IMG/VR virus record: IMGVR_UViG_3300043411_001777
Span: 142,090-206,089 of that record
Length of the DNA stretch: 64,000 bases
Direction: 5' to 3' (one strand)
Part shown: piece by piece, positions 1 through 64,000 of the stretch
Numbering within the stretch: the first letter of the stretch is position 1
How the letters are laid out: each line of letters opens with the position of its first letter
The notes under the pieces: generated by a model
Databases searched by the model: none
What the model saw: the letters and a program-made list of their open reading frames with translations, nothing else
Told to the model about the DNA's origin: nothing
Position numbers and translations under genes: made by a program

Positions 1-3000
1 TTGGAGCTGGCTATTCAGCACACCATTGGCAACAGAAGGGGCGTCCCGGTATTTGAAGCTAGCATAGATCCGTGGGAAAATCAGCGCCCCACGATCAACA
101 AAGGGCTCCAGATACCGCAACTTTGTGTAGTGCAGCAAAAGCTGCTCCCCACGAGTTACACCCGCCGCTAGTTGAATACCTTCAGGCGTGAAAGTGTAGT
201 CAACTTGAGACCTTAACTCCCGGCCTTCTGGGAAGGAAATAAGCCGGACATCCGTCCCAAATGTCTGGGCACCGACTGCAATGGCTGTATCCTGCTCATA
301 ATAGAGCGGTAAGTAGGAGCATTTGACAGGCTCCGTTCCAGCCAAATCAAGGCGGACCGGCGAGGACAAGGTCACAAAAGTCTTAGACCCGTCCTCTGCC
401 AGAGCTGTTCTCCGCACAATGTACGGCTGCCCAGCAACTTCTAGGAGGTGGCCGGGTTTGGCGAAGGCCGACACATCCCCAACGAAAGCAAGTGTCACAG
501 CTCCGCGGGAAACAGCATTAAATGCAAAGGCTTGGGGGAAAGACTGCAACACACCAAAGTTTGCGGACGTTGCTGTGCCATCAACACTGGCCGTAAAGGC
601 TATGTCAGATAGCCACATCCCTACATCATTTACAGGCGCACGACTACCAAGTTCACTTGCAGTTGCAGGGTAGAGGGTCACCGCCGTAATGTCCTCGGCC
701 GCAAACAGCTCCACGGATTTAATGTAGTGGCAAACCTCTCCAATCTTTAGGATTTGACCCGGCGTAAACTCAGACGCGCGATCACCACGCACACCAAAGC
801 GATTCTTTCCGGAAGGAATGTAGAAAGGAGGACGGTATATCGGATAGGCACCGCTTCGAAAAGTGACCTCCCCACCAAAAGCAACGGGAACAGAACTGAT
901 CGCCTTGACCTCAGCTTGCTCCGGGACCTCCCGGTAAAACTTGATATTGGACCCCTCCACATAGAAATCCCGAGCGCCGCCATAATTCAAACGACGACCC
1001 CCGAGAGTAACAATTGGGTCCGCCCCTCCCAAGTACCCGTAAACTGTAGCTGAAACTCGCGTGGCTACTTCTGTGTGGGTGAAACTGACAATTTCCGTTA
1101 TGGCATCTCCGACCTTCCGGCCTTCCATATCCGCCTGGAAGTACGTCAACTCTAGGACCTGTTCCGCTTGGAGAGGCTCTCTCAAAGAACAAGCTCCCGT
1201 TTGGGCGGACACCATCACATCGGCGCCCAAGAGCAACTGCTCTGCGAAATAGAGCTGCCCTTCTCCGGCCTGCACATTCAGCTCGCCAGAGAAGGGGTCA
1301 AATTCAGCAGCACCGTCCAAATCTGCCAATTCCAGGAAGGTCTCCTCCAAGTAGACTTGGGAAGTACCGTAAGCATCCAACACACTTTGTGGGAAGCGCA
1401 GAGTGCCTTTAGTAAGGCCCTCTCCCAGAACCTCGACAACCACAGGTGTCGTGCTCCATGCACTTACGATAGAGGGCTCGAAATAGGTGTCCCCAACGCG
1501 GATTTGGAATTTACCCGTGGAGAGCCGAATGTCCGAAACGGACACCACCAAAGTGTCTTGAGACAAGACCCCAAGCTTTACCGTTCGCAGAGGGCTAAGA
1601 AGAATGTCAAGCCCTTCTATGCCGTACCGGAGAGAAACACCACGACCACGCTCGATTGCTTGTGCAACCGGGGCCGTCTCAGAAACCTGAGTAAGCTGCT
1701 TAACAATGAAAGTCTCGGAAGGAAGATGGCTAAAGGGCCGCAGCACACCCCGGACTAACAACGAAGGGTCGTATACATTTGGCGAGAACCCCTCATAGAG
1801 GGCCCAGCTCAATTCCGTGCTATCCTCCAACGTAGGGGTTAAGGTGATACCCCCATCAACCGACGTAACCATGAACCAAGAGCCGTCGATCTTAAACAGA
1901 CTGCCCTCAACCACCACACTCAGATCGGCATTCGAATCAGTAAAGATTCCCGAAGACACCTGACCCGTCTGCCCCGAGGAAACGAAAGCCCCGAAAGTCT
2001 CGGTCAAGAGCATCTGCCCAGTCTGACCCCCTTGGGGGAGGTTGAAGTCTTCCTCATAGGTAAGAGGCGTAAGTGCTCCGCCCTCTTCTGCCAGCGAGAT
2101 ATGTCCGAGCCCGTCTATGTTCCGGACAGTTGGAGTGACCACGGAGGACACCCCCAAATCAAAGGAAAAGGTCTTCTTCTCAACAAGAATCTCAGTTTCC
2201 TTAGAAGAGAGCCAAGCTAGCTTGCTTTCCCCAAACAGGTATTCCACTTCCTCGAAATTGGAAACTGGGGTGTCCAGTAAAACTGGCTCACCCTCCGCGT
2301 CCAACGTACTGTTTCGCAGGTAGAAGAATACGTCCGTATCCAACCCAGGCCGGTCCTCTAACGGGATTGCCGGTAGAAACTGAAACGGAGCACTAGAAAC
2401 CTTGTCCTGAATGACGCCATTGTATTTAGCGTGGGCCTTGAAATCCGAAACCTCAGCATCCAATTCTGTATTGCTGTGTGACCGATAAAACCCAAAGCTC
2501 ACACCCGAATCAGGATTCCAGGCCCCAACTTCTGCGTACCAGCCCTGAGCGAAACCGAGGGCCCGATTTCCAGTGTGGTTGGGACTCACCCGAATCAACA
2601 GCGGGTTCACATTAGAGTGCAGCACCACGCGCCCATTTTCCGCGGTAGCCGTGCCCCGAAGCGCGACGCTATAGCCGGTGCTTTGCGTAGCAATTTGCGC
2701 TTGGATACTTGCTGCAACTTCCTCAGCCGTATAAGTCCCGTCACTGCTAAACGCAGAAACCCAAGTAAACTCATACCCGCCTAGGGAAAAAGACAACTCC
2801 TCATCCCCCTCAAACCTAAAGACGTGCTGGACTCTAGAGTAGAGAGTGCTGTCACTCGCCCAGGTTGACGGAGTAAAAGTGCTTTGGAGAAAGTGTATGT
2901 CCTGACCATTGATGTTCTTCAGGTCTGCATTTGAAAATCGGACTAGACTCCCACTAGCCCCAAGCTCTTTTGCCACATAAGCCTCCCCCTTCTTGATCTT

Positions 3001-4689
3001 GTGGCGGGGTGGGATATCAGCCTCAAAGTCCACAACATTGATCGTATGGATTGTGAAGTCCCTAGAAAAAATCAGAGTGTCCCCAACACCATCCTCAATT
3101 GCCCTCACAGCACCAGAGGCGGCGGCAACTGCTGTATCTCCCCCAGGTCGCACGCCCACCAGTTCGTCCACAGGAGTCAGCCCCGTGCCATCAAACGCTG
3201 TCAACGTCCCAGAAACGCCCAACCCAGGAACAGGGCTCCCGGCCGGGATATAGTAATCCCCGGAATTCAAAACCAGTGCCTGTGCGGCCTTTAATGGCTG
3301 AGGAACCGCATTGAGCGCAACTCCATCATAGAAGACTCTGGCATCCAAATACGACCGGACAAACCCACTTGAGGTTGGCAAAGCCTTATTCAGATCGGTC
3401 TGGCTGAACCGAATCCGACCCGTCTCAAGGGAGACCCCGACTTCCCCTACAGCCAAAGAAAGTAGAGGAAGCTCCGCATCGGTATCCGTCAACGTAGGGG
3501 TTAAGTACCGCCGGTTTCCAATCCGAAGAAAGGGGTTGTCATTTTTCTCAGGAATTGGAGAAAGGAAAAGTGGGTCCGTTGAAGCCGATTCAAGAGATCC
3601 TAAGTCCCCGGTATTCTCTGCCGAGACTGCCTGGTAAACCCAAACCGTCTCCCCAATGTGATCGGACACAAACTCCGGATTAAAGCGCAACACCCCATCC
3701 TGACTAAGGGTCGCGTCTACAGTATCCGAACTCCAATCATACCGAGGCGCCTGCCCCTCGGTAACAACTCGGACATCTGCCCGTGTGCTTTGAGCCAACT
3801 CAAAACCAACCCGGAGGTGGAGCGGAGAAAGAACCCCCACAGGGAAAATTCTCGGCTTAGGGCTCAAAGGAATTGAATCGAGACCGATAACACCCAAAGA
3901 AGTTGGGGGAGCGCCTTTCCATGGCTCCCACCTTTGGGACTTCGCGCGCCAACCAAACCTCGTCTCGTATTTGTCGTTACGAGTCCACCAAAAGGTGGGC
4001 TCTTGCCGCTCAAAGCGGACTGCCACAATGGAATCGCCCCGAAGGGCGGATAAACCACCGTCCAAAAGGGACAACTGAGCACTGGAAAGAGTGACCAATC
4101 CAGCATAAGTATCTTGCGTGGCGACCTGAAAAACCAGATACGGAACAGTCCCCGCACGACCTGCCGAAGGGTCCTCTTCGTCTAACCAGCCCCCATCATC
4201 ATAGATGACATCACCGCGAGCCACTACGAGATATTCGATGTATTCCAGGGAGCGATTGTCATCATCGGACACCACCACTTGTGCCGTTCCGTCAGCATAG
4301 GTGCGGCCCTCTCCATCCACAACGGAGAGAGAACCCAATCCTAAGCTCCCAGACCCCGCCTCTGACCAAGAAGGGAAGTACGTCAGGCTAGCCTCATTAG
4401 CGGCCCAAACCAGATACTCGCTTTCAGAAGCCGAAGGGGCTTCCAAAACCATATCCCGATAGGCATGCCCATGCACGTCCTGCCAGGTAACTCCCGTAAC
4501 GGCCGGGGACCCGTCTCCTTCCTGAACGAAATCGACAACATCTGCCAAATTACGCAACACCCCGGAAGAGGCCTCGGCTGTCGTCGAAGCATTTGAGGTT
4601 GCCTGCCGTGCACCACAAATCACATGCCCAGAAAAGGGGTGCTTCTTGTCCGCAAATTCGGCGTCAGTAGGGTCGGGGTTGAAGCTCAT
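1..4689 (-). CDS. Very large virion structural protein (baseplate wedge/tail-associated), 3'-partial, >1563 aa
   Basis: ATG at 4689 (MSFNPDPTDAEFADKKHPFSGHVI), 3 nt after the stop of 4693..5274. The frame is open to base 1 (...YRDAPSVANGVLNSQLQ) and is absent from the ORF track because its stop lies outside the window. Beta-rich, acidic, in the baseplate operon. Confidence 0.8.
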   Translation of the reverse strand, partial: MSFNPDPTDAEFADKKHPFSGHVICGARQATSNASTTAEASSGVLRNLADVVDFVQEGDGSPAVTGVTWQDVHGHAYRDMVLEAPSASESEYLVWAANEASLTYFPSWSEAGSGSLGLGSLSVVDGEGRTYADGTAQVVVSDDDNRSLEYIEYLVVARGDVIYDDGGWLDEEDPSAGRAGTVPYLVFQVATQDTYAGLVTLSSAQLSLLDGGLSALRGDSIVAVRFERQEPTFWWTRNDKYETRFGWRAKSQRWEPWKGAPPTSLGVIGLDSIPLSPKPRIFPVGVLSPLHLRVGFELAQSTRADVRVVTEGQAPRYDWSSDTVDATLSQDGVLRFNPEFVSDHIGETVWVYQAVSAENTGDLGSLESASTDPLFLSPIPEKNDNPFLRIGNRRYLTPTLTDTDAELPLLSLAVGEVGVSLETGRIRFSQTDLNKALPTSSGFVRSYLDARVFYDGVALNAVPQPLKAAQALVLNSGDYYIPAGSPVPGLGVSGTLTAFDGTGLTPVDELVGVRPGGDTAVAAASGAVRAIEDGVGDTLIFSRDFTIHTINVVDFEADIPPRHKIKKGEAYVAKELGASGSLVRFSNADLKNINGQDIHFLQSTFTPSTWASDSTLYSRVQHVFRFEGDEELSFSLGGYEFTWVSAFSSDGTYTAEEVAASIQAQIATQSTGYSVALRGTATAENGRVVLHSNVNPLLIRVSPNHTGNRALGFAQGWYAEVGAWNPDSGVSFGFYRSHSNTELDAEVSDFKAHAKYNGVIQDKVSSAPFQFLPAIPLEDRPGLDTDVFFYLRNSTLDAEGEPVLLDTPVSNFEEVEYLFGESKLAWLSSKETEILVEKKTFSFDLGVSSVVTPTVRNIDGLGHISLAEEGGALTPLTYEEDFNLPQGGQTGQMLLTETFGAFVSSGQTGQVSSGIFTDSNADLSVVVEGSLFKIDGSWFMVTSVDGGITLTPTLEDSTELSWALYEGFSPNVYDPSLLVRGVLRPFSHLPSETFIVKQLTQVSETAPVAQAIERGRGVSLRYGIEGLDILLSPLRTVKLGVLSQDTLVVSVSDIRLSTGKFQIRVGDTYFEPSIVSAWSTTPVVVEVLGEGLTKGTLRFPQSVLDAYGTSQVYLEETFLELADLDGAAEFDPFSGELNVQAGEGQLYFAEQLLLGADVMVSAQTGACSLREPLQAEQVLELTYFQADMEGRKVGDAITEIVSFTHTEVATRVSATVYGYLGGADPIVTLGGRRLNYGGARDFYVEGSNIKFYREVPEQAEVKAISSVPVAFGGEVTFRSGAYPIYRPPFYIPSGKNRFGVRGDRASEFTPGQILKIGEVCHYIKSVELFAAEDITAVTLYPATASELGSRAPVNDVGMWLSDIAFTASVDGTATSANFGVLQSFPQAFAFNAVSRGAVTLAFVGDVSAFAKPGHLLEVAGQPYIVRRTALAEDGSKTFVTLSSPVRLDLAGTEPVKCSYLPLYYEQDTAIAVGAQTFGTDVRLISFPEGRELRSQVDYTFTPEGIQLAAGVTRGEQLLLHYTKLRYLEPFVDRGALIFPRIYASFKYRDAPSVANGVLNSQLQ

Positions 4690-4692
4690 CAG

Positions 4693-5274
4693 TTAACTCA
4701 CAGTGGAGGTGGTATTTCCGCTCGTCGCGAAAGTCGGTGTGGTGGTTACCCCAGCCACAACCCCAATGCCGGCTGACACGTTTAGAAGTGACGAAACGGT
4801 ATGGGCAAGCCCTATGGATAAGGATGGGACCAGTAATCCCGATCCTAGGGATCCAAGTAAGCTAGAATTGAGAATGGGTATCAACAAACTTGGATCCGCT
4901 GCGACTAGCGCAGTGTCTACCCCTGTCGCAACTAAAGGAGAAACACCGCTGTAGTCAGCCTGAATTGTAAAGACTTCCGAAATGATAGATGCTATCACAC
5001 GGGACAAGCTAGGCGAAGTAACCCCATTGAACCCTGCCGCCTGCATTTGCGCCTGGGCCAGTGTGAAATTAGCAGGAACCGCCAACTTACCTTGGACGCT
5101 GCCCACCCCAGCAAGACCGGAAGCGATCCCAGTTATACGGATAGTGGGGGTCCAAGCTAAAACGGCCTGGACAAAACCAATAGACAAGCGCTCGAAATTG
5201 ATTCCGAGCATTGGGATTTCGGCTACCTCACGTTTACTCAGGCACGTCGTAAGGAACGTTGGAAAAGATAGCAC
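4693..5274 (-). CDS. Small Gly/Ala/Ser-rich baseplate/spike-associated protein
   Basis: 193-aa ORF abutting the spike gene; function inferred from position only. Confidence 0.55.
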   Translation of the reverse strand: MLSFPTFLTTCLSKREVAEIPMLGINFERLSIGFVQAVLAWTPTIRITGIASGLAGVGSVQGKLAVPANFTLAQAQMQAAGFNGVTSPSLSRVIASIISEVFTIQADYSGVSPLVATGVDTALVAADPSLLIPILNSSLLGSLGSGLLVPSLSIGLAHTVSSLLNVSAGIGVVAGVTTTPTFATSGNTTSTVS

Positions 5275-7668
5275 TCATACCCCAACAATATGGTTAGCAG
5301 CCCCCATGCCAAAAAAGGCAAAGGGCAGGCCCGTTAATGGGTCTAAGGACCCTGAACAGATAATACCACCCATATCAGGCCCTACGATAGGGGCACCCAA
5401 ATACACCGACCGTCCCCTTACGGTTGCAGTCCCCGTTTCCGAAGCCACAGTAACCCCCGTAAAGCCCCTAAATTCAGCCGACCCGGCCGATGCCACTAGG
5501 GTCATGTTCCCCACCGCTACCTGCGCGTTAAGGCCGTCTGGCTTCAATTCCGTGCTGTTCTGACCCGATTTGTGGGTTATCTTGCCAGTGGTCGCCTCAA
5601 AACGTGCATTACCTACATCAATCCTCGTTGTATGGTCCCCGAGCTGGAACAGCTCTTCCCGGGACCCCTGTACAAAAGTCGTCTTCTGGGCCACCATATT
5701 CGGTAAGGATGGGGCGTAGGTCACTTCATGTAAGGGCCCCGAGGTAGGCAGCCCCCACCTCGGACCAGAAAACAGTTCCGTCTTCCGCCCCGTTACATTC
5801 TCCACCATCTCCTGGGCGGACACATTCATCCGATTGCCAGAAAGCAGCTCGATAGTTTCCCCCATGACAACAGAGAGCGCGTTCCCCTGCATCTCTGTAT
5901 TCTGGGCTTGCGTCTTCAACTTACGTTGCGCTGACAACCGCATCCCGGAGGCTGCTTCAATCTCAACCGAAATGCCATCCTTTGCGATTGCTGATTCCGA
6001 TCCTTTTTTAGAGCCTCCGCCGAAAATACGCACGGACCCATGATCAGAACCCAAATCGAGGCCAACATTTGAAGCCGCATCCCCGCGAGACGACCTGAAT
6101 GCAATACCTTGGTCAAGAGAAAGCTCTAGCTTCCCGCCCACCGAAAGCCGCAACCCACCAGCCAAAGCGACCTCAGCCGAGGTTTCCCGGATAGCCCCAC
6201 CCACAAAAGCTTTGAGCTGGCCTTTTTTGTTCCAAGCGACAAAGGACGAAGCCGACCCGTCCAAGGGGGAAAGACGGAACAGACTAGCCATGTACTCCGA
6301 CACGGGTGTTGCTATCTGACTCCGGGTTCCAGAACCGATAACCGCAGCTTCTAGTCGTGGGTTTACCGTTGGACCATCAAACAGCTTCGCAACAAGTGGC
6401 ACCCCGTACTGGCGACGACCTTCAAGAGAAAAGGGGTCATTTCCGACCACGGTCCCAAGCACTGATTCTACGTGCGGGCGGTTCTGACTTTGCCCACCTC
6501 GGGTGTCTAAGTCAGACGTCGGTAGCCGGTCAGCGTCAAAAAGGTCAGTCTGCTCGGTAACGGGTAGGCGACCTTTAGACGTATTAGCAACCTCGATCCG
6601 ATATTCGGTGAACGTCTCAGCATCGGGGTCTAAGGCCCCATTCTGACCATTCTTGGCCACCCGAAAGAGAGGTTTGCCCCCATATGTGGGGAGACTTGGG
6701 TTCGTTGCAAACCCAGCCTCGTCAATGAAGCCTCCATTCTTAAGAAACACATAGGGATCTAGGTGCCCATCCGTCGAATGCAACGGGGCCCCCAAAAAAC
6801 CCTCCGCAGAAATCTTTTCACCACGAGCAAGAATTCTCGCGGGGGTGAGGAAACCCTCAGACTCAATTGAGTCCGGCAAATCTCGCTCGTGAAGGGGTGC
6901 CCCGTTGACCATTTGCAGAGGGCCATCCCACTGCTTGCCATCGGACACCATTGAGGCAGGAAGGGCCGTAGCGTCTCGCTGCACCATGCCGTGGTAAGAA
7001 CGCACACCAGCCATGGCGTGAAACTGTTGTAGAGACCGCGTGACCAGTGCGTTATCTTGATCACGCAGCCTTAGTTCTCCGCCCCGCCGATTTGCTAGAG
7101 TAACACTCTCGTCGAGAATGAGATCAGCACCCTGTGACGAGCACCCGATGATGTTGCCAGGCTGGCCGTGCCTTAGCTTATGTCGAACTCGATTATAGAC
7201 GCCGTCGACAATCCCGCGCTCTTTGACATTGCCTAGGTCTGCCTCTTCGATTGGGAATCCCACAACGGTTTCCCAATCTCGTGCGGTCCAGACCCCGGGC
7301 ACAATCCAATTGAGGATGATCGGGATCTTCGTCCCATTTGGGACGTCCGACTCTTGTGGCATGAACCCAACAACACAATAGTCCCCGACCTCGGGCAGGG
7401 ATCCAAAATAATGCCGGGCTCCGGCTCCGGGAGCGGGGAGCGGAACGGCAACGCGATCAAATTCATGTGGGGTGGCCCCGACAATCCGTAGGGAGACGAA
7501 GTGCTCTTCGTAATCCACCAACGTAACTCGGGCAATGCCAAAGTTGTTGTTTTTGGTTGACATCCGAGCAATGTCAACAGCGGCTTTACGAGAGGACACC
7601 CGGAATTTGGCCCTAATCCCAGCGGAATGAGCACTTACAGGAGCTTGTTCAAATCGCCTCATCTTCAA
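5275..7668 (-). CDS. Baseplate central spike (gpV/gp5/VgrG C-terminal-like)
   Basis: N-terminal OB-fold signature (ARVTLVDY...PGAGARHYFGSLPEVGDYCVVGF...PIIL); C-terminal beta-helix-like repeats ending CSGSLDPLTGLP...H; directly downstream of the hub gene. Confidence 0.75.
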   Translation of the reverse strand: MKMRRFEQAPVSAHSAGIRAKFRVSSRKAAVDIARMSTKNNNFGIARVTLVDYEEHFVSLRIVGATPHEFDRVAVPLPAPGAGARHYFGSLPEVGDYCVVGFMPQESDVPNGTKIPIILNWIVPGVWTARDWETVVGFPIEEADLGNVKERGIVDGVYNRVRHKLRHGQPGNIIGCSSQGADLILDESVTLANRRGGELRLRDQDNALVTRSLQQFHAMAGVRSYHGMVQRDATALPASMVSDGKQWDGPLQMVNGAPLHERDLPDSIESEGFLTPARILARGEKISAEGFLGAPLHSTDGHLDPYVFLKNGGFIDEAGFATNPSLPTYGGKPLFRVAKNGQNGALDPDAETFTEYRIEVANTSKGRLPVTEQTDLFDADRLPTSDLDTRGGQSQNRPHVESVLGTVVGNDPFSLEGRRQYGVPLVAKLFDGPTVNPRLEAAVIGSGTRSQIATPVSEYMASLFRLSPLDGSASSFVAWNKKGQLKAFVGGAIRETSAEVALAGGLRLSVGGKLELSLDQGIAFRSSRGDAASNVGLDLGSDHGSVRIFGGGSKKGSESAIAKDGISVEIEAASGMRLSAQRKLKTQAQNTEMQGNALSVVMGETIELLSGNRMNVSAQEMVENVTGRKTELFSGPRWGLPTSGPLHEVTYAPSLPNMVAQKTTFVQGSREELFQLGDHTTRIDVGNARFEATTGKITHKSGQNSTELKPDGLNAQVAVGNMTLVASAGSAEFRGFTGVTVASETGTATVRGRSVYLGAPIVGPDMGGIICSGSLDPLTGLPFAFFGMGAANHIVGV

Positions 7669-10600
7669 TCCTTATCGAATGGGTCTAGCGTCGACTTCAA
7701 CACTGACTCACGCCGCTCCAAACTCTTACCACTGAAACTGTCTTCTGCTTGACGCCAAGCAACTGATTTCAATTCGGCTTGCTGGCGCATTACCTGTGCA
7801 TACTTATCGGTCGAATCCAGTTCCAAGAATTCCTCAGAGCCAAAAAGATCCAGCGTTATTGCCGCCTCGCTAGCTTTGCAGCTACAAACCTGGCCGTCAT
7901 GGGTCACTCGTATATCTGTAAGTGTCTTAGCCGCATTAACGATGGGGATCTTATCCAATGATCCCAACCCATTGGAGAACATATTGGCAAGCCCGATTTG
8001 GAAATGGTCGCCATCGGACCCTGGCTTCGCCCCAAACAGGTCCAGGATTTGAGTGTCCGATAGGTTCCGCTTTCGGAGCGCGTCAATTACCTTTTGCTCT
8101 AGAGCTGCACCAGCTTCCACGCCCACCAGCTTACGGTTTTCAAAGACCGGGACGCCATTATGCATCTTCTGGCGGCCTTTCTCGTCAAGGGCTGGCTGAG
8201 GGACTGAAACGGACACCCCGCGGGTCAGGAAATCCGTGACTTCTTCGACCAATTGACGATCAAGAAGGGACAGGGGGTCTTGCGCGTGAAGGTTAGCCCA
8301 CACCCCATCCGGGCTGATAGACACGTCGCGCCCATAACGAAAAGAGCCAATCACCTCAAAACCATTTGCGTCTGACACAGGGAAAATGGCGCTGTGTGTA
8401 CCGGCTTCGAAATTAGCTTGTGTCACCGTCTTTTTTGTGTAAGCCGCAGCAATCTTAATCCCCCAAGCCATTTCCAACTGTTGGGTGAAAAGGGACCACG
8501 CTTCCTCCACTTGCTCAGGGGTCCAATTAGCCTTAGTAATGGCCTCCAGCCAAGATCGCAGATTAGCGTTGAAGCTTTCAACAAGAGCTTTGGCAATAGG
8601 CTTAGCCAGCCGACTGGCAAACTCTGCCGTTGTCCAAGTTGATGCCTTAGGCGTTTGCAGTTGGATTCGGGGAGTCATTGGAACAGGAGCAAGCGAAGGT
8701 AAAGACTGCTCTATCGGAGGAACCGTTTGAATCGCTGTTGAGCCACGTTTGGGCACGTCAGCTAAGTCAAAGCTATCAAAAAGCTTTTGAAGATCGATTT
8801 CATCTTTACCCAGCCGGACCTTAAGAGGAACTGCCGGAGGACGGATGAGGATAGCCTGAGTTACCTGGGCCTCTGCCACATCAACCACTATGGGTTCGAT
8901 CGCCTTTTCATAGTAGTAGGAAAGACTGCGAAGCTCGTTCACTCCAACAAAAAAATCCGGTGCTGACCTCTGCACATAATCCGACAACACCGTCTCGAAA
9001 TAGTCTTGAGTCTCCACCCCAGCCTCACGACTTAACGAGTAGACCTTTTGTGAAGACGTTACGTTTTTCTTCCCCTTGATTAGTTGGGAGGAGAACCGAA
9101 TCTCCCGAATTTCAGACGTCGGGACAGACACACCACGGGGTCGGGACGGGTCTGCCGTTAGCACCCTAATACCCCGCGTTGGGCGCACTTTACCCAGCTC
9201 CGCTTCTGCCCTGTAAGCTCCAGGGTAGGGGAGACTCACTTCCTTCCGGAAGCCCTTCACCTCAATTCCAGCAAAGGCAGGGTCCAAGTCCAGAGGTGTT
9301 TCTATTATCTGTGTACCCCCCGAAGTGCTGTCATAGGTGATTTCGGCCTGGCCTTGAGACTCCGGATCAGGGTGCGAAGCAGAATAATAGCGGTATTCGC
9401 CTGGCTGAGAGGCATTTGACAAATGGGATTTCTTCTCAGACAACATCTCCAAAATGGAGATAGTCGAATCCAAATTGGCGAAATCAGAATTTTGGGCCTT
9501 GTAGCGTGAGCCCACCTGACGAATCAACTCCGCAATGAGGGCCACACCAGCACGTTCCGCCTCATTGAGCGTGGCCTCAAATGCCTTTAGGTCTCCGTCC
9601 TTTAAGGCCTGTAGGGTCGTGGCCCGATCCTGCAACTTCGTCCGCTCTTCTTCCAAGGCAAGCAGCGAGGTTCCTGCTTTCTTTGCAGCTTCGCGCTTCT
9701 CGTTTACGACGCCGAGGGCATTTGTAGCCTTTTCCAGCTCCTGGTCACTAGGCTTTGCTACACGATAGAGGTTCTCTCGTGCATTGATAGTACCTTCTGG
9801 GATTTGCTCTGACTTGCCGAAGTAGAACCGCACAGCCTTTGGGCTAGCCGTTCCGTCCCCACGAAGGGTTCCAGGCATATCCATAACATAAACGTCTTGA
9901 TCCGATCCATCCTTACGGAGGATGCCCAAATGCACTGCCATATCCAACATCCGGTCAAGCCCGGCTGCGTCCGTTATCGATAGATCCAAACCACTCACGT
10001 AATGCAGCGGGTTGATCTTTTTGGGGTCCAACGCCATCACCACATTAGGGAAGCCAACCTTACGCGGGCGGCCGTCATTGTCCAACACCTCAAGCAACCG
10101 CTCGGGAAGATCAGGACGGTCTAGCCGAATCGCCGAAATTCCACCCACCCCTTTGCCAATGAACCCTGGTGCGGCAAACTTTGACCGCTTCGCGATTAGA
10201 CTAAGCGTGGTTGTGGCTTGGGCTCCTGGTGCAAAGCTATGGCTGAAACTGTTGATGTAGTAAAAGCAGTCCCGATTAACAATGTACACGGGGTATCCGG
10301 GTCTTAGCTCCGGGCGTAGCGGGATCGTAAGGGTTGCACGTTTCGTGGGTGCATTCATTACGTCCAGACGATTAGCCCCAGAGTAGTAAAGAGCTTTAGC
10401 ATCATTCAGAAATGAGGTGCTGAAATCCGCAGGACGCCAACCATATTGGGCAACCAACCGGTAATCGATATACGTGCCAATGTTGCCATACTCACCTTCG
10501 CCAGCGCCAATCTGAATGTTAGCAAAAAGACCGTTCGTCCCTTTGATGTAGGTCGCCTGAGGCTCATCCTCCGAGGGGTTGAAGTTGATGATGTCAATTG

Positions 10601-12779
10601 GTTCAATGCGATAGGCCCGTGAGCCAGATGTGTCTAGGTTGTAGAAGGGGGGCTTGAAAACCAAATCCCCGTCCACATCCTGGTAGAACTCAAATCCCGT
10701 AACTGTCGTAACACTTTGGGCTACGTCGAGTTTGCTTTCGTAGGTGCTCTCAAAGAGAGAAATCGTACTTGTGGTCAAGTCCGCCGAAAAGGCGTGCATC
10801 TCCGAAAGGTTGATTTCGGGCACTTTGCTGTCACCGATACCCAAAGATTGGGTTAAGGCGCCACGGCGCAGCTTATCCGTAAGAGCCACGGCCTGAGAAG
10901 CTTCCAACAGGCCCTTCACATTGGGGTCCTTCGAGGCATTCACACCCGGGAACCGATTTTTCAAGAGCGTCGAAAGCTGAGATGCCGAAAGACGTGCTAA
11001 AAAGGCACTTTGCGCCGCAGAAAACAAGTCACCGTTCAACCCGTGGAGACGGAGTTTGGTTTCCCTAGCCTTAAAACGCTGTTCCCAATACTTGACGGTA
11101 TACGAGAAAAAAGACTCGTTTGTTCTTGTGGACTTAGCATCCTGATCACCAGCTTGCTGAAGAGCCCAAGCAACACCGCCAGCGGAACCCGCCATATCAT
11201 GGTGAAGGGTATACATAATCTGATAGGGGTGCTGCTTCGAGAACACGTGGGACATAACAGACATTCGCAGCTTGCCATTGTCTGGCTTCGCCCCCATCAC
11301 AGAGGCGTTCGTGCTCATCTTGTGGTATTCCCAAAAATGAAGCATGCTCCCACAGGAAACTTGAATTGTGCCCGATCCGGGAGCCCAAGAATGGTTGACG
11401 CTAGTGACCACCCCTCGAAAGGTGTGGTAATAGGGGTAGCCGATAAGCTCATCCAAACCTGAACCCGTCAGCCCTGTTTTATCCAGGAGGGAGGCACCGA
11501 TTTCGACAGGACGGTCGAAATTCAACTGGTCCAGCTCTTTTTTAGTCAATGGGTTCAGGGGAAGGTCACCCGCTGAAACTACCTCATTCACAGTAGCCTC
11601 AGGCACCACCTTGTTAATTTGGAGGTTGGCTACAGGGGGAGAAGGGTTACCCTTTGGACCTAGGAACACCTCATTTTTACTTGAGGAAGCTAATGCTATT
11701 GCCGTATTGTAGGCCTCTTCTTTCGACTTACCACGAGACCGTAAAGCCATATACAGGGTCGGGAAACCACCATCGGAGTGTGGATCCTCCCCGATTTTTT
11801 TGATGTGGCTCGCAGCATTGTAGTGGGAGACCACGCCCGAACTTTCAGGGTTTGCGCCTGAATTTGCGATATAAAAAGAGTCCCCCTTGACACCCGCAAA
11901 CTCTAATCCACCTGAGCCATCTGTATTTGACCCCATCCCATATGTAGCAGACACATAGGTTGTGAGCGCATACATGACCTCCAACTGATCCACTGGAGGC
12001 ACTACATACTGTCCGCCGTGGGCCCAAGGCGCAGGGATTACCTTAGCACCCTCTGCTGCTGCGCCTGGAGAATACGGGCTGATGAACTCGATTCCGACAG
12101 ACCCGTCATTTAACCCAGGAGTGTGAAACACCGTTTCAGTGGATGGGTCCGCAAACTGGTAAACAGTCCCATCCATCCCGACGGCATAATGCACACCAAG
12201 ATTCTGCTTAAGCAGTGCCCGTACGGCTCCGTCTACAGACGAACCCGTAGACTCGTGGACTATCATTTGATAAGGAGCCTCGGTCCGAGGAATGGACTTG
12301 AACCCTTTCAACACCTGAGGACCCGGCGAGGCACCCGAAAACTGCCGCTTCCTTTCATCGAAAGGATTATCCAAGGTCGCGAAATCCTCAGAAGCACCCT
12401 CAGGGACTTCGGCCTCCCCAATTGAAGACTCCGGTTCTGCCAAGTTGGCATACATTCCACGAGTAGGGAAGTACCCACGCATGTAAATCGTCACTTCCAA
12501 CCCGGGACGCATGATGTACTTGGCATCCCGAGCGAAGGAAGCCTCGTCATGGGCCGGAACCGAAAGCGAGAAATTAGCTGAGGCTGCACCGGGCTCCACA
12601 CCCGCTTCCACGCCCACGTCCGTAACGAACTTCTGGAGATCAACCTGCCCGTTGCAAGTCGCACACCCAGGCAGCATGATGTCCCCGTTTACGAGGACCA
12701 ACGCATCGGGGGTCATCTGTACGAACTTTCGCCCCCCTAGACGCCACGTCCCCGCATAGGGTCTGTTCTCAATTCCCAT
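7665..12779 (-). CDS. Baseplate hub (gp27/gp44/gpD-like) with inserted N-acetylmuramoyl-L-alanine amidase
   Basis: Hub motifs GFEFYQDVDGDLVFKPP and RPELRPGYPV...YYINSFSHSF...TTTLSL; Amidase_2 motifs IVHES, VHYAVGMDGTVYQF, FHTPGLNDGSVGIE, VVSH, HSDGG. Confidence 0.8.
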   Translation of the reverse strand: MGIENRPYAGTWRLGGRKFVQMTPDALVLVNGDIMLPGCATCNGQVDLQKFVTDVGVEAGVEPGAASANFSLSVPAHDEASFARDAKYIMRPGLEVTIYMRGYFPTRGMYANLAEPESSIGEAEVPEGASEDFATLDNPFDERKRQFSGASPGPQVLKGFKSIPRTEAPYQMIVHESTGSSVDGAVRALLKQNLGVHYAVGMDGTVYQFADPSTETVFHTPGLNDGSVGIEFISPYSPGAAAEGAKVIPAPWAHGGQYVVPPVDQLEVMYALTTYVSATYGMGSNTDGSGGLEFAGVKGDSFYIANSGANPESSGVVSHYNAASHIKKIGEDPHSDGGFPTLYMALRSRGKSKEEAYNTAIALASSSKNEVFLGPKGNPSPPVANLQINKVVPEATVNEVVSAGDLPLNPLTKKELDQLNFDRPVEIGASLLDKTGLTGSGLDELIGYPYYHTFRGVVTSVNHSWAPGSGTIQVSCGSMLHFWEYHKMSTNASVMGAKPDNGKLRMSVMSHVFSKQHPYQIMYTLHHDMAGSAGGVAWALQQAGDQDAKSTRTNESFFSYTVKYWEQRFKARETKLRLHGLNGDLFSAAQSAFLARLSASQLSTLLKNRFPGVNASKDPNVKGLLEASQAVALTDKLRRGALTQSLGIGDSKVPEINLSEMHAFSADLTTSTISLFESTYESKLDVAQSVTTVTGFEFYQDVDGDLVFKPPFYNLDTSGSRAYRIEPIDIINFNPSEDEPQATYIKGTNGLFANIQIGAGEGEYGNIGTYIDYRLVAQYGWRPADFSTSFLNDAKALYYSGANRLDVMNAPTKRATLTIPLRPELRPGYPVYIVNRDCFYYINSFSHSFAPGAQATTTLSLIAKRSKFAAPGFIGKGVGGISAIRLDRPDLPERLLEVLDNDGRPRKVGFPNVVMALDPKKINPLHYVSGLDLSITDAAGLDRMLDMAVHLGILRKDGSDQDVYVMDMPGTLRGDGTASPKAVRFYFGKSEQIPEGTINARENLYRVAKPSDQELEKATNALGVVNEKREAAKKAGTSLLALEEERTKLQDRATTLQALKDGDLKAFEATLNEAERAGVALIAELIRQVGSRYKAQNSDFANLDSTISILEMLSEKKSHLSNASQPGEYRYYSASHPDPESQGQAEITYDSTSGGTQIIETPLDLDPAFAGIEVKGFRKEVSLPYPGAYRAEAELGKVRPTRGIRVLTADPSRPRGVSVPTSEIREIRFSSQLIKGKKNVTSSQKVYSLSREAGVETQDYFETVLSDYVQRSAPDFFVGVNELRSLSYYYEKAIEPIVVDVAEAQVTQAILIRPPAVPLKVRLGKDEIDLQKLFDSFDLADVPKRGSTAIQTVPPIEQSLPSLAPVPMTPRIQLQTPKASTWTTAEFASRLAKPIAKALVESFNANLRSWLEAITKANWTPEQVEEAWSLFTQQLEMAWGIKIAAAYTKKTVTQANFEAGTHSAIFPVSDANGFEVIGSFRYGRDVSISPDGVWANLHAQDPLSLLDRQLVEEVTDFLTRGVSVSVPQPALDEKGRQKMHNGVPVFENRKLVGVEAGAALEQKVIDALRKRNLSDTQILDLFGAKPGSDGDHFQIGLANMFSNGLGSLDKIPIVNAAKTLTDIRVTHDGQVCSCKASEAAITLDLFGSEEFLELDSTDKYAQVMRQQAELKSVAWRQAEDSFSGKSLERRESVLKSTLDPFDKD

Positions 12780-12782
12780 GGA

Positions 12783-14042
12783 TCAAAACCTTCTGAATGG
12801 AGACGGGTTCCTATCCAATACAGGAACAGTCGGGGCAACCTCTGGGGCACGGAAACCTGCTAATCCTACCGGACGCGTTACTGCAATCTGCCGGCTATCC
12901 CGCACCAGCCCAGCCTCAGCCTGCCGAGATTGAAGGAACGGCTGCAACTCACTCAGATTCGAGGCCCCGTCAGACACCGGATTGACCCGCGCAGCAAGAC
13001 GAGTATCCTCCACATAACGGTTGGGAGACCGAAGTGGGGAGGCCACATTCTGAGTATGCGTGTCAATGACATTTGACGCTGTGAACTCGATTTGGAATTC
13101 CATTCCGCCATTCTGCTGAGACTCTTCATATGAATACGTCAAGCTGTCCATCGAACCATAGTAGATCCAACCATCATAGTGGATGGAAATCCCACCCACG
13201 AAATGGTGTGCGTTAGAAGCCCCCAACGTATCGTACACATAACCGTTGTTCAAGTAGAACGTAAAGAGGTTCATCAGATTCTGCCAAGCGGCTGAATCCC
13301 GCTTAGAAGCAAACTGAACACCACGGCCGCCCGACATAAAGGCACCACACTTCGCGGTAAAAGACAGCTTAGGCTGATTCTCTCCCCACACGTGGAAAAC
13401 GTACCCGTGTCGAGTCTTATCGTTGAAGTTTTGGACCTTTTCGTAATTGATGGCCAACGTTGTTGGGTTGATCAATAGCACCAAGGGAGGTGCATTGCGA
13501 ATAGCGTCCAACTGCATTGCAATGTCGAGTGCCTGGTACAGGTCGTTATACGTGGGCTTGCCAATACGATTGGAATACCGACCGTCGAAGGTTGCAGACC
13601 CGCCCGTGACCCCCGCTTGAGACTGGACACGGTCCCCGGCATTACGCACAACATACTGTTCAGCACTGGCTGCATAGAAAGCGTTTGAGAGGGACGGGAT
13701 ACCTTCCGAAGTTGCCTGTTGAAGGAATCTCCCCGAGCGGGCCCCATCAAAAATGTCTCCACGTAGCACTTTCCGCTGACCTGGGGTTGCCTCATTGGTG
13801 AAGATGATAGGAAGCTCCAGCTTCAAAACGAAGGGGCTTAGGGCTCGTAAGTACGGGTCAGACCCGTCGATAGGGGCTGCTTGTGCGTCTTCATACTCGG
13901 CCGCCAACCTACCGGCTGTGCGGATGCCTCCATATGCTTTTGGAGCTATGGGGCTGGTGTTGAATCCCTCGGGCCGTTGCTCTTGTGGAGACACCGAGCC
14001 CCGGGACGAAAACCTTGTAGGGTTGCCGACTACAATGCTCAT
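12783..14042 (-). CDS. Tube-initiator/baseplate protein (tube-like fold), paralogue of 14039..14686
   Basis: LLINPTTLAINYEK...HVWGENQPKLSF aligns with LHVNPSSMQFSYSK...QHWGDAPTQMNF; lies between tape measure and hub. Confidence 0.65.
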   Translation of the reverse strand: MSIVVGNPTRFSSRGSVSPQEQRPEGFNTSPIAPKAYGGIRTAGRLAAEYEDAQAAPIDGSDPYLRALSPFVLKLELPIIFTNEATPGQRKVLRGDIFDGARSGRFLQQATSEGIPSLSNAFYAASAEQYVVRNAGDRVQSQAGVTGGSATFDGRYSNRIGKPTYNDLYQALDIAMQLDAIRNAPPLVLLINPTTLAINYEKVQNFNDKTRHGYVFHVWGENQPKLSFTAKCGAFMSGGRGVQFASKRDSAAWQNLMNLFTFYLNNGYVYDTLGASNAHHFVGGISIHYDGWIYYGSMDSLTYSYEESQQNGGMEFQIEFTASNVIDTHTQNVASPLRSPNRYVEDTRLAARVNPVSDGASNLSELQPFLQSRQAEAGLVRDSRQIAVTRPVGLAGFRAPEVAPTVPVLDRNPSPFRRF

Positions 14043-14686
14043 ATGGTGCCCCTCGGAGTTGAAATGAATGCGGGGGAACTTCCGTCTCGGACGGACTTCT
14101 CTTGCCGCTGATAGGGCTGAGACCGAATACGAGTAATCTCACGCTCAACGTTGAAAGACGCGCTCAATTGGAATTGAAACGGCTTAGTCGCATCTTCGGT
14201 CACCACAAAGGTCTGGAATCTGCCAATATAGATCCCACCATCGAAGGTGACCTTTAGTGAGCCACGAATTGCCAATTCCCCCCGATCATCGTAAATGTCT
14301 CCGTTGGAATGGAAAAGGGACAACAGGCTCAGGAATTTGTCATAGGCCAAAGTCTCTCTTCGAGTGCCCCCGATATTCAGCCCGCCACCCGTAGTGTTTG
14401 ACAACCCTGAGTAGACGCGTTTGAAGCCCCCTGTTGCAGCGGAGAAGTTCATCTGCGTTGGGGCGTCACCCCAATGCTGCTCGACAAACCCGCCTTCTGT
14501 TTGGATGCGCTCGATAACCTTGGAGTATGAGAACTGCATAGAGGACGGGTTGACGTGCAGAACCAAGCGCAACCCCTCGGGCAGAACCGAGGTGTAGCCG
14601 TCAGGGGCCAGCACGTCAAACACGACGGGCCTCTTACCTCCAAACTCATCGTCGACTGCTCGGAATGCTGACTTAAAGGTTGGCAT
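14039..14686 (-). CDS. Tube-initiator/baseplate protein
   Basis: NP-x-x motif, GRFQTFVVTEDATKPFQFQLSASF; TAATG-coupled to the tape measure gene. Confidence 0.65.
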   Translation of the reverse strand: MPTFKSAFRAVDDEFGGKRPVVFDVLAPDGYTSVLPEGLRLVLHVNPSSMQFSYSKVIERIQTEGGFVEQHWGDAPTQMNFSAATGGFKRVYSGLSNTTGGGLNIGGTRRETLAYDKFLSLLSLFHSNGDIYDDRGELAIRGSLKVTFDGGIYIGRFQTFVVTEDATKPFQFQLSASFNVEREITRIRSQPYQRQEKSVRDGSSPAFISTPRGTI

Positions 14687-17556
14687 TAGCGTTTCCCATT
14701 TAGAAGCTCACCGATGAGCTTGTGGAGACCGGTTTCGCTTGGGATCGCGATGACACTATTGTTGTTAATGGTCACTCCTGCGGACTTCGCCAGGAGGCCC
14801 GTCAGGGTCCTCAACTCAAGTGCCCTCTCTTCCAGCTCTGGAGTAGGCGCCCGCATCGTTCCAGCCACCATTTGCTCTGCCTGGGTTCTGATTTCGGTCG
14901 GATGAATGTCTTTGAGCTTGCCAGAAGTTCTCAAATACTCTCGGTTGAGCTTTTCCATTTCCCCAACAGGGTCAAAGGTACCCCCGGGCTTCATTGCTGT
15001 AAGCCTAGCCGCCAAAGCCCCACTTAACGAATAACCCGCCGCCGCAATTAGTTCTTTAGAGCCTGGCCCCCACCCAACAGCTTCTTCGCCCGTAAAGTAT
15101 TCGTCTGTCGCCCCACCGCCAGAAACAGTTGTTCTTGTTGGAGACAAACCCATCATATCATATAAAGACCAAATGCCAGGGTGTGCCTTCAAAGCTTCTT
15201 GGGGGGTTGCTCCCATTGCAACCATTTTATGAGCCGCCTGACCGCTACGAAGCCGGTCTTCCAAACCGCGCCGAGCCGTCAGCCTGCGGGCCACAGCGGC
15301 ACGCTGTGCAATTAGCTCATCCCGCTCCCCTCCTAAAGGCGCATTTGCTATCAGACCATTAAGCCGCTCCATTTCCTTGGCTTCTGTGTCAATATCTTTG
15401 CGGGCGTTGCTTAGGGCCCCCACGAAATCAAATTTCCCCATTTGGGTAAAGAAATCGTCCTCTTTAAGACTGTCTTTAGTAAACCACTGGAAAAGGCCCT
15501 CAATTCCCGCCGCGATATCCGCAAAAACGCCACTTACTGCCCGACTCAAAGTATCAGACATTGTCGTTGTGGCACTAGCAATTTCACGCGCAAGCCTAGT
15601 GTTTTCATCCTCTAGCTTTGACAAATCCTGAAGGGCTGCCGCATGAGAATAGTAGTCTTCTACAGATCCAATAGGATCTCCATACTCAATGCTGTCCCCC
15701 GACATCCGGGCACCAACAACCTTACTATCCTTAATTCCAAGCCCCCATTTCCGAGCATGCCAAGCCGCTACTTCCGGGCTTAGTTCTTGACCAATCAACT
15801 TCTGCATGGCGGTAAAAGCGTCCGCAGCGCCTTTTGTAAATTCAGCCAAGGCCCGTATATCGGCTTCCGATTTTCCGGACATACCTTTCAGCCGCATCAC
15901 ACCCTCAACCCCTTCTTGGTTCATGACATCATGAAGTTGTCGATTACTGCCATGAGTGGCGGCTTTGATTTGCAGCGCGAGGAAGTCTGCCGGACTCAAC
16001 AGACTGATATTCGCAAGCCGCTGGCTTTCGTTATCCGTGTCGATGAATTGGGTTAGCCGGTCCAAGGCACGGCCAGTGCCATCCCCCGTAGCCTTGACAT
16101 AAGCACTAAATGCTGCAAGCTGATCCGGACTCATTGCCTTTAGTCGATCAACAAGATTTGCCGAAGTCATCCCCCCCTCAACTCCAGCATGGCGAGCCGC
16201 AGAGTCCAAAAAGGCAGGGTTATCACCTATGGCTTGGAAAAGCTCACGGACACTAGCATCCGTGGCACCCTTATACAACTTTTGCAGGAACTTGTCCCCG
16301 ACAATAGTACCCACCTTAACCGAATCTTCCGTTGAAAGCCCCGTACCCCACGAAACCAAGCCCTGCAATAGCTTACCGGCCTCTTTCGAGGACATAAACT
16401 TGCCCAATTTAGCTAGCAATCCAGCAGTCTCTTCCAACCGGATGTTGTACATGCTCATCCCAGCCGTGGCCTGCAACACCGTCGAAAAGAACCGCTTAGT
16501 GCCAAACCCACTGTCCACCGCATGAGCATATACAGCCGCCATCTTCTCGGATACTGAATCCAAGGAGACTGACAAATCATCCATGGCATCGGCCATATGC
16601 GTGGCGGCTTCTTCCGCAGACTCAAAACCCAACGTCCCATACACAACGGCACGCTCCGACACCTCTCGAAAACGCTCCATCCGCTCTGTAGCCGTCTCCA
16701 GCCCAGCAGTCATTTCCTTTAGGTCGTAGCCCGTCTTTTCGAATGACCCCAGGATGCCAAAATGCGTCTCAGCATCCATATTCCACTTATTCAGGAAGCC
16801 TAACGCCCCATCCCCGCCAATACCTGATTGGCGGACTTCACGGAAAGCCGCCCCAGCACCACCACCAGAGGCATACGAACCGATGCTGATACCTGCCTGC
16901 ATGATTGACTTGTTCAATGTGGCAAGCGAATCCGTAATGTCCATCACCACGTTGTAGAGGCCATAAGCGGCGGCCCCGATTACGCCAGCCTTCATCAGCC
17001 CGGCACCACCCAAGCCCATAACCGTATTGGCTTTGCCCCCCTTGCCCTCTTGCGTGTTATGGGCTGCCCTAGCCGCCAAGGCATTACCCATGCGGCTTAG
17101 CAGACTAAAATCGGCCCCGCGGACTGCTTGTGCTAATGTCCCCGGCGCCCCGAGTGCACCCGACAGACGGTCTGTCTTAGAGCGGCGCGCAGCAGAGGCC
17201 CCTTCTCGGGCCAAATCCTCTCGTGCCTGCGCGAGCCTCTCAATCCCTTGGATCTCCTGCTTTTGGAGCTTCAGAAGACGAACCCTATCCCGCTCAGCCC
17301 CCTTATCTGTGCGCCCTTTCAACGCCATCTCTTCTTTAGAGAACTGGCGTTGTTTAGCCATCATTTTCTCAACTTCGCGTTTGGAAAACTGCACCGAGTC
17401 ATGAATCGCCACTGCACCACGAACAAGGTTCTTTTTGAACGAATCAGAGGCCGCAGCCATTTCCTGTGCGATTTTGGGGTCAAAATCATACTCCTGAGTG
17501 ATCTTAATGACCGAATCCCACTGCTCGCTTGTGACACCTCCTTTTTTCTTGGCCAT
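14686..17556 (-). CDS. Tail tape measure protein
   Basis: 956 aa, Ala/Gly/Leu-rich, helical; canonical position after tube and chaperones. Confidence 0.75.
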   Translation of the reverse strand: MAKKKGGVTSEQWDSVIKITQEYDFDPKIAQEMAAASDSFKKNLVRGAVAIHDSVQFSKREVEKMMAKQRQFSKEEMALKGRTDKGAERDRVRLLKLQKQEIQGIERLAQAREDLAREGASAARRSKTDRLSGALGAPGTLAQAVRGADFSLLSRMGNALAARAAHNTQEGKGGKANTVMGLGGAGLMKAGVIGAAAYGLYNVVMDITDSLATLNKSIMQAGISIGSYASGGGAGAAFREVRQSGIGGDGALGFLNKWNMDAETHFGILGSFEKTGYDLKEMTAGLETATERMERFREVSERAVVYGTLGFESAEEAATHMADAMDDLSVSLDSVSEKMAAVYAHAVDSGFGTKRFFSTVLQATAGMSMYNIRLEETAGLLAKLGKFMSSKEAGKLLQGLVSWGTGLSTEDSVKVGTIVGDKFLQKLYKGATDASVRELFQAIGDNPAFLDSAARHAGVEGGMTSANLVDRLKAMSPDQLAAFSAYVKATGDGTGRALDRLTQFIDTDNESQRLANISLLSPADFLALQIKAATHGSNRQLHDVMNQEGVEGVMRLKGMSGKSEADIRALAEFTKGAADAFTAMQKLIGQELSPEVAAWHARKWGLGIKDSKVVGARMSGDSIEYGDPIGSVEDYYSHAAALQDLSKLEDENTRLAREIASATTTMSDTLSRAVSGVFADIAAGIEGLFQWFTKDSLKEDDFFTQMGKFDFVGALSNARKDIDTEAKEMERLNGLIANAPLGGERDELIAQRAAVARRLTARRGLEDRLRSGQAAHKMVAMGATPQEALKAHPGIWSLYDMMGLSPTRTTVSGGGATDEYFTGEEAVGWGPGSKELIAAAGYSLSGALAARLTAMKPGGTFDPVGEMEKLNREYLRTSGKLKDIHPTEIRTQAEQMVAGTMRAPTPELEERALELRTLTGLLAKSAGVTINNNSVIAIPSETGLHKLIGELLNGKR

Positions 17557-17557
17557 T

Positions 17558-18718
17558 TTAGTCCTCGCGATCAGTTAAGTGGATACGACGCTGGGATATC
17601 TGCTCCTGCAAAGATCCTTTGCCTCGGCTGACACCGTATTGCTCTTGCACTTCAGTAAGCAACTGCTCAGGGGGCCGATCGAAATTCGCGGCCTTTCGTG
17701 CAACCTTCTCATTATAGGGGTTGTCATAGAAGACTTTTCGGTTTCCAAGAGAGGAAACCAATTCTTCGATCTGAGATGGCAAGTATGCCACCAGACCCCC
17801 AGTCTCCTGCCCACGAACCTCCGCCTCCAAATCCTGTTCGTCGTAATACGACGAACGGGCCTCTTCAATCTCTCTGAGCCGATCCTCATGTTGCTGGCGC
17901 ATCCCATCCTTATAGGCCAGAACCATACGATCGTGATCGTCTAACTCGCCGCGAATCCAACGATGAACTTCCTCCCGCAAATCTTCCTCAGACTTGTTGC
18001 TGTGAGTTGCCGCCAGCTTGACTGTTTTACTGGGAGGTGCTCCCTTGGACGTCCAGTAAAACTCATCCAGCAAAGCCAGCCTTGCTTTCTGCTCTGTTTC
18101 CCGCCGCGTATTATCCCGTTCAATATGACCCTTAACCCACTTTGGGGCGTTCGTCATTGCTACAAACCGAAAGCGCAGCCATTCAAGCTCTTCCTTCTCC
18201 GATTTGTCCTCCAACTGATTGACCGTGATCCACAATTTCTGCACGTCATTCATGCCTAACACCGATGGGTCGGCCACTCCTGCATTGAACTTAGTGGTCC
18301 CCATTGCGGACCAAAGCTCCCGAGAGATCCTCTCAAGGGTGTAGGGGATAACTGCGTTCAGAGCTTTCCGACTTCGCTTAAAAAAGCCATTGATTTGTGT
18401 GGTCAAGATACTCAGCGCTTGTCGGGGTAACTGTCGCAACAAGGGCATTAGATCCGGGACATTATCCCGACCTGATTGGAAGAGGTTGACCCCATCAATC
18501 ATCCAAATGGATTGAGCCAACCACCACAACTGGAAATCCTCAGGAGAAGCATAGGCTGCCCGTTGCCGCAACAAAAACCTGTCCGCGCCACACAAGCTTC
18601 GCAACACAAGCTGCGTTTTACCGAGCTGGACCGGAGCTGATATGAACCCGGGAGAGATGAGATCCTCCACATCGTTATACAGCTCGTGTCTCTGCTCAAA
18701 GGTGGTTTGGGGCTTCAT
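17558..18718 (-). CDS. Tail assembly chaperone 2 (gpGT-like)
   Basis: Between chaperone 1 and tape measure; N-terminal region resembles chaperone 1 (LAQSIWMIDGVNL vs LAASIVKIGSLDL). Confidence 0.55.
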   Translation of the reverse strand: MKPQTTFEQRHELYNDVEDLISPGFISAPVQLGKTQLVLRSLCGADRFLLRQRAAYASPEDFQLWWLAQSIWMIDGVNLFQSGRDNVPDLMPLLRQLPRQALSILTTQINGFFKRSRKALNAVIPYTLERISRELWSAMGTTKFNAGVADPSVLGMNDVQKLWITVNQLEDKSEKEELEWLRFRFVAMTNAPKWVKGHIERDNTRRETEQKARLALLDEFYWTSKGAPPSKTVKLAATHSNKSEEDLREEVHRWIRGELDDHDRMVLAYKDGMRQQHEDRLREIEEARSSYYDEQDLEAEVRGQETGGLVAYLPSQIEELVSSLGNRKVFYDNPYNEKVARKAANFDRPPEQLLTEVQEQYGVSRGKGSLQEQISQRRIHLTDRED

Positions 18719-19719
18719 CTACGGGGACGGAATCTGGGGTTGACGTTCACGTCACTATCATTGAGAACAAGGTCTGAGCCATTATCCAACCCAACCGGGA
18801 TGTTGGGGTCTTCCGTATGTCGGACACTCACAGGGGCATTGTTTGCCCGCAACTGACGCTGGCGAAACAGCGCCAAATTGGCCTCTTGAAGTTGATCCGG
18901 ATCCGAGGCGTCAATGAACGAATCCATTTCCTGACGAGCCTTGGGCGGAGGCGGAACGTTTGACGGAATGCTAGGGGCAAAAGCCGTGGGGGGCGGGGCT
19001 ACTTCCTTAGGAACTAAAGGTTCTCGCTTCCCTACGGCTCGGGCATTACCGCTTAGGGGTGTCGTTGCCTTGGGGGCCGGGGGAGGCTCCACGGGCTCCG
19101 CGGGAGCTGTCTTAAACACTACGGTGGGTTCTGCCTCAGCAAGGCTCATCCCGCCTTGCTGCCGAAGTTGGTCGGTGTAAGACAATGAGAGCTTACGCTT
19201 TTCCTCCAAACGCTCAATCTGGGCCCTAAGACGATCAATTTCCAGATCGATATCAGCGGGTTCAAATTTGATTGCAGCCTCTACGCGCTTTTCCATCCGC
19301 TCAACAAGAGCAACGTACTTCGTATAGACTCTTGCCTGCAAAGGGGGACCCCATCTCTCAATCAGAGGACGGATTGCTTGCGAACGGGGCTGTTTAATAG
19401 GCCGTCCATTCTCGTCTTCTCCAACCTCCACAAATTCGACCCCGCTAAGATCAAGGGAGCCGATCTTGACAATCGAGGCTGCTAACGCGTGAATTCGGAA
19501 CAGTCGCGCCATTTTACCAAAAGCATCAGACACCTGATATCGGTCATCAGCGTCCTTTATGTCCTCCAGAGCTGTTGAGGCCATCTCTGTAGCCTCGTCA
19601 TGTTCCGTAGAGGACATAATGCGAAGAGTGACAGGAATGTCCTCAACATAGAAAGTTTCTTCGTCCTTACCAAGCTTTTCTAGCTTGGCAAAGGCCGCTT
19701 CAAGCACGTTTAGATTCAT
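18715..19719 (-). CDS. Tail assembly chaperone 1 (gpG-like) with Pro-rich C-terminal tail
   Basis: Immediately after the tube gene; start moved to ATG 19719 (MNLNVLE) behind an AAGGGA RBS. Confidence 0.6.
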   Translation of the reverse strand: MNLNVLEAAFAKLEKLGKDEETFYVEDIPVTLRIMSSTEHDEATEMASTALEDIKDADDRYQVSDAFGKMARLFRIHALAASIVKIGSLDLSGVEFVEVGEDENGRPIKQPRSQAIRPLIERWGPPLQARVYTKYVALVERMEKRVEAAIKFEPADIDLEIDRLRAQIERLEEKRKLSLSYTDQLRQQGGMSLAEAEPTVVFKTAPAEPVEPPPAPKATTPLSGNARAVGKREPLVPKEVAPPPTAFAPSIPSNVPPPPKARQEMDSFIDASDPDQLQEANLALFRQRQLRANNAPVSVRHTEDPNIPVGLDNGSDLVLNDSDVNVNPRFRPRR

Positions 19720-19751
19720 TGGGTTTCCCTTAAGTAGAGGCGCAAAACAAG

Positions 19752-19781
19752 ACGAGGCAGGGGGATTAGCCACTGCCTCGT
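19752..19781 (-). terminator. Intrinsic terminator after the tail tube gene
   Basis: 9-bp stem ACGAGGCAG/CTGCCTCGT followed by CTTGTTTT on the minus strand. Confidence 0.6.
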
Positions 19782-19808
19782 ACTTTACCGCCTACCTAGG
19801 GTCACCTA

Positions 19809-20642
19809 TTAGGTGTTAATTGCACCCAAGGCACTTAGAGCCGCAGAACCAAAGTTACCAGCACCTTGTCCAAGAGAGGCTAGGGCCTGGTTTGCATACC
19901 GGATGGAGCCCTTCTGACCAACGGTCGGGTCGTTACCGGAAGCGATGAACTCACCATAGGCACTTGCGAAATCATGAACATCAGTCATAACAAGCTGACC
20001 AGACTCCATAATCGCTGCGGAATCCTTTGAGAAGGTCACTTCATACGAAGTGAACCAGCAAGCCTCATACAGGGTAACAATGGCACTGTGCCCACGGTTT
20101 GCACCGGGACGGCTCTTACCGTCATTTGTCACTTGAGGGAAGGTTGCGACCTTAATACCACCGTCAAACTGGCCTGGCGTTCCACCTTGGCCGTTGTTGT
20201 AGCCAACGTTTGCACCGTCAAGGTCAAAGTCCGCTAGGGAGCTAAACACGATTTGCTGCTCGATATCGAACGGCCAACGGTGGTGAGCGATAGAACGAAC
20301 AGCACCGTCAACACCCGCGGCATAACCCGTTGCCTGCCAGAGGTTGCACAGATAAAGCATCGCCCGCTCACAACTTCCGGTGTAGTCCGTAACACCGACA
20401 ACCTGCTCAGCGATCTTATCGCCAAACCCGATTCCTCGAATCGTCTCCTGCTGGCGAGACTGCGAAGGGCTGAAGGTGCTCATCGCACCCATTTGATGGA
20501 GAGAGGTGCTATCCCCATAGTGCGGAGTAAGGATCTTCACCTTCTGCGAAATCGCCACGCGAGTTTCCGGAGAAGCGCCTCGATCATAAATTGGGGAAGT
20601 CCCGCCGACTCCGCCCTGTGGGTTCCTATCCTGATTTGGCAT
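19809..20642 (-). CDS. Tail tube protein
   Basis: Follows the sheath; tube-like motifs RGIGFGDKIAEQVVG, WPFDIEQ, YEACWFTSY. Confidence 0.8.
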   Translation of the reverse strand: MPNQDRNPQGGVGGTSPIYDRGASPETRVAISQKVKILTPHYGDSTSLHQMGAMSTFSPSQSRQQETIRGIGFGDKIAEQVVGVTDYTGSCERAMLYLCNLWQATGYAAGVDGAVRSIAHHRWPFDIEQQIVFSSLADFDLDGANVGYNNGQGGTPGQFDGGIKVATFPQVTNDGKSRPGANRGHSAIVTLYEACWFTSYEVTFSKDSAAIMESGQLVMTDVHDFASAYGEFIASGNDPTVGQKGSIRYANQALASLGQGAGNFGSAALSALGAINT

Positions 20643-20736
20643 TTTGAATTCTCCGTTTGTGTTTCAACTACAAAGCCGCTGAAACAGGCTTTTTGAGCTA
20701 ATTCTAGGGGTCCACCCCTCTAATATCTGCCACTCT

Positions 20737-20748
20737 ATAGACTAATTA
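20737..20748 (-). promoter_or_regulatory. Putative late promoter TAAT-N5-TAT upstream of tube gene
   Basis: TAATTAGTCTAT; same pattern precedes several other minus-strand genes. Confidence 0.5.
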
Positions 20749-20750
20749 CA

Positions 20751-20788
20751 TTCTCGGTTCCCGGCTGAATTCAACCGGGAACCGAGAA
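20751..20788. terminator. 14-bp perfect hairpin between sheath and tube (terminator or processing site)
   Basis: TTCTCGGTTCCCGG...CCGGGAACCGAGAA; no strong U tract. Confidence 0.55.
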
Positions 20789-20796
20789 CACCCTTG

Positions 20797-23700
20797 TTAC
20801 AGGCGGCTTCTGATCGCGAGCACGACTCGAACGTATAGGAGGGGGAACACGGGGGCAAAAAATGCAGAAACCACAACCCTTGTTGGATCAACGGGGTCAA
20901 CGGTTGCCTTGATTCCCGTGTATGCCACGATGATTTGAGCCTGCACGAGACCCTTCAATAGGGCCGCGATTTCGCCTTCAATCTGGGGCAGAATTCCGGG
21001 AAGGAACTTGACACCGATGAACCTATCCAAGACCGAACGAATGCGCTTCTGCACATCATCAGCGATGAGCTGAATCTCGGGCAAGGTCTTAAGCTTCTCG
21101 TCCCGATTCTGGTGAGTCGTCCAAGCGTCACGGACCCGAATGAAGGGCGAGCGCTCTTCCAACACAACCATTCCGGACTGTGCGAGATTATTCATCTCGG
21201 GCACTGTTAGCCGACGAGGAAGCCGACTAAACCCACGAAGCCTACGCCCAACCCAAGGTGTTGCTACGTCCACCTGAGGTGCCGTCACCGAACCCACCAG
21301 AGCCGCAGCTACGTAGTAGCCGTCCAAGAAATGCTCACGCTGGGCACCCTGTGCATCCTCCAACACGATTGTCGCAGAATCTGGGTACACCACCCGCATA
21401 CGGGGGTCGTTCAGCGTACGAGCCGAAATCATGGCCCTGTCAGGGGTCATGCCGGCGCTGTAGCCGATAATGGAGGTCCGCTCCGACTCATACCGAGGGG
21501 ACGACATCTTGGCGTTGCTACGCTGTAGCAGCGTGAACAACGTATCGCTGTCTCCACGAAGAGGAGTGATAATGTCAGGGTTGGTATTGCCTGCAAGAGG
21601 CCCTTCCAACTCATCCAATGCCGCACGATACGAGGTAAGCGAAGCTTGCTGCGAGCCCGTCTCACGAGGAACTTGCTTAAGTCCGATGACCACCGCACCG
21701 TTCACGAAGGCCAAGTAAGCCGCCAGCGAAAGCGGGTTGTCCGGAGAAAGAGCACCGAAGGCCCTTTCCACGGCTGCCTGCTTGGAGTAGAACTTCGTCT
21801 TGAAGTCCTCCTTCGTGTAGCTGTAGGACACGTAGTAGAGATCCCCAACCGAAGGCTCGGACCCACCACGCTCATGCGTGGTGACAAGAGCCGTATCTCC
21901 GATAGTGGTATTGGCCGTATTTGCCACCTTCAATTCGACACCACCAAGAGCCCGATGAGGGATATTGGCATTTGTCAAAAATGACGTGGAGACCGTAAAC
22001 CGGAACGTGGCGTTACCGCCCGTTGGGTAAGCCTGCCATGGGCCCGAAGGATTAGCATTGAACCCACGAGGAAGAACCGTAAACGTCAAGCCTGTGACCG
22101 AGTCACGGTAGGTCTGACCAACAATACCATCCTGCCCGGTTCCATTGTTCAGCACCGACTCGTTGATAGAACCCGAACCGTCAGGATTCGAGCTGACCAC
22201 GAAGAACCCGTCAAGAGCAGCCTCGCCAACCGCACCATCCCCATCCTCTGCAAAGAGGCCCGTATTGTAGGAAAGAACGCTGTCCGTGACAACGCTTCCA
22301 ACCGTGGGGTCCTTGATAAGGACGATAGATGCCGCCCCAATTCCGCTAGCCGTCTCACCCAAGCTCTGAATGTGGAGGTACTCATTACCCGCATCGTCTG
22401 CCAAAACATCGGCCAATGCCAAAGTGGCAAAGGTCTCGTTTGGTGAGGCGTTCTCCGCACCGAAGTCGAAAGCCCAAGAGGCAAAAGTCGTGTGCCGATA
22501 CTCGTTCAAGGCCGAAGCCAGCACGCGAGCATCAACCAGAACCCGCTGGCCCGCCGCACCTTCAGTGAAGCCCAACTTGGTGTTTGCCACACCGTTACCG
22601 ATGACCACAGTCCCAGCAACCGTGGACTCGCCACTAACTAGGCGGATTCCAGCACCTTCCTGGACGACATAACCGGCTGCAAAAACTGCCGCCGCGTTTG
22701 CGCCGAAAGGAGAGCCCGCAATCCCTGCCATAGCATCGATGATCTGATCAATCACCGACCCATTGGAGGTTCCAGCGGCCGGGCCCAGAGGAGTTGCCGT
22801 GCCCGTGTCCGTAGACGTAAAGTTTACGGTGACTGCCGTCCCATCCAAGGTGAACTTGAAGGTGTCGTTGGCAGCTTGGGTCCCCGAACCATCATAGAAA
22901 GTGACCAGCGGCTGAGCATTGGAATTCATCCCACCAGCGAAGCCCACCTCTCCTAGGAGAGACGCCTTCTGGACAACAGCGCCAGCACCACCCATACCAA
23001 AGTCATTGACTGTCAAACCAGCCTTGGTGTTGCCCGAACCCGCGCGAACAACCAAAGCCATCTGGTCGAGTGCGTTCTGAGGGTGGATAGAACCACTTCC
23101 AAAAGCGTTCGGGACAATACGGTTACGGAGCATGAGCCGATCATAGGGCTTATTGCTCGTCCCAGACATAGTCTTTTCGTAAGACTTTGCGATGGGACCC
23201 TGGATCAAAATGGTCTGCCCAGCACCGAAGGTTGCTGCTGTGTCCAAACCTGCGAGGACACAGAAATCGACCGCTTCCGAAGCTCCCGTAAGGAACTGGA
23301 GAGCACCCGCGCTATCTACACCCGGAAGACGAACACTGAACTCCAAGCGCCCGTCGGCGTCGGCCACACAGTAAATCTTAAGTCCTGCGAGGGTTACGTC
23401 CCCACCAATTGCTGTTGCAACACTGGTGTCAATTGCGGACTGAACCTGAGCTGCCAACAGCGCCGCAGTTGCGAACGGACCGTTTCCGAGGTCAACAGTG
23501 TCACTGTAGGAGTGACCACTATCTCCCGTAAACTGTAGCTTCAGCTTGTCGTGCTTATTGACGGCCAGCGTAGTAGACCCGTTGAACTTCGTAGCACCCT
23601 TCAACACCGCAAGGGTGTCTGGATTGTAGATGCGATACTCGTCCGCAGAAGTAACAGCACCGCCGTCCCAAGCGGCTACGGTTGCCACTCCAGTGGAGGC

Positions 23701-26421
23701 GACATAATCCGTAACGGTACGAACCTGGCCCGCCGATGCCCGTAGCGCGAGAGCGATACGAATTGCGTTGCTGGAGGTCACCGTTGTTGGGTGTCCAGAC
23801 AAGGTCACAACAGCAAGGGTACCACCGCCATTTGTTGCAGTAACCGTTCCGCCATTAAGGGCTGTGTTGAACAACGCCTGAGCAGCAGCATGGTTAATTG
23901 CCGCCACCAGCGAGGTAGCATCCTGAATATCAGTGCCCGACTGGTCGAAAATTTGGCTCGCAAGGGTAGGAGCCCCAGCCGCTGTAAACACGACACCAGC
24001 AATAGTGATCGTATCTGCAACGCTGACGTTAGCAAGAGTTGCCGTTCCAATATCCGCACCCTCGCCAATTACCACCACCCAATCGTTGTAGTAATCGTCA
24101 ATCCCAGTTCGAACAGCCGCCTCAAGGGTAATGGTCGTCGTGGTTCCACCAGCCGCCGTTCCCTGGTGCCCGTTAGCAGCCTCATTCAAAGCGTCAACGA
24201 ACACACCGATGTCAACACCGTTCTGGGCTTCAACCCGAGCAGTAATCTCGACCCCGTCTACATTGAGGTTGACTTCCTCAGTTGCCGTCAAGGAGTACGA
24301 CTGACCTACCGTCGAACCGGTTCCACCTGTATAGGCAATCTCATCGGAGACGAGAACCGCAGGGAAACCTCCACCGTGAGTCGTGGGGTTGGAGAGATCC
24401 AAACCACCGACACCAGCAAGAAGCTCTTCCGAGTCCACCACAACCCGGAACTTATCCGACTGCCCCTCAATGATTTCGTAGGGGCCAGAACCAGGGAAGG
24501 TGTAACGGGCGGGCGAAGCATCACGCGCCGCAAACTGCACTGTCACAACTTCTGCAACCGGGCCCGTAAAGTCCGCACCCGAGACACCCTCAAAATGCAC
24601 GTCCGGGGTTAGTTCCGAACCACTGGGAAACTCCAACGTCACATTGGTGAGGGAGGAACCCTTCGTTGCCGTCGAGAAAGCAGCTCCGTAAAGCAGCTCC
24701 CCATCACTGTCCGCAATGGTGTACCGACCAGTTCCAGAAGCCCCCACCGCCGTAACAGCTAGGGTGAACTCCCCGTCGCCAAGCTCATTGTAGTAGAAGC
24801 TGGCATAGACGGTTGCGCCGACAGCCACTTCTTCGGCCAGGGTGATTGTGGAACCCTCAACCGAGATAACGTCCACCGGACCGCGCACAAGCGCATCCTG
24901 CACACCAAATCCCCAGTATGCCTTGACAACATCGGGACGGTTTGCAGGCACGTCGATACGATCATTTGCGACCGTCTGGAACAGACTGGAGCCCAATTCC
25001 GTTGCCCGACCATTTCCAAGAGTCGGCGTGAACGGGAGCAAGAATGCTGTCTTGCTCGCCACACTGCGCCCACTGCTAGAGGTGGTGGTTGCCGTGCAAG
25101 GCGTCAAATAGGTGCGGCTATCGATGAGGGTAGCCGTGATTTGCTGGCTGCCAAACTCAACCGAGCTTGTAGAAGCAGACTCATCCGCGTCTACAACAAC
25201 ACCCGTACCCCAAACGATCTTGTCGTCGCGCAGGATGAAATCCGCGCCCTGGATATAGTCACTCGACCCGGGGACTGTACCCACCCGCTCAACAGAGGTA
25301 ATTCCGTAGTTGGCGAGGTAATCAAACGTATCCTGCCACGTGTTGTGGTAATACGTGATCTTGACACTAGCCCCAACAGCCGGGGCGACTGCAAGGGTAA
25401 CCGCACGAGTTGCACCGTCCACGGACTCAACCGTGACCGTGACATTGTCAACCTTAGCCAAAACCTTCGTGGGGTCCGTAGTGGTCAGACCGCCATTAGA
25501 ACCATCAACGATAGGACCGTTGAACGTGTAGAATGTCCGACGACGAGTATCCCCCTGCCCGAAGGCGAACCCAAGGAGTGCATTAGCACTTCCGGAACCC
25601 ACCGACAAGCTCTGGTCTGCCTGCAAAAGCAAAGCTGACTTACCGAAGTTGTTGACAAAAGTGGAAGCCTCTAGTGTTCCAGCAGAGGCACTCGACAACA
25701 CCAGGGCAACCTCCGCCATCGTGTAATCAGCACGCTCGGGGATTTCAATGTCAAACTCAACCCCGTCAACAGTGATCGTAAAGACGTTGTTGTTTTCCAC
25801 AACAACGTTGTCATCCACGTCAAGCTGGTCGGCGTAAAAGTCTAAAGTCTCCGTGCCAGAAACGTCTTCGTCGGAAATGCCGCTCTGAGCCCGAACCTTT
25901 GCATTCTCAGGCGAGACCTGAGCAGAGACATCATCCGTCTGGAGAGTGTCTTTGCGGTTGAAGAAGTAGGTGCACCGCACCAAATCCGTCGATAGGATCG
26001 CCTGGGCCAACTCAACAACACCCGTCGCACCAGCAACGGAGCGAACGATAACCGGGTCGCCATTGACGGTGACCTTAACATTCTCCGCCGCATTCGTGGT
26101 AACCCCACGACCATTCCCCGTCACGATTGGGAAATTCGTTACCCGGAATTTGGTAGCTGTGCCATTCCAATTCCCAAGCGTCAACTGACCGGTCCCAGCA
26201 GCAACCGCAAGAACCGCGTGCCCAGTCTGGTCCTCACCCACAACCTGTTGGTCGACAGAGGAAGAAGACCCGCGAACGACTTCAAGGTCACGCTGGCTCA
26301 GCGTCTCCGAGCCCTCACCGATAAAAACAGGCAACTTGAGCGCATCGAGGGCACCGCTAATCGGGTTCTCGAAATTGGTCTCAGTCTTTACACCTGGGGA
26401 TTCGTACACTTCATTCGCCAT
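20797..26421 (-). CDS. Contractile tail sheath protein, giant (1874 aa) with many inserted domains
   Basis: N-terminal YESPGVKTE; sheath C-terminus RMRVVYP...YVAAALVG...EMNNLAQSG...IRVRDAWTT...DRFIG...FFAPVFPLLYV. Confidence 0.9.
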   Translation of the reverse strand: MANEVYESPGVKTETNFENPISGALDALKLPVFIGEGSETLSQRDLEVVRGSSSSVDQQVVGEDQTGHAVLAVAAGTGQLTLGNWNGTATKFRVTNFPIVTGNGRGVTTNAAENVKVTVNGDPVIVRSVAGATGVVELAQAILSTDLVRCTYFFNRKDTLQTDDVSAQVSPENAKVRAQSGISDEDVSGTETLDFYADQLDVDDNVVVENNNVFTITVDGVEFDIEIPERADYTMAEVALVLSSASAGTLEASTFVNNFGKSALLLQADQSLSVGSGSANALLGFAFGQGDTRRRTFYTFNGPIVDGSNGGLTTTDPTKVLAKVDNVTVTVESVDGATRAVTLAVAPAVGASVKITYYHNTWQDTFDYLANYGITSVERVGTVPGSSDYIQGADFILRDDKIVWGTGVVVDADESASTSSVEFGSQQITATLIDSRTYLTPCTATTTSSSGRSVASKTAFLLPFTPTLGNGRATELGSSLFQTVANDRIDVPANRPDVVKAYWGFGVQDALVRGPVDVISVEGSTITLAEEVAVGATVYASFYYNELGDGEFTLAVTAVGASGTGRYTIADSDGELLYGAAFSTATKGSSLTNVTLEFPSGSELTPDVHFEGVSGADFTGPVAEVVTVQFAARDASPARYTFPGSGPYEIIEGQSDKFRVVVDSEELLAGVGGLDLSNPTTHGGGFPAVLVSDEIAYTGGTGSTVGQSYSLTATEEVNLNVDGVEITARVEAQNGVDIGVFVDALNEAANGHQGTAAGGTTTTITLEAAVRTGIDDYYNDWVVVIGEGADIGTATLANVSVADTITIAGVVFTAAGAPTLASQIFDQSGTDIQDATSLVAAINHAAAQALFNTALNGGTVTATNGGGTLAVVTLSGHPTTVTSSNAIRIALALRASAGQVRTVTDYVASTGVATVAAWDGGAVTSADEYRIYNPDTLAVLKGATKFNGSTTLAVNKHDKLKLQFTGDSGHSYSDTVDLGNGPFATAALLAAQVQSAIDTSVATAIGGDVTLAGLKIYCVADADGRLEFSVRLPGVDSAGALQFLTGASEAVDFCVLAGLDTAATFGAGQTILIQGPIAKSYEKTMSGTSNKPYDRLMLRNRIVPNAFGSGSIHPQNALDQMALVVRAGSGNTKAGLTVNDFGMGGAGAVVQKASLLGEVGFAGGMNSNAQPLVTFYDGSGTQAANDTFKFTLDGTAVTVNFTSTDTGTATPLGPAAGTSNGSVIDQIIDAMAGIAGSPFGANAAAVFAAGYVVQEGAGIRLVSGESTVAGTVVIGNGVANTKLGFTEGAAGQRVLVDARVLASALNEYRHTTFASWAFDFGAENASPNETFATLALADVLADDAGNEYLHIQSLGETASGIGAASIVLIKDPTVGSVVTDSVLSYNTGLFAEDGDGAVGEAALDGFFVVSSNPDGSGSINESVLNNGTGQDGIVGQTYRDSVTGLTFTVLPRGFNANPSGPWQAYPTGGNATFRFTVSTSFLTNANIPHRALGGVELKVANTANTTIGDTALVTTHERGGSEPSVGDLYYVSYSYTKEDFKTKFYSKQAAVERAFGALSPDNPLSLAAYLAFVNGAVVIGLKQVPRETGSQQASLTSYRAALDELEGPLAGNTNPDIITPLRGDSDTLFTLLQRSNAKMSSPRYESERTSIIGYSAGMTPDRAMISARTLNDPRMRVVYPDSATIVLEDAQGAQREHFLDGYYVAAALVGSVTAPQVDVATPWVGRRLRGFSRLPRRLTVPEMNNLAQSGMVVLEERSPFIRVRDAWTTHQNRDEKLKTLPEIQLIADDVQKRIRSVLDRFIGVKFLPGILPQIEGEIAALLKGLVQAQIIVAYTGIKATVDPVDPTRVVVSAFFAPVFPLLYVRVVLAIRSRL

Positions 26422-26442
26422 GATCCCACCTCTGAAGGAAAC

Positions 26443-26865
26443 TTAGGGCTCTCTACGTTTTATCTGACTCATAGCCAGAGAATTGACACGATCCTTAATA
26501 GGCATTTCATGCGACTGCATAATCCGATAGGAACCGTCCGCTGATTTAGCTAAATCCTCTTTTGTCTTTCCTGGGTTTCCACGCAGAATACGTTGCTTCT
26601 CCACGTTCCTCTTTTCGATGGTTTCCCATCCCTGTTCACTAGAACGACCAATAACACGATCAATGTGTGTGTCTAAATCGTGTATCCCGGTGTTCTGAGG
26701 GCCTGCCCCTTTAACCGCTTGGTTAAACACCCCTGAAATCGTATCCGGCATAAGAGGTTCCAGGACGGTTTTACAGCTTGGGCAGGGCTTACTGCGTGCT
26801 GAGATAGGAGCAGCCTTTTCCCACTTAACTCCACATGCTTCACATTTGTAATTGTAGACTGGCAT
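26443..26865 (-). CDS. FmdB-family zinc-ribbon protein
   Basis: MPVYNYKCEACG...CPSC. Confidence 0.75.
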   Translation of the reverse strand: MPVYNYKCEACGVKWEKAAPISARSKPCPSCKTVLEPLMPDTISGVFNQAVKGAGPQNTGIHDLDTHIDRVIGRSSEQGWETIEKRNVEKQRILRGNPGKTKEDLAKSADGSYRIMQSHEMPIKDRVNSLAMSQIKRREP

Positions 26866-26873
26866 TTCGCACC

Positions 26874-28076
26874 TTACCGGAGCATTTCAAAGGTTCCGGT
26901 CCGCCCAGACCAGAATGGATCTTCCCACGTCTCTAGCCCCAATGCTTCTAAAGCCTGAAGACGGCCTTCTGAATAAGCATATGCAGCAAGCTGGTCGTCA
27001 TTCAGACCTGCAATCTGAGCCATTTCTAGCGCAGTATGCCACCCAGCAGAACGGATGTATTTGTCTAGAGGGACGTGGAGGGACCAATGTGCCTCTACAC
27101 TAACTGACACCGCCGACACGTAAAGATAGTCGTCTCCAGCCTCATCGTACACTTCTTCAGACTCACCAGAGAACTGCACGTCTATAATGTTGAGACCTTG
27201 TGCTGCCAATTCAGACCGGCGCACTGCCCACAAGTACATCGTGGTTTCATCGGCTAGTACGGACCTATCATGTAAGTCCGTGGACGTGATATCCAGATCC
27301 AAATTGATCTGCCACAACCCACCAAACTCCAAAGCCGTTGGTTGTCGGACAGAAGACACCACAACAGCGGCTTGATCTCCTACCTCAATCTTTCTGCCAA
27401 AAGCCAGCACCACACCCGGCAATGCTTGATTATTGGCATTCATGGGGTAAAGCTTGATCGGGTCCGTCGTCCCAGCGAAATACCGGTAATCGGCTTCCAA
27501 ATATCGATTCGCAGGTAATGCCTCGGCAAGGGTAACCCTCCCAGTTGGCTTACCTTGCCCATCCTTCTCGATAGTGTAGTTCACTCCTTCGTAGAGGAGA
27601 AACCGCGCCGGCATCTCATACAGCCGCAATGAGCCCGCATGAGGAGCCTGGGCAAGCTGAACTTCCAGTACATCAGGAATCAAAGGTTCCGCGTATACGT
27701 CATAGAATTTGTCTATCACGTACTCATCATCACTGATTACCTCAATGTAATAGGCGCCTGGAGGTGTGGGGAAAGCACCGTCATTGTTTTGGATGGCTCT
27801 AGCGTCTTCGCGAACCCATTCCAAAAAAACACCCGGCTTGTTCCGTATCTTAGTGGCCTGGCAATAGGAGTAGATGACCCCAAGGTAATTGTCCGCACTC
27901 AGATCAACCCGTGATCCACCAGACACACGGACGATAATTGAAGACTGTGGCCGCGTATCAAACCGATAGGAGCCAGAAATGACCAAACGATCCCTGAAAT
28001 TGGGATCATGAGACCAATAGCGCCTCAACTCTTCGATTATGCGCCTTTTTACGGCCTCTGTTAGCTGGAAGTACAA
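26874..28076 (-). CDS. Putative tail terminator/neck protein with inserted Ig-like domain
   Basis: Upstream of the sheath; C-terminal INLDLDI...GESEEVYDE...VSVEAHW; TTG start. Confidence 0.55.
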   Translation of the reverse strand: MYFQLTEAVKRRIIEELRRYWSHDPNFRDRLVISGSYRFDTRPQSSIIVRVSGGSRVDLSADNYLGVIYSYCQATKIRNKPGVFLEWVREDARAIQNNDGAFPTPPGAYYIEVISDDEYVIDKFYDVYAEPLIPDVLEVQLAQAPHAGSLRLYEMPARFLLYEGVNYTIEKDGQGKPTGRVTLAEALPANRYLEADYRYFAGTTDPIKLYPMNANNQALPGVVLAFGRKIEVGDQAAVVVSSVRQPTALEFGGLWQINLDLDITSTDLHDRSVLADETTMYLWAVRRSELAAQGLNIIDVQFSGESEEVYDEAGDDYLYVSAVSVSVEAHWSLHVPLDKYIRSAGWHTALEMAQIAGLNDDQLAAYAYSEGRLQALEALGLETWEDPFWSGRTGTFEMLR

Positions 28077-28117
28077 ATCGAGTTATCCCTCTCCCTTCCA
28101 AGGGGATAACTCGATTA
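28076..28117 (-). promoter_or_regulatory. Hairpin containing a late-promoter motif and covering the RBS-to-start region of 26874..28076
   Basis: 14-bp stem AATCGAGTTATCCC/GGGATAACTCGATT; 5' arm contains TAATCGAGTTAT, 3' arm reaches the TTG start. Confidence 0.6.
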
Positions 28118-28118
28118 T

Positions 28119-28280
28119 TCAAGAGGCCTTGCTCTTCCGCTTCTTAGGCTCTTGAGCGGGCTCCCCCACCACTTCGGGTGCTGGCTGTGTCTTAGGGCGT
28201 AGAGGTGCCCCCTTAACGTCTTCGGCTGCCACAACAGGCCGGGTCAACTGATCTGCCTTACGATGCTTACGAACTTTCAT
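28119..28280 (-). CDS. Small basic hypothetical protein (53 aa, MKVRKHRKADQL...KKRKSKAS)
   Basis: Translated by hand; ATGA overlap with the upstream stop; fills the gap. Confidence 0.6.
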   Translation of the reverse strand: MKVRKHRKADQLTRPVVAAEDVKGAPLRPKTQPAPEVVGEPAQEPKKRKSKAS

Positions 28281-28909
28281 TTCCTGAGCCCCTTTTTAAC
28301 GGACGCGTGTATCTGAGCTATCAGCTCATTCCTTACTAACTGAAATATACGCTGTTTAGCTTTGGCAATCGCTCGTGGCAGAAAGGTGAACTTAGCGATC
28401 CCCGGGTGAATCCAGGCATCCGACATCTTCATCGGCGCTGAGCGAAAAATGATTTGACCATTCCGACCCTTAAGTGGGACGATCAAAGGCAGGCGATTAC
28501 CCCGCCCAATACGCCCCCGTCTTCGTTCGGAGGGTGTTATCCGATAACGTTCAGGGTGCTGCTTCTTAGCCTCTTGTGTGAGCCAAGGCATTTTCCTGGA
28601 AGGAATGTTGCTTTTCGTCAACTGTACAATCCCCCAGAAATTGGATTTGATGGTGACCGTCCGCTCTCCAGTAATCTCATACCAGAATGCCTTATTCAAA
28701 GCGAGAGGGCGCTTTATCGGCTTTGTGGGGTCAGCGCCTTCCCGAGGCGCACGCTTTAGTGACCACCCGCGTTTAGCGAAGTCAGCTTTGATCTCCGCAA
28801 TCAGAGTGCTAATCAACACCTTGCCTATACGGTGTAACAGCTCATCCCCAAGGTCAATGTCTAACTTACCTGACCACTGGCCCGCATAAACCGAGCGGAG
28901 GGTGCTCAC
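28277..28909 (-). CDS. Tail completion/neck protein (HK97 gp10-like), basic
   Basis: C-terminal WIHPGIAKFTFLPRAI resembles gp10-type proteins; start moved to GTG 28909 (GTGA overlap). Confidence 0.55.
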   Translation of the reverse strand: MSTLRSVYAGQWSGKLDIDLGDELLHRIGKVLISTLIAEIKADFAKRGWSLKRAPREGADPTKPIKRPLALNKAFWYEITGERTVTIKSNFWGIVQLTKSNIPSRKMPWLTQEAKKQHPERYRITPSERRRGRIGRGNRLPLIVPLKGRNGQIIFRSAPMKMSDAWIHPGIAKFTFLPRAIAKAKQRIFQLVRNELIAQIHASVKKGLRK

Positions 28910-29187
28910 CCATGGTCCTTCTGCCACGTTGGCATAGCTTTTTTGGTGATCTGCATGCAATATGCAGAGTTGTACTTGCCATGGATCTTTTGCACCATCT
29001 CAAACAAAGCCTCACCCGGAGAATCACCCTCTCCTGAAAAGGAGCTATGGGTTCCATGCGTGCCGAAAGCGGCAAACCACCGCCCATTCTTAAACTCAAA
29101 CGTGGTCCCGCCCAAAATGCTAGTATCGTAAGGAACCCCAGCTCGTCGGGCCATAAAGGCATTTGCCACTTTTACTGCCATTTTCAT
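28906..29187 (-). CDS. Hypothetical protein with N-terminal KVA tag
   Basis: MKMAVKVANAFMARRAG; coupled at both ends. Confidence 0.65.
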   Translation of the reverse strand: MKMAVKVANAFMARRAGVPYDTSILGGTTFEFKNGRWFAAFGTHGTHSSFSGEGDSPGEALFEMVQKIHGKYNSAYCMQITKKAMPTWQKDHG

Positions 29188-29933
29188 AGCCCCCCCAGAT
29201 CATATTGATGATAGGCACTTCTCAGACGAGAAATATCCTGAGGGGGCAAATCCCCTCCCTTTTTAATGGTCGCCGCACTCGCTTCTATGAAGGTCAGCAA
29301 AGCCCTATCATTTTTGGCCCTAGCAGCACGCCAAAGCTCGCGCAAACCTTCCAAAAAGTTCGGCACGTTGTCGATCTTAGTTGAAGGCTTAGGAGCTGGC
29401 TTCTGTGCCCGTGCAACTAACGTCTCAAGCAATTGAACTTGCTTGAGAGTCAAAATCCCACCCCCCGTAAGCTTCTGGTGGAAATCACATAGAATTGGCT
29501 CATTCTGCCAATCTGCACGGCTTTCGATACGCTTCTTCAAGTCCGAAATGTAGCGGTCCTGGTCCTCAATCAAGGCCAAAGCATCGTAAAAGCCGGCCGA
29601 CTTGGTGTAGGCTTCCTGCATTCGATCGAAACCATCCCGCCACGTCTTCTTCCAGTTGATGGTGCGCTTGAAATGCCCCTGGCCCTGGGCCTTTCTGTTG
29701 AGGGTCCGCTTGGTCGCCGTACTGACCAAAGCCAGCTTCATAGAAGCATCCCCTCGACCCATGGCGTCATCCTTTGACCCAATGGTACTGGACAGCGCCA
29801 CCGCTACATCCGGGGCTATAGGAAGCCAGTAAACACCCGTGGTTCCCGGCTTCATTTTGACAGGCCCCTTGAGGGGGAGTGTCTTAATCCATAGCTCCAA
29901 CTCTTCTCTGGTGATTTGAACGTAAGTGCTCAT
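29184..29933 (-). CDS. Hypothetical protein
   Basis: 249 aa, ATGA overlaps on both sides. Confidence 0.7.
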   Translation of the reverse strand: MSTYVQITREELELWIKTLPLKGPVKMKPGTTGVYWLPIAPDVAVALSSTIGSKDDAMGRGDASMKLALVSTATKRTLNRKAQGQGHFKRTINWKKTWRDGFDRMQEAYTKSAGFYDALALIEDQDRYISDLKKRIESRADWQNEPILCDFHQKLTGGGILTLKQVQLLETLVARAQKPAPKPSTKIDNVPNFLEGLRELWRAARAKNDRALLTFIEASAATIKKGGDLPPQDISRLRSAYHQYDLGGL

Positions 29934-32900
29934 CGCGAACCCCTGATAAACAGTGATGCCAAGCGGCGGGCAAGCTCCTCACCATTTTCATACTGAGCCA
30001 GCTCGTCTTCCTCTTCGTATCCAGTCGGTGGCTCTTCCTCAGGGGGCTCCCAGCCCTCCAAAGACCGTGCAATATCCTCAGGTGCTTCGTCCGCAGGATC
30101 CCAACCGTCTTCATCTTCCCACGGGCCCGAACGCTCCCGAACCCCTTCCTGGGGAGCCGCATCCGTAATTGGAGCCCCGTCCGGAATTAGAGTGCCATCC
30201 GGCGTAGCATATGGGATACATGCCTCATACAGGAACTGCGAGCTAATCCCAAGCGTGGGGTGCGGAATGTCTAACAAGGTACAGCGATTCTCAGCTCTAG
30301 TGATTGCCACATAGGCAAGGCGACGCTCACCCCACAAATCCGGGCCTTCTCCCGCCGTGCCGGATTTCCCACATCTCGGGAACCGACCGCCCACAACAGG
30401 GACGTACATATGAGGAACCTCCAGACCCTTCCAGCCGTGCATGGTCAGGATCTGAACAGCATCCCGGCTATAGGTCTCTTCGTCTTCCTCTGTGCCAACG
30501 GACAGTTTCTCATTTGCACGCTGTAGCTTGCGGACATAATCCATCGCCGAAGCCATGGACTCATGGTTCTCAAGCAGGCCGATTAGAGGCTCGACAGGAC
30601 CGAGGGCTAGGGTTCTAATCTGCTCCTCCGTGACCTGAACCACCTCGCTCTCAGCCAAGAGCAATGCCATCTTCTCTTCGTCCTCAGAAACAGCCTCCAT
30701 CATCGATTCGATGATGGTTTTGCCCTCAAAACCCCTTAGATCCAGAATTTGATTGAGGATTTCTTTGGGGGTGCCTTGGAAAGAGGCAACCTTTGCCAGA
30801 TTCTCGGTGTACTCCGCAAGTAGGTCATTGTAAGACCAACCACGATCGCCACGATTCTTGGAGGGGTAAATCACATTGACCCCTCCGTTAATCAACCACT
30901 TCAACCAATTCTGAGACTGGGCTTTATCCAACAGATTTTGAAGTAGGGAATCTCCGGAAATGCGCGTCTTGGGGAACTTGGTTGCGGAAACAACGATCTC
31001 GTTAACTTCTTCCTTCGGGCCGTCCACACCCAACTCCGCCAAAGTCAACCACTGCACGAGCCCCTTGGTGAGAGGATCTCCGAAGAAAGACACTGGGGAA
31101 CGGAAAGGAATGCCTTTCTTAAGCATTTCCAGCCCGTAGTGGAAAGCCTCAGCATTAGTCCGAACCGCTATACCGAAGTCAGAATACCGGGTGTGCCCAG
31201 AGGACTCGTCCTGAACCAACTCAGCAACCTGAGAGGCCACGTACTTTGCAGCATCTTCAACGGCCGGCTGACGGACCGTTTCAACACGCCCCTCGTCCTT
31301 ACGCTCAGGATTTGCCTTGCAGACAAGGGGGATCCTGTTTTTATTGTGCTGAACAAGACGCTGCGCCGCCTCGACAATCTGCTTACCAGAACGGTAATTC
31401 GTATCCAAAGACTTGGTGACGAAATCACCCCCCTTAAGATCCGAAAGTGCTGTAAATTGCTCAGGATTTGCCCCGCGGAAGGCATAAATTGCCTGCGAAT
31501 CGTCCCCGATCCATGCGTAGGTATCCGCAGTCATCTTCCCATCAGCGCGAGGCTTCAAAGTAGCTGGATCCAGGTAGCCAGCAAGCAAGCCATATAGGTA
31601 ATACTGAACAGTATTAGAGTCTTGCGCCTCATCCACGAGGATGACCTTGAACTTGCGCTGTAGGTTAGCCAGCAGCTCAGGTTGCCCGATTAGGGCCTGA
31701 ACCGTGTCAATGAGAATATCGTTCATATCCCCAATGCCCTGGAAAGCAGCCTCGCCATGTGGGCCTTTTAGCCACTCGTATGCGGCATACACCGCAGCGT
31801 GGACATTCTCCTCTCCGCTGTAGTCTACGGTATCCCCGCCCTCAGAATCTCCCGTCGAAGAAGCGACGTCCTTACCGTGCCAGGCCTCCGTAGGCGAGAT
31901 TGCCAAACCCTTCATTCGTGTAATGTAGGTCTTGAACTCAGATGGGGGGATCGGCTCCTCACCCTTATCCGTCTTACGGACAAGAGGATTACCTAAGTTG
32001 AACCACTCTCCCGCAGGCTGCTTGAAATAGACATACTCGTCTGCCCGACGACCCTTCTTTAGGTCCGGACCCGTGCTTTCTTCTGCCGAAAGACGCTCCA
32101 TTGGATGGTCAACAGCAGCCCTCTTGGGCATCCCACCCACACCGATGTCAAACTGAACCCCCGTCATGTTGAAAATGTCCTGCATCTGCACTTTCTGCAC
32201 AGCAGAAAGACGCGCGGGACTCTTCAGATTGTCCGTCAACTTCCGGTTAATGGCAAACCACTTGCCATCATCCTCGAAATACGACCGGAGAACCCCCTTC
32301 AAGAAAGGATTCTTCATGAGGTGGAGATTTTGGTAAGCCTTGGAAAGGGCCTGGGAAAAGGTCAGCGTATTTGCCGAAGTGTCAAGGGAGTTGTTAGGAG
32401 CTGCCCGTTGCTGGACCTTAGGATTACGTGCCTGACGGGGATCACCCATATGATGGGGGCGGCCCGTCGCGAAGATGTTGGCAAACATGCTCGTTTCAGG
32501 CGGAGGGTTTGGAGCCGCATCATCCGTCATCTTAACCTGCGCCATCGCAAGCTTCAGCAAGGTGGACTCAATCCACTTTTCCCGCACACCCGCGTAACGC
32601 TTCCGTTTGAACGAACCGCCCTGCCGGTTGATGATGTTTCCAGCAATGCTGTGGGAGGTGCCGAAATTGCGTAGCGCCTCACTGTCAATGTTAGACCCGA
32701 AAGTCTGAATGCGTTTGATAAGCTCGTGAGCCGCCTTCCGTGTAAAGCTCGTGGCCAGAATAGCCGTGGAAGGAACCCCCAGCTCAGTCATGTGGTATTT
32801 GACTTTGGAGGCCAGAACACGAGTCTTACCCGATCCTGCGGTAGCTGCGATGAGCGCCTTCCCCCGCACCATCATGGCCTCTTCCTGCATCGGAGAGTGT

Positions 32901-33715
32901 CCAAGCTGCTTACCCGTCTCGGTACGCCAGCCCGCATGTTGCGGGGTGCCTGACACGGCCGCCGACATAACCGCTGAAGGGTCGGGGGACGAGTCCGCGA
33001 TTTGCTGGATAGACTTGATCAGGTCGATCTTCCGGGACTCTAGCTCAGCAGCCTGAGGGGTATTAGGGTCGGTAACACCCAAAGAAGAAGTGACTTCTGC
33101 CAACTCAGAGGCGACGCCCTTAGCGGTTTCTGCACCAGCCATGATTTGCTCGGTCTCCGATACCGGGGTGCCTGCAAAGGCGGCTGCATCGATTAGCCAA
33201 TTACGGATAGTGGACAAATCGCCTGAAACGAACCTAGAACCGGCTGCCTTATTCAAGCGACTTGCGGGGTTCTCCTCTTGAGAGACGGCACTTAGAGAAT
33301 GTGCCAGAGCGGTTTCGCGACCGGAAGAGAAAATCTCACGCAGTAGACCAACCCGGCTCGAAAGCCAGGGGAAAATTTCCATTCCCGCCTGTGAGATATT
33401 CCGAGCCCTTTGAAAGACTGGGGCCGGCAAACGCGTAACACGCACCGCAGGCATCAGAACCGGGTTCTTGTCAGCAAGCGGGGCCAAGTGCTGCTCGAAA
33501 CCTGCAATCACCTGGGGCAGCCACCGACGGAAAACAGACTCGATTCGATTGTTGAGCAGCTTTAACGTTTTGGTGTCTGAGGGATTAACGATCTCCACCC
33601 ACTCCATAAACGCGTCATAGCCGATGCTCACAACCATCAGGTCAAGCAGACGGGCCGGCAGAACTTCATCCCCGTCCTTAAAGGTACGGCCTACAGCGAT
33701 TTTGTTACGTGTCAA
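29930..33715 (-). CDS. uvrD: UvrD/PcrA superfamily 1 helicase with long N-terminal extension and internal insertion
   Basis: ATAGSGKT, ATSFTRKAA, GTSHSIA, VDEAQD, GDDSQAIYAFRGA, TNYRS, TMHGWKGLE, ERRLAYVAITRA; probable start TTG 33715 behind GGGAG (track start 33745). Confidence 0.9.
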   Translation of the reverse strand: MTRNKIAVGRTFKDGDEVLPARLLDLMVVSIGYDAFMEWVEIVNPSDTKTLKLLNNRIESVFRRWLPQVIAGFEQHLAPLADKNPVLMPAVRVTRLPAPVFQRARNISQAGMEIFPWLSSRVGLLREIFSSGRETALAHSLSAVSQEENPASRLNKAAGSRFVSGDLSTIRNWLIDAAAFAGTPVSETEQIMAGAETAKGVASELAEVTSSLGVTDPNTPQAAELESRKIDLIKSIQQIADSSPDPSAVMSAAVSGTPQHAGWRTETGKQLGHSPMQEEAMMVRGKALIAATAGSGKTRVLASKVKYHMTELGVPSTAILATSFTRKAAHELIKRIQTFGSNIDSEALRNFGTSHSIAGNIINRQGGSFKRKRYAGVREKWIESTLLKLAMAQVKMTDDAAPNPPPETSMFANIFATGRPHHMGDPRQARNPKVQQRAAPNNSLDTSANTLTFSQALSKAYQNLHLMKNPFLKGVLRSYFEDDGKWFAINRKLTDNLKSPARLSAVQKVQMQDIFNMTGVQFDIGVGGMPKRAAVDHPMERLSAEESTGPDLKKGRRADEYVYFKQPAGEWFNLGNPLVRKTDKGEEPIPPSEFKTYITRMKGLAISPTEAWHGKDVASSTGDSEGGDTVDYSGEENVHAAVYAAYEWLKGPHGEAAFQGIGDMNDILIDTVQALIGQPELLANLQRKFKVILVDEAQDSNTVQYYLYGLLAGYLDPATLKPRADGKMTADTYAWIGDDSQAIYAFRGANPEQFTALSDLKGGDFVTKSLDTNYRSGKQIVEAAQRLVQHNKNRIPLVCKANPERKDEGRVETVRQPAVEDAAKYVASQVAELVQDESSGHTRYSDFGIAVRTNAEAFHYGLEMLKKGIPFRSPVSFFGDPLTKGLVQWLTLAELGVDGPKEEVNEIVVSATKFPKTRISGDSLLQNLLDKAQSQNWLKWLINGGVNVIYPSKNRGDRGWSYNDLLAEYTENLAKVASFQGTPKEILNQILDLRGFEGKTIIESMMEAVSEDEEKMALLLAESEVVQVTEEQIRTLALGPVEPLIGLLENHESMASAMDYVRKLQRANEKLSVGTEEDEETYSRDAVQILTMHGWKGLEVPHMYVPVVGGRFPRCGKSGTAGEGPDLWGERRLAYVAITRAENRCTLLDIPHPTLGISSQFLYEACIPYATPDGTLIPDGAPITDAAPQEGVRERSGPWEDEDGWDPADEAPEDIARSLEGWEPPEEEPPTGYEEEDELAQYENGEELARRLASLFIRGSR

Positions 33716-33757
33716 ATCACGTCTCCCTAATGAAAACAGTTCCAACCTGAGGGCGGA

Positions 33758-33769
33758 ATAACCACATTA
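33758..33769 (-). promoter_or_regulatory. Putative late promoter upstream of the helicase
   Basis: (GG)TAATGTGGTTAT. Confidence 0.5.
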
Positions 33770-33771
33770 CC

Positions 33772-34026
33772 CTAATCGTCCTGGTATCTTTCTAGCGCTT
33801 TGGGCAATAGAGAATGACGCTTCACCATGGGGTGAACCCTATCGATGATGAAAAGCTCAGCAAATTGCTGTAGCTCCTCAGGAAGCTCCCGAATGTCTTC
33901 CACAAGATGGTTACGCTCAATTTCCCAACGCAGATTTTCCAAAACGGACACCCAATGGTTGACCGCTTCCCTATCCCAAGAAGCTTTCTTCAACCTTTGA
34001 TTCAAAGCCCCAATTGACTTTACCAT
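33772..34026 (-). CDS. Hypothetical protein (MVKSIGALNQRLKKAS...)
   Basis: ATG 34026 behind GGGAG; leader resembles that of 56917..57162. Confidence 0.65.
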   Translation of the reverse strand: MVKSIGALNQRLKKASWDREAVNHWVSVLENLRWEIERNHLVEDIRELPEELQQFAELFIIDRVHPMVKRHSLLPKALERYQDD

Positions 34027-35426
34027 GTAATGTTCTCCCAAGCCTTTGTTCTACCGCGAGGCTCATCCGCATCAGGGACGTTTGCCTTCTCAGTCCCCAT
34101 CGGCGTGGTGTTCAGCTCGCCAGAAGGGAATGGGCCCTGAGGATCCTGCCAGCCCTCCACCTCTTCTCGGGATGGGCCCCCATCGATAGGCATCCTAGGC
34201 ATATCGATGAACGAAGGCCTAGACTCTGGGTACACCAAATCCGAAGTTCCGTCAATAGGAACCGAATACCGGATGTCAGCCTCGTCGATATAGCCTATCG
34301 TGAAATGCTGTTGCAAAATGTTACCGCGATTAGTAGGTCGACGAACAGGTCCGATCGAATACCGTTCGTTGGTCTGCTTAACAACGAAATCTCGCTGGGT
34401 TAGTAGGGGGCTTGGGCCCATCCACACCTCATAGGAGTGCTGCTTAACACGCCCGCCCGCCAATTGAGTAATCCGACGTTCAGCATCATCCGGAGCGATA
34501 ATAGCATCGAAAGGACCGTCAAACCCACCCACATATGAAGTGCCGTAGCACGTGGGGCAATTCTTTTTAGGCTGCCCTAGGTAATCCCGCTGCCGAGGAT
34601 CCAGCCCACAATCACAGGGGACCCCGCAAACCTTCCGAGTGAAAAGCTTGACCCGCTCCCCACCTTGCTGGAGGATCCAAGCATTACGCCGAACACCCTC
34701 CCGCCAAATGTAATCCAGCTTCTCAATTTCGTGGTTGGAGGTCGGTTGGCTATAACCAAACGGCGTTTCAACCAAATACCCGTCGACATTCGCGACGGTT
34801 GTCAACCGGTAATGGAGATACCGATCCAACCCGGAAACTACAAAGTTCTTCGGGGTGTAGTACACCACCTCCACCGAAGAAGCCGCATTCGGAATAGAGG
34901 CGTTGGTTTCCGTCTCGGTCACAACCTCCCAATCGGGTTGATTTATGAGCGTGATCTCTCCAGATCGGCCGAAAACCGAATCGACGGGGACTTCAACCCC
35001 GTCGATATACAACTCGACATCTTTAGGAGCATTCGCCCACTGTGGCCCATCACCGGGGAGGTGGTGATAGCGTTTGACAATAGTCCCGCGGGTTCGGATC
35101 ACCCAACGGCGATTGTTAGGGGCGTCCCCTTTGTGAACCCAGCCCGTAGACCAATCCACAACCTCACGAATCTCAGCATAATCGAGGCGGTCCCGGAACA
35201 TCGTCCCCTGAACAGGGAATTCGTTGATCCGATGGAAAGGGCCCCGGTCGGAAGACTCCGACCGGTAAATGTTAACCCCCAGGATGTTGAACTTAGCGTT
35301 CTTTGCCAGTGCGGTCGGAGTATCCCAACGGATGTCTAGAATCCCAGGCAAAAAGGGGGAGACCACTACCACGTTTGGGGGTGGTAGTGGGAATTCATCA
35401 CTTGCGGGCTCCCAACCTGTTGCCAA
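34020..35426 (-). CDS. Putative head-tail joining/neck protein with FN3-like N-terminus and Zn finger
   Basis: P-NV...IRWDTP...GVNIYRS (FN3-like); GGERVKLFTRK...CDC...CPTCYGTSYVGG. Confidence 0.55.
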   Translation of the reverse strand: MATGWEPASDEFPLPPPNVVVVSPFLPGILDIRWDTPTALAKNAKFNILGVNIYRSESSDRGPFHRINEFPVQGTMFRDRLDYAEIREVVDWSTGWVHKGDAPNNRRWVIRTRGTIVKRYHHLPGDGPQWANAPKDVELYIDGVEVPVDSVFGRSGEITLINQPDWEVVTETETNASIPNAASSVEVVYYTPKNFVVSGLDRYLHYRLTTVANVDGYLVETPFGYSQPTSNHEIEKLDYIWREGVRRNAWILQQGGERVKLFTRKVCGVPCDCGLDPRQRDYLGQPKKNCPTCYGTSYVGGFDGPFDAIIAPDDAERRITQLAGGRVKQHSYEVWMGPSPLLTQRDFVVKQTNERYSIGPVRRPTNRGNILQQHFTIGYIDEADIRYSVPIDGTSDLVYPESRPSFIDMPRMPIDGGPSREEVEGWQDPQGPFPSGELNTTPMGTEKANVPDADEPRGRTKAWENITW

Positions 35427-35460
35427 TGTAACCTCTTATCTGAGGCCAATTATCGGCATT

Positions 35461-35727
35461 CTAACGCAGCTCTTTACGCACCGTTCCGTCGGCCTCTACT
35501 ACGAAAGGCACGCCGTCTGGGATACCAAGACGGGTAATCCCAGACTCCACCCACGCCCGCTCTTGCTTTCGCGCTTCCTGTAAAGCCAGTCGAAGCTGGC
35601 CTTCCCGCTCCGAAATCAGCCCCAGCTCGTGCACAAACTGTTCAGCTTTGGCATGTGCCTGCCAATAGCCTTCCATTTCTGCCTCGGACAACTGCCCCAT
35701 AACCTCGCCAAGTTTTGGATTCATCAC
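35461..35727 (-). CDS. Hypothetical coiled-coil protein
   Basis: 88 aa, coupled to the MazG-like gene. Confidence 0.6.
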   Translation of the reverse strand: MMNPKLGEVMGQLSEAEMEGYWQAHAKAEQFVHELGLISEREGQLRLALQEARKQERAWVESGITRLGIPDGVPFVVEADGTVRKELR

Positions 35728-36350
35728 GCCTTCCTATTCAGTGAATCGGCTTCCGTAAAGCCTTGAGGATAACGGGCCTTAAGCTTTGCGATGTTGCTGG
35801 CAAGCACTTCCTCTAGGGCCTCCGAAAAAGGCTTGTCGGGGAAGAGGGCCAAAGTCCCCTGAGCCAACATATCCGCGATGACAGAAAGCCGATCGCCAAT
35901 ATCAAACAGCCCAGCCGGATGTCCATGAAAGAATACCTTCTTCTGATAGTCCACATAGCCGGACACAGACACAATCAACTGAGCAACCAACTTAGGAAAC
36001 TCAATTGTCCAAGGAAAAGGCTCCCTGGGAGTGCTTTCCACAAATAGGTGCTTGAGCTTCTTGGTTAAGTTAGCACAAACGTCAGAGAGCTTTAACCCCC
36101 AAGAATCAGCGCAGGTTGCGGCATACCACCACAAGTCGCCCATCTCCAACCGAGCCTTAGCCTTCAGGCTAGAAATTTCCTCCGTACCCATTGGGTCGGG
36201 CCCGAACATCAAAGGCAACACCAGCTCCATCAACTCGCCCGACTCACCGGACAACCCAGTATAAGTCATAATGCGGTAATCCCGCTCCGACAAGTCCTTA
36301 TTCTTGGTCACAATTGCCAATTGCTGATAGCGATCAAAATCTACTGTCAA
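35724..36350 (-). CDS. MazG-like NTP pyrophosphohydrolase
   Basis: YQQLA...GLSGESGELME...EMGDLWWY; KKVFFHGH...NIAKLKARYPQGF. Confidence 0.8.
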   Translation of the reverse strand: MTVDFDRYQQLAIVTKNKDLSERDYRIMTYTGLSGESGELMELVLPLMFGPDPMGTEEISSLKAKARLEMGDLWWYAATCADSWGLKLSDVCANLTKKLKHLFVESTPREPFPWTIEFPKLVAQLIVSVSGYVDYQKKVFFHGHPAGLFDIGDRLSVIADMLAQGTLALFPDKPFSEALEEVLASNIAKLKARYPQGFTEADSLNRKA

Positions 36351-36778
36351 GACTTACCCCCATAAGGAACCCGAACTACATGAGTAAGACCTTCCCACTC
36401 AGATTTAGCTAACGGGCCCACAACTAATACACGAATCTCGCTGTTAAGCATTTTTGCGACCATGTCTTTGGTCCCCTTTCCGCCCGGAAAGGCCACCCCA
36501 ATAATCGTATGGCCCTCTTCACGAAAGACCAAAAGCTTGTCGAGCATAGCGGAATTGCGCACCAGACCCGCAGCGTTACCCAACCGGTCCCATTCAGCCA
36601 TGACCGTAAGAAACGGATACCCCCTTTCCTTAGCCCATAGCTGTGCGAGTCTGTCTGCCCCTTTAGCCCCACCTTCTTGGATAGTGAATGGGGTTTTTGC
36701 ATAAAGCCGATCTAACAGACCCCACACAAAAGACTTATCCGCAAAGTTACGGCCTCCCGTAATCTGACAGTACAACAT
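36347..36778 (-). CDS. SLOG family (YspA/DUF2493-like) protein
   Basis: ITGGRNF...EGGAKGADRLA...AAGLVRNSAML...AFPGGKGTKDM; ATG 36778 TAATG-coupled to thyX. Confidence 0.85.
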   Translation of the reverse strand: MLYCQITGGRNFADKSFVWGLLDRLYAKTPFTIQEGGAKGADRLAQLWAKERGYPFLTVMAEWDRLGNAAGLVRNSAMLDKLLVFREEGHTIIGVAFPGGKGTKDMVAKMLNSEIRVLVVGPLAKSEWEGLTHVVRVPYGGKS

Positions 36779-38070
36779 TACCGGGCCGTAATGGTCTGGT
36801 CGCCACGCCGAACATCCCAATCATCCGGGTCCATATCCACGTGGAGTAACACTTCAGGATGGGTGAATGCGAGATCGCCGATCATATTGTGGATGGCTTT
36901 ACGAAGAGTTGGGTGTACAGCTTTTCCAGACCGTAGCTCCAAAACATACACCGCCGCTGGTAGTCCATACGTGACCTGGAAAGGTACTTTGAACCCGAGG
37001 GGGATGAGATACTGAGAGGCAACATCATCCTCAATCGAGGAAATCAACTCAACCTGCTCAGAAATCAGCGCCTCAGCCTCTGCACGCATTGGCCCGAGCT
37101 GCTCTAGATACCAGGACTCAAACCCCAGATCCGTCGTCAACTTAGGGACTCGGCAGACACCATTTCGGTGGCGCTGAATGTCGCGCCAGGACCCGTAATC
37201 CAACTCCCCTCGGAACGATAGGGATCCAAGCTCCGCCATATGCGCTGGCAATGCCGAACCTCTGGGCCTCGTAATCAGCATTTCGTAGTAGGGCTTTAGA
37301 GCGCCATCATCAATAGTGGACCGGATATCCCACTTCTTTGGAGGGAGAGGCTTATAGCTCCCGTAAGTGGACGCCTCCCAGACAACTCGATCCGGGTACA
37401 ACTTCTCCCCAAAGCTTGATGGGTATTGCTCACGCAATAGTGCCAGGGCGCCAGAAGCCAGCTCCCGCACTTCCTGCAAAGGATGCTGGATCAACAGCCC
37501 TAAATGGTCAGAGGCCTGCCGTAGGTTTGTATGCCAGGAGAGCTGGGTGGTTTTACCAGCCGGAAGGAACCCCCGCAAAATGTCAAAGGTACGAGCTTTG
37601 ATCGCTCGCTCGTATGTGTCCTCTTTCTCAGAGGACTTACGCGGGTATTGAGACCGAACCCACTCCAAAACCGGAGCTTGCTTTTCCGCATAAAAGCGCT
37701 CCCACCTATCAATAATCGTCGTAGCCGTTTGCCCAATCGGGTTAACCACAGGGCGATTCGCCATATCGATATAGCGGGTGGAAGTTTCCTGTCCGGAATA
37801 GAGCGACCAATCCTGAATAGCCTTAGCGGCTAGAATGGAAACGTTCTCGAAAAACAGCGTCGTGGAGCCACAATCCGCAATGGACTTATGCCCATAACCG
37901 ACAACATACTTTTCGACGAATTTGCCCGATCCGACCTTACGGACCTTCTCTAGGTGAGTCTCCACACTCTCTCCGGAACGAGAGTAGAGTGCCTGCACCA
38001 TAGCCAAATCTTCGGAATGAAGGCCGTCCTCAAGAAAGAGGACGGCCTTACCAACTTGCTTCTTGAGCAT
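36778..38070 (-). CDS. thyX: FAD-dependent thymidylate synthase, long tandem-domain type
   Basis: YGHKSIAD, QETSTRY, RGFLPAG, RDIQRHR, ELRSGKAVHPTLR; probable start ATG 38070. Confidence 0.85.
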   Translation of the reverse strand: MLKKQVGKAVLFLEDGLHSEDLAMVQALYSRSGESVETHLEKVRKVGSGKFVEKYVVGYGHKSIADCGSTTLFFENVSILAAKAIQDWSLYSGQETSTRYIDMANRPVVNPIGQTATTIIDRWERFYAEKQAPVLEWVRSQYPRKSSEKEDTYERAIKARTFDILRGFLPAGKTTQLSWHTNLRQASDHLGLLIQHPLQEVRELASGALALLREQYPSSFGEKLYPDRVVWEASTYGSYKPLPPKKWDIRSTIDDGALKPYYEMLITRPRGSALPAHMAELGSLSFRGELDYGSWRDIQRHRNGVCRVPKLTTDLGFESWYLEQLGPMRAEAEALISEQVELISSIEDDVASQYLIPLGFKVPFQVTYGLPAAVYVLELRSGKAVHPTLRKAIHNMIGDLAFTHPEVLLHVDMDPDDWDVRRGDQTITAR

Positions 38071-38072
38071 CG

Positions 38073-38234
38073 TTACTTCGTTTCCTTTGGAATGCCATTC
38101 TCGACAAGAGAACGCAACCACTGCTTGGTGGAAATAGGATTGTCTAACCGTTCAATGTGTTGAAGTAACATCACAACATGCTGTTTGCATTGCAGCAAAC
38201 AGAGCTGCTTTATTTGCTCTCTATCCTCATCCAT
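38073..38234 (-). CDS. Small hypothetical protein (53 aa, MDEDREQIKQLCLLQC...)
   Basis: Translated by hand; fills the gap, stop 2 nt before the thyX ATG. Confidence 0.5.
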   Translation of the reverse strand: MDEDREQIKQLCLLQCKQHVVMLLQHIERLDNPISTKQWLRSLVENGIPKETK

Positions 38235-38243
38235 GACAGAGCC

Positions 38244-38543
38244 TCACTTCTGGCAAGGGCAAGAAGTAGCCAGGGTAAACCAATTCCCGCACTTCAAACA
38301 TACTTGAGGTTGTTGGGCAAACGGTGTAAAGGTGGACGTTTGGACAAACGGCACATTAACCGAGGTTAGGTTAAAGAAGCTGTTGAATTTGTCTGCATAA
38401 TCCAGCAGTATCCGTAGGATATCGGGATTCACATCCCTATTCTCCTTCATCAAAGCCAACTGGGCCCCGACAGCCTCAAACCAAAGAGTGTGGTGCTCGG
38501 ACAAAGACCGAAACACCGTCCCCGAAGACTTTTCATCCGCCAT
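38244..38543 (-). CDS. Hypothetical protein with C-terminal Cys cluster
   Basis: CLKC...CPC. Confidence 0.6.
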   Translation of the reverse strand: MADEKSSGTVFRSLSEHHTLWFEAVGAQLALMKENRDVNPDILRILLDYADKFNSFFNLTSVNVPFVQTSTFTPFAQQPQVCLKCGNWFTLATSCPCQK

Positions 38544-38552
38544 ACAAACCCC

Positions 38553-40883
38553 TTACTTTTCAACCGTGAAATACGCCGAGGAAGCAAAGACGGAAACGAG
38601 CCCGCCATCAGGAACCTCGAAAAAGGTCCCCTCCTTCTCCTCTTTCGAGAGCGCCAAGGCCGGATACTTCTGAGCCAATTCCTCAGCATTCATCACTGCT
38701 ACCCCATCCGGAACCAGCCCCGTTGCCCCAACCTGGAAAACAAGATCCCTAAACCCGGCGTAACAAGAATCGATCCAATTACCGATCTGGCGAAGCTCCT
38801 CATTAAGAGCGAGGACCCGATCGTCAGCGGACATAGCCTTTAGCGCCACGTATTCCTTGTCGAAAAAGGATGCGAATTCCTTATCCATGATGTCGTCCGC
38901 AGCATTAGGCTTGCCCTTCTTAGGAGGCCCCTTTTCTACCGAAACATCAGCATCCCAAATACCGTCCAACGTCGCCTTAACGGGCCCGCCACCCCGCTTC
39001 ATTACATAGCGAGCATCGAAGAAGGCATTACCCGACTTCATCTTGGATGCAGCCGTAAGCTCAACAGTACCCACCACAACCTCAAAAGAGGTACGGGCGT
39101 CCACCTCACCATTAGCGATCGCGTCCTCCAACTTAACGTAAGTATTAGTCGTCGGGAACGAAACGTAAAGGGAGGGGCTCAAGTAATGAGCCTTCAGCTC
39201 GGCAATCTGCTCCGCCGTGTATTCCGTGGACGAACCCTTCAAGGTCGCCTTCAAGAGCTTTTGACGAGCGGTCATCCTGAACAGCTCACGAACATCGTTA
39301 CCAGATGGGAGCTGGGCTGCCTTATCACCCACCACAGGGAATTCAGACAGCGCGATCTTTACGGGCGCGTTCGGGTCAAACCCATCCACAGGCACGAACC
39401 CAGCCTTCGCTAGACAGGCCCAGGCTCGCTTGTTAGACACCTTCACCATTAGGTGAGAAGCATTGACCGCACCATCACCCACAATCGTGTAGGCGCGGAA
39501 ATCCGACAGCTTTAGAGGGATGCCCGCAACCTCATGGATGGGCTTGCCGGTCTTCCGGTTCACCAGCTCAATCGCTTGAGCGATTGTGATGTTTGCCGTC
39601 GGGCTACTGCGGTTCACATCTACAGACGTGACCGACACCCACTCATCAGTCCCAACGGGCTCCGTTTTGAGCGTGGGCTCTTCCAAAGAACCGTCCTCTT
39701 TCCGGATACCCGCAACCCGCTTTAACCCACGACGCTTATAGATAGACTGCAAGTCGGGCAGGTTAATCCGGATGGAATCCTTGTTAGCTTCCAAGATATC
39801 CAGGAAGTCCAACACAGAGGACCCGCCGAACCCAGGAACCCCATAATTACACACCTCGTCGAGAACCGTGTTGAAGACACGGAACTCGCAAGCCTCAGCA
39901 AAGGCCGCCAAATCTGGGTTGGTCAACGCCCGATAATTGTCCAGGGTGAACTTCTTATTCCGAGTCGAACACAGGGCAAACTTAGCCTGATTGATCAGGC
40001 CTTCCGACAAGGAAGCCTTAATGAAGGCACATAGCGCCTTCATATCGATATCCTGAGCGTCGGAAGTTGTTCCCGTCACCTTATAGAAGCGCAGGATTCG
40101 AGCCCCTTCTGGGCTGGCACCCCTAACGGTCAGGGCATTACGGCTTCCAAGAATCTTCTTATCCGCATTTGACACATACACCACAAAATCGGCACCCTCA
40201 GTAGGGATTTCGATTGTGGGTACAGTCTTACCTGCCAACTGACTAAACCCAGCGTGCAAGCCCTCGTATACCTGCTTCGCATTTTTGGCCCGAATCGTCG
40301 ACCCACTCAGCTTGTTACTGATGCTCGCGAGGAACTGAAAATCACAGTAGTCACTGTAACCTATGGTATTGACGAATACTCCGGGGTGCTTTTGGAGAGC
40401 CTGGACGTATAGATCCACGTCCCTACGCTCTGTCGTAGGGGAATAGTCGTTAGCATAACCATCCGTGTGGAGAGAAATGCACGTCAGCTCACCCTCCCGA
40501 ACAAGAGATTCCGCAAGCTTTAGGCTCTGCGAGATACAGGTCATTGCCGTTGCACGAATGCTACGAAGTTCCTTTAGGAAGGAACTGCCCGCCTGCACAA
40601 TTTCGGCTACGGGAACACGGGAGAAATGAAGCTTGACGTCCCCATGAGACGAATAGGAAATGAGGGAGACTAGCATTTCCGGCGTGTGGAATTCTTCCAA
40701 CGTCAGGAGCTTTTCGATCATAACCTTTGCATCATCGATAGAGCCATACATCGAACCAGAACGGTCGATATCGATGATATGGTGGCCGGGTTGAGCCGTT
40801 GCCTGGAGCTGTGGGACAGGCGACTCCACCGCCTGCCAAAAAGAATGGATCTGCCCATCGTACTTCCGAAGTGTAAACTGCAT
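38553..40883 (-). CDS. von Willebrand factor A domain protein (776 aa)
   Basis: MIDAS motifs DRSGS, T, TDG. Confidence 0.8.
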   Translation of the reverse strand: MQFTLRKYDGQIHSFWQAVESPVPQLQATAQPGHHIIDIDRSGSMYGSIDDAKVMIEKLLTLEEFHTPEMLVSLISYSSHGDVKLHFSRVPVAEIVQAGSSFLKELRSIRATAMTCISQSLKLAESLVREGELTCISLHTDGYANDYSPTTERRDVDLYVQALQKHPGVFVNTIGYSDYCDFQFLASISNKLSGSTIRAKNAKQVYEGLHAGFSQLAGKTVPTIEIPTEGADFVVYVSNADKKILGSRNALTVRGASPEGARILRFYKVTGTTSDAQDIDMKALCAFIKASLSEGLINQAKFALCSTRNKKFTLDNYRALTNPDLAAFAEACEFRVFNTVLDEVCNYGVPGFGGSSVLDFLDILEANKDSIRINLPDLQSIYKRRGLKRVAGIRKEDGSLEEPTLKTEPVGTDEWVSVTSVDVNRSSPTANITIAQAIELVNRKTGKPIHEVAGIPLKLSDFRAYTIVGDGAVNASHLMVKVSNKRAWACLAKAGFVPVDGFDPNAPVKIALSEFPVVGDKAAQLPSGNDVRELFRMTARQKLLKATLKGSSTEYTAEQIAELKAHYLSPSLYVSFPTTNTYVKLEDAIANGEVDARTSFEVVVGTVELTAASKMKSGNAFFDARYVMKRGGGPVKATLDGIWDADVSVEKGPPKKGKPNAADDIMDKEFASFFDKEYVALKAMSADDRVLALNEELRQIGNWIDSCYAGFRDLVFQVGATGLVPDGVAVMNAEELAQKYPALALSKEEKEGTFFEVPDGGLVSVFASSAYFTVEK

Positions 40884-40983
40884 ATTGGTGCCTTGTAAGT
40901 TGAGTTATGTCCTTAAGTGGACTTTCAACTTTACCGGACACCCACCACAATCGCACTCAGAACGTTGGTTTTTCAGAGCCACC

Positions 40984-41876
40984 TCAAATGTAAGACCGCG
41001 GAGAAAGTACCCCACGACCCAATCTTGGGCCCATCGCGCTCGTTAATCCGATTCCAAACCGAGGTTGTGAGAGACCCTTAATGTACTTGACGGTCTCTTT
41101 CTTCGTCTCTTTAGCTGATTCCATTCGGCCGTTTGCCAGCTCAGCCAAAGATTGGAATTTGTCTGCCTTAGAGATGTCAAGGCTAACCCCTCCAATACTG
41201 TACGAAAATTCGTCCTGGACCCAATTTACAGCCAAAGCAAACATGGCCCAATGAACAGCGCTCCAAAAGACGGGTGTACGCCACGCAGCTTGCTGTTGAA
41301 CCAATTGGTCAAGTCCGGGGATAAAAGTCCTCGGAGCCTCCATATTCCACCAATCTAAGCCCATCCGCAGGTACAGCTCTAACTCGTAATCCTCCCAGAC
41401 ACGACCGAAAATGCGGTTGTAGCTGCCGATCCTAGCCTCGTGCTCGGGAGGTCTGAAATGATAAAACTGATCAGGCGCCTGGTCCCGAATTAGGATCCTC
41501 AAATCCCTTATAAGTTGAGTAGTTGCAGCGCTATAGCCAACCGTGGATAGCTGCCCCTCTCCAACAACGGTGAATTCCTGAGCCACCAATTGAACCGTGG
41601 ACCCGGCATTCTGTTTGAACGTCCACTTAATCCGATATGTCCCTGATTGGGCGGTAGAAGGCACATGGAAATGCGCGTAGTATTCTCCAACGATTGGATT
41701 TTCCGGAGTCCGAGTTGCGGACCCAATCAACACTTCTGCCTCAGGGGGCCCTACATCCACGAGATAGATCGCATAGGTTATCTCATAAGCGTTTGTGGGG
41801 TTGTCATCGGAATCCTCCAAAAAGATGGTGAGGTCTCCGCGTTCCGTGGTGTCTCCTGGTTCAAACGAGCTGGCCA
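40984..41876 (-). CDS. Head-tail adaptor/neck protein with N-terminal Ig-like domain
   Basis: Beta-sandwich N-terminus (GEYYAHF...GTYRIKW), helical C-terminus with FSYSIGGVSL; ATG 41876 behind AGGGGG. Confidence 0.55.
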
Positions 41877-41891
41877 TTCTTCCCCCTAAAC

Positions 41892-41928
41892 GGAAAAGGC
41901 TTTGTTGGTTCAAAACAAAGCCTTTTCC
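41892..41928 (-). terminator. 15-bp hairpin after the paralogue trio
   Basis: GGAAAAGGCTTTGTT/AACAAAGCCTTTTCC followed by GTTT. Confidence 0.65.
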
Positions 41929-41952
41929 AGCAATTCCTTATGTCAGTCGGTC

Positions 41953-42852
41953 TTAGATTTCGTTACCGAGATAATCGTATACTACCAGCACTTCATGGGC
42001 TCCCGTAGCTGGGAGCGCATTACCTGCCAAGTCCGTAGCACGGGGCCGTAGGGAGGTAACCTCACCAGCCGCATATGCGAAATTCGGATTCTTGAAGGTC
42101 ATGGACCCCTTCATCACAGAAAGATCCCCAACCGCAGCCGACGCATTCAACGAGGTGTTGCGGTAAAAGCGGGGAATGTTTCGGAACCCGGACTCATCCA
42201 CCGCTATGAAGCGGCCTGCTTCATAGTAGGTTGAAGTTGCGTTATCGACGGCCGTAGCCCGTTCCGCAGCCGTACGGAACGTCCCACCGTTTGTTGCAAT
42301 GATGGTGTTCTTGGCGACGATATAAACTTCACCAGAAAGGATGCGTAGGATTTCTTCTACGGTCCCAAAAGAGTCTCCCTCAGCAAGGCCGGAAGAAGCT
42401 ACAACACCAGCGAGCGCGGCATCGATAGCAGCTTCAGTTAGCGGGGTTCCCGCCTCAACAAGCGCAAGGATAGCTTCCGCCATATCCAGAGCTTGTGCTG
42501 GGGTGCATACAGCACCCGCTGCGCCAGCGTCAATACGCTCCCGTAGGTACGCGACCAACCCGTAATCAGCACGGGTCGTGACGTCACTGTCCGCACCGCC
42601 ACCATCAGTATCAGCATCCGCCAATACGACTAGCGTCCGGGTCATCCGGCTTCCCGAAACATAGGCCACCCCAGTGCTATCGAGCACCGTAGCACCAAGT
42701 TGGTCAGCGCCTTGTGGCAGGTATCCGGACTGACCGACGGGGTCGATCGAAGAATTACGCTGTGAGGTGTTGGGCTGAAGATCCTTCAAATGGATATTCA
42801 TTCCCACCACATCATTCCGGCGTGGAACAATGTAGGCCCGTAGAACTGACAT
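41953..42852 (-). CDS. Virion structural protein, paralogue 1 of 3
   Basis: Shares DL-x-PN-x-SQ, GL-x-AYL, IL-x-G-x-x-Y and VY-x-x-x-G motifs with neighbours. Confidence 0.7.
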   Translation of the reverse strand: MSVLRAYIVPRRNDVVGMNIHLKDLQPNTSQRNSSIDPVGQSGYLPQGADQLGATVLDSTGVAYVSGSRMTRTLVVLADADTDGGGADSDVTTRADYGLVAYLRERIDAGAAGAVCTPAQALDMAEAILALVEAGTPLTEAAIDAALAGVVASSGLAEGDSFGTVEEILRILSGEVYIVAKNTIIATNGGTFRTAAERATAVDNATSTYYEAGRFIAVDESGFRNIPRFYRNTSLNASAAVGDLSVMKGSMTFKNPNFAYAAGEVTSLRPRATDLAGNALPATGAHEVLVVYDYLGNEI

Positions 42853-43745
42853 TAGACACCTCCAATGACATTGCCGTCATCATCGTAAACAACAACACCG
42901 CGCGCAATTCCTGTAGCAGGGATATGCCCTCCCCCAATATCAAGAGCGGTTCCAGCAGCACCATAGGTGAAACCTTCATTGATCCAGGCGAAGCCATCAT
43001 CAACAAGGTGGCTTAGCTGCCCCTCTGCAACGGACATATGCAGCTCACCACAATCGATAATCGTCCGCAACTTACGGAAAGTAACATCCTGGGTTCCGGA
43101 CTGTGTTGCCGCAGGAATGCTGACAATGCTAGTCTTATTGTACTTGAACCCGCCAGCAATGGACTTAGTCAAGTTCGGCGCTGTTACGAAAAAGCCGACG
43201 GGTGTATGAGTTGCGCCAGTGCCGGGGAAGGCCCCGCCAGCCCCGGAAACTGCCGAACTTGCAGGAAGCTTGTACACTTCACCACGAAGAATTCGCAGAA
43301 CGCCAGCAACCGAACCCGTGGACTCGGAGTTAGCCACCGTGCCGTCAAGGTCCGAGTTGGAGACACCCGCAAACGCATTGATTGCGGTGTTGATGTCGCT
43401 AAGCGTGAGGGGGTTGCCCGCAGCAACCTCATCCAAGATGAGGGCGGCAATTCCATTTGCCATAGTCGCGGTTAGCGTATCATTTGCACCGGCCCCGACC
43501 ATCTCGACATTATCGATCAAGTAAGCGGCGAGGCCGTAGTAGTCCGCATTGGTCTCCAATGCGCCACCACCGGCATCTGTAGTCGCTACTGTGTCATTCT
43601 GAACATAGTGCGACAGATACCCTGTCTGAGGGACAGGAGAGTATGCTGGAATACACTGACTGGAGTTAGGCACCAGATCAGTAATTTGGAGGTCATTTGC
43701 ATCCAAATCATTTCTAGCAAGGACGATATAGGCAAGATCCGCCAT
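42852..43745 (-). CDS. Virion structural protein, paralogue 2 of 3
   Basis: Same shared motifs. Confidence 0.7.
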   Translation of the reverse strand: MADLAYIVLARNDLDANDLQITDLVPNSSQCIPAYSPVPQTGYLSHYVQNDTVATTDAGGGALETNADYYGLAAYLIDNVEMVGAGANDTLTATMANGIAALILDEVAAGNPLTLSDINTAINAFAGVSNSDLDGTVANSESTGSVAGVLRILRGEVYKLPASSAVSGAGGAFPGTGATHTPVGFFVTAPNLTKSIAGGFKYNKTSIVSIPAATQSGTQDVTFRKLRTIIDCGELHMSVAEGQLSHLVDDGFAWINEGFTYGAAGTALDIGGGHIPATGIARGVVVYDDDGNVIGGV

Positions 43746-43756
43746 GGAAATTCTCC

Positions 43757-44935
43757 TTATGCGATGAGGGTGCCGTCATCCGCATAGACGGTGACAAGCC
43801 GTTGGCTGGCCAAATTGACACCAGAAACAGTCAAAGCCTTCTGATACTGGCTAGGAATGAAATTCTGTACGTCACTATCGGGGAAGAGGGTCACGCCCGC
43901 AGTGAACCGTGCTAGATACCCAGCGCTCAGGCTCATTTGAAATGAAGTGCCATCCACAGTGCCGCGGATCGGCTTGCGCTCAACGGACTCGGTATCACCA
44001 GTAGCGAGCAACGGCCGAATCTCACCCTGAACCATCTGGCTGTCCCAAACAGTGCGGGTACGGGTAAAGGAACCCTGAACCACCGTGTTAAAAATGGTTA
44101 GAGGAAGGTCGGCCGCAACCAAAACTTGGCTGCCCTTGGGGAGGAAGTATTCCCGACCTGCAAGGATCGAAAGGATGTCTGCAACCGTTGCTGTAGATCC
44201 ACCACCAGTTAGACTGGTCCCGGCCACCACCGCTGCAAGAACAGTGTTGATATTCGAGGCCGCGAGGGCCTGGCCCGCGTCTACACGCGCAATCAGAGCC
44301 GCAGCAGCTTCGGCAAGGTCCGCAGCAGACCAGGCCATTGTTGCCTTTGTCAGGACTGCACTAGAAACCGCCAAACGGGTTCCGTTGGACGAAACCACCG
44401 TACCCTCTGTGAGGTACGTATTGTCCGAGCCACCCGCCGTGAGGGTAACCACCGCCAGGGTACCACCACCGTTAGTTGCAGTAATAGTCCGACCACCGCC
44501 AAGGGCCGCTGTGATTAGTGCCTGAGTTGCAGCGTGCTGCACCGCAGCAACAAAAGAGGTTGCGTCCTGGATGTCTGTCCCGTTCTGAGCAAACACCTGA
44601 TTTGGTAGGTCAGCCGCACCAGCCGCAGTGATTTCAACCCCGGCAATTGTTACCGTATCAGCAACGGATACGTTGGCGAGGGTGACCGTTGCAGTAGGAG
44701 CAACCGTTCCAGCGGGAACAACATTGTCTAGCAAATACGCCTGTAGGCCTCGCGCGTCAGCGACCGTCTTACCCGTTGTGGCACTGTAGCGGACGTTGTT
44801 GTTCTGAGCGCGGTTTACATACCGGTTCTGTGGGGGTGGATCAATAGACCCATTCCGCTGGGAAGCATTGGGGAGCAAGTCCCACAAATGGACAATTCCG
44901 TCGGGAAGATCATGTGCTAGACAAATGTATGGCAT
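43757..44935 (-). CDS. Virion structural protein, paralogue 3 of 3, with inserted shared module
   Basis: Same motifs plus a ~110-aa insert also present in the sheath. Confidence 0.7.
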   Translation of the reverse strand: MPYICLAHDLPDGIVHLWDLLPNASQRNGSIDPPPQNRYVNRAQNNNVRYSATTGKTVADARGLQAYLLDNVVPAGTVAPTATVTLANVSVADTVTIAGVEITAAGAADLPNQVFAQNGTDIQDATSFVAAVQHAATQALITAALGGGRTITATNGGGTLAVVTLTAGGSDNTYLTEGTVVSSNGTRLAVSSAVLTKATMAWSAADLAEAAAALIARVDAGQALAASNINTVLAAVVAGTSLTGGGSTATVADILSILAGREYFLPKGSQVLVAADLPLTIFNTVVQGSFTRTRTVWDSQMVQGEIRPLLATGDTESVERKPIRGTVDGTSFQMSLSAGYLARFTAGVTLFPDSDVQNFIPSQYQKALTVSGVNLASQRLVTVYADDGTLIA

Positions 44936-44995
44936 ATTCCACTCCTATCAGCTCTCTAACCTAAGAGAAAGCTATAAACCGAAAAGCGCAGGTTT

Positions 44996-46147
44996 TTACT
45001 GCGAAGTCGAAGAATCGAGATTCGCCTGTACCGAAAATGACATTGGGGAAGCCCCCGCCGCAGCCAACACGATTTCCTTGAACCTCCCAAGAATTTCGAC
45101 GGTCTCACCTTGACCAATAGAGTACATGGGCAAACCCAACCCTAAGGAATACAAAAGGGTGCCAGACGTTTCGTTGTTCCGGATAAAGCCTTCTCGGCTT
45201 CCTCGTGGAAGAACAATATGAAGCGGGGGTGGGGTAGCAGAGGTCAAATCATACGCCGGGTAATTTCCTGAAGAACATCCCGTATTGGCGGGAGCCGTTC
45301 CGCCAAACGTATACGACGCCTCCGGCATCGTGAAAAAGTGCGCTGGAGGAACTACGTGAACCGGGCCCCAAATCGGGACACCTGTATTGACAGTGCCACC
45401 AACCGTTCTGGGAGACGTTAACACTTCCTGGAGACGGTAAAAGGCCATCTGGTCGTCGAACGGGACGTTACGGACAAAATCCAAGGTTCCACTAGAAACC
45501 GCTAACCGAACTCCGTTAGAGCTGACCACAGTTACGGCGTCGTAAGCCGCAGCCGTTGACCCTGCATAGAGAGTCACAACAGCCCCATCAGCAACAGCAG
45601 TAACGACCAAACCGCCGCCAATAGCCGCAGTGATTAACGCCTGACTTGCGGCGTGGTTAATAGCAGCAGCAAGGGATGTGGCATCTGCCGTATCCGTACC
45701 CCCCTGTGAGAAAATCTGATTCGGTAAGTCAGCAACACCCGCGGCTACAAAGTCAACCCCCTGAATGGTTACCGTGTCAGCGACGTTAACCGAAGCCAAC
45801 GTTACACTAGCTTTTGCCACAGAGCTGTTGTTTCCAATGAAATCTTCTACGTTGAACAGTGCCCGTGCTAAGCCCTTATTTCCCTCTCCGTATAGACCAA
45901 GCTTACGGTTGATGAAAGTCCTGCTCCGATAGTAACCGGACTTCGCCACCTGAAAAAGCTTAGTCGGGGTTCCAGTGCCCACTCCCGAAGTGATGAAATT
46001 GCCGTAGGCTTGATTGCAAGAATTAGCCACATACACATTCCAAGCCCTAACATTGGCTGGCTGTGCCTTGATGGTAATATCCAACCAATTGTTTTTACGG
46101 TCAATTAGACTGAACCCTTTCCCTATCGGCCCCCAATTATCATTCAT
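44996..46147 (-). CDS. Virion structural protein with inserted shared module
   Basis: Contains ASVTLASVNVADTVTIQGV...SSNGVRLAVSS. Confidence 0.65.
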   Translation of the reverse strand: MNDNWGPIGKGFSLIDRKNNWLDITIKAQPANVRAWNVYVANSCNQAYGNFITSGVGTGTPTKLFQVAKSGYYRSRTFINRKLGLYGEGNKGLARALFNVEDFIGNNSSVAKASVTLASVNVADTVTIQGVDFVAAGVADLPNQIFSQGGTDTADATSLAAAINHAASQALITAAIGGGLVVTAVADGAVVTLYAGSTAAAYDAVTVVSSNGVRLAVSSGTLDFVRNVPFDDQMAFYRLQEVLTSPRTVGGTVNTGVPIWGPVHVVPPAHFFTMPEASYTFGGTAPANTGCSSGNYPAYDLTSATPPPLHIVLPRGSREGFIRNNETSGTLLYSLGLGLPMYSIGQGETVEILGRFKEIVLAAAGASPMSFSVQANLDSSTSQ

Positions 46148-46515
46148 TTGGCACTCTCTTTCGCAACAAAGCGATCATAGCTGCTAGTGTCTTTCCCCTT
46201 GGAAGCAGCGAGAGACTTAGCCTCTCGCCAAGAATCCACACGCTCCCCGTCAACGTTAGGGGCAAGAGAAACTTGCCCCCCATACCGTTCTTTCTGGCGG
46301 GTTTCCAGAACCCTATTCTTTTCTTCCATTTGCCGTTTGATAGTCAAATTCTTGCCGAACCAACCATCCCCCCTCAAGACAAAGGCTACTTCTGTCGCTA
46401 TTTTCGGAGACTCCGAAGAACAGCTAGGGCAGAATTGGGCCTCATCTCTCTTGGAAATAGGCAAGGTACGGGAGAATTTCTCTCCACACGGACATGCATA
46501 ATCAAAAGCCGGCAT
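46144..46515 (-). CDS. FmdB-family zinc-ribbon protein
   Basis: MPAFDYACPCG...CPSC...FVLRGDGWF. Confidence 0.75.
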   Translation of the reverse strand: MPAFDYACPCGEKFSRTLPISKRDEAQFCPSCSSESPKIATEVAFVLRGDGWFGKNLTIKRQMEEKNRVLETRQKERYGGQVSLAPNVDGERVDSWREAKSLAASKGKDTSSYDRFVAKESAK

Positions 46516-47821
46516 ATTTCCTCATGTAAGCAGCCGCAACCTTATTCACGGAGCGGATTTTACTGTACCGGTCAATTAGGACGTTAAGAGCTGCCACCGT
46601 ATGCTTACAGGCACCGTTTCTATGCTCCGGATCTCGGATAATCGGAAAAGACGCCGTACCCTGCAACGGGCCGTACTGATAATCCTCCGTTGTCCCCCAA
46701 TGCTCAGGACCCTGCCACCGCCAAAAGGGGCATGAACAACTGAGATCCACCTCAGCATCCTGAATTTGGGCAATCTTGTTCGGCATCTTAACCCGAACTC
46801 GATAGTTGTCACCTTTGGAGCCCGTGACATTAAACAGCCAAACGCCGTTTTTACGATCTACGCGAGCAACTCTCACCCCAAGCTTAGAAGCCTTGTCAAG
46901 GATTGCCTTTTGGCAATTGGACAGTACGGAACCTACCGAGCTAGCAAACCGAAACTTAACCTCAGGAACCTTCCCCGGGACCGCCTTAAAGGCTTGAGTA
47001 CGAAGGGCACGCCATTCTGGAACGGTGAGGGGGTAGCCATTCTCAGAGAACCAATCTGCCACCTTAGCATCCCCAACCGACCCATCGCGATACCTCTTCC
47101 AAAGCGGGCTCCGGATGAGGGCTGTAAACAAGTCCGCTAATTGGCGAGGCAGGCTGCTTAGCCAATTAGAGCGGCGATCTTTCCAGCGTTCGATATGAAT
47201 CATTGGGAATTCCCTATTTTGGTACATGGGATCCGCAACCCCATCATCGCCCCCGTATGGGGTTGCACGGTCGATTTTCTCCAGCCCCTTCTGAACTACT
47301 CGATAGAACAACTCCGCCTGCTTACGCCGATCGTCCTTGGAGCGCTCTTTATTGGTGGAGTACCCCCCCGCTGGGAGCCGGTCAAACTTCTCTGGGCGGT
47401 CCCTTCGCAATTGCTGGTCCCTCTTAAAGGTGCCTCGGTTTTTTTTGCGGTCATACCATTTGTCAGACCGACGCTTGACCTTGTTCTTGTTCTTCCGGTA
47501 ATTCTTCTCGTGGTATCTCTTAGCCGGCCCGCGCTGTTCCCGCTGCCTATCCCCATAGGACGGGATTCTAGGCTTATCCGCAGTAGCCTCTACCGACTTA
47601 TGTGTGGGAGGGCTCCACCTATTATTAGGGGCGTCTGTAGGTCGGGGCATTCGAGACGCTGGGTCCGATGGATCGTTAAAGCGAACCCGACCCCCCCATA
47701 GTTGGGGCTGGACATCCGGAGTTTCCCCACCGGGCTTAGGGCTGTTCAGGTCCTTATCTGCCTGATTTAGGGTATCCGGATCCGATTGATACGACACCCA
47801 TCCTGGTTGGTTAGTAATCAT
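46502..47821 (-). CDS. Multi-segment protein with very basic region and SWIM zinc finger
   Basis: YRVRV...SCSCP...CKH; C-terminal KVAAAYMRKYA. Confidence 0.7.
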   Translation of the reverse strand: MITNQPGWVSYQSDPDTLNQADKDLNSPKPGGETPDVQPQLWGGRVRFNDPSDPASRMPRPTDAPNNRWSPPTHKSVEATADKPRIPSYGDRQREQRGPAKRYHEKNYRKNKNKVKRRSDKWYDRKKNRGTFKRDQQLRRDRPEKFDRLPAGGYSTNKERSKDDRRKQAELFYRVVQKGLEKIDRATPYGGDDGVADPMYQNREFPMIHIERWKDRRSNWLSSLPRQLADLFTALIRSPLWKRYRDGSVGDAKVADWFSENGYPLTVPEWRALRTQAFKAVPGKVPEVKFRFASSVGSVLSNCQKAILDKASKLGVRVARVDRKNGVWLFNVTGSKGDNYRVRVKMPNKIAQIQDAEVDLSCSCPFWRWQGPEHWGTTEDYQYGPLQGTASFPIIRDPEHRNGACKHTVAALNVLIDRYSKIRSVNKVAAAYMRKYAGF

Positions 47822-48660
47822 CCGCGCCGCCTAGAACAGGTCTGAGGGCCTGGATCAACCTCACCTTTCCAATACGTGGTGACCAATCGAACCGATCCAC
47901 GCCCATCCGACCGAAAAACGATCGTCAATCCAATTTTAGGATCCGTCCACTCAACAGCATCCGTCATGAGTTGCTTGGTGAGAAAGTCAAACATCGGGCT
48001 TCTAGTTGACTTTAGGTCACTCAACTTCTTGCTAAAGGACTGCAAGGCCAGTCGGATTTCAGGGACCGTAATGCCGCGTAAATCCATTCTGAACTGCACA
48101 TGCGAGCTTAGGCTCATCTCTCGAAAAAGCCCAGCCCCCCGTTCGCCTTCTATCTTGTAGATACGAGCGGCTTCCTGATTGCCTAAATCGTCACCGTCTT
48201 CTACCTTTTCGATTAGGAATGCTCTTTCTGAAGGTTGGCGAACCTTGTCCTCGATCCGATCAGTAACAAAGCACGTCCCGCCCGGATAACCCAACGGTGG
48301 GCTCAGGTCGGCTTTACGCAAAAAAGACGCCGCAACCTTACTGGCCGAGGGCGTCTCTAATGCCTGCTCTACTACGTTTCGGTCTTCAATCGAAAGACGT
48401 GTCTTGAGTGAGGATTTCCCAGAAAGCACCAAAGCGTAGGAGAGGCGCTCCAAATGGCGCTCCAACTTATCCAACCTCTGAGGCACATCCATAATAAGGT
48501 CTCCAGCAATTTGGTAGACCTTTTCCTTTTCCTCGGAAGCCTCGATCAACTGGGTTACCCTGTTTAAGGCCAACCGCAATCTATGGGCTTCAATGCTGGC
48601 CGCAGAAACCCCTTCCGTTAGGAGTGACCATTCCGCTGGGCTTTCTGCCATTTTCTTCAT
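47818..48660 (-). CDS. Coiled-coil N-terminus plus C-terminal DUF4258/RelE-like (BECR-fold) domain
   Basis: SSHVQFRMDLRGITVPEI...TIVF...VRLVTTYW; internal KVAASFLRKA; probable start ATG 48660. Confidence 0.55.
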   Translation of the reverse strand: MKKMAESPAEWSLLTEGVSAASIEAHRLRLALNRVTQLIEASEEKEKVYQIAGDLIMDVPQRLDKLERHLERLSYALVLSGKSSLKTRLSIEDRNVVEQALETPSASKVAASFLRKADLSPPLGYPGGTCFVTDRIEDKVRQPSERAFLIEKVEDGDDLGNQEAARIYKIEGERGAGLFREMSLSSHVQFRMDLRGITVPEIRLALQSFSKKLSDLKSTRSPMFDFLTKQLMTDAVEWTDPKIGLTIVFRSDGRGSVRLVTTYWKGEVDPGPQTCSRRRG

Positions 48661-48709
48661 AACTGACGAATCCCCTCGTGGAGGGGATTCCATCAACTAG
48701 AAACCGAAA

Positions 48710-49594
48710 TCAAGGCTTCTTAGCCAAGTGTGCCTTAATACCACGGACCACGCCCGGGGTTTCAATGTCACAGATAGCCTTCAACACAGACTTATCGTGC
48801 CCCCATGAGTCCACGGCTTCCTTAAGGCGCATTTGCCAATGCTGACCCTTATCCCAGCCTTCAATGACCGCTGAAATTCGATCAGGATCGTTTCGCTGGC
48901 TCTTAGCCCGCTGCCCACGGACCGTTGCCACAGTAGGATGGCCCTCTTCTAGAAGAACCTCAGGCACTTCCGACTCGATAATCCGAGCGTGACCTTCCTT
49001 AACCGTCTTGGCAGTCTTGTTCCGAATCACCTTAGGGGGTTCCTCCCCAACAGGCTTGCCCCGAGCCATAGGATTGAAGGTCCCCTTAGCGCCAACATCC
49101 GGATCTCCTACAGCAGCAGAAGACTTAGCGAGGCGACCTACCTCCACACCCTCTCCAAAATCATCAGAAGCGAGCGCGAACTTCTTCTGTGCGGGTGCAG
49201 GACGGACCTTAGGGGCCTCAGCCTTAGAGGTGACCGCCTTTCGCTTCGCCATGGACCTTGAGACGTCCCCAACTTCTTGCTGGTCCTCAACCGTCTGATA
49301 GCCCGACTTCTTCACCGGCTTCGAGGAAACCGAACTGGATTTAGCGGCAGGCTTTGCCACCTTAGCTGCTCTGCGAGTATCCGCCTCAAACCACCCTCGC
49401 TCAATAGCGCTACGAAGCTCTGGGACAGCAATCTCATCCCCACCATAGCGGAGCGACTGGCCATCATACTCCACCATCTCACCCTCATCAATCTTAACCT
49501 CAGAGCGCTTACCGTTCGCACCAATAAAAACCGCCTGGTTTGCACGGTAACCAGCAAAGGACCCGCGCACGTACTGAATCTTCTCCACTGACAA
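48710..49594 (-). CDS. Hypothetical protein with Lys/Ala-rich linker
   Basis: 294-aa ORF, first gene of the minus-strand block. Confidence 0.65.
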   Translation of the reverse strand: MSVEKIQYVRGSFAGYRANQAVFIGANGKRSEVKIDEGEMVEYDGQSLRYGGDEIAVPELRSAIERGWFEADTRRAAKVAKPAAKSSSVSSKPVKKSGYQTVEDQQEVGDVSRSMAKRKAVTSKAEAPKVRPAPAQKKFALASDDFGEGVEVGRLAKSSAAVGDPDVGAKGTFNPMARGKPVGEEPPKVIRNKTAKTVKEGHARIIESEVPEVLLEEGHPTVATVRGQRAKSQRNDPDRISAVIEGWDKGQHWQMRLKEAVDSWGHDKSVLKAICDIETPGVVRGIKAHLAKKP

Positions 49595-49615
49595 CCTCCC
49601 GTCTGAACGTGGACT

Positions 49616-49650
49616 TGCGGTAGTATACCGCAGTTATGCGAATTACCGCA
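49616..49650. promoter_or_regulatory. Divergent promoter/operator region
   Basis: Palindrome TGCGGTA-GTA-TACCGCA plus a third TACCGCA half-site at 49644-49650. Confidence 0.5.
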
Positions 49651-51122
49651 TGGAGAATCTTAGTATGACTAAGCGAATGGGAAGGCTTCTTGAAAAATTC
49701 GGGCAGCGGATCGCCACCTCCAGACCAAGCATGACGCGAATTATCCGTTGGACTGGTCTTGAAGAAGAGGATGCCCGAGAACTCGCTAAGCTTAGTCGAG
49801 AAAAGTACCGGACCCCGAAGGAGGAGCCCGCCAAGCCTGAGCCTAAGGCTAAAGAGCCTGACGGCGGGGAGTTGCTCCTACACGCCAAGTATGTCTACAA
49901 CCCCCAAACAGACACGTACATCACATTCCTGGATCAGGTTCCAAAGCCCATTTCGTTATCCGGACCTACACACCGAGAGATTGTTCGTGCCTACTCCAAT
50001 TTTGACGGGAACCCCGCCTCTCTAAACGAAATTGCCCGCTCCGTTGGGATGCCCCGTCCTTGGCTCATCAAATACCTGCGCGCCCATGAGATCACCCACG
50101 ATCGGGAACCCTTCACACCCGAAGAGTTGATGTCTCGGTCCGACGATGACCTTATCCAGGACTCCCTACAGCTTCGCCGAGCAGCGGTTTACAAAGCCCT
50201 AGAAAAGGCAAAGTGGCAGGAGATCCAGCGCGATGCCACGAAATGGCGCAACTGGGAAGACCACACCCTACGTGCAATTATTACCCGTCTCGGGGACCGG
50301 GCCTCAAGCGAACCCCCTACCTTAGATATCAACCAAGCAGCAGCTCCCTTTGCTTGCGTGTTTGGGCTCACCGATTTCCATTGGGGCAAATACTCGGACG
50401 CACAAGAAAACGGAGAGGCTTACTCCCGTGAACAGGCCCGCTCTATCCTTTTTGACTGCGTTTCAGATGTCATGAGTCGAGTTGCCACTTATGGGGCACC
50501 GGAGAAAATCTATATCCCGGTCGGCTCTGACTTTTTCCATGTAGACAACTCAGAGGGGAAGACCACCTCTGGTACTCCCCAGGACATAGACGGGACCCCA
50601 GCAGAAATCCTTGTCAGCGGGTGCCATTTGATGGAGGATCTTATCACCTCCCTCATCACCATAGCACCCGTCGAGCTAGTTTTGATGTCAGGCAACCACG
50701 ATCGTATGCTTGGAGTTTCTTTGCTCTTGTACCTGGAGGCGGTCTTCCGTGGTAATTCCCGTGTTACCGCCAACCTAGACCGGACACATCGGATCTACAA
50801 GACCTACGGAAAGAACCTCATCGGCTTTGTACACAGCGACGGGGTCAAGAAAACCGTAGATTTGGCAGGACATATGGCTAGGGAAGCCTCAGACGTGTGG
50901 GGGGCTTGCCCTCACCGGACGATCTATACCGGCCATTTGCATTTCGAAAAGACCGAGACCGACACGGCCTTTTCAGTCGTGCGTCGCCAGATCCCTTCGC
51001 TATCAACTACCGATCGCTGGCACAGCTTAAACGGGTTCATTGGTTCCCCAAGGTCGCTCCCGGTTTACCTGCACGACAAAGAGAAAGGGTTGGTAGCTAT
51101 CTTCCACGCCCCCGCCGAATAA
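49650..51122 (+). CDS. Calcineurin-like metallophosphoesterase with N-terminal HTH
   Basis: TDFHWG, GSDFFH, SGNHD, FVHSD, TGHLH; SLNEIARSVGMPR HTH. Confidence 0.85.
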   Translation: MENLSMTKRMGRLLEKFGQRIATSRPSMTRIIRWTGLEEEDARELAKLSREKYRTPKEEPAKPEPKAKEPDGGELLLHAKYVYNPQTDTYITFLDQVPKPISLSGPTHREIVRAYSNFDGNPASLNEIARSVGMPRPWLIKYLRAHEITHDREPFTPEELMSRSDDDLIQDSLQLRRAAVYKALEKAKWQEIQRDATKWRNWEDHTLRAIITRLGDRASSEPPTLDINQAAAPFACVFGLTDFHWGKYSDAQENGEAYSREQARSILFDCVSDVMSRVATYGAPEKIYIPVGSDFFHVDNSEGKTTSGTPQDIDGTPAEILVSGCHLMEDLITSLITIAPVELVLMSGNHDRMLGVSLLLYLEAVFRGNSRVTANLDRTHRIYKTYGKNLIGFVHSDGVKKTVDLAGHMAREASDVWGACPHRTIYTGHLHFEKTETDTAFSVVRRQIPSLSTTDRWHSLNGFIGSPRSLPVYLHDKEKGLVAIFHAPAE

Positions 51123-51128
51123 TACGCT

Positions 51129-51180
51129 AAAAGCCCCTTAGGGTATGGGTAGTACGATTACCATACCCTAAGGGGCTTTT
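51129..51180 (+). terminator. 20-bp perfect hairpin covering the RBS of the next gene
   Basis: AAAAGCCCCTTAGGGTATGG/CCATACCCTAAGGGGCTTTT; ATG 2 nt after. Confidence 0.7.
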
Positions 51181-51182
51181 CC

Positions 51183-51512
51183 ATGCTTACCATTCGAGTG
51201 CGCGATTTCACCACAACTCCAGGCCCTGGATTCAAAACCGAAGGTCCGTTTTCCGGGGAAGAGTTTCGTGAACGCTATTTACAGCCAGCCCTTCTTTCTT
51301 GGCAGAAGGCCCGTTGCGCTACACCGATTACCGTCAATATGGACGGTTCCGAATACGGTTATAGCTCCGCCTTTCTACGCGAAAGTTTCGGACCGCTCGC
51401 CCAGCGTTACGGGACTCGATTCGTCCAACGAGCTTTCCGCATCGTGACAGAAGAAGAGCCTGGGCTTGAAATGGAGGTGTGGTTCTGCGTGGAGAACTAC
51501 TGGGTCAATTGA
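51183..51512 (+). CDS. STAS-like (DUF4325) protein
   Basis: PGP...EGPFSGEEFRE...MDGSEYGYSSAFLRESFG. Confidence 0.8.
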   Translation: MLTIRVRDFTTTPGPGFKTEGPFSGEEFRERYLQPALLSWQKARCATPITVNMDGSEYGYSSAFLRESFGPLAQRYGTRFVQRAFRIVTEEEPGLEMEVWFCVENYWVN

Positions 51513-51702
51513 CTGGATCCATTTCTGTAACCGCCCCAATCATGCTCAGGTGCGTTAACATAGCGCGTACAGCACGCTCACGGGCTTCTACGAAGCCCTC
51601 GCTTTTCTGAAAAAGGCAATCCCTTGGGCCCACACATGGGCACTCCCCCTTCTCGGAACCACCCTCGCAAGTCAACTTGCAAAACTTAGCATACGGTCGA
51701 AA

Positions 51703-51897
51703 TCATGCACGGGAGCGCTCCGGTTGTTCGGTCAAAGTCAAAAAGCCCTGCAAGCCTGAATAGCAGACATCACAGAATAGCTGGTCCTCGAACGCCACAG
51801 TCTCCCCACAACGGGAGCACTCTGGAACCCAAAGCCCACGTTCACGTTCTGGCCGCGTGTCCCGTTGAGGCAACGGCCCGAGATACCGGAATTTCAC
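51703..51897 (-). CDS. Small zinc-finger protein
   Basis: CSRC...CDVC; GTGA-coupled to the HD gene. Confidence 0.6.
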   Translation of the reverse strand: MKFRYLGPLPQRDTRPERERGLWVPECSRCGETVAFEDQLFCDVCYSGLQGFLTLTEQPERSRA

Positions 51898-52499
51898 TGC
51901 CCCAAAGCCATCATTAGGCTTGCCGCACGAATCAGAAACGCAGACTCCACTTCTTCAGGTGGGAGCTTCTCAATCTGAATCGTAGGGTCAGGCTCGGGAA
52001 GAGCCCCCCAAGGGGGGAAGGGGACCTTCAAAAGAGCACGAGCCTCTGTTGCACAAAGGATCATGTCCGCCTTATGAACTTCTGGGGGTGGGGGCCAGTC
52101 AAACCCAAACCTGTCCGCGATTACACACATCAATGTGTGCTCGTAATCCCGATACCCACCAAAGGCGCTTTTAATCGGCGAGGGTACGTCCACCAGCGCA
52201 TACTCACTAGCATCATGAAGAAGCCCAGTCAACTGCAACCTCTTGTTCTCTGGCTGCCAACGCTCAAGCAGTTGAGATACGAGGATACTGTGGTATCCGA
52301 CAGAGTAATGCCATTTACAATGTCCAGCAAACCGGCATTGTAAAGACAATGCATGCGCAATATCCTCCATTGCAATTTGCTCAGGCTTGGGGTTTAGTGG
52401 GTGAAGCTTCAGCCCGCTGTAGGTCTGAATCCAGGCATTGTCCATTGCCTCTCGGGACATAAGAGGCCTAGCAATCACTTCTCGGGACATAAGAGTCAA
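51894..52499 (-). CDS. HD-domain phosphohydrolase (YfbR/YfdR-like)
   Basis: IAHALSLQCRFAGH...YSVGYHS...LLHDASE...AD. Confidence 0.85.
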   Translation of the reverse strand: MTLMSREVIARPLMSREAMDNAWIQTYSGLKLHPLNPKPEQIAMEDIAHALSLQCRFAGHCKWHYSVGYHSILVSQLLERWQPENKRLQLTGLLHDASEYALVDVPSPIKSAFGGYRDYEHTLMCVIADRFGFDWPPPPEVHKADMILCATEARALLKVPFPPWGALPEPDPTIQIEKLPPEEVESAFLIRAASLMMALGQ

Positions 52500-52527
52500 G
52501 ATGACGCTCCTTTAGAGCGTACTACCC

Positions 52528-52986
52528 TTAAAACCGAACGCGGATCACCCGAACAAAGCCCTCCCGAACAGAAGGAGGCTCCATCGTCAGCTTTTGCGCC
52601 ATCGTAAGGATGACCTCGTCAGGTACCCTGCGATCAACCGTACGCGCCTCGTTGCGCTCCAACGCCACCAGAATCGGGGTTTCCATCAGGACCGCCTCAA
52701 CCGGCACACGTGCGCGCCAGGCAGCCCGCAAAAGCGGTGCCCGACTCATGCGTGTGGTAAAGGTGGCGTCGAAGTACACTGCACCGGCTTCCTTGTTTTT
52801 GGAAACCCAAGTGCTCTTACCTGAGGCCGGGATGCCCACCAGCAAAACCAGCTTACGGACCCGTCGATCAGTCAGCACAGCATCCAACTTGGCCATGCTC
52901 TTACGCCATGCGCTCGCCGCACGCTCTTGCGACCAGACGTACTGGCCGTCCTCAGTATAGAGGTAATGGTCAGGGGAAATGATCAC
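52528..52986 (-). CDS. P-loop kinase, AAA_33/polynucleotide kinase-like
   Basis: GIPASGKST, DATF-x-x-x-x-x-R, RNEAR...RRVP; GTG start overlaps the HAD stop. Confidence 0.8.
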   Translation of the reverse strand: MIISPDHYLYTEDGQYVWSQERAASAWRKSMAKLDAVLTDRRVRKLVLLVGIPASGKSTWVSKNKEAGAVYFDATFTTRMSRAPLLRAAWRARVPVEAVLMETPILVALERNEARTVDRRVPDEVILTMAQKLTMEPPSVREGFVRVIRVRF

Positions 52987-53456
52987 GTACGCACCAAATG
53001 AGGAACACACTCAACCCCGGTGCCCTCCACGAACTTGCAGAAGGACACCAGATGGTCGGGCCGATCCTCCCAAATGTGAACCACGCCAAAATCGAACTTG
53101 CTCAGATAACTCCTGAGTACCGCCAGCTTGAACGTTTCCGTTCTCGTGGAACCTCCAGGAGCTAAATGGACACGATCGAATACCAGCCCGACCGACTTCA
53201 TTAGCTCAGGAACACGCCACCGGAAATTCTTGTCTGTCCTCCCCGTTGCTAGAACGGCCAACACGTTCTGGTCTGCAATAGACCTACGGGCTGCCCGTAC
53301 CGTGGATTGGATCCACATCGGCTCAGGAGGCTCAGGTGGCATGAAGGGCTCTTCCAAGGAATGAGGGTGGGACCACCAATCGCCCTTCCAATCCTCGGGT
53401 TGAGGTGGGGACCGAAGCAATGTACTGTCCATATCATATAGGTGCAATTCAAGCAT
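52983..53456 (-). CDS. HAD phosphatase, Swiss-Army-knife RNA repair type
   Basis: YDMDSTLLRSP, WWSHPHSL, LATGR, FK, WEDRPDH. Confidence 0.8.
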   Translation of the reverse strand: MLELHLYDMDSTLLRSPPQPEDWKGDWWSHPHSLEEPFMPPEPPEPMWIQSTVRAARRSIADQNVLAVLATGRTDKNFRWRVPELMKSVGLVFDRVHLAPGGSTRTETFKLAVLRSYLSKFDFGVVHIWEDRPDHLVSFCKFVEGTGVECVPHLVRT

Positions 53457-54657
53457 GGTCCCTCAGCAATCTTTCAGTCAACCCCCGGTCAAAAAGGGAG
53501 GGGTCCTCTAACAGGAAATCACGAGCTTTCGAAGTCAAAACCCCAATCTGGGGGCCTTTTAGGCTCAATTCTTTGATCAGCCTTGGAAAATCAGCCACTT
53601 TTGCAGGCTGCTTCAACGCATCTAGAAAGGCTTCTGGGCTTTTCAAGCGTGGGAGAATCCTCTGTAACTCGCGTTGCTGCTCGGCAGACAGGAACTTGAT
53701 CCGGTCGTTTAGGGGGACCCCAAGATCCAACAGGTCGAACAGGAGCCCGAGCCGTTGGTTGTTTGACCACCCGGCCAGTGTGGCACGGAAAGCTGGGATC
53801 TCAGTCACCATTTCTGCAACCACATCCAACAGGCCAAGCCGCTTCATTTCAAGCAGCGCCTTTTTAGCGGTCGGCTCCACCAACAAGGTGTGGATTAGTA
53901 GGTCGGAAATCGCGTTGTACGGGACTTTCTTGATAAAAGGCGCGTTTCGTCGAATAGAGGTTTCTGTCTCTTTATCCGCTTTTAGGTTGTATTTGCAGTA
54001 GAATTTGACGGCTCGAATCATCCTTGAGGGGTCATCTCGGAAAGTGATATCGGGGTCCATAGGACATCGAAGCACCCCCTCCTTGATGTCCTGAACCCCG
54101 CACCCCGTGAGATCAATAATGTCGGCCAAATCCGCTTTGTCCGCTACTGAAATCAATTTCATCAAAAGGGTATTGGTGCGAAATTCGCGACGCAAAACGT
54201 CTTGTTCAATCGTGGCAGGCTGAACCTCGGACGGTTTGTACCCCTTGCCTCCCGAACCCCCATATGATTCGGAGCGGGCATTTGCAATTTCGATGTTCTC
54301 CCCGCGCAAATTCGATGAACCGAGGAACCAATCCTCGGTTACAGTTAAGATAGCCACCCCGTAATTATTGGTTGCCAAATTACACTTGGCTGGAATAGCC
54401 AGCATTAACTGTCGAGCCACCCACTCTGAGTCATGCCCCATGGCGATAGAATCAACCACAAGGTCCAAGTCCTTAATGTCCAATCCCAGGATGAGGTTTC
54501 TGGGAGCACCCCCCACCAAGTACACGTACTCTCCGACGGGCTCCCCGGTTTTTGAGCGAGTTTTTTTGGACCACTGCCCTAAAAACCTCATCAATGCACG
54601 AGAGGCATCATCCGTCATCCCCTGCTTTAGGTAGGCATCCGCGACTTTTTTAGGCAT
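53449..54657 (-). CDS. cca: Class II tRNA nucleotidyltransferase (CCA-adding/poly(A) polymerase family)
   Basis: YLVGGAPRN...KDLDLV, ARSESY, DVLRREFRTN, DDPSRMIRAVKF; start ATG 54657 (MPKKVADAYLKQG). Confidence 0.85.
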   Translation of the reverse strand: MPKKVADAYLKQGMTDDASRALMRFLGQWSKKTRSKTGEPVGEYVYLVGGAPRNLILGLDIKDLDLVVDSIAMGHDSEWVARQLMLAIPAKCNLATNNYGVAILTVTEDWFLGSSNLRGENIEIANARSESYGGSGGKGYKPSEVQPATIEQDVLRREFRTNTLLMKLISVADKADLADIIDLTGCGVQDIKEGVLRCPMDPDITFRDDPSRMIRAVKFYCKYNLKADKETETSIRRNAPFIKKVPYNAISDLLIHTLLVEPTAKKALLEMKRLGLLDVVAEMVTEIPAFRATLAGWSNNQRLGLLFDLLDLGVPLNDRIKFLSAEQQRELQRILPRLKSPEAFLDALKQPAKVADFPRLIKELSLKGPQIGVLTSKARDFLLEDPSLFDRGLTERLLRDHA

Positions 54658-55492
54658 GTAACCCTCTCTTCGCATAACACTTGGAACATTGACCCCTCAC
54701 TTGCCTGTTTCGGTTAACAGAAGGGCAAGAGGAGCACTTAAATTGAGAATTCTGGGTCAATCGGGGAGTGACAGGGCTCTTTAGGTCAACCCCGGAGCGT
54801 TTACGCCCAACACATCGAGAACAAAGCCCAAAGGCGTGGTGCTTTACGTCCGTTCGATTGCAGCCTGAACAAACAAATCGACCTAGGCTATGAATGGCGG
54901 TTAAATCTACCCCACTCTTAAAGACCCCTATCTCGGACGTATGGATCCCTCTTACAGAGAACCCGAGGGATTCCAAATATGTCAATTTTTTGGCAAAGTT
55001 AGTTTGATATTCGGGGCCGTAAATCTGGTGGTCCCACATGCCCAGGTATTCCCATATTTCATTACCCGCTAACAGCCAATCCACTCGGAAAGGACCGATC
55101 TGTTTTTGGAACTCGTGTGGGACGTTCCTTGCGTGTAACCACGCGTCTATTATTGCCTCATCGTAATACGCCCCTTGGTTTTCGGATGTTCGATACAACA
55201 TCCCATAGGGCGGGATATTGCGACGACGGCGTTCCTTATGTACAAGCCCTTTACTACACCCTAGTATATCCGCCAAGTGTTGATCTGTTAAGTCCCCTAA
55301 CCCTACAGAATCCCATTCGATATTGTAGCTGGGAATGGTCCTGAACGGCGGGATACCTCTCGATCTACGAGCATTCAGCACAGCGGTTTGCGAAACCTCA
55401 AACCGACGAGCAATGTCACAATCAGGGACTTTTCCGAGGTCCGCAACCGAATCCCACTCCACCATATCAACTTTGAGCGGACCGCCCCTCAC
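54650..55492 (-). CDS. HTH repeats + PD-(D/E)xK/Vsr-like nuclease + two Zn fingers (homing endonuclease-like)
   Basis: Two WDSV...D-x-x-[IL]A...R-x-x-R-x-IPP repeats; E...FRVDW...WEYLG; CSGC...GLCSRC and CSSC...GQCSKC. Confidence 0.6.
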   Translation of the reverse strand: MRGGPLKVDMVEWDSVADLGKVPDCDIARRFEVSQTAVLNARRSRGIPPFRTIPSYNIEWDSVGLGDLTDQHLADILGCSKGLVHKERRRRNIPPYGMLYRTSENQGAYYDEAIIDAWLHARNVPHEFQKQIGPFRVDWLLAGNEIWEYLGMWDHQIYGPEYQTNFAKKLTYLESLGFSVRGIHTSEIGVFKSGVDLTAIHSLGRFVCSGCNRTDVKHHAFGLCSRCVGRKRSGVDLKSPVTPRLTQNSQFKCSSCPSVNRNRQVRGQCSKCYAKRGLHA

Positions 55493-55575
55493 AGCACCCT
55501 CCGCTCAAATTCAGCTTTGGCATCCAGCTTAAGCGTAGCCAACAAGTAAAACGTGCATTTTTCAAAAGCCCTCAT
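55489..55575 (-). CDS. 28-aa coupling micro-ORF (MRAFEKCTFYLLATLKLDAKAEFERRVL)
   Basis: ATGA overlap upstream and GTGA overlap downstream. Confidence 0.5.
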   Translation of the reverse strand: MRAFEKCTFYLLATLKLDAKAEFERRVL

Positions 55576-56114
55576 CGGTCAAACCCCAAGGCCTCGTAGT
55601 TGTACTTTGGGACGAAAACTTCCCAGAAATCTCTGTTGTACCGGCCATTTGCTCGGGAAACCTTCTTAGCCCAACGCAATAGGTCCGAACTATGTACCAA
55701 GAACCAACTGTTAACACGCCCCCGTACTGCACGGGGCCCTAAATCAAAATGCGTCCACAGGAAACCTTGGTACCGGAACTTACGCAAACCTTCGTGCTTT
55801 AGTTGGTCTAAGCGTGTTACAACCCCCGGACGGCCCTTAGCCTTCAAGCGTTCCCGTCGGTTATCTAGACTTCGGGGGGACGAGTGTTCTTCCGCCAGCT
55901 CCTCAAAGTTACCCGACACAGGATTCGACCCCAAAAGGAAAGGCTCTATCATCGGCCACAGGAAGGCGTAATAGCCGGTCTCTGGTGGCGCATGGAACCC
56001 ACCCTTCCCAGTGGGGGGCCGTGAATTCAGACCCCCTACACGGGCCAGAATAAGGGTCCCCTGAGAAGGTGGGAGCACCCCTTTGAAAGACAGACCTTCC
56101 CCAGAGCGACTCAT
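55572..56114 (-). CDS. Hypothetical protein
   Basis: 180 aa, basic (FHAPP...YAFLWP). Confidence 0.65.
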   Translation of the reverse strand: MSRSGEGLSFKGVLPPSQGTLILARVGGLNSRPPTGKGGFHAPPETGYYAFLWPMIEPFLLGSNPVSGNFEELAEEHSSPRSLDNRRERLKAKGRPGVVTRLDQLKHEGLRKFRYQGFLWTHFDLGPRAVRGRVNSWFLVHSSDLLRWAKKVSRANGRYNRDFWEVFVPKYNYEALGFDR

Positions 56115-56158
56115 TTACAGCCCCACCACTTCTGCATAGAAACCATGCCAACTCTAAT

Positions 56159-56761
56159 CTATAGCTGGCTTACCGCTGAGGGTCGGAACTCCGCATGCTC
56201 GGGATAAACCCCCGGCGCGAACACGAACCCGAACTCCCCCTGAACGTACTCTGCCTTCGGCACCAGGAAGTAGCTCTGAAGAGTATCCGCCCCCCGACCT
56301 CCGACCTTGGCGCAGACAGCCACGAACCCAGCCGGCACGTCCGGATGCCAGTCCCCCCAAGCCGCCAACACGTCGTAAAGGCGAGGGCTATCCTCCTGAA
56401 ACTTACGACGACGAAGCTCGCGGCTATCCTCCAACGTGAGGACCACACCCGTGACAGCCTGATATGTGTCCGGGTCACCATCCTTCATCGTGCTGTGAGC
56501 CGCCGCCAGCGAATCCTCATCCCACACAGCGGGGAACTTCGAGGCGAAGGTGATGGCGACGATCGCCCAATCACAATCCTCCTCATACCAACCGCCACGA
56601 CGGCGCCAGTGGGCGTCCACCTTGGAATTGGCGAGACGGTCCAGCTTGTATCCGCCATGGCCCGGAGTGTTCACGAGGATGATGCCAGGGGCAACTTCAC
56701 GAGCGAAGTCAACCACGCCCCAAGGACTACGCTTACCAACAAGATTCTCAGTCATCTTCAT
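56159..56761 (-). CDS. DUF7007-like protein
   Basis: SPWG...APGI...TPGHGGYKL...GGWYEEDCDWAIV; start at about 56761/56755 behind GGGAG. Confidence 0.65.
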   Translation of the reverse strand: MKMTENLVGKRSPWGVVDFAREVAPGIILVNTPGHGGYKLDRLANSKVDAHWRRRGGWYEEDCDWAIVAITFASKFPAVWDEDSLAAAHSTMKDGDPDTYQAVTGVVLTLEDSRELRRRKFQEDSPRLYDVLAAWGDWHPDVPAGFVAVCAKVGGRGADTLQSYFLVPKAEYVQGEFGFVFAPGVYPEHAEFRPSAVSQL

Positions 56762-56765
56762 TCTC

Positions 56766-56897
56766 CCTGTTACAGGGTAAATACCCGTGAACCCATAATC
56801 CTTAGGGCCTATTTTCACTATAGGCCCCGTTACAGGGTAGATACCCGTGAACCCATAATCTTTAGGGTCATATTTTCACTATAGGCTTAGGGTCATA
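56766..56897. repeat. Tandem 60/61-bp duplication plus partial third copy in a divergent intergenic region
   Basis: 56766-56825 vs 56826-56886 nearly identical; TTAGGGTCATA repeated at 56887. Confidence 0.85.
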
Positions 56898-56916
56898 GTA
56901 CCAAGGAGGAGGAGCA

Positions 56917-57162
56917 GTGAAATCCTATACTGAATTGAACCAAAGAATTGCGGCCAAATCGGGATCAAACCTGCAAACAGCAGCAATCGATGATGCTTTA
57001 ACCCAAATTACTTGGATGCATCGACGCTTACAGCTTTTGGAAGAGAGCTTAACTAAAGCGCAATCGGCTTTAGAAAAAGGCGAACGTCCAAGTATGGGGC
57101 AGATAGTGTCGCTTTCAGCCGATGTGAAATCGTTTCATTCAACTTTGGAGAAATGTGTGTGA
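56917..57162 (+). CDS. Small coiled-coil hypothetical protein
   Basis: Strong RBS AAGGAGGAGGAG; leader MKSYTELNQRIAAK. Confidence 0.7.
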   Translation: MKSYTELNQRIAAKSGSNLQTAAIDDALTQITWMHRRLQLLEESLTKAQSALEKGERPSMGQIVSLSADVKSFHSTLEKCV

Positions 57163-57268
57163 GCATGAACCAGAGCAAACTTTCCCGGCGCTCCCTCCCC
57201 CTTGACCTCACCTGAACGATAAAAACAAGAAGCGTATCCTATCTGCGGTCTACACCGAATTGAGCTGA

Positions 57269-59311
57269 TTACATCAGCGCCAAATGAGCTGTGCTGATAA
57301 CGTGTACCGACTTGCCGTCAATCTCAAAATCGTTCAACATCCACGGGCACAGTAGGATGATCGAATCCAAATGAGCCAGATACCGGCGAACCTGCCGGTA
57401 TACCTCAGACTTATCCCCCTGGATCTTACACTCCAAACCAACCCGACCAAACTTGAAATCGATCGTGCTATCCTCATCTAGGACCGCTTCCCTAGTAAAC
57501 TCCCAGCCCTCCGTCAAAGCCAAAGCTTTCAACCTAGGCTCCAAAGCGTCCTGCATTACCTTTTCATCCATAGTCGGATAGGTGGCACTCGCAATGCTAG
57601 CCTCGATCTTAGCAATAGCCTCTGACTTCGCCGTCTGACCCGCGAACATCCCCAGCTTATGCTTTTGCAGGAAATCAGCCGCTAGATTTAGAATGCGAGA
57701 CTGCGGAACTTCCGTAGACTCAGCCCCAATAAGGTCATTGATTCCATTGAGTTGGTCTTTCTTGACCCCGAGAATCTCCAACATAGGAGGGTCTGACCCG
57801 TCATTCACCACCACAAAGATAGCGTTGACCGTATTAGCCTGCCGGTCCCGTAAGAGCCGGGCAATACACTGCCGAATTACTGACGGGCTCCAATCCAGCT
57901 CCCCGAACACACAGGTGCTAGCCACTTCCTGTAGCCCGTCCAACCCCTGCCCAGAGCGCAGTGACATAACGAAAACGCGGCAGTTCGGATCATCCCGGAA
58001 CTTCTCAAAACTCTTCTGCTTTTCAGCCGGACTCTCTGCCCCAGTGTAAAAGACCGGATTGAACGCTTTTAGCTCTTTACGCCACACGGAATAGCAATCA
58101 TGATGCCATCCAAAGAGGACCACTTTCTTCTCTGAATCCAAGAGCCCAGAGACAACCTCCGCAGTGGCCTTAGCTTTGGCGATCCCGGTTGCTTGGCGCA
58201 GCTTCAAATCGAATTCACGGGCCGCGCGCCCAGCTTCCTCAAAGCCCCCTAGAAGACTTCTCTGGGCCAGGGCCGCTGCAACAGCTTCCATAGCCTTCAA
58301 TGCGTCAAGATCCGCATCTACAGTCAGAACGATTTGATTGATCGGGTCCAGCTCACGGCCGACATCCACACGGGTACGCCGAATCATCATTCCGTTGTTC
58401 CGGAGAAAAGCCCCCAACACCTCAGGTTCCCGGACATATTTCTCGTACCGACACCACTCTGTCAAGAATTCTTGACGGGTCCCCAGAGCCCCAGGACGGA
58501 TAATGTCCATTACCGCCCAAATCTCTTCCCCGTAATTGATAATGGGGGTGCCACTCAATCCAGTAACGCGGGTTGCGGCCTCGCTTAACCGGGAGGAAGC
58601 ATCGTATTTCTTAGTGCCAAGACGCCTCAGATCGTGGACTTCATCAAAGATGAGGGTTTTTATCCCCAGCCGGTGTAGCTCATCCGCCCAAGCGGCTATT
58701 CGGCTATAGGTCGTTATGTAGTGGGTCCGATCCTCAGGAAGAGCGGAGGTCTTAACCCCATAGATGATATGAGCCTTTGTTGAAGGCATGAAGCGCTGAA
58801 GCTCGGACTCCCATTGACGACAAAGGTGGGTGGGGCAGACAATGAGGGCAGGTAAAGCCTCGGGTAGAGCCGTAATACCAATAGCGGACGCCGTCTTACC
58901 CAAGCCCAAATCGTCGCCGATTAGCAGGCGCCCAACCCCTTGCGCAAGGGCAACAGCCTCTAACTGATAGGTCCGAAGAGGGATAGCCAACTCAACAGGC
59001 TCGTAATCCCCCTTACGGATGCGGTCTAACGCCAATGCGGCCTTATCATATTCTTCCACACCCGAGGAAAGGAATTCTCGGTCCTTGTCCTCCATATCGA
59101 TCGTAAAGCGGGATAGGAACCAATGGATATCCTTGGCGGAATTAGCGTTGTGACGGATAGCTTTCTTGTTCTTGGTGTACTTACCCGGGCCTTTATTGAG
59201 GGCTTTCGGGAAAATACGGCCGAACAAACCCATGACGTAGGGGTCAGCATCCAAAATCCAATCGAAGGTCTTGCCGACCTTGTGTTTGTATATCCGACCA
59301 CTAACTTGCAT
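57269..59311 (-). CDS. SNF2-family helicase with C-terminal PD-(D/E)xK nuclease-like domain
   Basis: GDDLGLGKT, DEVH, LSGTP, GQGLDGLQ, WSPSVIRQCIAR; tail TREAVL...IDF...GLECK...RQVRRY; probable start ATG 59311. Confidence 0.85.
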   Translation of the reverse strand: MQVSGRIYKHKVGKTFDWILDADPYVMGLFGRIFPKALNKGPGKYTKNKKAIRHNANSAKDIHWFLSRFTIDMEDKDREFLSSGVEEYDKAALALDRIRKGDYEPVELAIPLRTYQLEAVALAQGVGRLLIGDDLGLGKTASAIGITALPEALPALIVCPTHLCRQWESELQRFMPSTKAHIIYGVKTSALPEDRTHYITTYSRIAAWADELHRLGIKTLIFDEVHDLRRLGTKKYDASSRLSEAATRVTGLSGTPIINYGEEIWAVMDIIRPGALGTRQEFLTEWCRYEKYVREPEVLGAFLRNNGMMIRRTRVDVGRELDPINQIVLTVDADLDALKAMEAVAAALAQRSLLGGFEEAGRAAREFDLKLRQATGIAKAKATAEVVSGLLDSEKKVVLFGWHHDCYSVWRKELKAFNPVFYTGAESPAEKQKSFEKFRDDPNCRVFVMSLRSGQGLDGLQEVASTCVFGELDWSPSVIRQCIARLLRDRQANTVNAIFVVVNDGSDPPMLEILGVKKDQLNGINDLIGAESTEVPQSRILNLAADFLQKHKLGMFAGQTAKSEAIAKIEASIASATYPTMDEKVMQDALEPRLKALALTEGWEFTREAVLDEDSTIDFKFGRVGLECKIQGDKSEVYRQVRRYLAHLDSIILLCPWMLNDFEIDGKSVHVISTAHLALM

Positions 59312-59366
59312 CGCCACCTCACGCACGCTATGCTGCGGTGTATAATACCCCGGAGGGAGGTGCGCG

Positions 59367-59795
59367 ATGAATCACGAACGGACGGTCCGATCAATACTGG
59401 AAGAAGCGTTGGACAACCTGGGGGACGCTGCCAGAGAGGCGGGCGGAGACTACATCAAAACTCTTCCGAATGAGGAGTTTGACGAACAGGATCTGATCGT
59501 CTCAGACGACCCCGTTCTCATCGCTATCGGCAAGGCTATGCTTTCCGTCTTTGGAGTGCTCGACACCCTGCCAGAAGAACCTCCCGAAGAATGGATAAGG
59601 GAACACATCCATCCGATTTGGCATCCGGATGAGGAGCCCCCGCCCAGGGCGGTTCTAAGGGGTGCCTTAGAGGCTGCAAGGCTACAAGGGGCCCTGCCGA
59701 GTCCTGTGATCGCTGTAGAACTGCCGGAAATCCCCAGCCTTATAGGCGCTGACGTTCTACGGGCGAAGCTAAAGGCAGACGAAAATGTTAATTGA
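59367..59795 (+). CDS. Hypothetical acidic protein
   Basis: RBS GGAGG, 142 aa. Confidence 0.65.
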   Translation: MNHERTVRSILEEALDNLGDAAREAGGDYIKTLPNEEFDEQDLIVSDDPVLIAIGKAMLSVFGVLDTLPEEPPEEWIREHIHPIWHPDEEPPPRAVLRGALEAARLQGALPSPVIAVELPEIPSLIGADVLRAKLKADENVN

Positions 59796-59919
59796 CCTTA
59801 TCATGGTGAGCGTTTACATCCTAGACAATCGAGCTTGGGTAGCACTACTATGGCGTAACCTGTTGTTGCGACAGCAAGCTAAAGGCCCACAGTACGGTAG
59901 CTTCATGATAGGATAAGCC

Positions 59920-60273
59920 GTGATCATTTTTCTTGACGACAATCCGGAACGGCACAAGAGGTTCCTACGCGCCCACATTGGGGAATGTGTTTGGCAAGCC
60001 TACACCGCCCCTCAAGCTATCGAGCTGCTCTCTAAGCACAAGACCACCGAGAGTGACGAAATCTGGCTAGACCACGACCTTAACGGAGAGGTTTTCGTCG
60101 ACTCCAATCGGTCGGATACCGGATTTGAAGTCGTACGCTGGATTTGCAGCAACCTACCCAATATCAAGTGCCCAATTTTCGTCCACTCACTAAACGATGA
60201 AGCTGCACCGCGTATGGTGCAAGCTCTTCAAGCCGTTGGCTACGAATCTGATTGGATCCCCTTTCACTTCTGA
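59920..60273 (+). CDS. Cyclic-phosphate-processing receiver (cREC)-like domain protein
   Basis: IFLDD..R, LDHDL, TGFEVVRW, VHSLN. Confidence 0.8.
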   Translation: MIIFLDDNPERHKRFLRAHIGECVWQAYTAPQAIELLSKHKTTESDEIWLDHDLNGEVFVDSNRSDTGFEVVRWICSNLPNIKCPIFVHSLNDEAAPRMVQALQAVGYESDWIPFHF

Positions 60274-60281
60274 GGAAATGA

Positions 60282-60641
60282 ATGCTTACTTTCCAGTATG
60301 AAGCTAGCACCCAGCTCGCCAAAGGCACAGACGGAACCCTTTACCCCCTTGTGAAGTTCACCGTCCTAGTCCCTTGCGAAACCCACCCTCTATGGGCATT
60401 CTTCAAACTCAGAAGTGAGGGCTTCCTCTTCTGGGCTGATGCGCTCTCTTGCGGGAAAAGGTGGGAAGCTCAATTTGAACCCGACCTTCCGGCAACAGGT
60501 CTCATGGGCTACGTTTGGTTAGTCCCCCAACCAAACGTTGAACGGTTCCTGAAGCTATTTACCGAGGATGATGACCTAGAATCAGGCATAAGCTTGGAGC
60601 CGGATTTTCCAAAGCTCAACAAGGAAATGACGCTAGCTTAG
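60282..60641 (+). CDS. Hypothetical protein
   Basis: GAGG RBS, 119 aa. Confidence 0.6.
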   Translation: MLTFQYEASTQLAKGTDGTLYPLVKFTVLVPCETHPLWAFFKLRSEGFLFWADALSCGKRWEAQFEPDLPATGLMGYVWLVPQPNVERFLKLFTEDDDLESGISLEPDFPKLNKEMTLA

Positions 60642-61250
60642 TGCCTGTGTATCCATGCCGGCTGCTTGAAGCCGGTCCTCCCAGCTAAGAACTGCCTCGA
60701 ACGGAGGCAACACATTATCACGCCATTCACGCAGAACCTGTTCTAAAGCTGCAAAATGCGCCGACAGATACGCCCCTCCGTTAAGACACATATCAACATC
60801 GGCCAGGAGAACGATCGGATGGGCAGCCCGATTATCCTCATGCATGAGGGACTGTATTGACCACACCCACTGCCGCCACTTTTCAGTAGAAGGCTCAGGG
60901 GTTAGAATTGATAGGCCAACATCGATCTGGGCACGCAGAATCTTGCCAAAAAGCAGGACCTCCCCGTCCTTGCGGCAGGCAGGGCCGCAAACCCAGACAG
61001 TTTGTGGTAACTCTCCCGCAAACCTAGTCAATTGTAGGCGGCCACCACTCCAGAGTACCGTCCTGCAAACCTCACAGCGATCTTTATCGATCAACTCGAA
61101 CGCCGAGGCCGCCTCGTCCAACAAATCGGCCAGTCTATCCGGCCGATTTTCAATCACAGACTTACGGCCTGGAATCTGACGCCTTATCTGAGCGCGAATC
61201 CTTAGCCGTTCGATCAGATCAACAAGCTCTGACGGAGTCATTGCCACCAT
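60633..61250 (-). CDS. Hypothetical phage protein with Cys cluster
   Basis: RLRIRAQIRRQIPGRKSV...DRLADLLDEAA; CEVC...CGPAC. Confidence 0.65.
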   Translation of the reverse strand: MVAMTPSELVDLIERLRIRAQIRRQIPGRKSVIENRPDRLADLLDEAASAFELIDKDRCEVCRTVLWSGGRLQLTRFAGELPQTVWVCGPACRKDGEVLLFGKILRAQIDVGLSILTPEPSTEKWRQWVWSIQSLMHEDNRAAHPIVLLADVDMCLNGGAYLSAHFAALEQVLREWRDNVLPPFEAVLSWEDRLQAAGMDTQALS

Positions 61251-61558
61251 ATGCCGATTCGTGGGCCTTTACCATTACGCCACCAGCGCTGGATACGCAA
61301 GCCCCAACCCTGATACCACCGTAACCGCCTGAACGTGACACTCCCAGGCACCCATTGTCTGGAATCAGTGCCACTCTTATCATTCGGCTTCGTTTCCACC
61401 ACTTCGGCCCAGCCGAAATAGCTCATCTTATGTCGTTCGCCGACTTTTGAATTATGGAAGTGGACGGAATGGTAGAACCAATCCTTTCCGTCCGTATACT
61501 GACGAACTTGATCCATAGGAATCACCGAGCTTCCGAGGGCTTGCGGTTGCGGTTCCAA
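61238..61558 (-). CDS. Hypothetical protein
   Basis: Tightly packed minus-strand ORF. Confidence 0.55.
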   Translation of the reverse strand: MEPQPQALGSSVIPMDQVRQYTDGKDWFYHSVHFHNSKVGERHKMSYFGWAEVVETKPNDKSGTDSRQWVPGSVTFRRLRWYQGWGLRIQRWWRNGKGPRIGIWWQ

Positions 61559-61698
61559 TCAGCAGCACATGATTGACACATCGGAATCTTACGATTCGGA
61601 CGAATCTCAATCATCGCCTCGTTTCCAGGCGGGAAACCCTTCGTGTTCTCGCAAACCTCACAACCACTTGGACCCTTAACAACCTTGACCTTCTGCAT
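61522..61698 (-). CDS. Small zinc-finger protein
   Basis: CEVC...CQSC; TAATG-coupled start at 61698. Confidence 0.55.
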   Translation of the reverse strand: MQKVKVVKGPSGCEVCENTKGFPPGNEAMIEIRPNRKIPMCQSCAADWNRNRKPSEAR

Positions 61699-62048
61699 TA
61701 GACTACATTCCTGTTCAATGGATAGCGTTTCCGCCACCACTTACGCCAAAAGGGATACGCCAAAAATAGCGCAACTCCCACAAGCGCAGCATAGCTTGCC
61801 TGCAACAGAAAATATACCAGCCAAAAAGCCTCTTTACCTATCCAAAATTTGTTCATCTTGCGATAGCACTCTACAGTCGGCTTTGTCGGCTCCTGGCGCT
61901 CCGCCAGCCGATCTGCAATCTGCGCATGACAGAAACTTAGCAGTACGGCAAGGGAGCCCACAAACTCTACAAAGGCCCCTCCTGTGAGGACTGCCACCGA
62001 AAAAAGCACGACGCCAACCACAAGGGCTTCAAATTGATAGGTTTTCAA
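61698..62048 (-). CDS. Small membrane protein
   Basis: Several hydrophobic segments, basic C-terminus. Confidence 0.65.
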   Translation of the reverse strand: MKTYQFEALVVGVVLFSVAVLTGGAFVEFVGSLAVLLSFCHAQIADRLAERQEPTKPTVECYRKMNKFWIGKEAFWLVYFLLQASYAALVGVALFLAYPFWRKWWRKRYPLNRNVV

Positions 62049-62062
62049 GACCCTTAGACCTT

Positions 62063-62419
62063 TTACGTGTATAGGCTCAGCCGGTGCTTTTTCAACCAGG
62101 CAAGAGCCTCGTTTCCTACTTCAAGGGCCGCAGCGATATCTTGCCGAACCTTAGTCACCCGATTCAAAATCGTAAGCGGGTTTCCAGTCTCATCTGGATA
62201 TGCCACCGTTATGGTGCCGAGTCCGGATTGGCCAACTTCCAATTCAGATACCCAACCCCCACCAAGCTTATCCAAGCCCAGACCAAACTTCGTCCCCAAG
62301 GCATAGACATCCCCAACGGGGATACCTATTGACAGTAGGTACTCTTCCAGAGCCCGAGCTTGGGCCTGTTCCCCAACTTCTACCCTTTGAGCCACCTTAC
62401 GGATTAGTTTTCGCATCAT
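62063..62419 (-). CDS. Hypothetical protein with N-terminal RKVA leader
   Basis: MMRKLIRKVAQRVE; coupled to the ART-like gene. Confidence 0.65.
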   Translation of the reverse strand: MMRKLIRKVAQRVEVGEQAQARALEEYLLSIGIPVGDVYALGTKFGLGLDKLGGGWVSELEVGQSGLGTITVAYPDETGNPLTILNRVTKVRQDIAAALEVGNEALAWLKKHRLSLYT

Positions 62420-63549
62420 CGTCTCCTCATTCTGCGATAGATAACCGTAAAATCGTCAACCCACTCTCCATAGTAGAGGTTTTTGCTAAGGGCAGACTTG
62501 ACTTCATCAGCAATAAGGAAACGCGGGAGGTTAGGCTTCCCTTTAGTCTCCCAGTCATTAAGGGGGCTGAAAACCAACTCGCCAGAGTTGGCATCCCCAT
62601 TCTGGCGAAAAGTGTATCGGAAATAGTTCCCCAAAGGAGAGTCTGGAGCCTTACGCTCATTGAACTCTGCTATTTCTCGCTCAATATCCCCGAAAATGCT
62701 ATAGACTTTGGTGGTCAATCGGACATCCGGCATAAGAATGATCTCGCCCTCATTGCCGTGCTGAAACTCCACCTTCTCCAATCCTGGATGAGTTAGGTCT
62801 ACAAGAATCTGACTAGGAGCAATCTTCGCCCCGATTACGTAACCACCCCAGCCGTCATAATCTTTCTTCGCCTTCATACGGCTCAGAAACCCGAACATGG
62901 CCGTATTCTGGGTTTCTGAAGCAGAATACCTTCCGAACCTCTCCGCCACAACCTTAGACGTTGTCCAAGACGAGAACCGCTTTGACTCGAACGGAAAAGC
63001 CTTCCCAGAAGCAAACCTTTCATGGAACGCCACCATGGACCCTATATCTGAAAACCGAATCCCACGGTAATAAATACGGGCGCCGGGAGGGCGGAAAGGC
63101 TCAAGCTCGGCAATCTCATCCGTGGAGAACCTGCCCGAGGGCCCACTGTTATTGCTTACCCACGCTGTCAACAGCTTTCGGGTTGAGGCAGTAAGCTTGG
63201 CTGGCTTAAGCCTAAGCTGGCGAGCCATAAGCTTCTTTAGGGTATCAAAATCCCAAATCCAGGAGCGCAACCAAGGCAGAAGGTCATTGGGTCGGTAATT
63301 CACAAAGAAGCGATCCCAATATGGACTCTGAGCCCCCCCCAAGACTTGCTTAAAAGCTTGCGATTGAGCCATCATGTGGATAGCAGGAACCACAGACGGC
63401 CACAACTCGGCTATCTCAGGAGTCATGGTGACCGATGAAGGCAGCAGCAGCGGGGACAGCTTGCGTATTGCTTTTGCTGATTTGGTTGACCCGAAAAGCG
63501 CGTTGTATACGTCAATTAGGGGTCTGCCTATTCCGGCTGTCAGTTCCAT
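62416..63549 (-). CDS. ADP-ribosyltransferase-like protein (R-S-E clade)
   Basis: YYRG...FSSWTTSKVVAERF...NEGEII. Confidence 0.65.
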   Translation of the reverse strand: MELTAGIGRPLIDVYNALFGSTKSAKAIRKLSPLLLPSSVTMTPEIAELWPSVVPAIHMMAQSQAFKQVLGGAQSPYWDRFFVNYRPNDLLPWLRSWIWDFDTLKKLMARQLRLKPAKLTASTRKLLTAWVSNNSGPSGRFSTDEIAELEPFRPPGARIYYRGIRFSDIGSMVAFHERFASGKAFPFESKRFSSWTTSKVVAERFGRYSASETQNTAMFGFLSRMKAKKDYDGWGGYVIGAKIAPSQILVDLTHPGLEKVEFQHGNEGEIILMPDVRLTTKVYSIFGDIEREIAEFNERKAPDSPLGNYFRYTFRQNGDANSGELVFSPLNDWETKGKPNLPRFLIADEVKSALSKNLYYGEWVDDFTVIYRRMRRR

Positions 63550-63564
63550 ATAACCGGATCAGGC

Positions 63565-63576
63565 ATTAACGAATTA
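63565..63576 (-). promoter_or_regulatory. Putative late promoter upstream of the ART-like gene
   Basis: (GCGG)TAATTCGTTAAT; 11-nt identity (GCGGTAATTCG) with 49639-49649. Confidence 0.5.
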
Positions 63577-63579
63577 CCG

Positions 63580-64000
63580 CTACTTGCCAATAAGACCCAA
63601 GGTCTTCGGTGCCGCAACAACACGTCGAGCGATAGTCCGGATATCCTCCGCAGTGACATCCAAAATGTCGTCAATCGACGACTGCCAGTAATTGGGGCAC
63701 AACGTGTCCTCCAAAGTAGCCTCCAGCAGCATGTTGAACCGCGACCCCGTACTGTCCAAAGCCATCTTGAGCTTATTGACCGCCTTAACCTTGTTGCGCC
63801 GCAGCTCTTCCTCTGAAATCAGATTCGTTGCCAAGTCAGACATCTGACCCAGAATCAGTTCATGGGCCTCTTCTGCCTGCCATTTGCCAAGCCCGGCCAT
63901 CACCGACAACACCTTGGGGGACGCATCTGTCAATCCAGCATGTACGGAGTACACCAACCCACGCTTTTCGCGAAGCTCCTGGAACAGACGGGACGAGAAA
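63580..64000 (-). CDS. M16 (insulinase/pitrilysin/MPP-like) zinc peptidase, 5'-partial
   Basis: SSRLFQELREKRGLVYSV and VTAEDIRTIAR; frame open to the window edge. Confidence 0.85.
   Translation of the reverse strand, partial: FSSRLFQELREKRGLVYSVHAGLTDASPKVLSVMAGLGKWQAEEAHELILGQMSDLATNLISEEELRRNKVKAVNKLKMALDSTGSRFNMLLEATLEDTLCPNYWQSSIDDILDVTAEDIRTIARRVVAAPKTLGLIGK

Follow-up and report, generated by a model that had tools for sequence, protein, structure and literature searches.

To our knowledge, phage RNA repair has been worked out by experiment almost solely for T4 (Pnkp together with Rnl1). A stretch of 64,000 nt from the virus record IMGVR_UViG_3300043411_001777 (hereafter the window), which comes from a huge freshwater phage, carries on its minus strand four adjacent intact ORFs coding for a CCA-adding-type nucleotidyltransferase (NTase), a HAD phosphatase, a PNK-like kinase and an HD hydrolase. 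The locus raises the question of whether these genes together form a tRNA/RNA end-repair operon, as was originally predicted from the letters of the window. Our analysis upholds two parts of that prediction, namely the NTase-HAD pair and the PNK-like kinase, and departs from it on the membership of the HD gene, on the exclusion of re-ligation and on the conservation of the operon. On balance, we favour a module of three genes that would heal and rebuild RNA ends, with the HD gene as an unrelated neighbour.

Gene layout and conservation of the locus

The genes of the locus and the surrounding features that bear on their interpretation are the following.

53449..54657, minus strand: class-II CCA-adding-type tRNA nucleotidyltransferase (NTase), 402 aa, with no fused HD domain
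54625..54651, minus strand: N-terminal "KVA tag" (KKVADAYLK) of the NTase, a flexible peptide preceding the conserved core
52983..53456, minus strand: HAD_SAK_1 phosphatase of the DxDxT type, 157 aa, translationally coupled to the NTase
52528..52986, minus strand: circularly permuted PNK-like P-loop kinase, 152 aa, GTG start
51894..52499, minus strand: YfbR-like HD phosphohydrolase, adjoining the trio
51703..51897, minus strand: 64-aa ORF with CxxC...CxxC, its start overlapping the HD stop by 4 nt; no family match in Pfam or PHROGs
54650..55492, minus strand: HTH_17 protein with C-terminal Cys-rich repeats (PF12728, 1.5e-6)
59920..60273, plus strand: cREC_REC protein (PF20274, 1.5e-16)
49650..51122, plus strand: Mre11/SbcD-like DNA-repair exonuclease (phrog_704, 5e-51)

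The arrangement originally described, i.e., four adjacent and co-oriented genes of which the first three overlap, was borne out by the junctions read from the sequence. The NTase and HAD genes overlap by 8 nt (ATGCTTGA) and the HAD and kinase genes by 4 nt (GTGA), and the kinase gene is followed by a 28-nt gap and by an HD gene with its own Shine-Dalgarno sequence. The NTase start in turn overlaps the stop of the upstream HTH_17 gene by 8 nt, so that the latter probably shares one transcription unit with the NTase. The NTase begins at an ATG with a GAGGG ribosome-binding site, a second ATG upstream at 54675 being a possible alternative. The GTG start of the kinase agrees with the family start "MIISPD", and the HD gene starts at a TTG behind AAGGAG, the gene caller having chosen the ATG at 52445. 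A promoter and terminator scan of the region did not rise above the shuffled expectation, and we therefore draw no claim about operon boundaries from it.

The virus record measures 206 kb and is only ~39% complete, ~60% of the genome being absent from it. A blastn search of the region against isolate phages returned no match. Reads from four other metagenomes gave unitigs of only ~150-280 nt, mostly near-identical to the window, which are uninformative on linkage; the phage is present in other metagenomes too.

The cluster is not a conserved operon in the loci of NTase, HAD, kinase and HD relatives. Its four-gene arrangement is repeated at none of ~80 NTase loci, 80 HD loci, 2 permuted-kinase loci, 8 HAD loci and 3 kinase contigs, and at no relative locus examined does a kinase or HD gene lie beside the NTase or the HAD gene. 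Among the pairings within the cluster, only that of NTase with HAD recurs in relatives, where it takes the form of a fusion.

The NTase-HAD pair and the permuted kinase

The NTase matches PF01743 (2.6e-12, 47.6 bits against a cut-off of 23) and phrog_2244 (4.6e-28), while its scores against the NCBIfam equivalogs are all far under the cut-offs (TIGR02692, 1.3e-22 and a score of 80 against 439; NF008137, which matches the head only, 42 bits against 451). Its catalytic motifs GG..R, KDxD, D..RR and DxxR are invariant in 42 homologues. Motifs A and B are present as YLVGGAPRN...KDLDLVV and DVLRREFRTN, with G49, G50, R53, D63, D65, D153, R156 and R157 invariant in the same set, and motif D, (E/D)DxxR, is present as FRDDPSRMIRAVKF, with D209, R212 and R215 invariant. 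We take motif D to be the CTP/ATP-templating site, by reference to the Bacillus stearothermophilus enzyme. In Foldseek searches with the AF2 model (pLDDT 92.7), every full-length match was a class-II CCA- or A-adding enzyme (E about 1e-12), and the head-neck-body-tail organization was found over ~400 columns aligned to 6qy6, 3h38, 5hc9, 1miv and 4x4w (E 1e-12 to 1e-10). The TM score of the model to class-II structures is only about 0.5, which is consistent with hinge differences, and PAP I structures (3aqk-m) match the model as well. By family and modelled fold the NTase is of the class-II CCA-adding type, with C-C-A specificity as a prediction. The conserved neighbours of the NTase (26-48 kb of the window) gave almost nothing in PHROGs, Pfam and PDB sequence searches, and an Atlas search with one of them (40984-41913) gave weak head-tail-connector leads only.

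The HAD protein is a clear match to PF10307 HAD_SAK_1 (1.1e-18; 68.2 bits against a gathering cut-off of 25.6), and its motifs DMDST (D8, D10), T71-G-R, K110 and ED131 vary little or not at all. We know of no experimental or biochemical report on any HAD_SAK_1 member. Relatives of the HAD and the NTase in IMG/VR were found via alignments, single-protein scans having returned none. Of 119 metagenomic homologues of the NTase, at least 11 carry this HAD as a fused domain, as do 6 of 80 IMG/VR loci, with an N-to-C order equal to the gene order in the window. In similarity to the window HAD (1e-42), the fused domains are on a par with the best free-standing HADs. Other domains found on the 119 NTase homologues are 2H (about 10), RNA_ligase (1) and InPase (1), and multidomain proteins in IMG/VR include 2H-NTase-HAD, NTase-HAD-2H and NTase-PAP2. 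Since relatives repeatedly join the two in the order seen here, sequence comparison gives good support for the NTase and the SAK-type HAD as a functional pair, one that could clean a phosphorylated RNA 3' end and rebuild it afterwards.

The NTase of relatives is often found inside giant proteins of 1,500-2,800 aa together with 2H, HAD or PAP2, TopoIB and GNAT. Polyvalent proteins combine unrelated activities by definition (PMC5512222), and since many of the fusions lie in giant proteins of this type, fusion there is a weaker sign of a shared pathway. In three near-complete relatives the HAD gene lies 55-240 kb away from the NTase gene, and two others have no HAD. A complex prediction for NTase and HAD returned a score of 0.00 ("no answer"), which is evidence neither way. 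HAD_SAK also keeps other company: at three relative loci a cREC gene is directly downstream of it, and at two of these an HTH_17 homologue lies 6 kb from the HAD-cREC pair.

The multifunctional CCA enzyme of Escherichia coli offers a close comparison, as it also joins a class-II NTase core to a phosphoesterase that can free blocked 3' ends, and thus shares with the phage NTase-HAD a logic of cleaning first and adding after. The E. coli enzyme, however, consists of an NTase with a C-terminal HD phosphoesterase, whereas the phage NTase lacks a repair HD domain and is paired with a HAD, in relatives also with 2H or PAP2, as a separate or a fused phosphoesterase.

The kinase matches PF13671 (4.5e-12), with weak matches to bacterial Pnkp and to PNK-3'Pase, and its best PDB sequence match is the Clostridium thermocellum Pnk domain (CthPnk). 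Its AF2 model (pLDDT 96.6) retrieved CthPnk first in Foldseek (2.8e-8), followed by mammalian PNKP; ranks 1-17 are taken by CthPnk, mammalian PNKP and fungal kinases, after which come Zeta toxins, PSTK and T4 Pnk. The modelled fold therefore resembles PNKs more closely than nucleotide or sugar kinases. Circular permutation of the kinase is evident from the order of its HMM pieces, and also in P0165. Its motifs are the P-loop GIPASGKST, the sequence YFDAT with the DAT threonine, and the lid ERN..R..DRRVP, whose arginines align to R116, R120 and R123 of CthPnk; the corresponding P-loop, DAT threonine and lid arginine residues of CthPnk have been described (PMC3902929). The P-loop, the DAT threonine, a stacking Arg and the lid R..R are common to CthPnk (PDB 4gp6, 4mde) and the phage kinase. 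The two differ in that the segment with the putative general-base Asp lies N-terminal to the P-loop in the phage kinase, where an invariant Asp (Asp6) in "SPD" precedes the P-loop with no Arg at position +3 (D38 and R41 in CthPnk); the nearly invariant R22 could be a stand-in for Arg41. The phage kinase is also free of fused phosphoesterase and ligase domains and lacks a Hen1 partner. By sequence and predicted fold, then, this is a PNK-like kinase that is naturally permuted. Its canonical cousins adjoin HAD_SAK-like genes at two loci and Rnl genes at three others.

Proposed RNA-end repair and competing explanations

The statement that the window contains no RNA ligase holds, as searches of the whole record for RtcB, PF09414 and PF09511 gave matches solely outside it. 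The 206-kb record does, however, encode RtcB as well as an Rnl-type ligase that has an OB domain at its N-terminus; the gene of this ligase lies at record positions 4612-5592, about 190 kb from the trio. The record further encodes an RF-1-domain protein and two cREC proteins. The original prediction had placed the genes in a pathway for rebuilding CCA ends rather than for re-ligation. This part fails because RtcB and an Rnl-type ligase are present in the same record and because a 5'-kinase would have nothing to do in a pathway confined to 3'-CCA ends; this phage has the means of ligation. The 206-kb record (~39% complete) contains no tRNA gene, and 2H, TopoIB and RlaP were searched for and are absent from it.

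Starting from the observed families, folds, catalytic motifs, translational coupling, recurrent NTase-HAD fusion and ligases in the record, we infer what the module acts on, in which order its steps run and what triggers it as follows. Host ribonucleases or tRNA-modifying toxins triggered by infection would damage RNA, most plausibly tRNA, leaving 3'-phosphate, 2',3'-cyclic phosphate or 3'-pyrophosphate ends, as well as 5'-OH ends. The HAD_SAK phosphatase, perhaps aided by the phage cREC proteins, would restore a 2',3'-diol, and the CCA-type NTase would then re-add the lost 3' nucleotides. The permuted kinase would phosphorylate 5'-OH ends, so that the Rnl-type ATP-dependent ligase could seal the breaks, with RtcB as a parallel sealing route. 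Weighing against this module are the poor conservation of the cluster, the departures of the kinase from CthPnk around the putative general base and, in a record that is ~39% complete, the lack of tRNA genes and of a 2H enzyme. The cREC domain is predicted to be a 2',3'-cyclic-phosphate phosphoesterase (PMC7824862), which makes the cREC_REC protein at 59920..60273 a candidate for the missing step of cyclic-phosphate opening. The acceptor end of tRNA is attacked by antiphage toxSAS enzymes, for which the 3'-CCA end is a known target (10.1101/2024.07.05.602228), and by other toxins, and the NTase-HAD fusion, found in many uncultivated huge phages, provides a concrete and testable model of tRNA acceptor-end repair.

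A module of this kind is most likely a variant of a known phage counter-defence kit. The RNA-repair repertoire of jumbo phages includes stand-alone SAK HAD phosphatases, PNK, cREC, RtcB, Rnl and CCA-adding enzymes (Iyer et al. 2021, Viruses 13:63, PMC7824862), and every component found here (NTase, SAK HAD, PNK-type kinase, cREC, RtcB and ATP-dependent ligase) belongs to it. That survey treats the components as scattered singly; in the window, the NTase, HAD and kinase show translational coupling, the NTase-HAD pair recurs in relatives in fused form, the kinase has a permuted order and a terminal tag is present on the NTase. We found none of these four features (the coupling, the recurrent fusion, the permutation and the tag) in the literature consulted, of which the founding SAK paper (Burroughs and Aravind 2016) was not a part. 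The T4 system of Pnkp with Rnl1 and Rnl2 likewise brings together a DxDxT HAD 3'-phosphatase, a P-loop 5'-kinase and an ATP-dependent RNA ligase in one genome, and serves heal-and-seal repair of the anticodon loop. In contrast to T4 Pnkp, the two healing activities are here carried by separate proteins that are joined to an NTase, and the subfamilies are different, the phosphatase belonging to HAD_SAK_1 and the kinase being a permuted one that resembles CthPnk more than T4 Pnk.

A competing explanation is that the NTase serves tRNA maturation, adding CCA to phage tRNAs that do not encode it, and that the HAD and the kinase are unrelated passengers. Two of 60 related NTase loci do have 16-23 tRNA genes within 3 kb (one of them also a tmRNA), none of which truly encodes a 3' CCA, and the large part of the genome that is absent from the record also speaks for this explanation. 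But the record itself and the other 58 related loci are devoid of tRNA genes, and simple maturation would hardly explain why the NTase is recurrently fused to phosphoesterases (HAD, 2H, PAP2); we accordingly consider maturation rather unlikely as the main role.

The HAD and the kinase could also constitute a split PNKP acting on DNA ends (nicks with 3'-phosphate and 5'-OH) along with DNA-repair neighbours (HD, the SbcD-like exonuclease and an SNF2 helicase), the NTase being a separate matter. TopoIB chemistry produces 3'-phosphoryl and 5'-OH ends, and LR745208.1 holds a fusion of HAD_SAK with a topoisomerase IB core; HAD_SAK and TopoIB also occur together in giant proteins of relatives. The best structural matches of the kinase include the mammalian DNA-repair PNKP, and the neighbouring genes are DNA-metabolism genes. 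This explanation is nevertheless improbable, given that the 206-kb record lacks TopoIB, that translational coupling and, in many relatives, direct fusion tie the HAD to an RNA-specific NTase, and that cousins of the kinase adjoin RNA ligases.

The favoured three-gene module leaves the HD gene aside. The HD protein matches phrog_318 (4e-58) and PDB 2gz4 (3.5e-14) and has the HD motifs, and its family comprises 22,143 cluster representatives. Its nearest Atlas clusters are YfbR-like/HD_3, with YfbR-like and HD matches that are weak; it has no match in NCBIfam, where homology to the HD domain of CCA enzymes was not found. It is carried by 308 phage records, many of them small temperate phages without any RNA-repair genes. 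At the 80 nearest viral HD loci, NTase, HAD or kinase genes are present at none, while a homologue of the Mre11/SbcD-like exonuclease lies within 6 kb at 13. These comparisons suggest that the HD protein is most likely a YfbR-type (deoxy)nucleotide phosphohydrolase belonging with the adjacent DNA-metabolism genes, and that its gene is probably outside the RNA-end pathway. We also considered whether it might be a small alarmone hydrolase (HD_4) that attacks pyrophosphorylated CCA ends, and rejected this, as the protein has no HD_4 match and is YfbR-like.

The original inclusion of the HD gene, in which all four genes form one tRNA 3'-end pathway and HD clears 2',3'-cyclic or pyrophosphate ends as in the E. 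coli CCA enzyme, can draw on the adjacency and shared orientation of the genes, on the lack of a 2H enzyme in the record and on Ochrobactrum phage vB_OspM_OC, whose HD protein (the closest isolate homologue) is encoded ~2 kb from PNK, a "response regulator" and Rnl1, but it is highly improbable in view of the separate Shine-Dalgarno sequence and missing overlap of the HD gene, its YfbR-like/HD_3 grouping, its spread among small temperate phages, the absence of the other three genes from its nearest loci and the absence of the terminal tag from its homologues (0 of 149). The HD gene should not carry an RNA-repair annotation.

The terminal tag of the NTase

The presence of a KVA tag on the CCA-type enzyme was confirmed, at residues 3-11 of the NTase, and AF2 gives residues 1-7 a pLDDT below 50. 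In 21 of 119 NTase homologues, the motif [KR][VI]A.[RK..][FWY][LM] was found no more than 35-40 residues from a terminus, compared with 0.22 expected from shuffles; 16 of these are N-terminal and 5 C-terminal. The motif is also found on HAD and kinase homologues.

If the tag is a sorting signal, it would show how huge phages route their enzymes. Architectures of the polyvalent type are predicted to accompany the DNA into the cell (Iyer et al. 2017, PMC5512222), and the NTase of relatives sits in such proteins, whereas the proteins of the window are single-domain. A speculative reading, to which we give a low probability, is that the RNA-end repair enzymes of this lineage of huge phages belong to a kit of proteins sent to a common destination, plausibly the virion, and enter the cell with the DNA, either through fusion into giant polyvalent proteins (2H-NTase-HAD/PAP2-TopoIB-GNAT) or through a terminal docking peptide at the N- or C-terminus. 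These would then be two interchangeable devices, the peptide being akin to a cargo-loading peptide, and the window NTase would be a pre-packaged tRNA-repair enzyme, active before host defences that target tRNA halt translation.

The gene trio and the HD gene

The block proposed in the original prediction as a four-gene operon for healing and rebuilding tRNA 3' CCA ends is present at 51894-54657 on the minus strand, and comprises in order:

53449-54657 (-), PolyA_pol/CCA-type nucleotidyltransferase (NTase), first; PF01743 2.6e-12, phrog_2244 'tRNA nucleotidyltransferase' 4.6e-28
52983-53456 (-), HAD_SAK_1 phosphatase (HAD), second; 68 bits, cut-off 25.6
52528-52986 (-), AAA_33 kinase, third; weak matches to bacterial Pnkp and PNK-3'Pase
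51894-52499 (-), HD-motif protein, fourth; phrog_318 4e-58

As read from the sequence, the upstream HTH gene and the NTase gene meet at ATGCCTAA, with a GAGGG ribosome-binding site, the NTase and HAD genes at ATGCTTGA, and the HAD and kinase genes at GTGA. These junctions indicate that NTase, HAD and kinase are translationally coupled as a trio, and that upstream the HTH gene is tied to NTase in the same way. No such coupling links the HD gene to the trio: it follows a spacer of 28 nt with AAGGAG ahead of a TTG start. At the 5' end of its ORF (window 52445-52495, minus strand), a near-exact duplication, CTTATGTCCCGAGA(A/G)G, with copies 30 nt apart, encodes LMSRE twice; because it sits between the TTG start and an ATG matching the family's usual start, the true HD start is uncertain.

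The HD protein, which had no Pfam match at E<0.01, matches PDB 2gz4 and, weakly, YfbR-like and HD profiles, and its closest Atlas clusters are YfbR-like/HD_3 and mainly viral. Its family is large, counting 22,143 representatives of clusters at E<=1e-3, and 308 phage records contain it, among them those of small temperate phages (ST64B, SfV, Stx phages). None of its 80 closest IMG/VR loci has NTase, HAD or the permuted kinase within 6 kb, while a homologue of the SbcD/Mre11-like exonuclease encoded just past the HD gene (window 49650-51122) was present at 13 of the 80 and the SNF2 helicase at 4. In the isolate Voja-6 the HD gene lies amid DHFR, DNA ligase and clamp-loader genes, and in Ochrobactrum phage vB_OspM_OC about 2 kb from a PNK-'response regulator'-Rnl1 cluster. 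We conclude that the HD protein is a bystander at the edge of a DNA/nucleotide-metabolism module; its YfbR-like/HD_3 affinity and the 80 loci speak against the pathway membership first assigned to it.

Nor is the linkage conserved in relatives. Among all sequences retrieved, the four-gene arrangement occurs in this record only. In five related huge-phage records with NTase (completeness rated at 94-100% for three), HAD_SAK was found in 3, at 55-240 kb from NTase, and the permuted kinase was essentially absent from all five. The trio thus brings known RNA-repair parts together in one lineage and does not represent a conserved operon. Since a published inventory of jumbo-phage RNA repair (PMC7824862) lists all of the components, the system falls within a known kind.

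The window is the final 64 kb of a linear 206,089-bp IMG/VR virus record with a CheckV completeness of 39%, which implies a huge phage of about half a megabase. The only HAD relatives detectable among deposited phages belong to uncultured phages of 485-642 kb. The sampled words point to a freshwater metagenome as the source. Metagenomes of wastewater, estuary and sludge from other studies contain short fragments of 51000-56500, most of them near-identical, so that this phage, if not a strain very close to it, is widespread at low abundance.

The nucleotidyltransferase and its phosphatase partners

The link between NTase and HAD is the best-supported part of the case. Searching 5.8 billion proteins yielded 295 NTase homologues. 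HAD_SAK_1 is present in at least 11 of the 119 listed (the window's own excluded), a 2H phosphoesterase in about 10, and an Rnl-type ligase domain and an inorganic pyrophosphatase in one each. At 1e-42, HAD domains from the fusions score as well against the free HAD of the window as the best free-standing HADs do, and in most fusions HAD is C-terminal of NTase, as in the gene order of the window. In IMG/VR, NTase is often part of proteins of 1,500-2,800 residues, with architectures such as 2H-NTase-...-TopoIB-GNAT, CPD-like-NTase-HAD, NTase-HAD-2H and NTase-PAP2-TopoIB. Giant proteins of 1,700-2,800 aa, in which NTase is combined with GNAT, 2H and PAP2 domains and the core of a topoisomerase IB, are encoded at the following loci of related phages:

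L026:5194-12675, L031:5965-12312 and L033:5374-11658
L034:5437-13032, L073:2319-7445 and L089:2467-10887

In L089, and probably likewise in L096, L097 and L099, NTase is split by an intein with a LAGLIDADG domain. A phosphorylated 3' end is not extendable by a CCA-type enzyme; this, together with the repeated attachment of three different phosphoesterase folds, argues for a 'clean, then add' chemistry. The E. coli CCA enzyme is an NTase-HD fusion, and shares this logic with the NTase-phosphoesterase fusions of these phages. Because polyvalent phage proteins join unrelated activities by design (PMC5512222), less weight attaches to the giant fusions than to those of two domains. Compared with the published jumbo-phage repertoire, the recurrent NTase-HAD_SAK coupling looks new, although it may already be described in the original SAK paper; the permuted kinase, the terminal tag and NTase in polyvalent-type proteins also appear new relative to the literature examined. 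In a 485-kb uncultured phage (LR745208.1, L007:4971-6497), HAD_SAK_1 is joined directly to the catalytic core of a eukaryotic-type topoisomerase IB, which hints at healing of 3'-phosphoryl ends arising from TopoIB chemistry.

Motifs A (GG..R, KDxD), B (D..RR) and D (DxxR) are invariant in 42 NTase homologues of 44-59% identity. The AF2 model (pLDDT 92.7) gives alignments of about 400 columns only to class-II CCA-/A-adding enzymes and PAP I (E down to 1e-12), and NTase has no HD domain. All equivalog scores are far below cut-offs, so that CCA, A-only and poly(A) addition are candidate activities. That NTase serves tRNA maturation is a live rival to end repair. The 206-kb record has no tRNA genes; in two related loci, NTase lies within 3 kb of tRNA arrays, one of 16 tRNA genes plus tmRNA (L101:76-3480) and one of 23 (L103:373-4319), neither with a genuine encoded 3' CCA, and these arrays keep maturation in contention.

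A terminal tag and conserved neighbours

The original prediction's KVA tag on NTase is borne out: the motif [KR][VI]A.[RK..][FWY][LM] is terminal in 21 of the 119 homologues (16 N-terminal, 5 C-terminal), where shuffling gives an expectation of 0.22. The NTase model shows it as an N-terminal extension of low confidence. Looser forms occur at the ends of 4/7 free HAD and 4/40 kinase homologues, but in 0/149 HD homologues. Near NTase in relatives (L029, L038, L054, L055, L058, L061, L065, L083 and L090), GNAT, ParB_N-like and unknown proteins bear it at their termini. Tagged proteins and conserved neighbours in the window include:

46502-47821 (-), 439-aa protein, tag at C-terminus
47818-48696 (-), 292-aa protein, tag internal at residue 120
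36778-38121 (-), ThyX-like protein
38553-40883 (-), VWA-domain protein
40984-41913 (-), 309-aa protein, commonest conserved NTase neighbour in relatives (10 loci)

In behaviour the peptide resembles a mobile tag for sorting or docking. The tagged single-domain proteins share part of their domain list with the giant fusions, and this overlap suggests, speculatively, that the same enzymes are delivered to one destination either by tagging or by fusion. Weak Atlas leads connect the 309-aa protein to head-tail connector or head-completion proteins, a hint at most of such a common destination.

The permuted kinase and probable RNA sealing

The best PDB sequence match of the kinase is the C. thermocellum Pnk domain, followed by mammalian PNKP; the order is unchanged when its AF2 model (pLDDT 96.6) is compared by fold, where fungal kinases, zeta toxins, PSTK and T4 Pnk come lower. 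The P-loop, DAT threonine, stacking arginine and lid R..R align with residues shown to contact the NTP and first phosphodiester (PMC3902929). An arginine at Asp+3 is absent. The kinase family represents a naturally occurring circular permutation of the polynucleotide-kinase fold, in which the strand and helix that bear the Asp, with an invariant 'SPD' segment, precede the P-loop; in canonical kinases this segment follows it. Canonical 155-aa phage kinases match the family HMM as a P-loop piece, a gap and a C-terminal piece, and at L228 the 'SPD' segment lies between the two. P0165 keeps an N-terminal P-loop and, with a decayed internal one, looks like an intermediate. Only two permuted full-length relatives were found in IMG/VR, and no NTase, HAD or HD gene adjoins the kinase in either of them or on three longer metagenomic contigs. 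Canonical cousins directly adjoin HAD_SAK-like genes (2 loci) and Rnl-type ligases (3 loci), supporting a polynucleotide-kinase role.

A search of the whole record for Rnl and RtcB, as had been suggested, found both outside the window; the RNA-repair proteins of the wider genome are:

record 4612-5592, RNA_ligase-family enzyme, Rnl-type, with N-terminal OB domain
record 5752-6297, RF-1-domain protein (peptidyl-tRNA hydrolase type), adjoining the ligase
record 69043-70353, RtcB, E 1e-125
window 59920-60273, one of two cREC_REC proteins of the record

The first two may function together in ribosome rescue and repair. In relatives, cREC, predicted to open 2',3'-cyclic phosphates (Iyer et al., PMC7824862), lies directly 3' of HAD_SAK. 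CCA rebuilding alone has no use for a 5'-kinase, but an ATP-dependent ligase does; with both ligases in the record, the claim of CCA rebuilding rather than anticodon re-ligation is unsupported. The phage appears able to heal, rebuild and seal RNA ends.

Beside RtcB (L005:9043-10353) is a run of three genes (record 71893-74354; L005:11893-14354), encoding an adenylosuccinate-synthetase homologue (PF00709, 2e-77), an NT5C-type 5'-nucleotidase and a NADAR protein; the presence of a PurA-like gene in a phage prompts the question whether it belongs to a PurZ-type pathway for modified bases.
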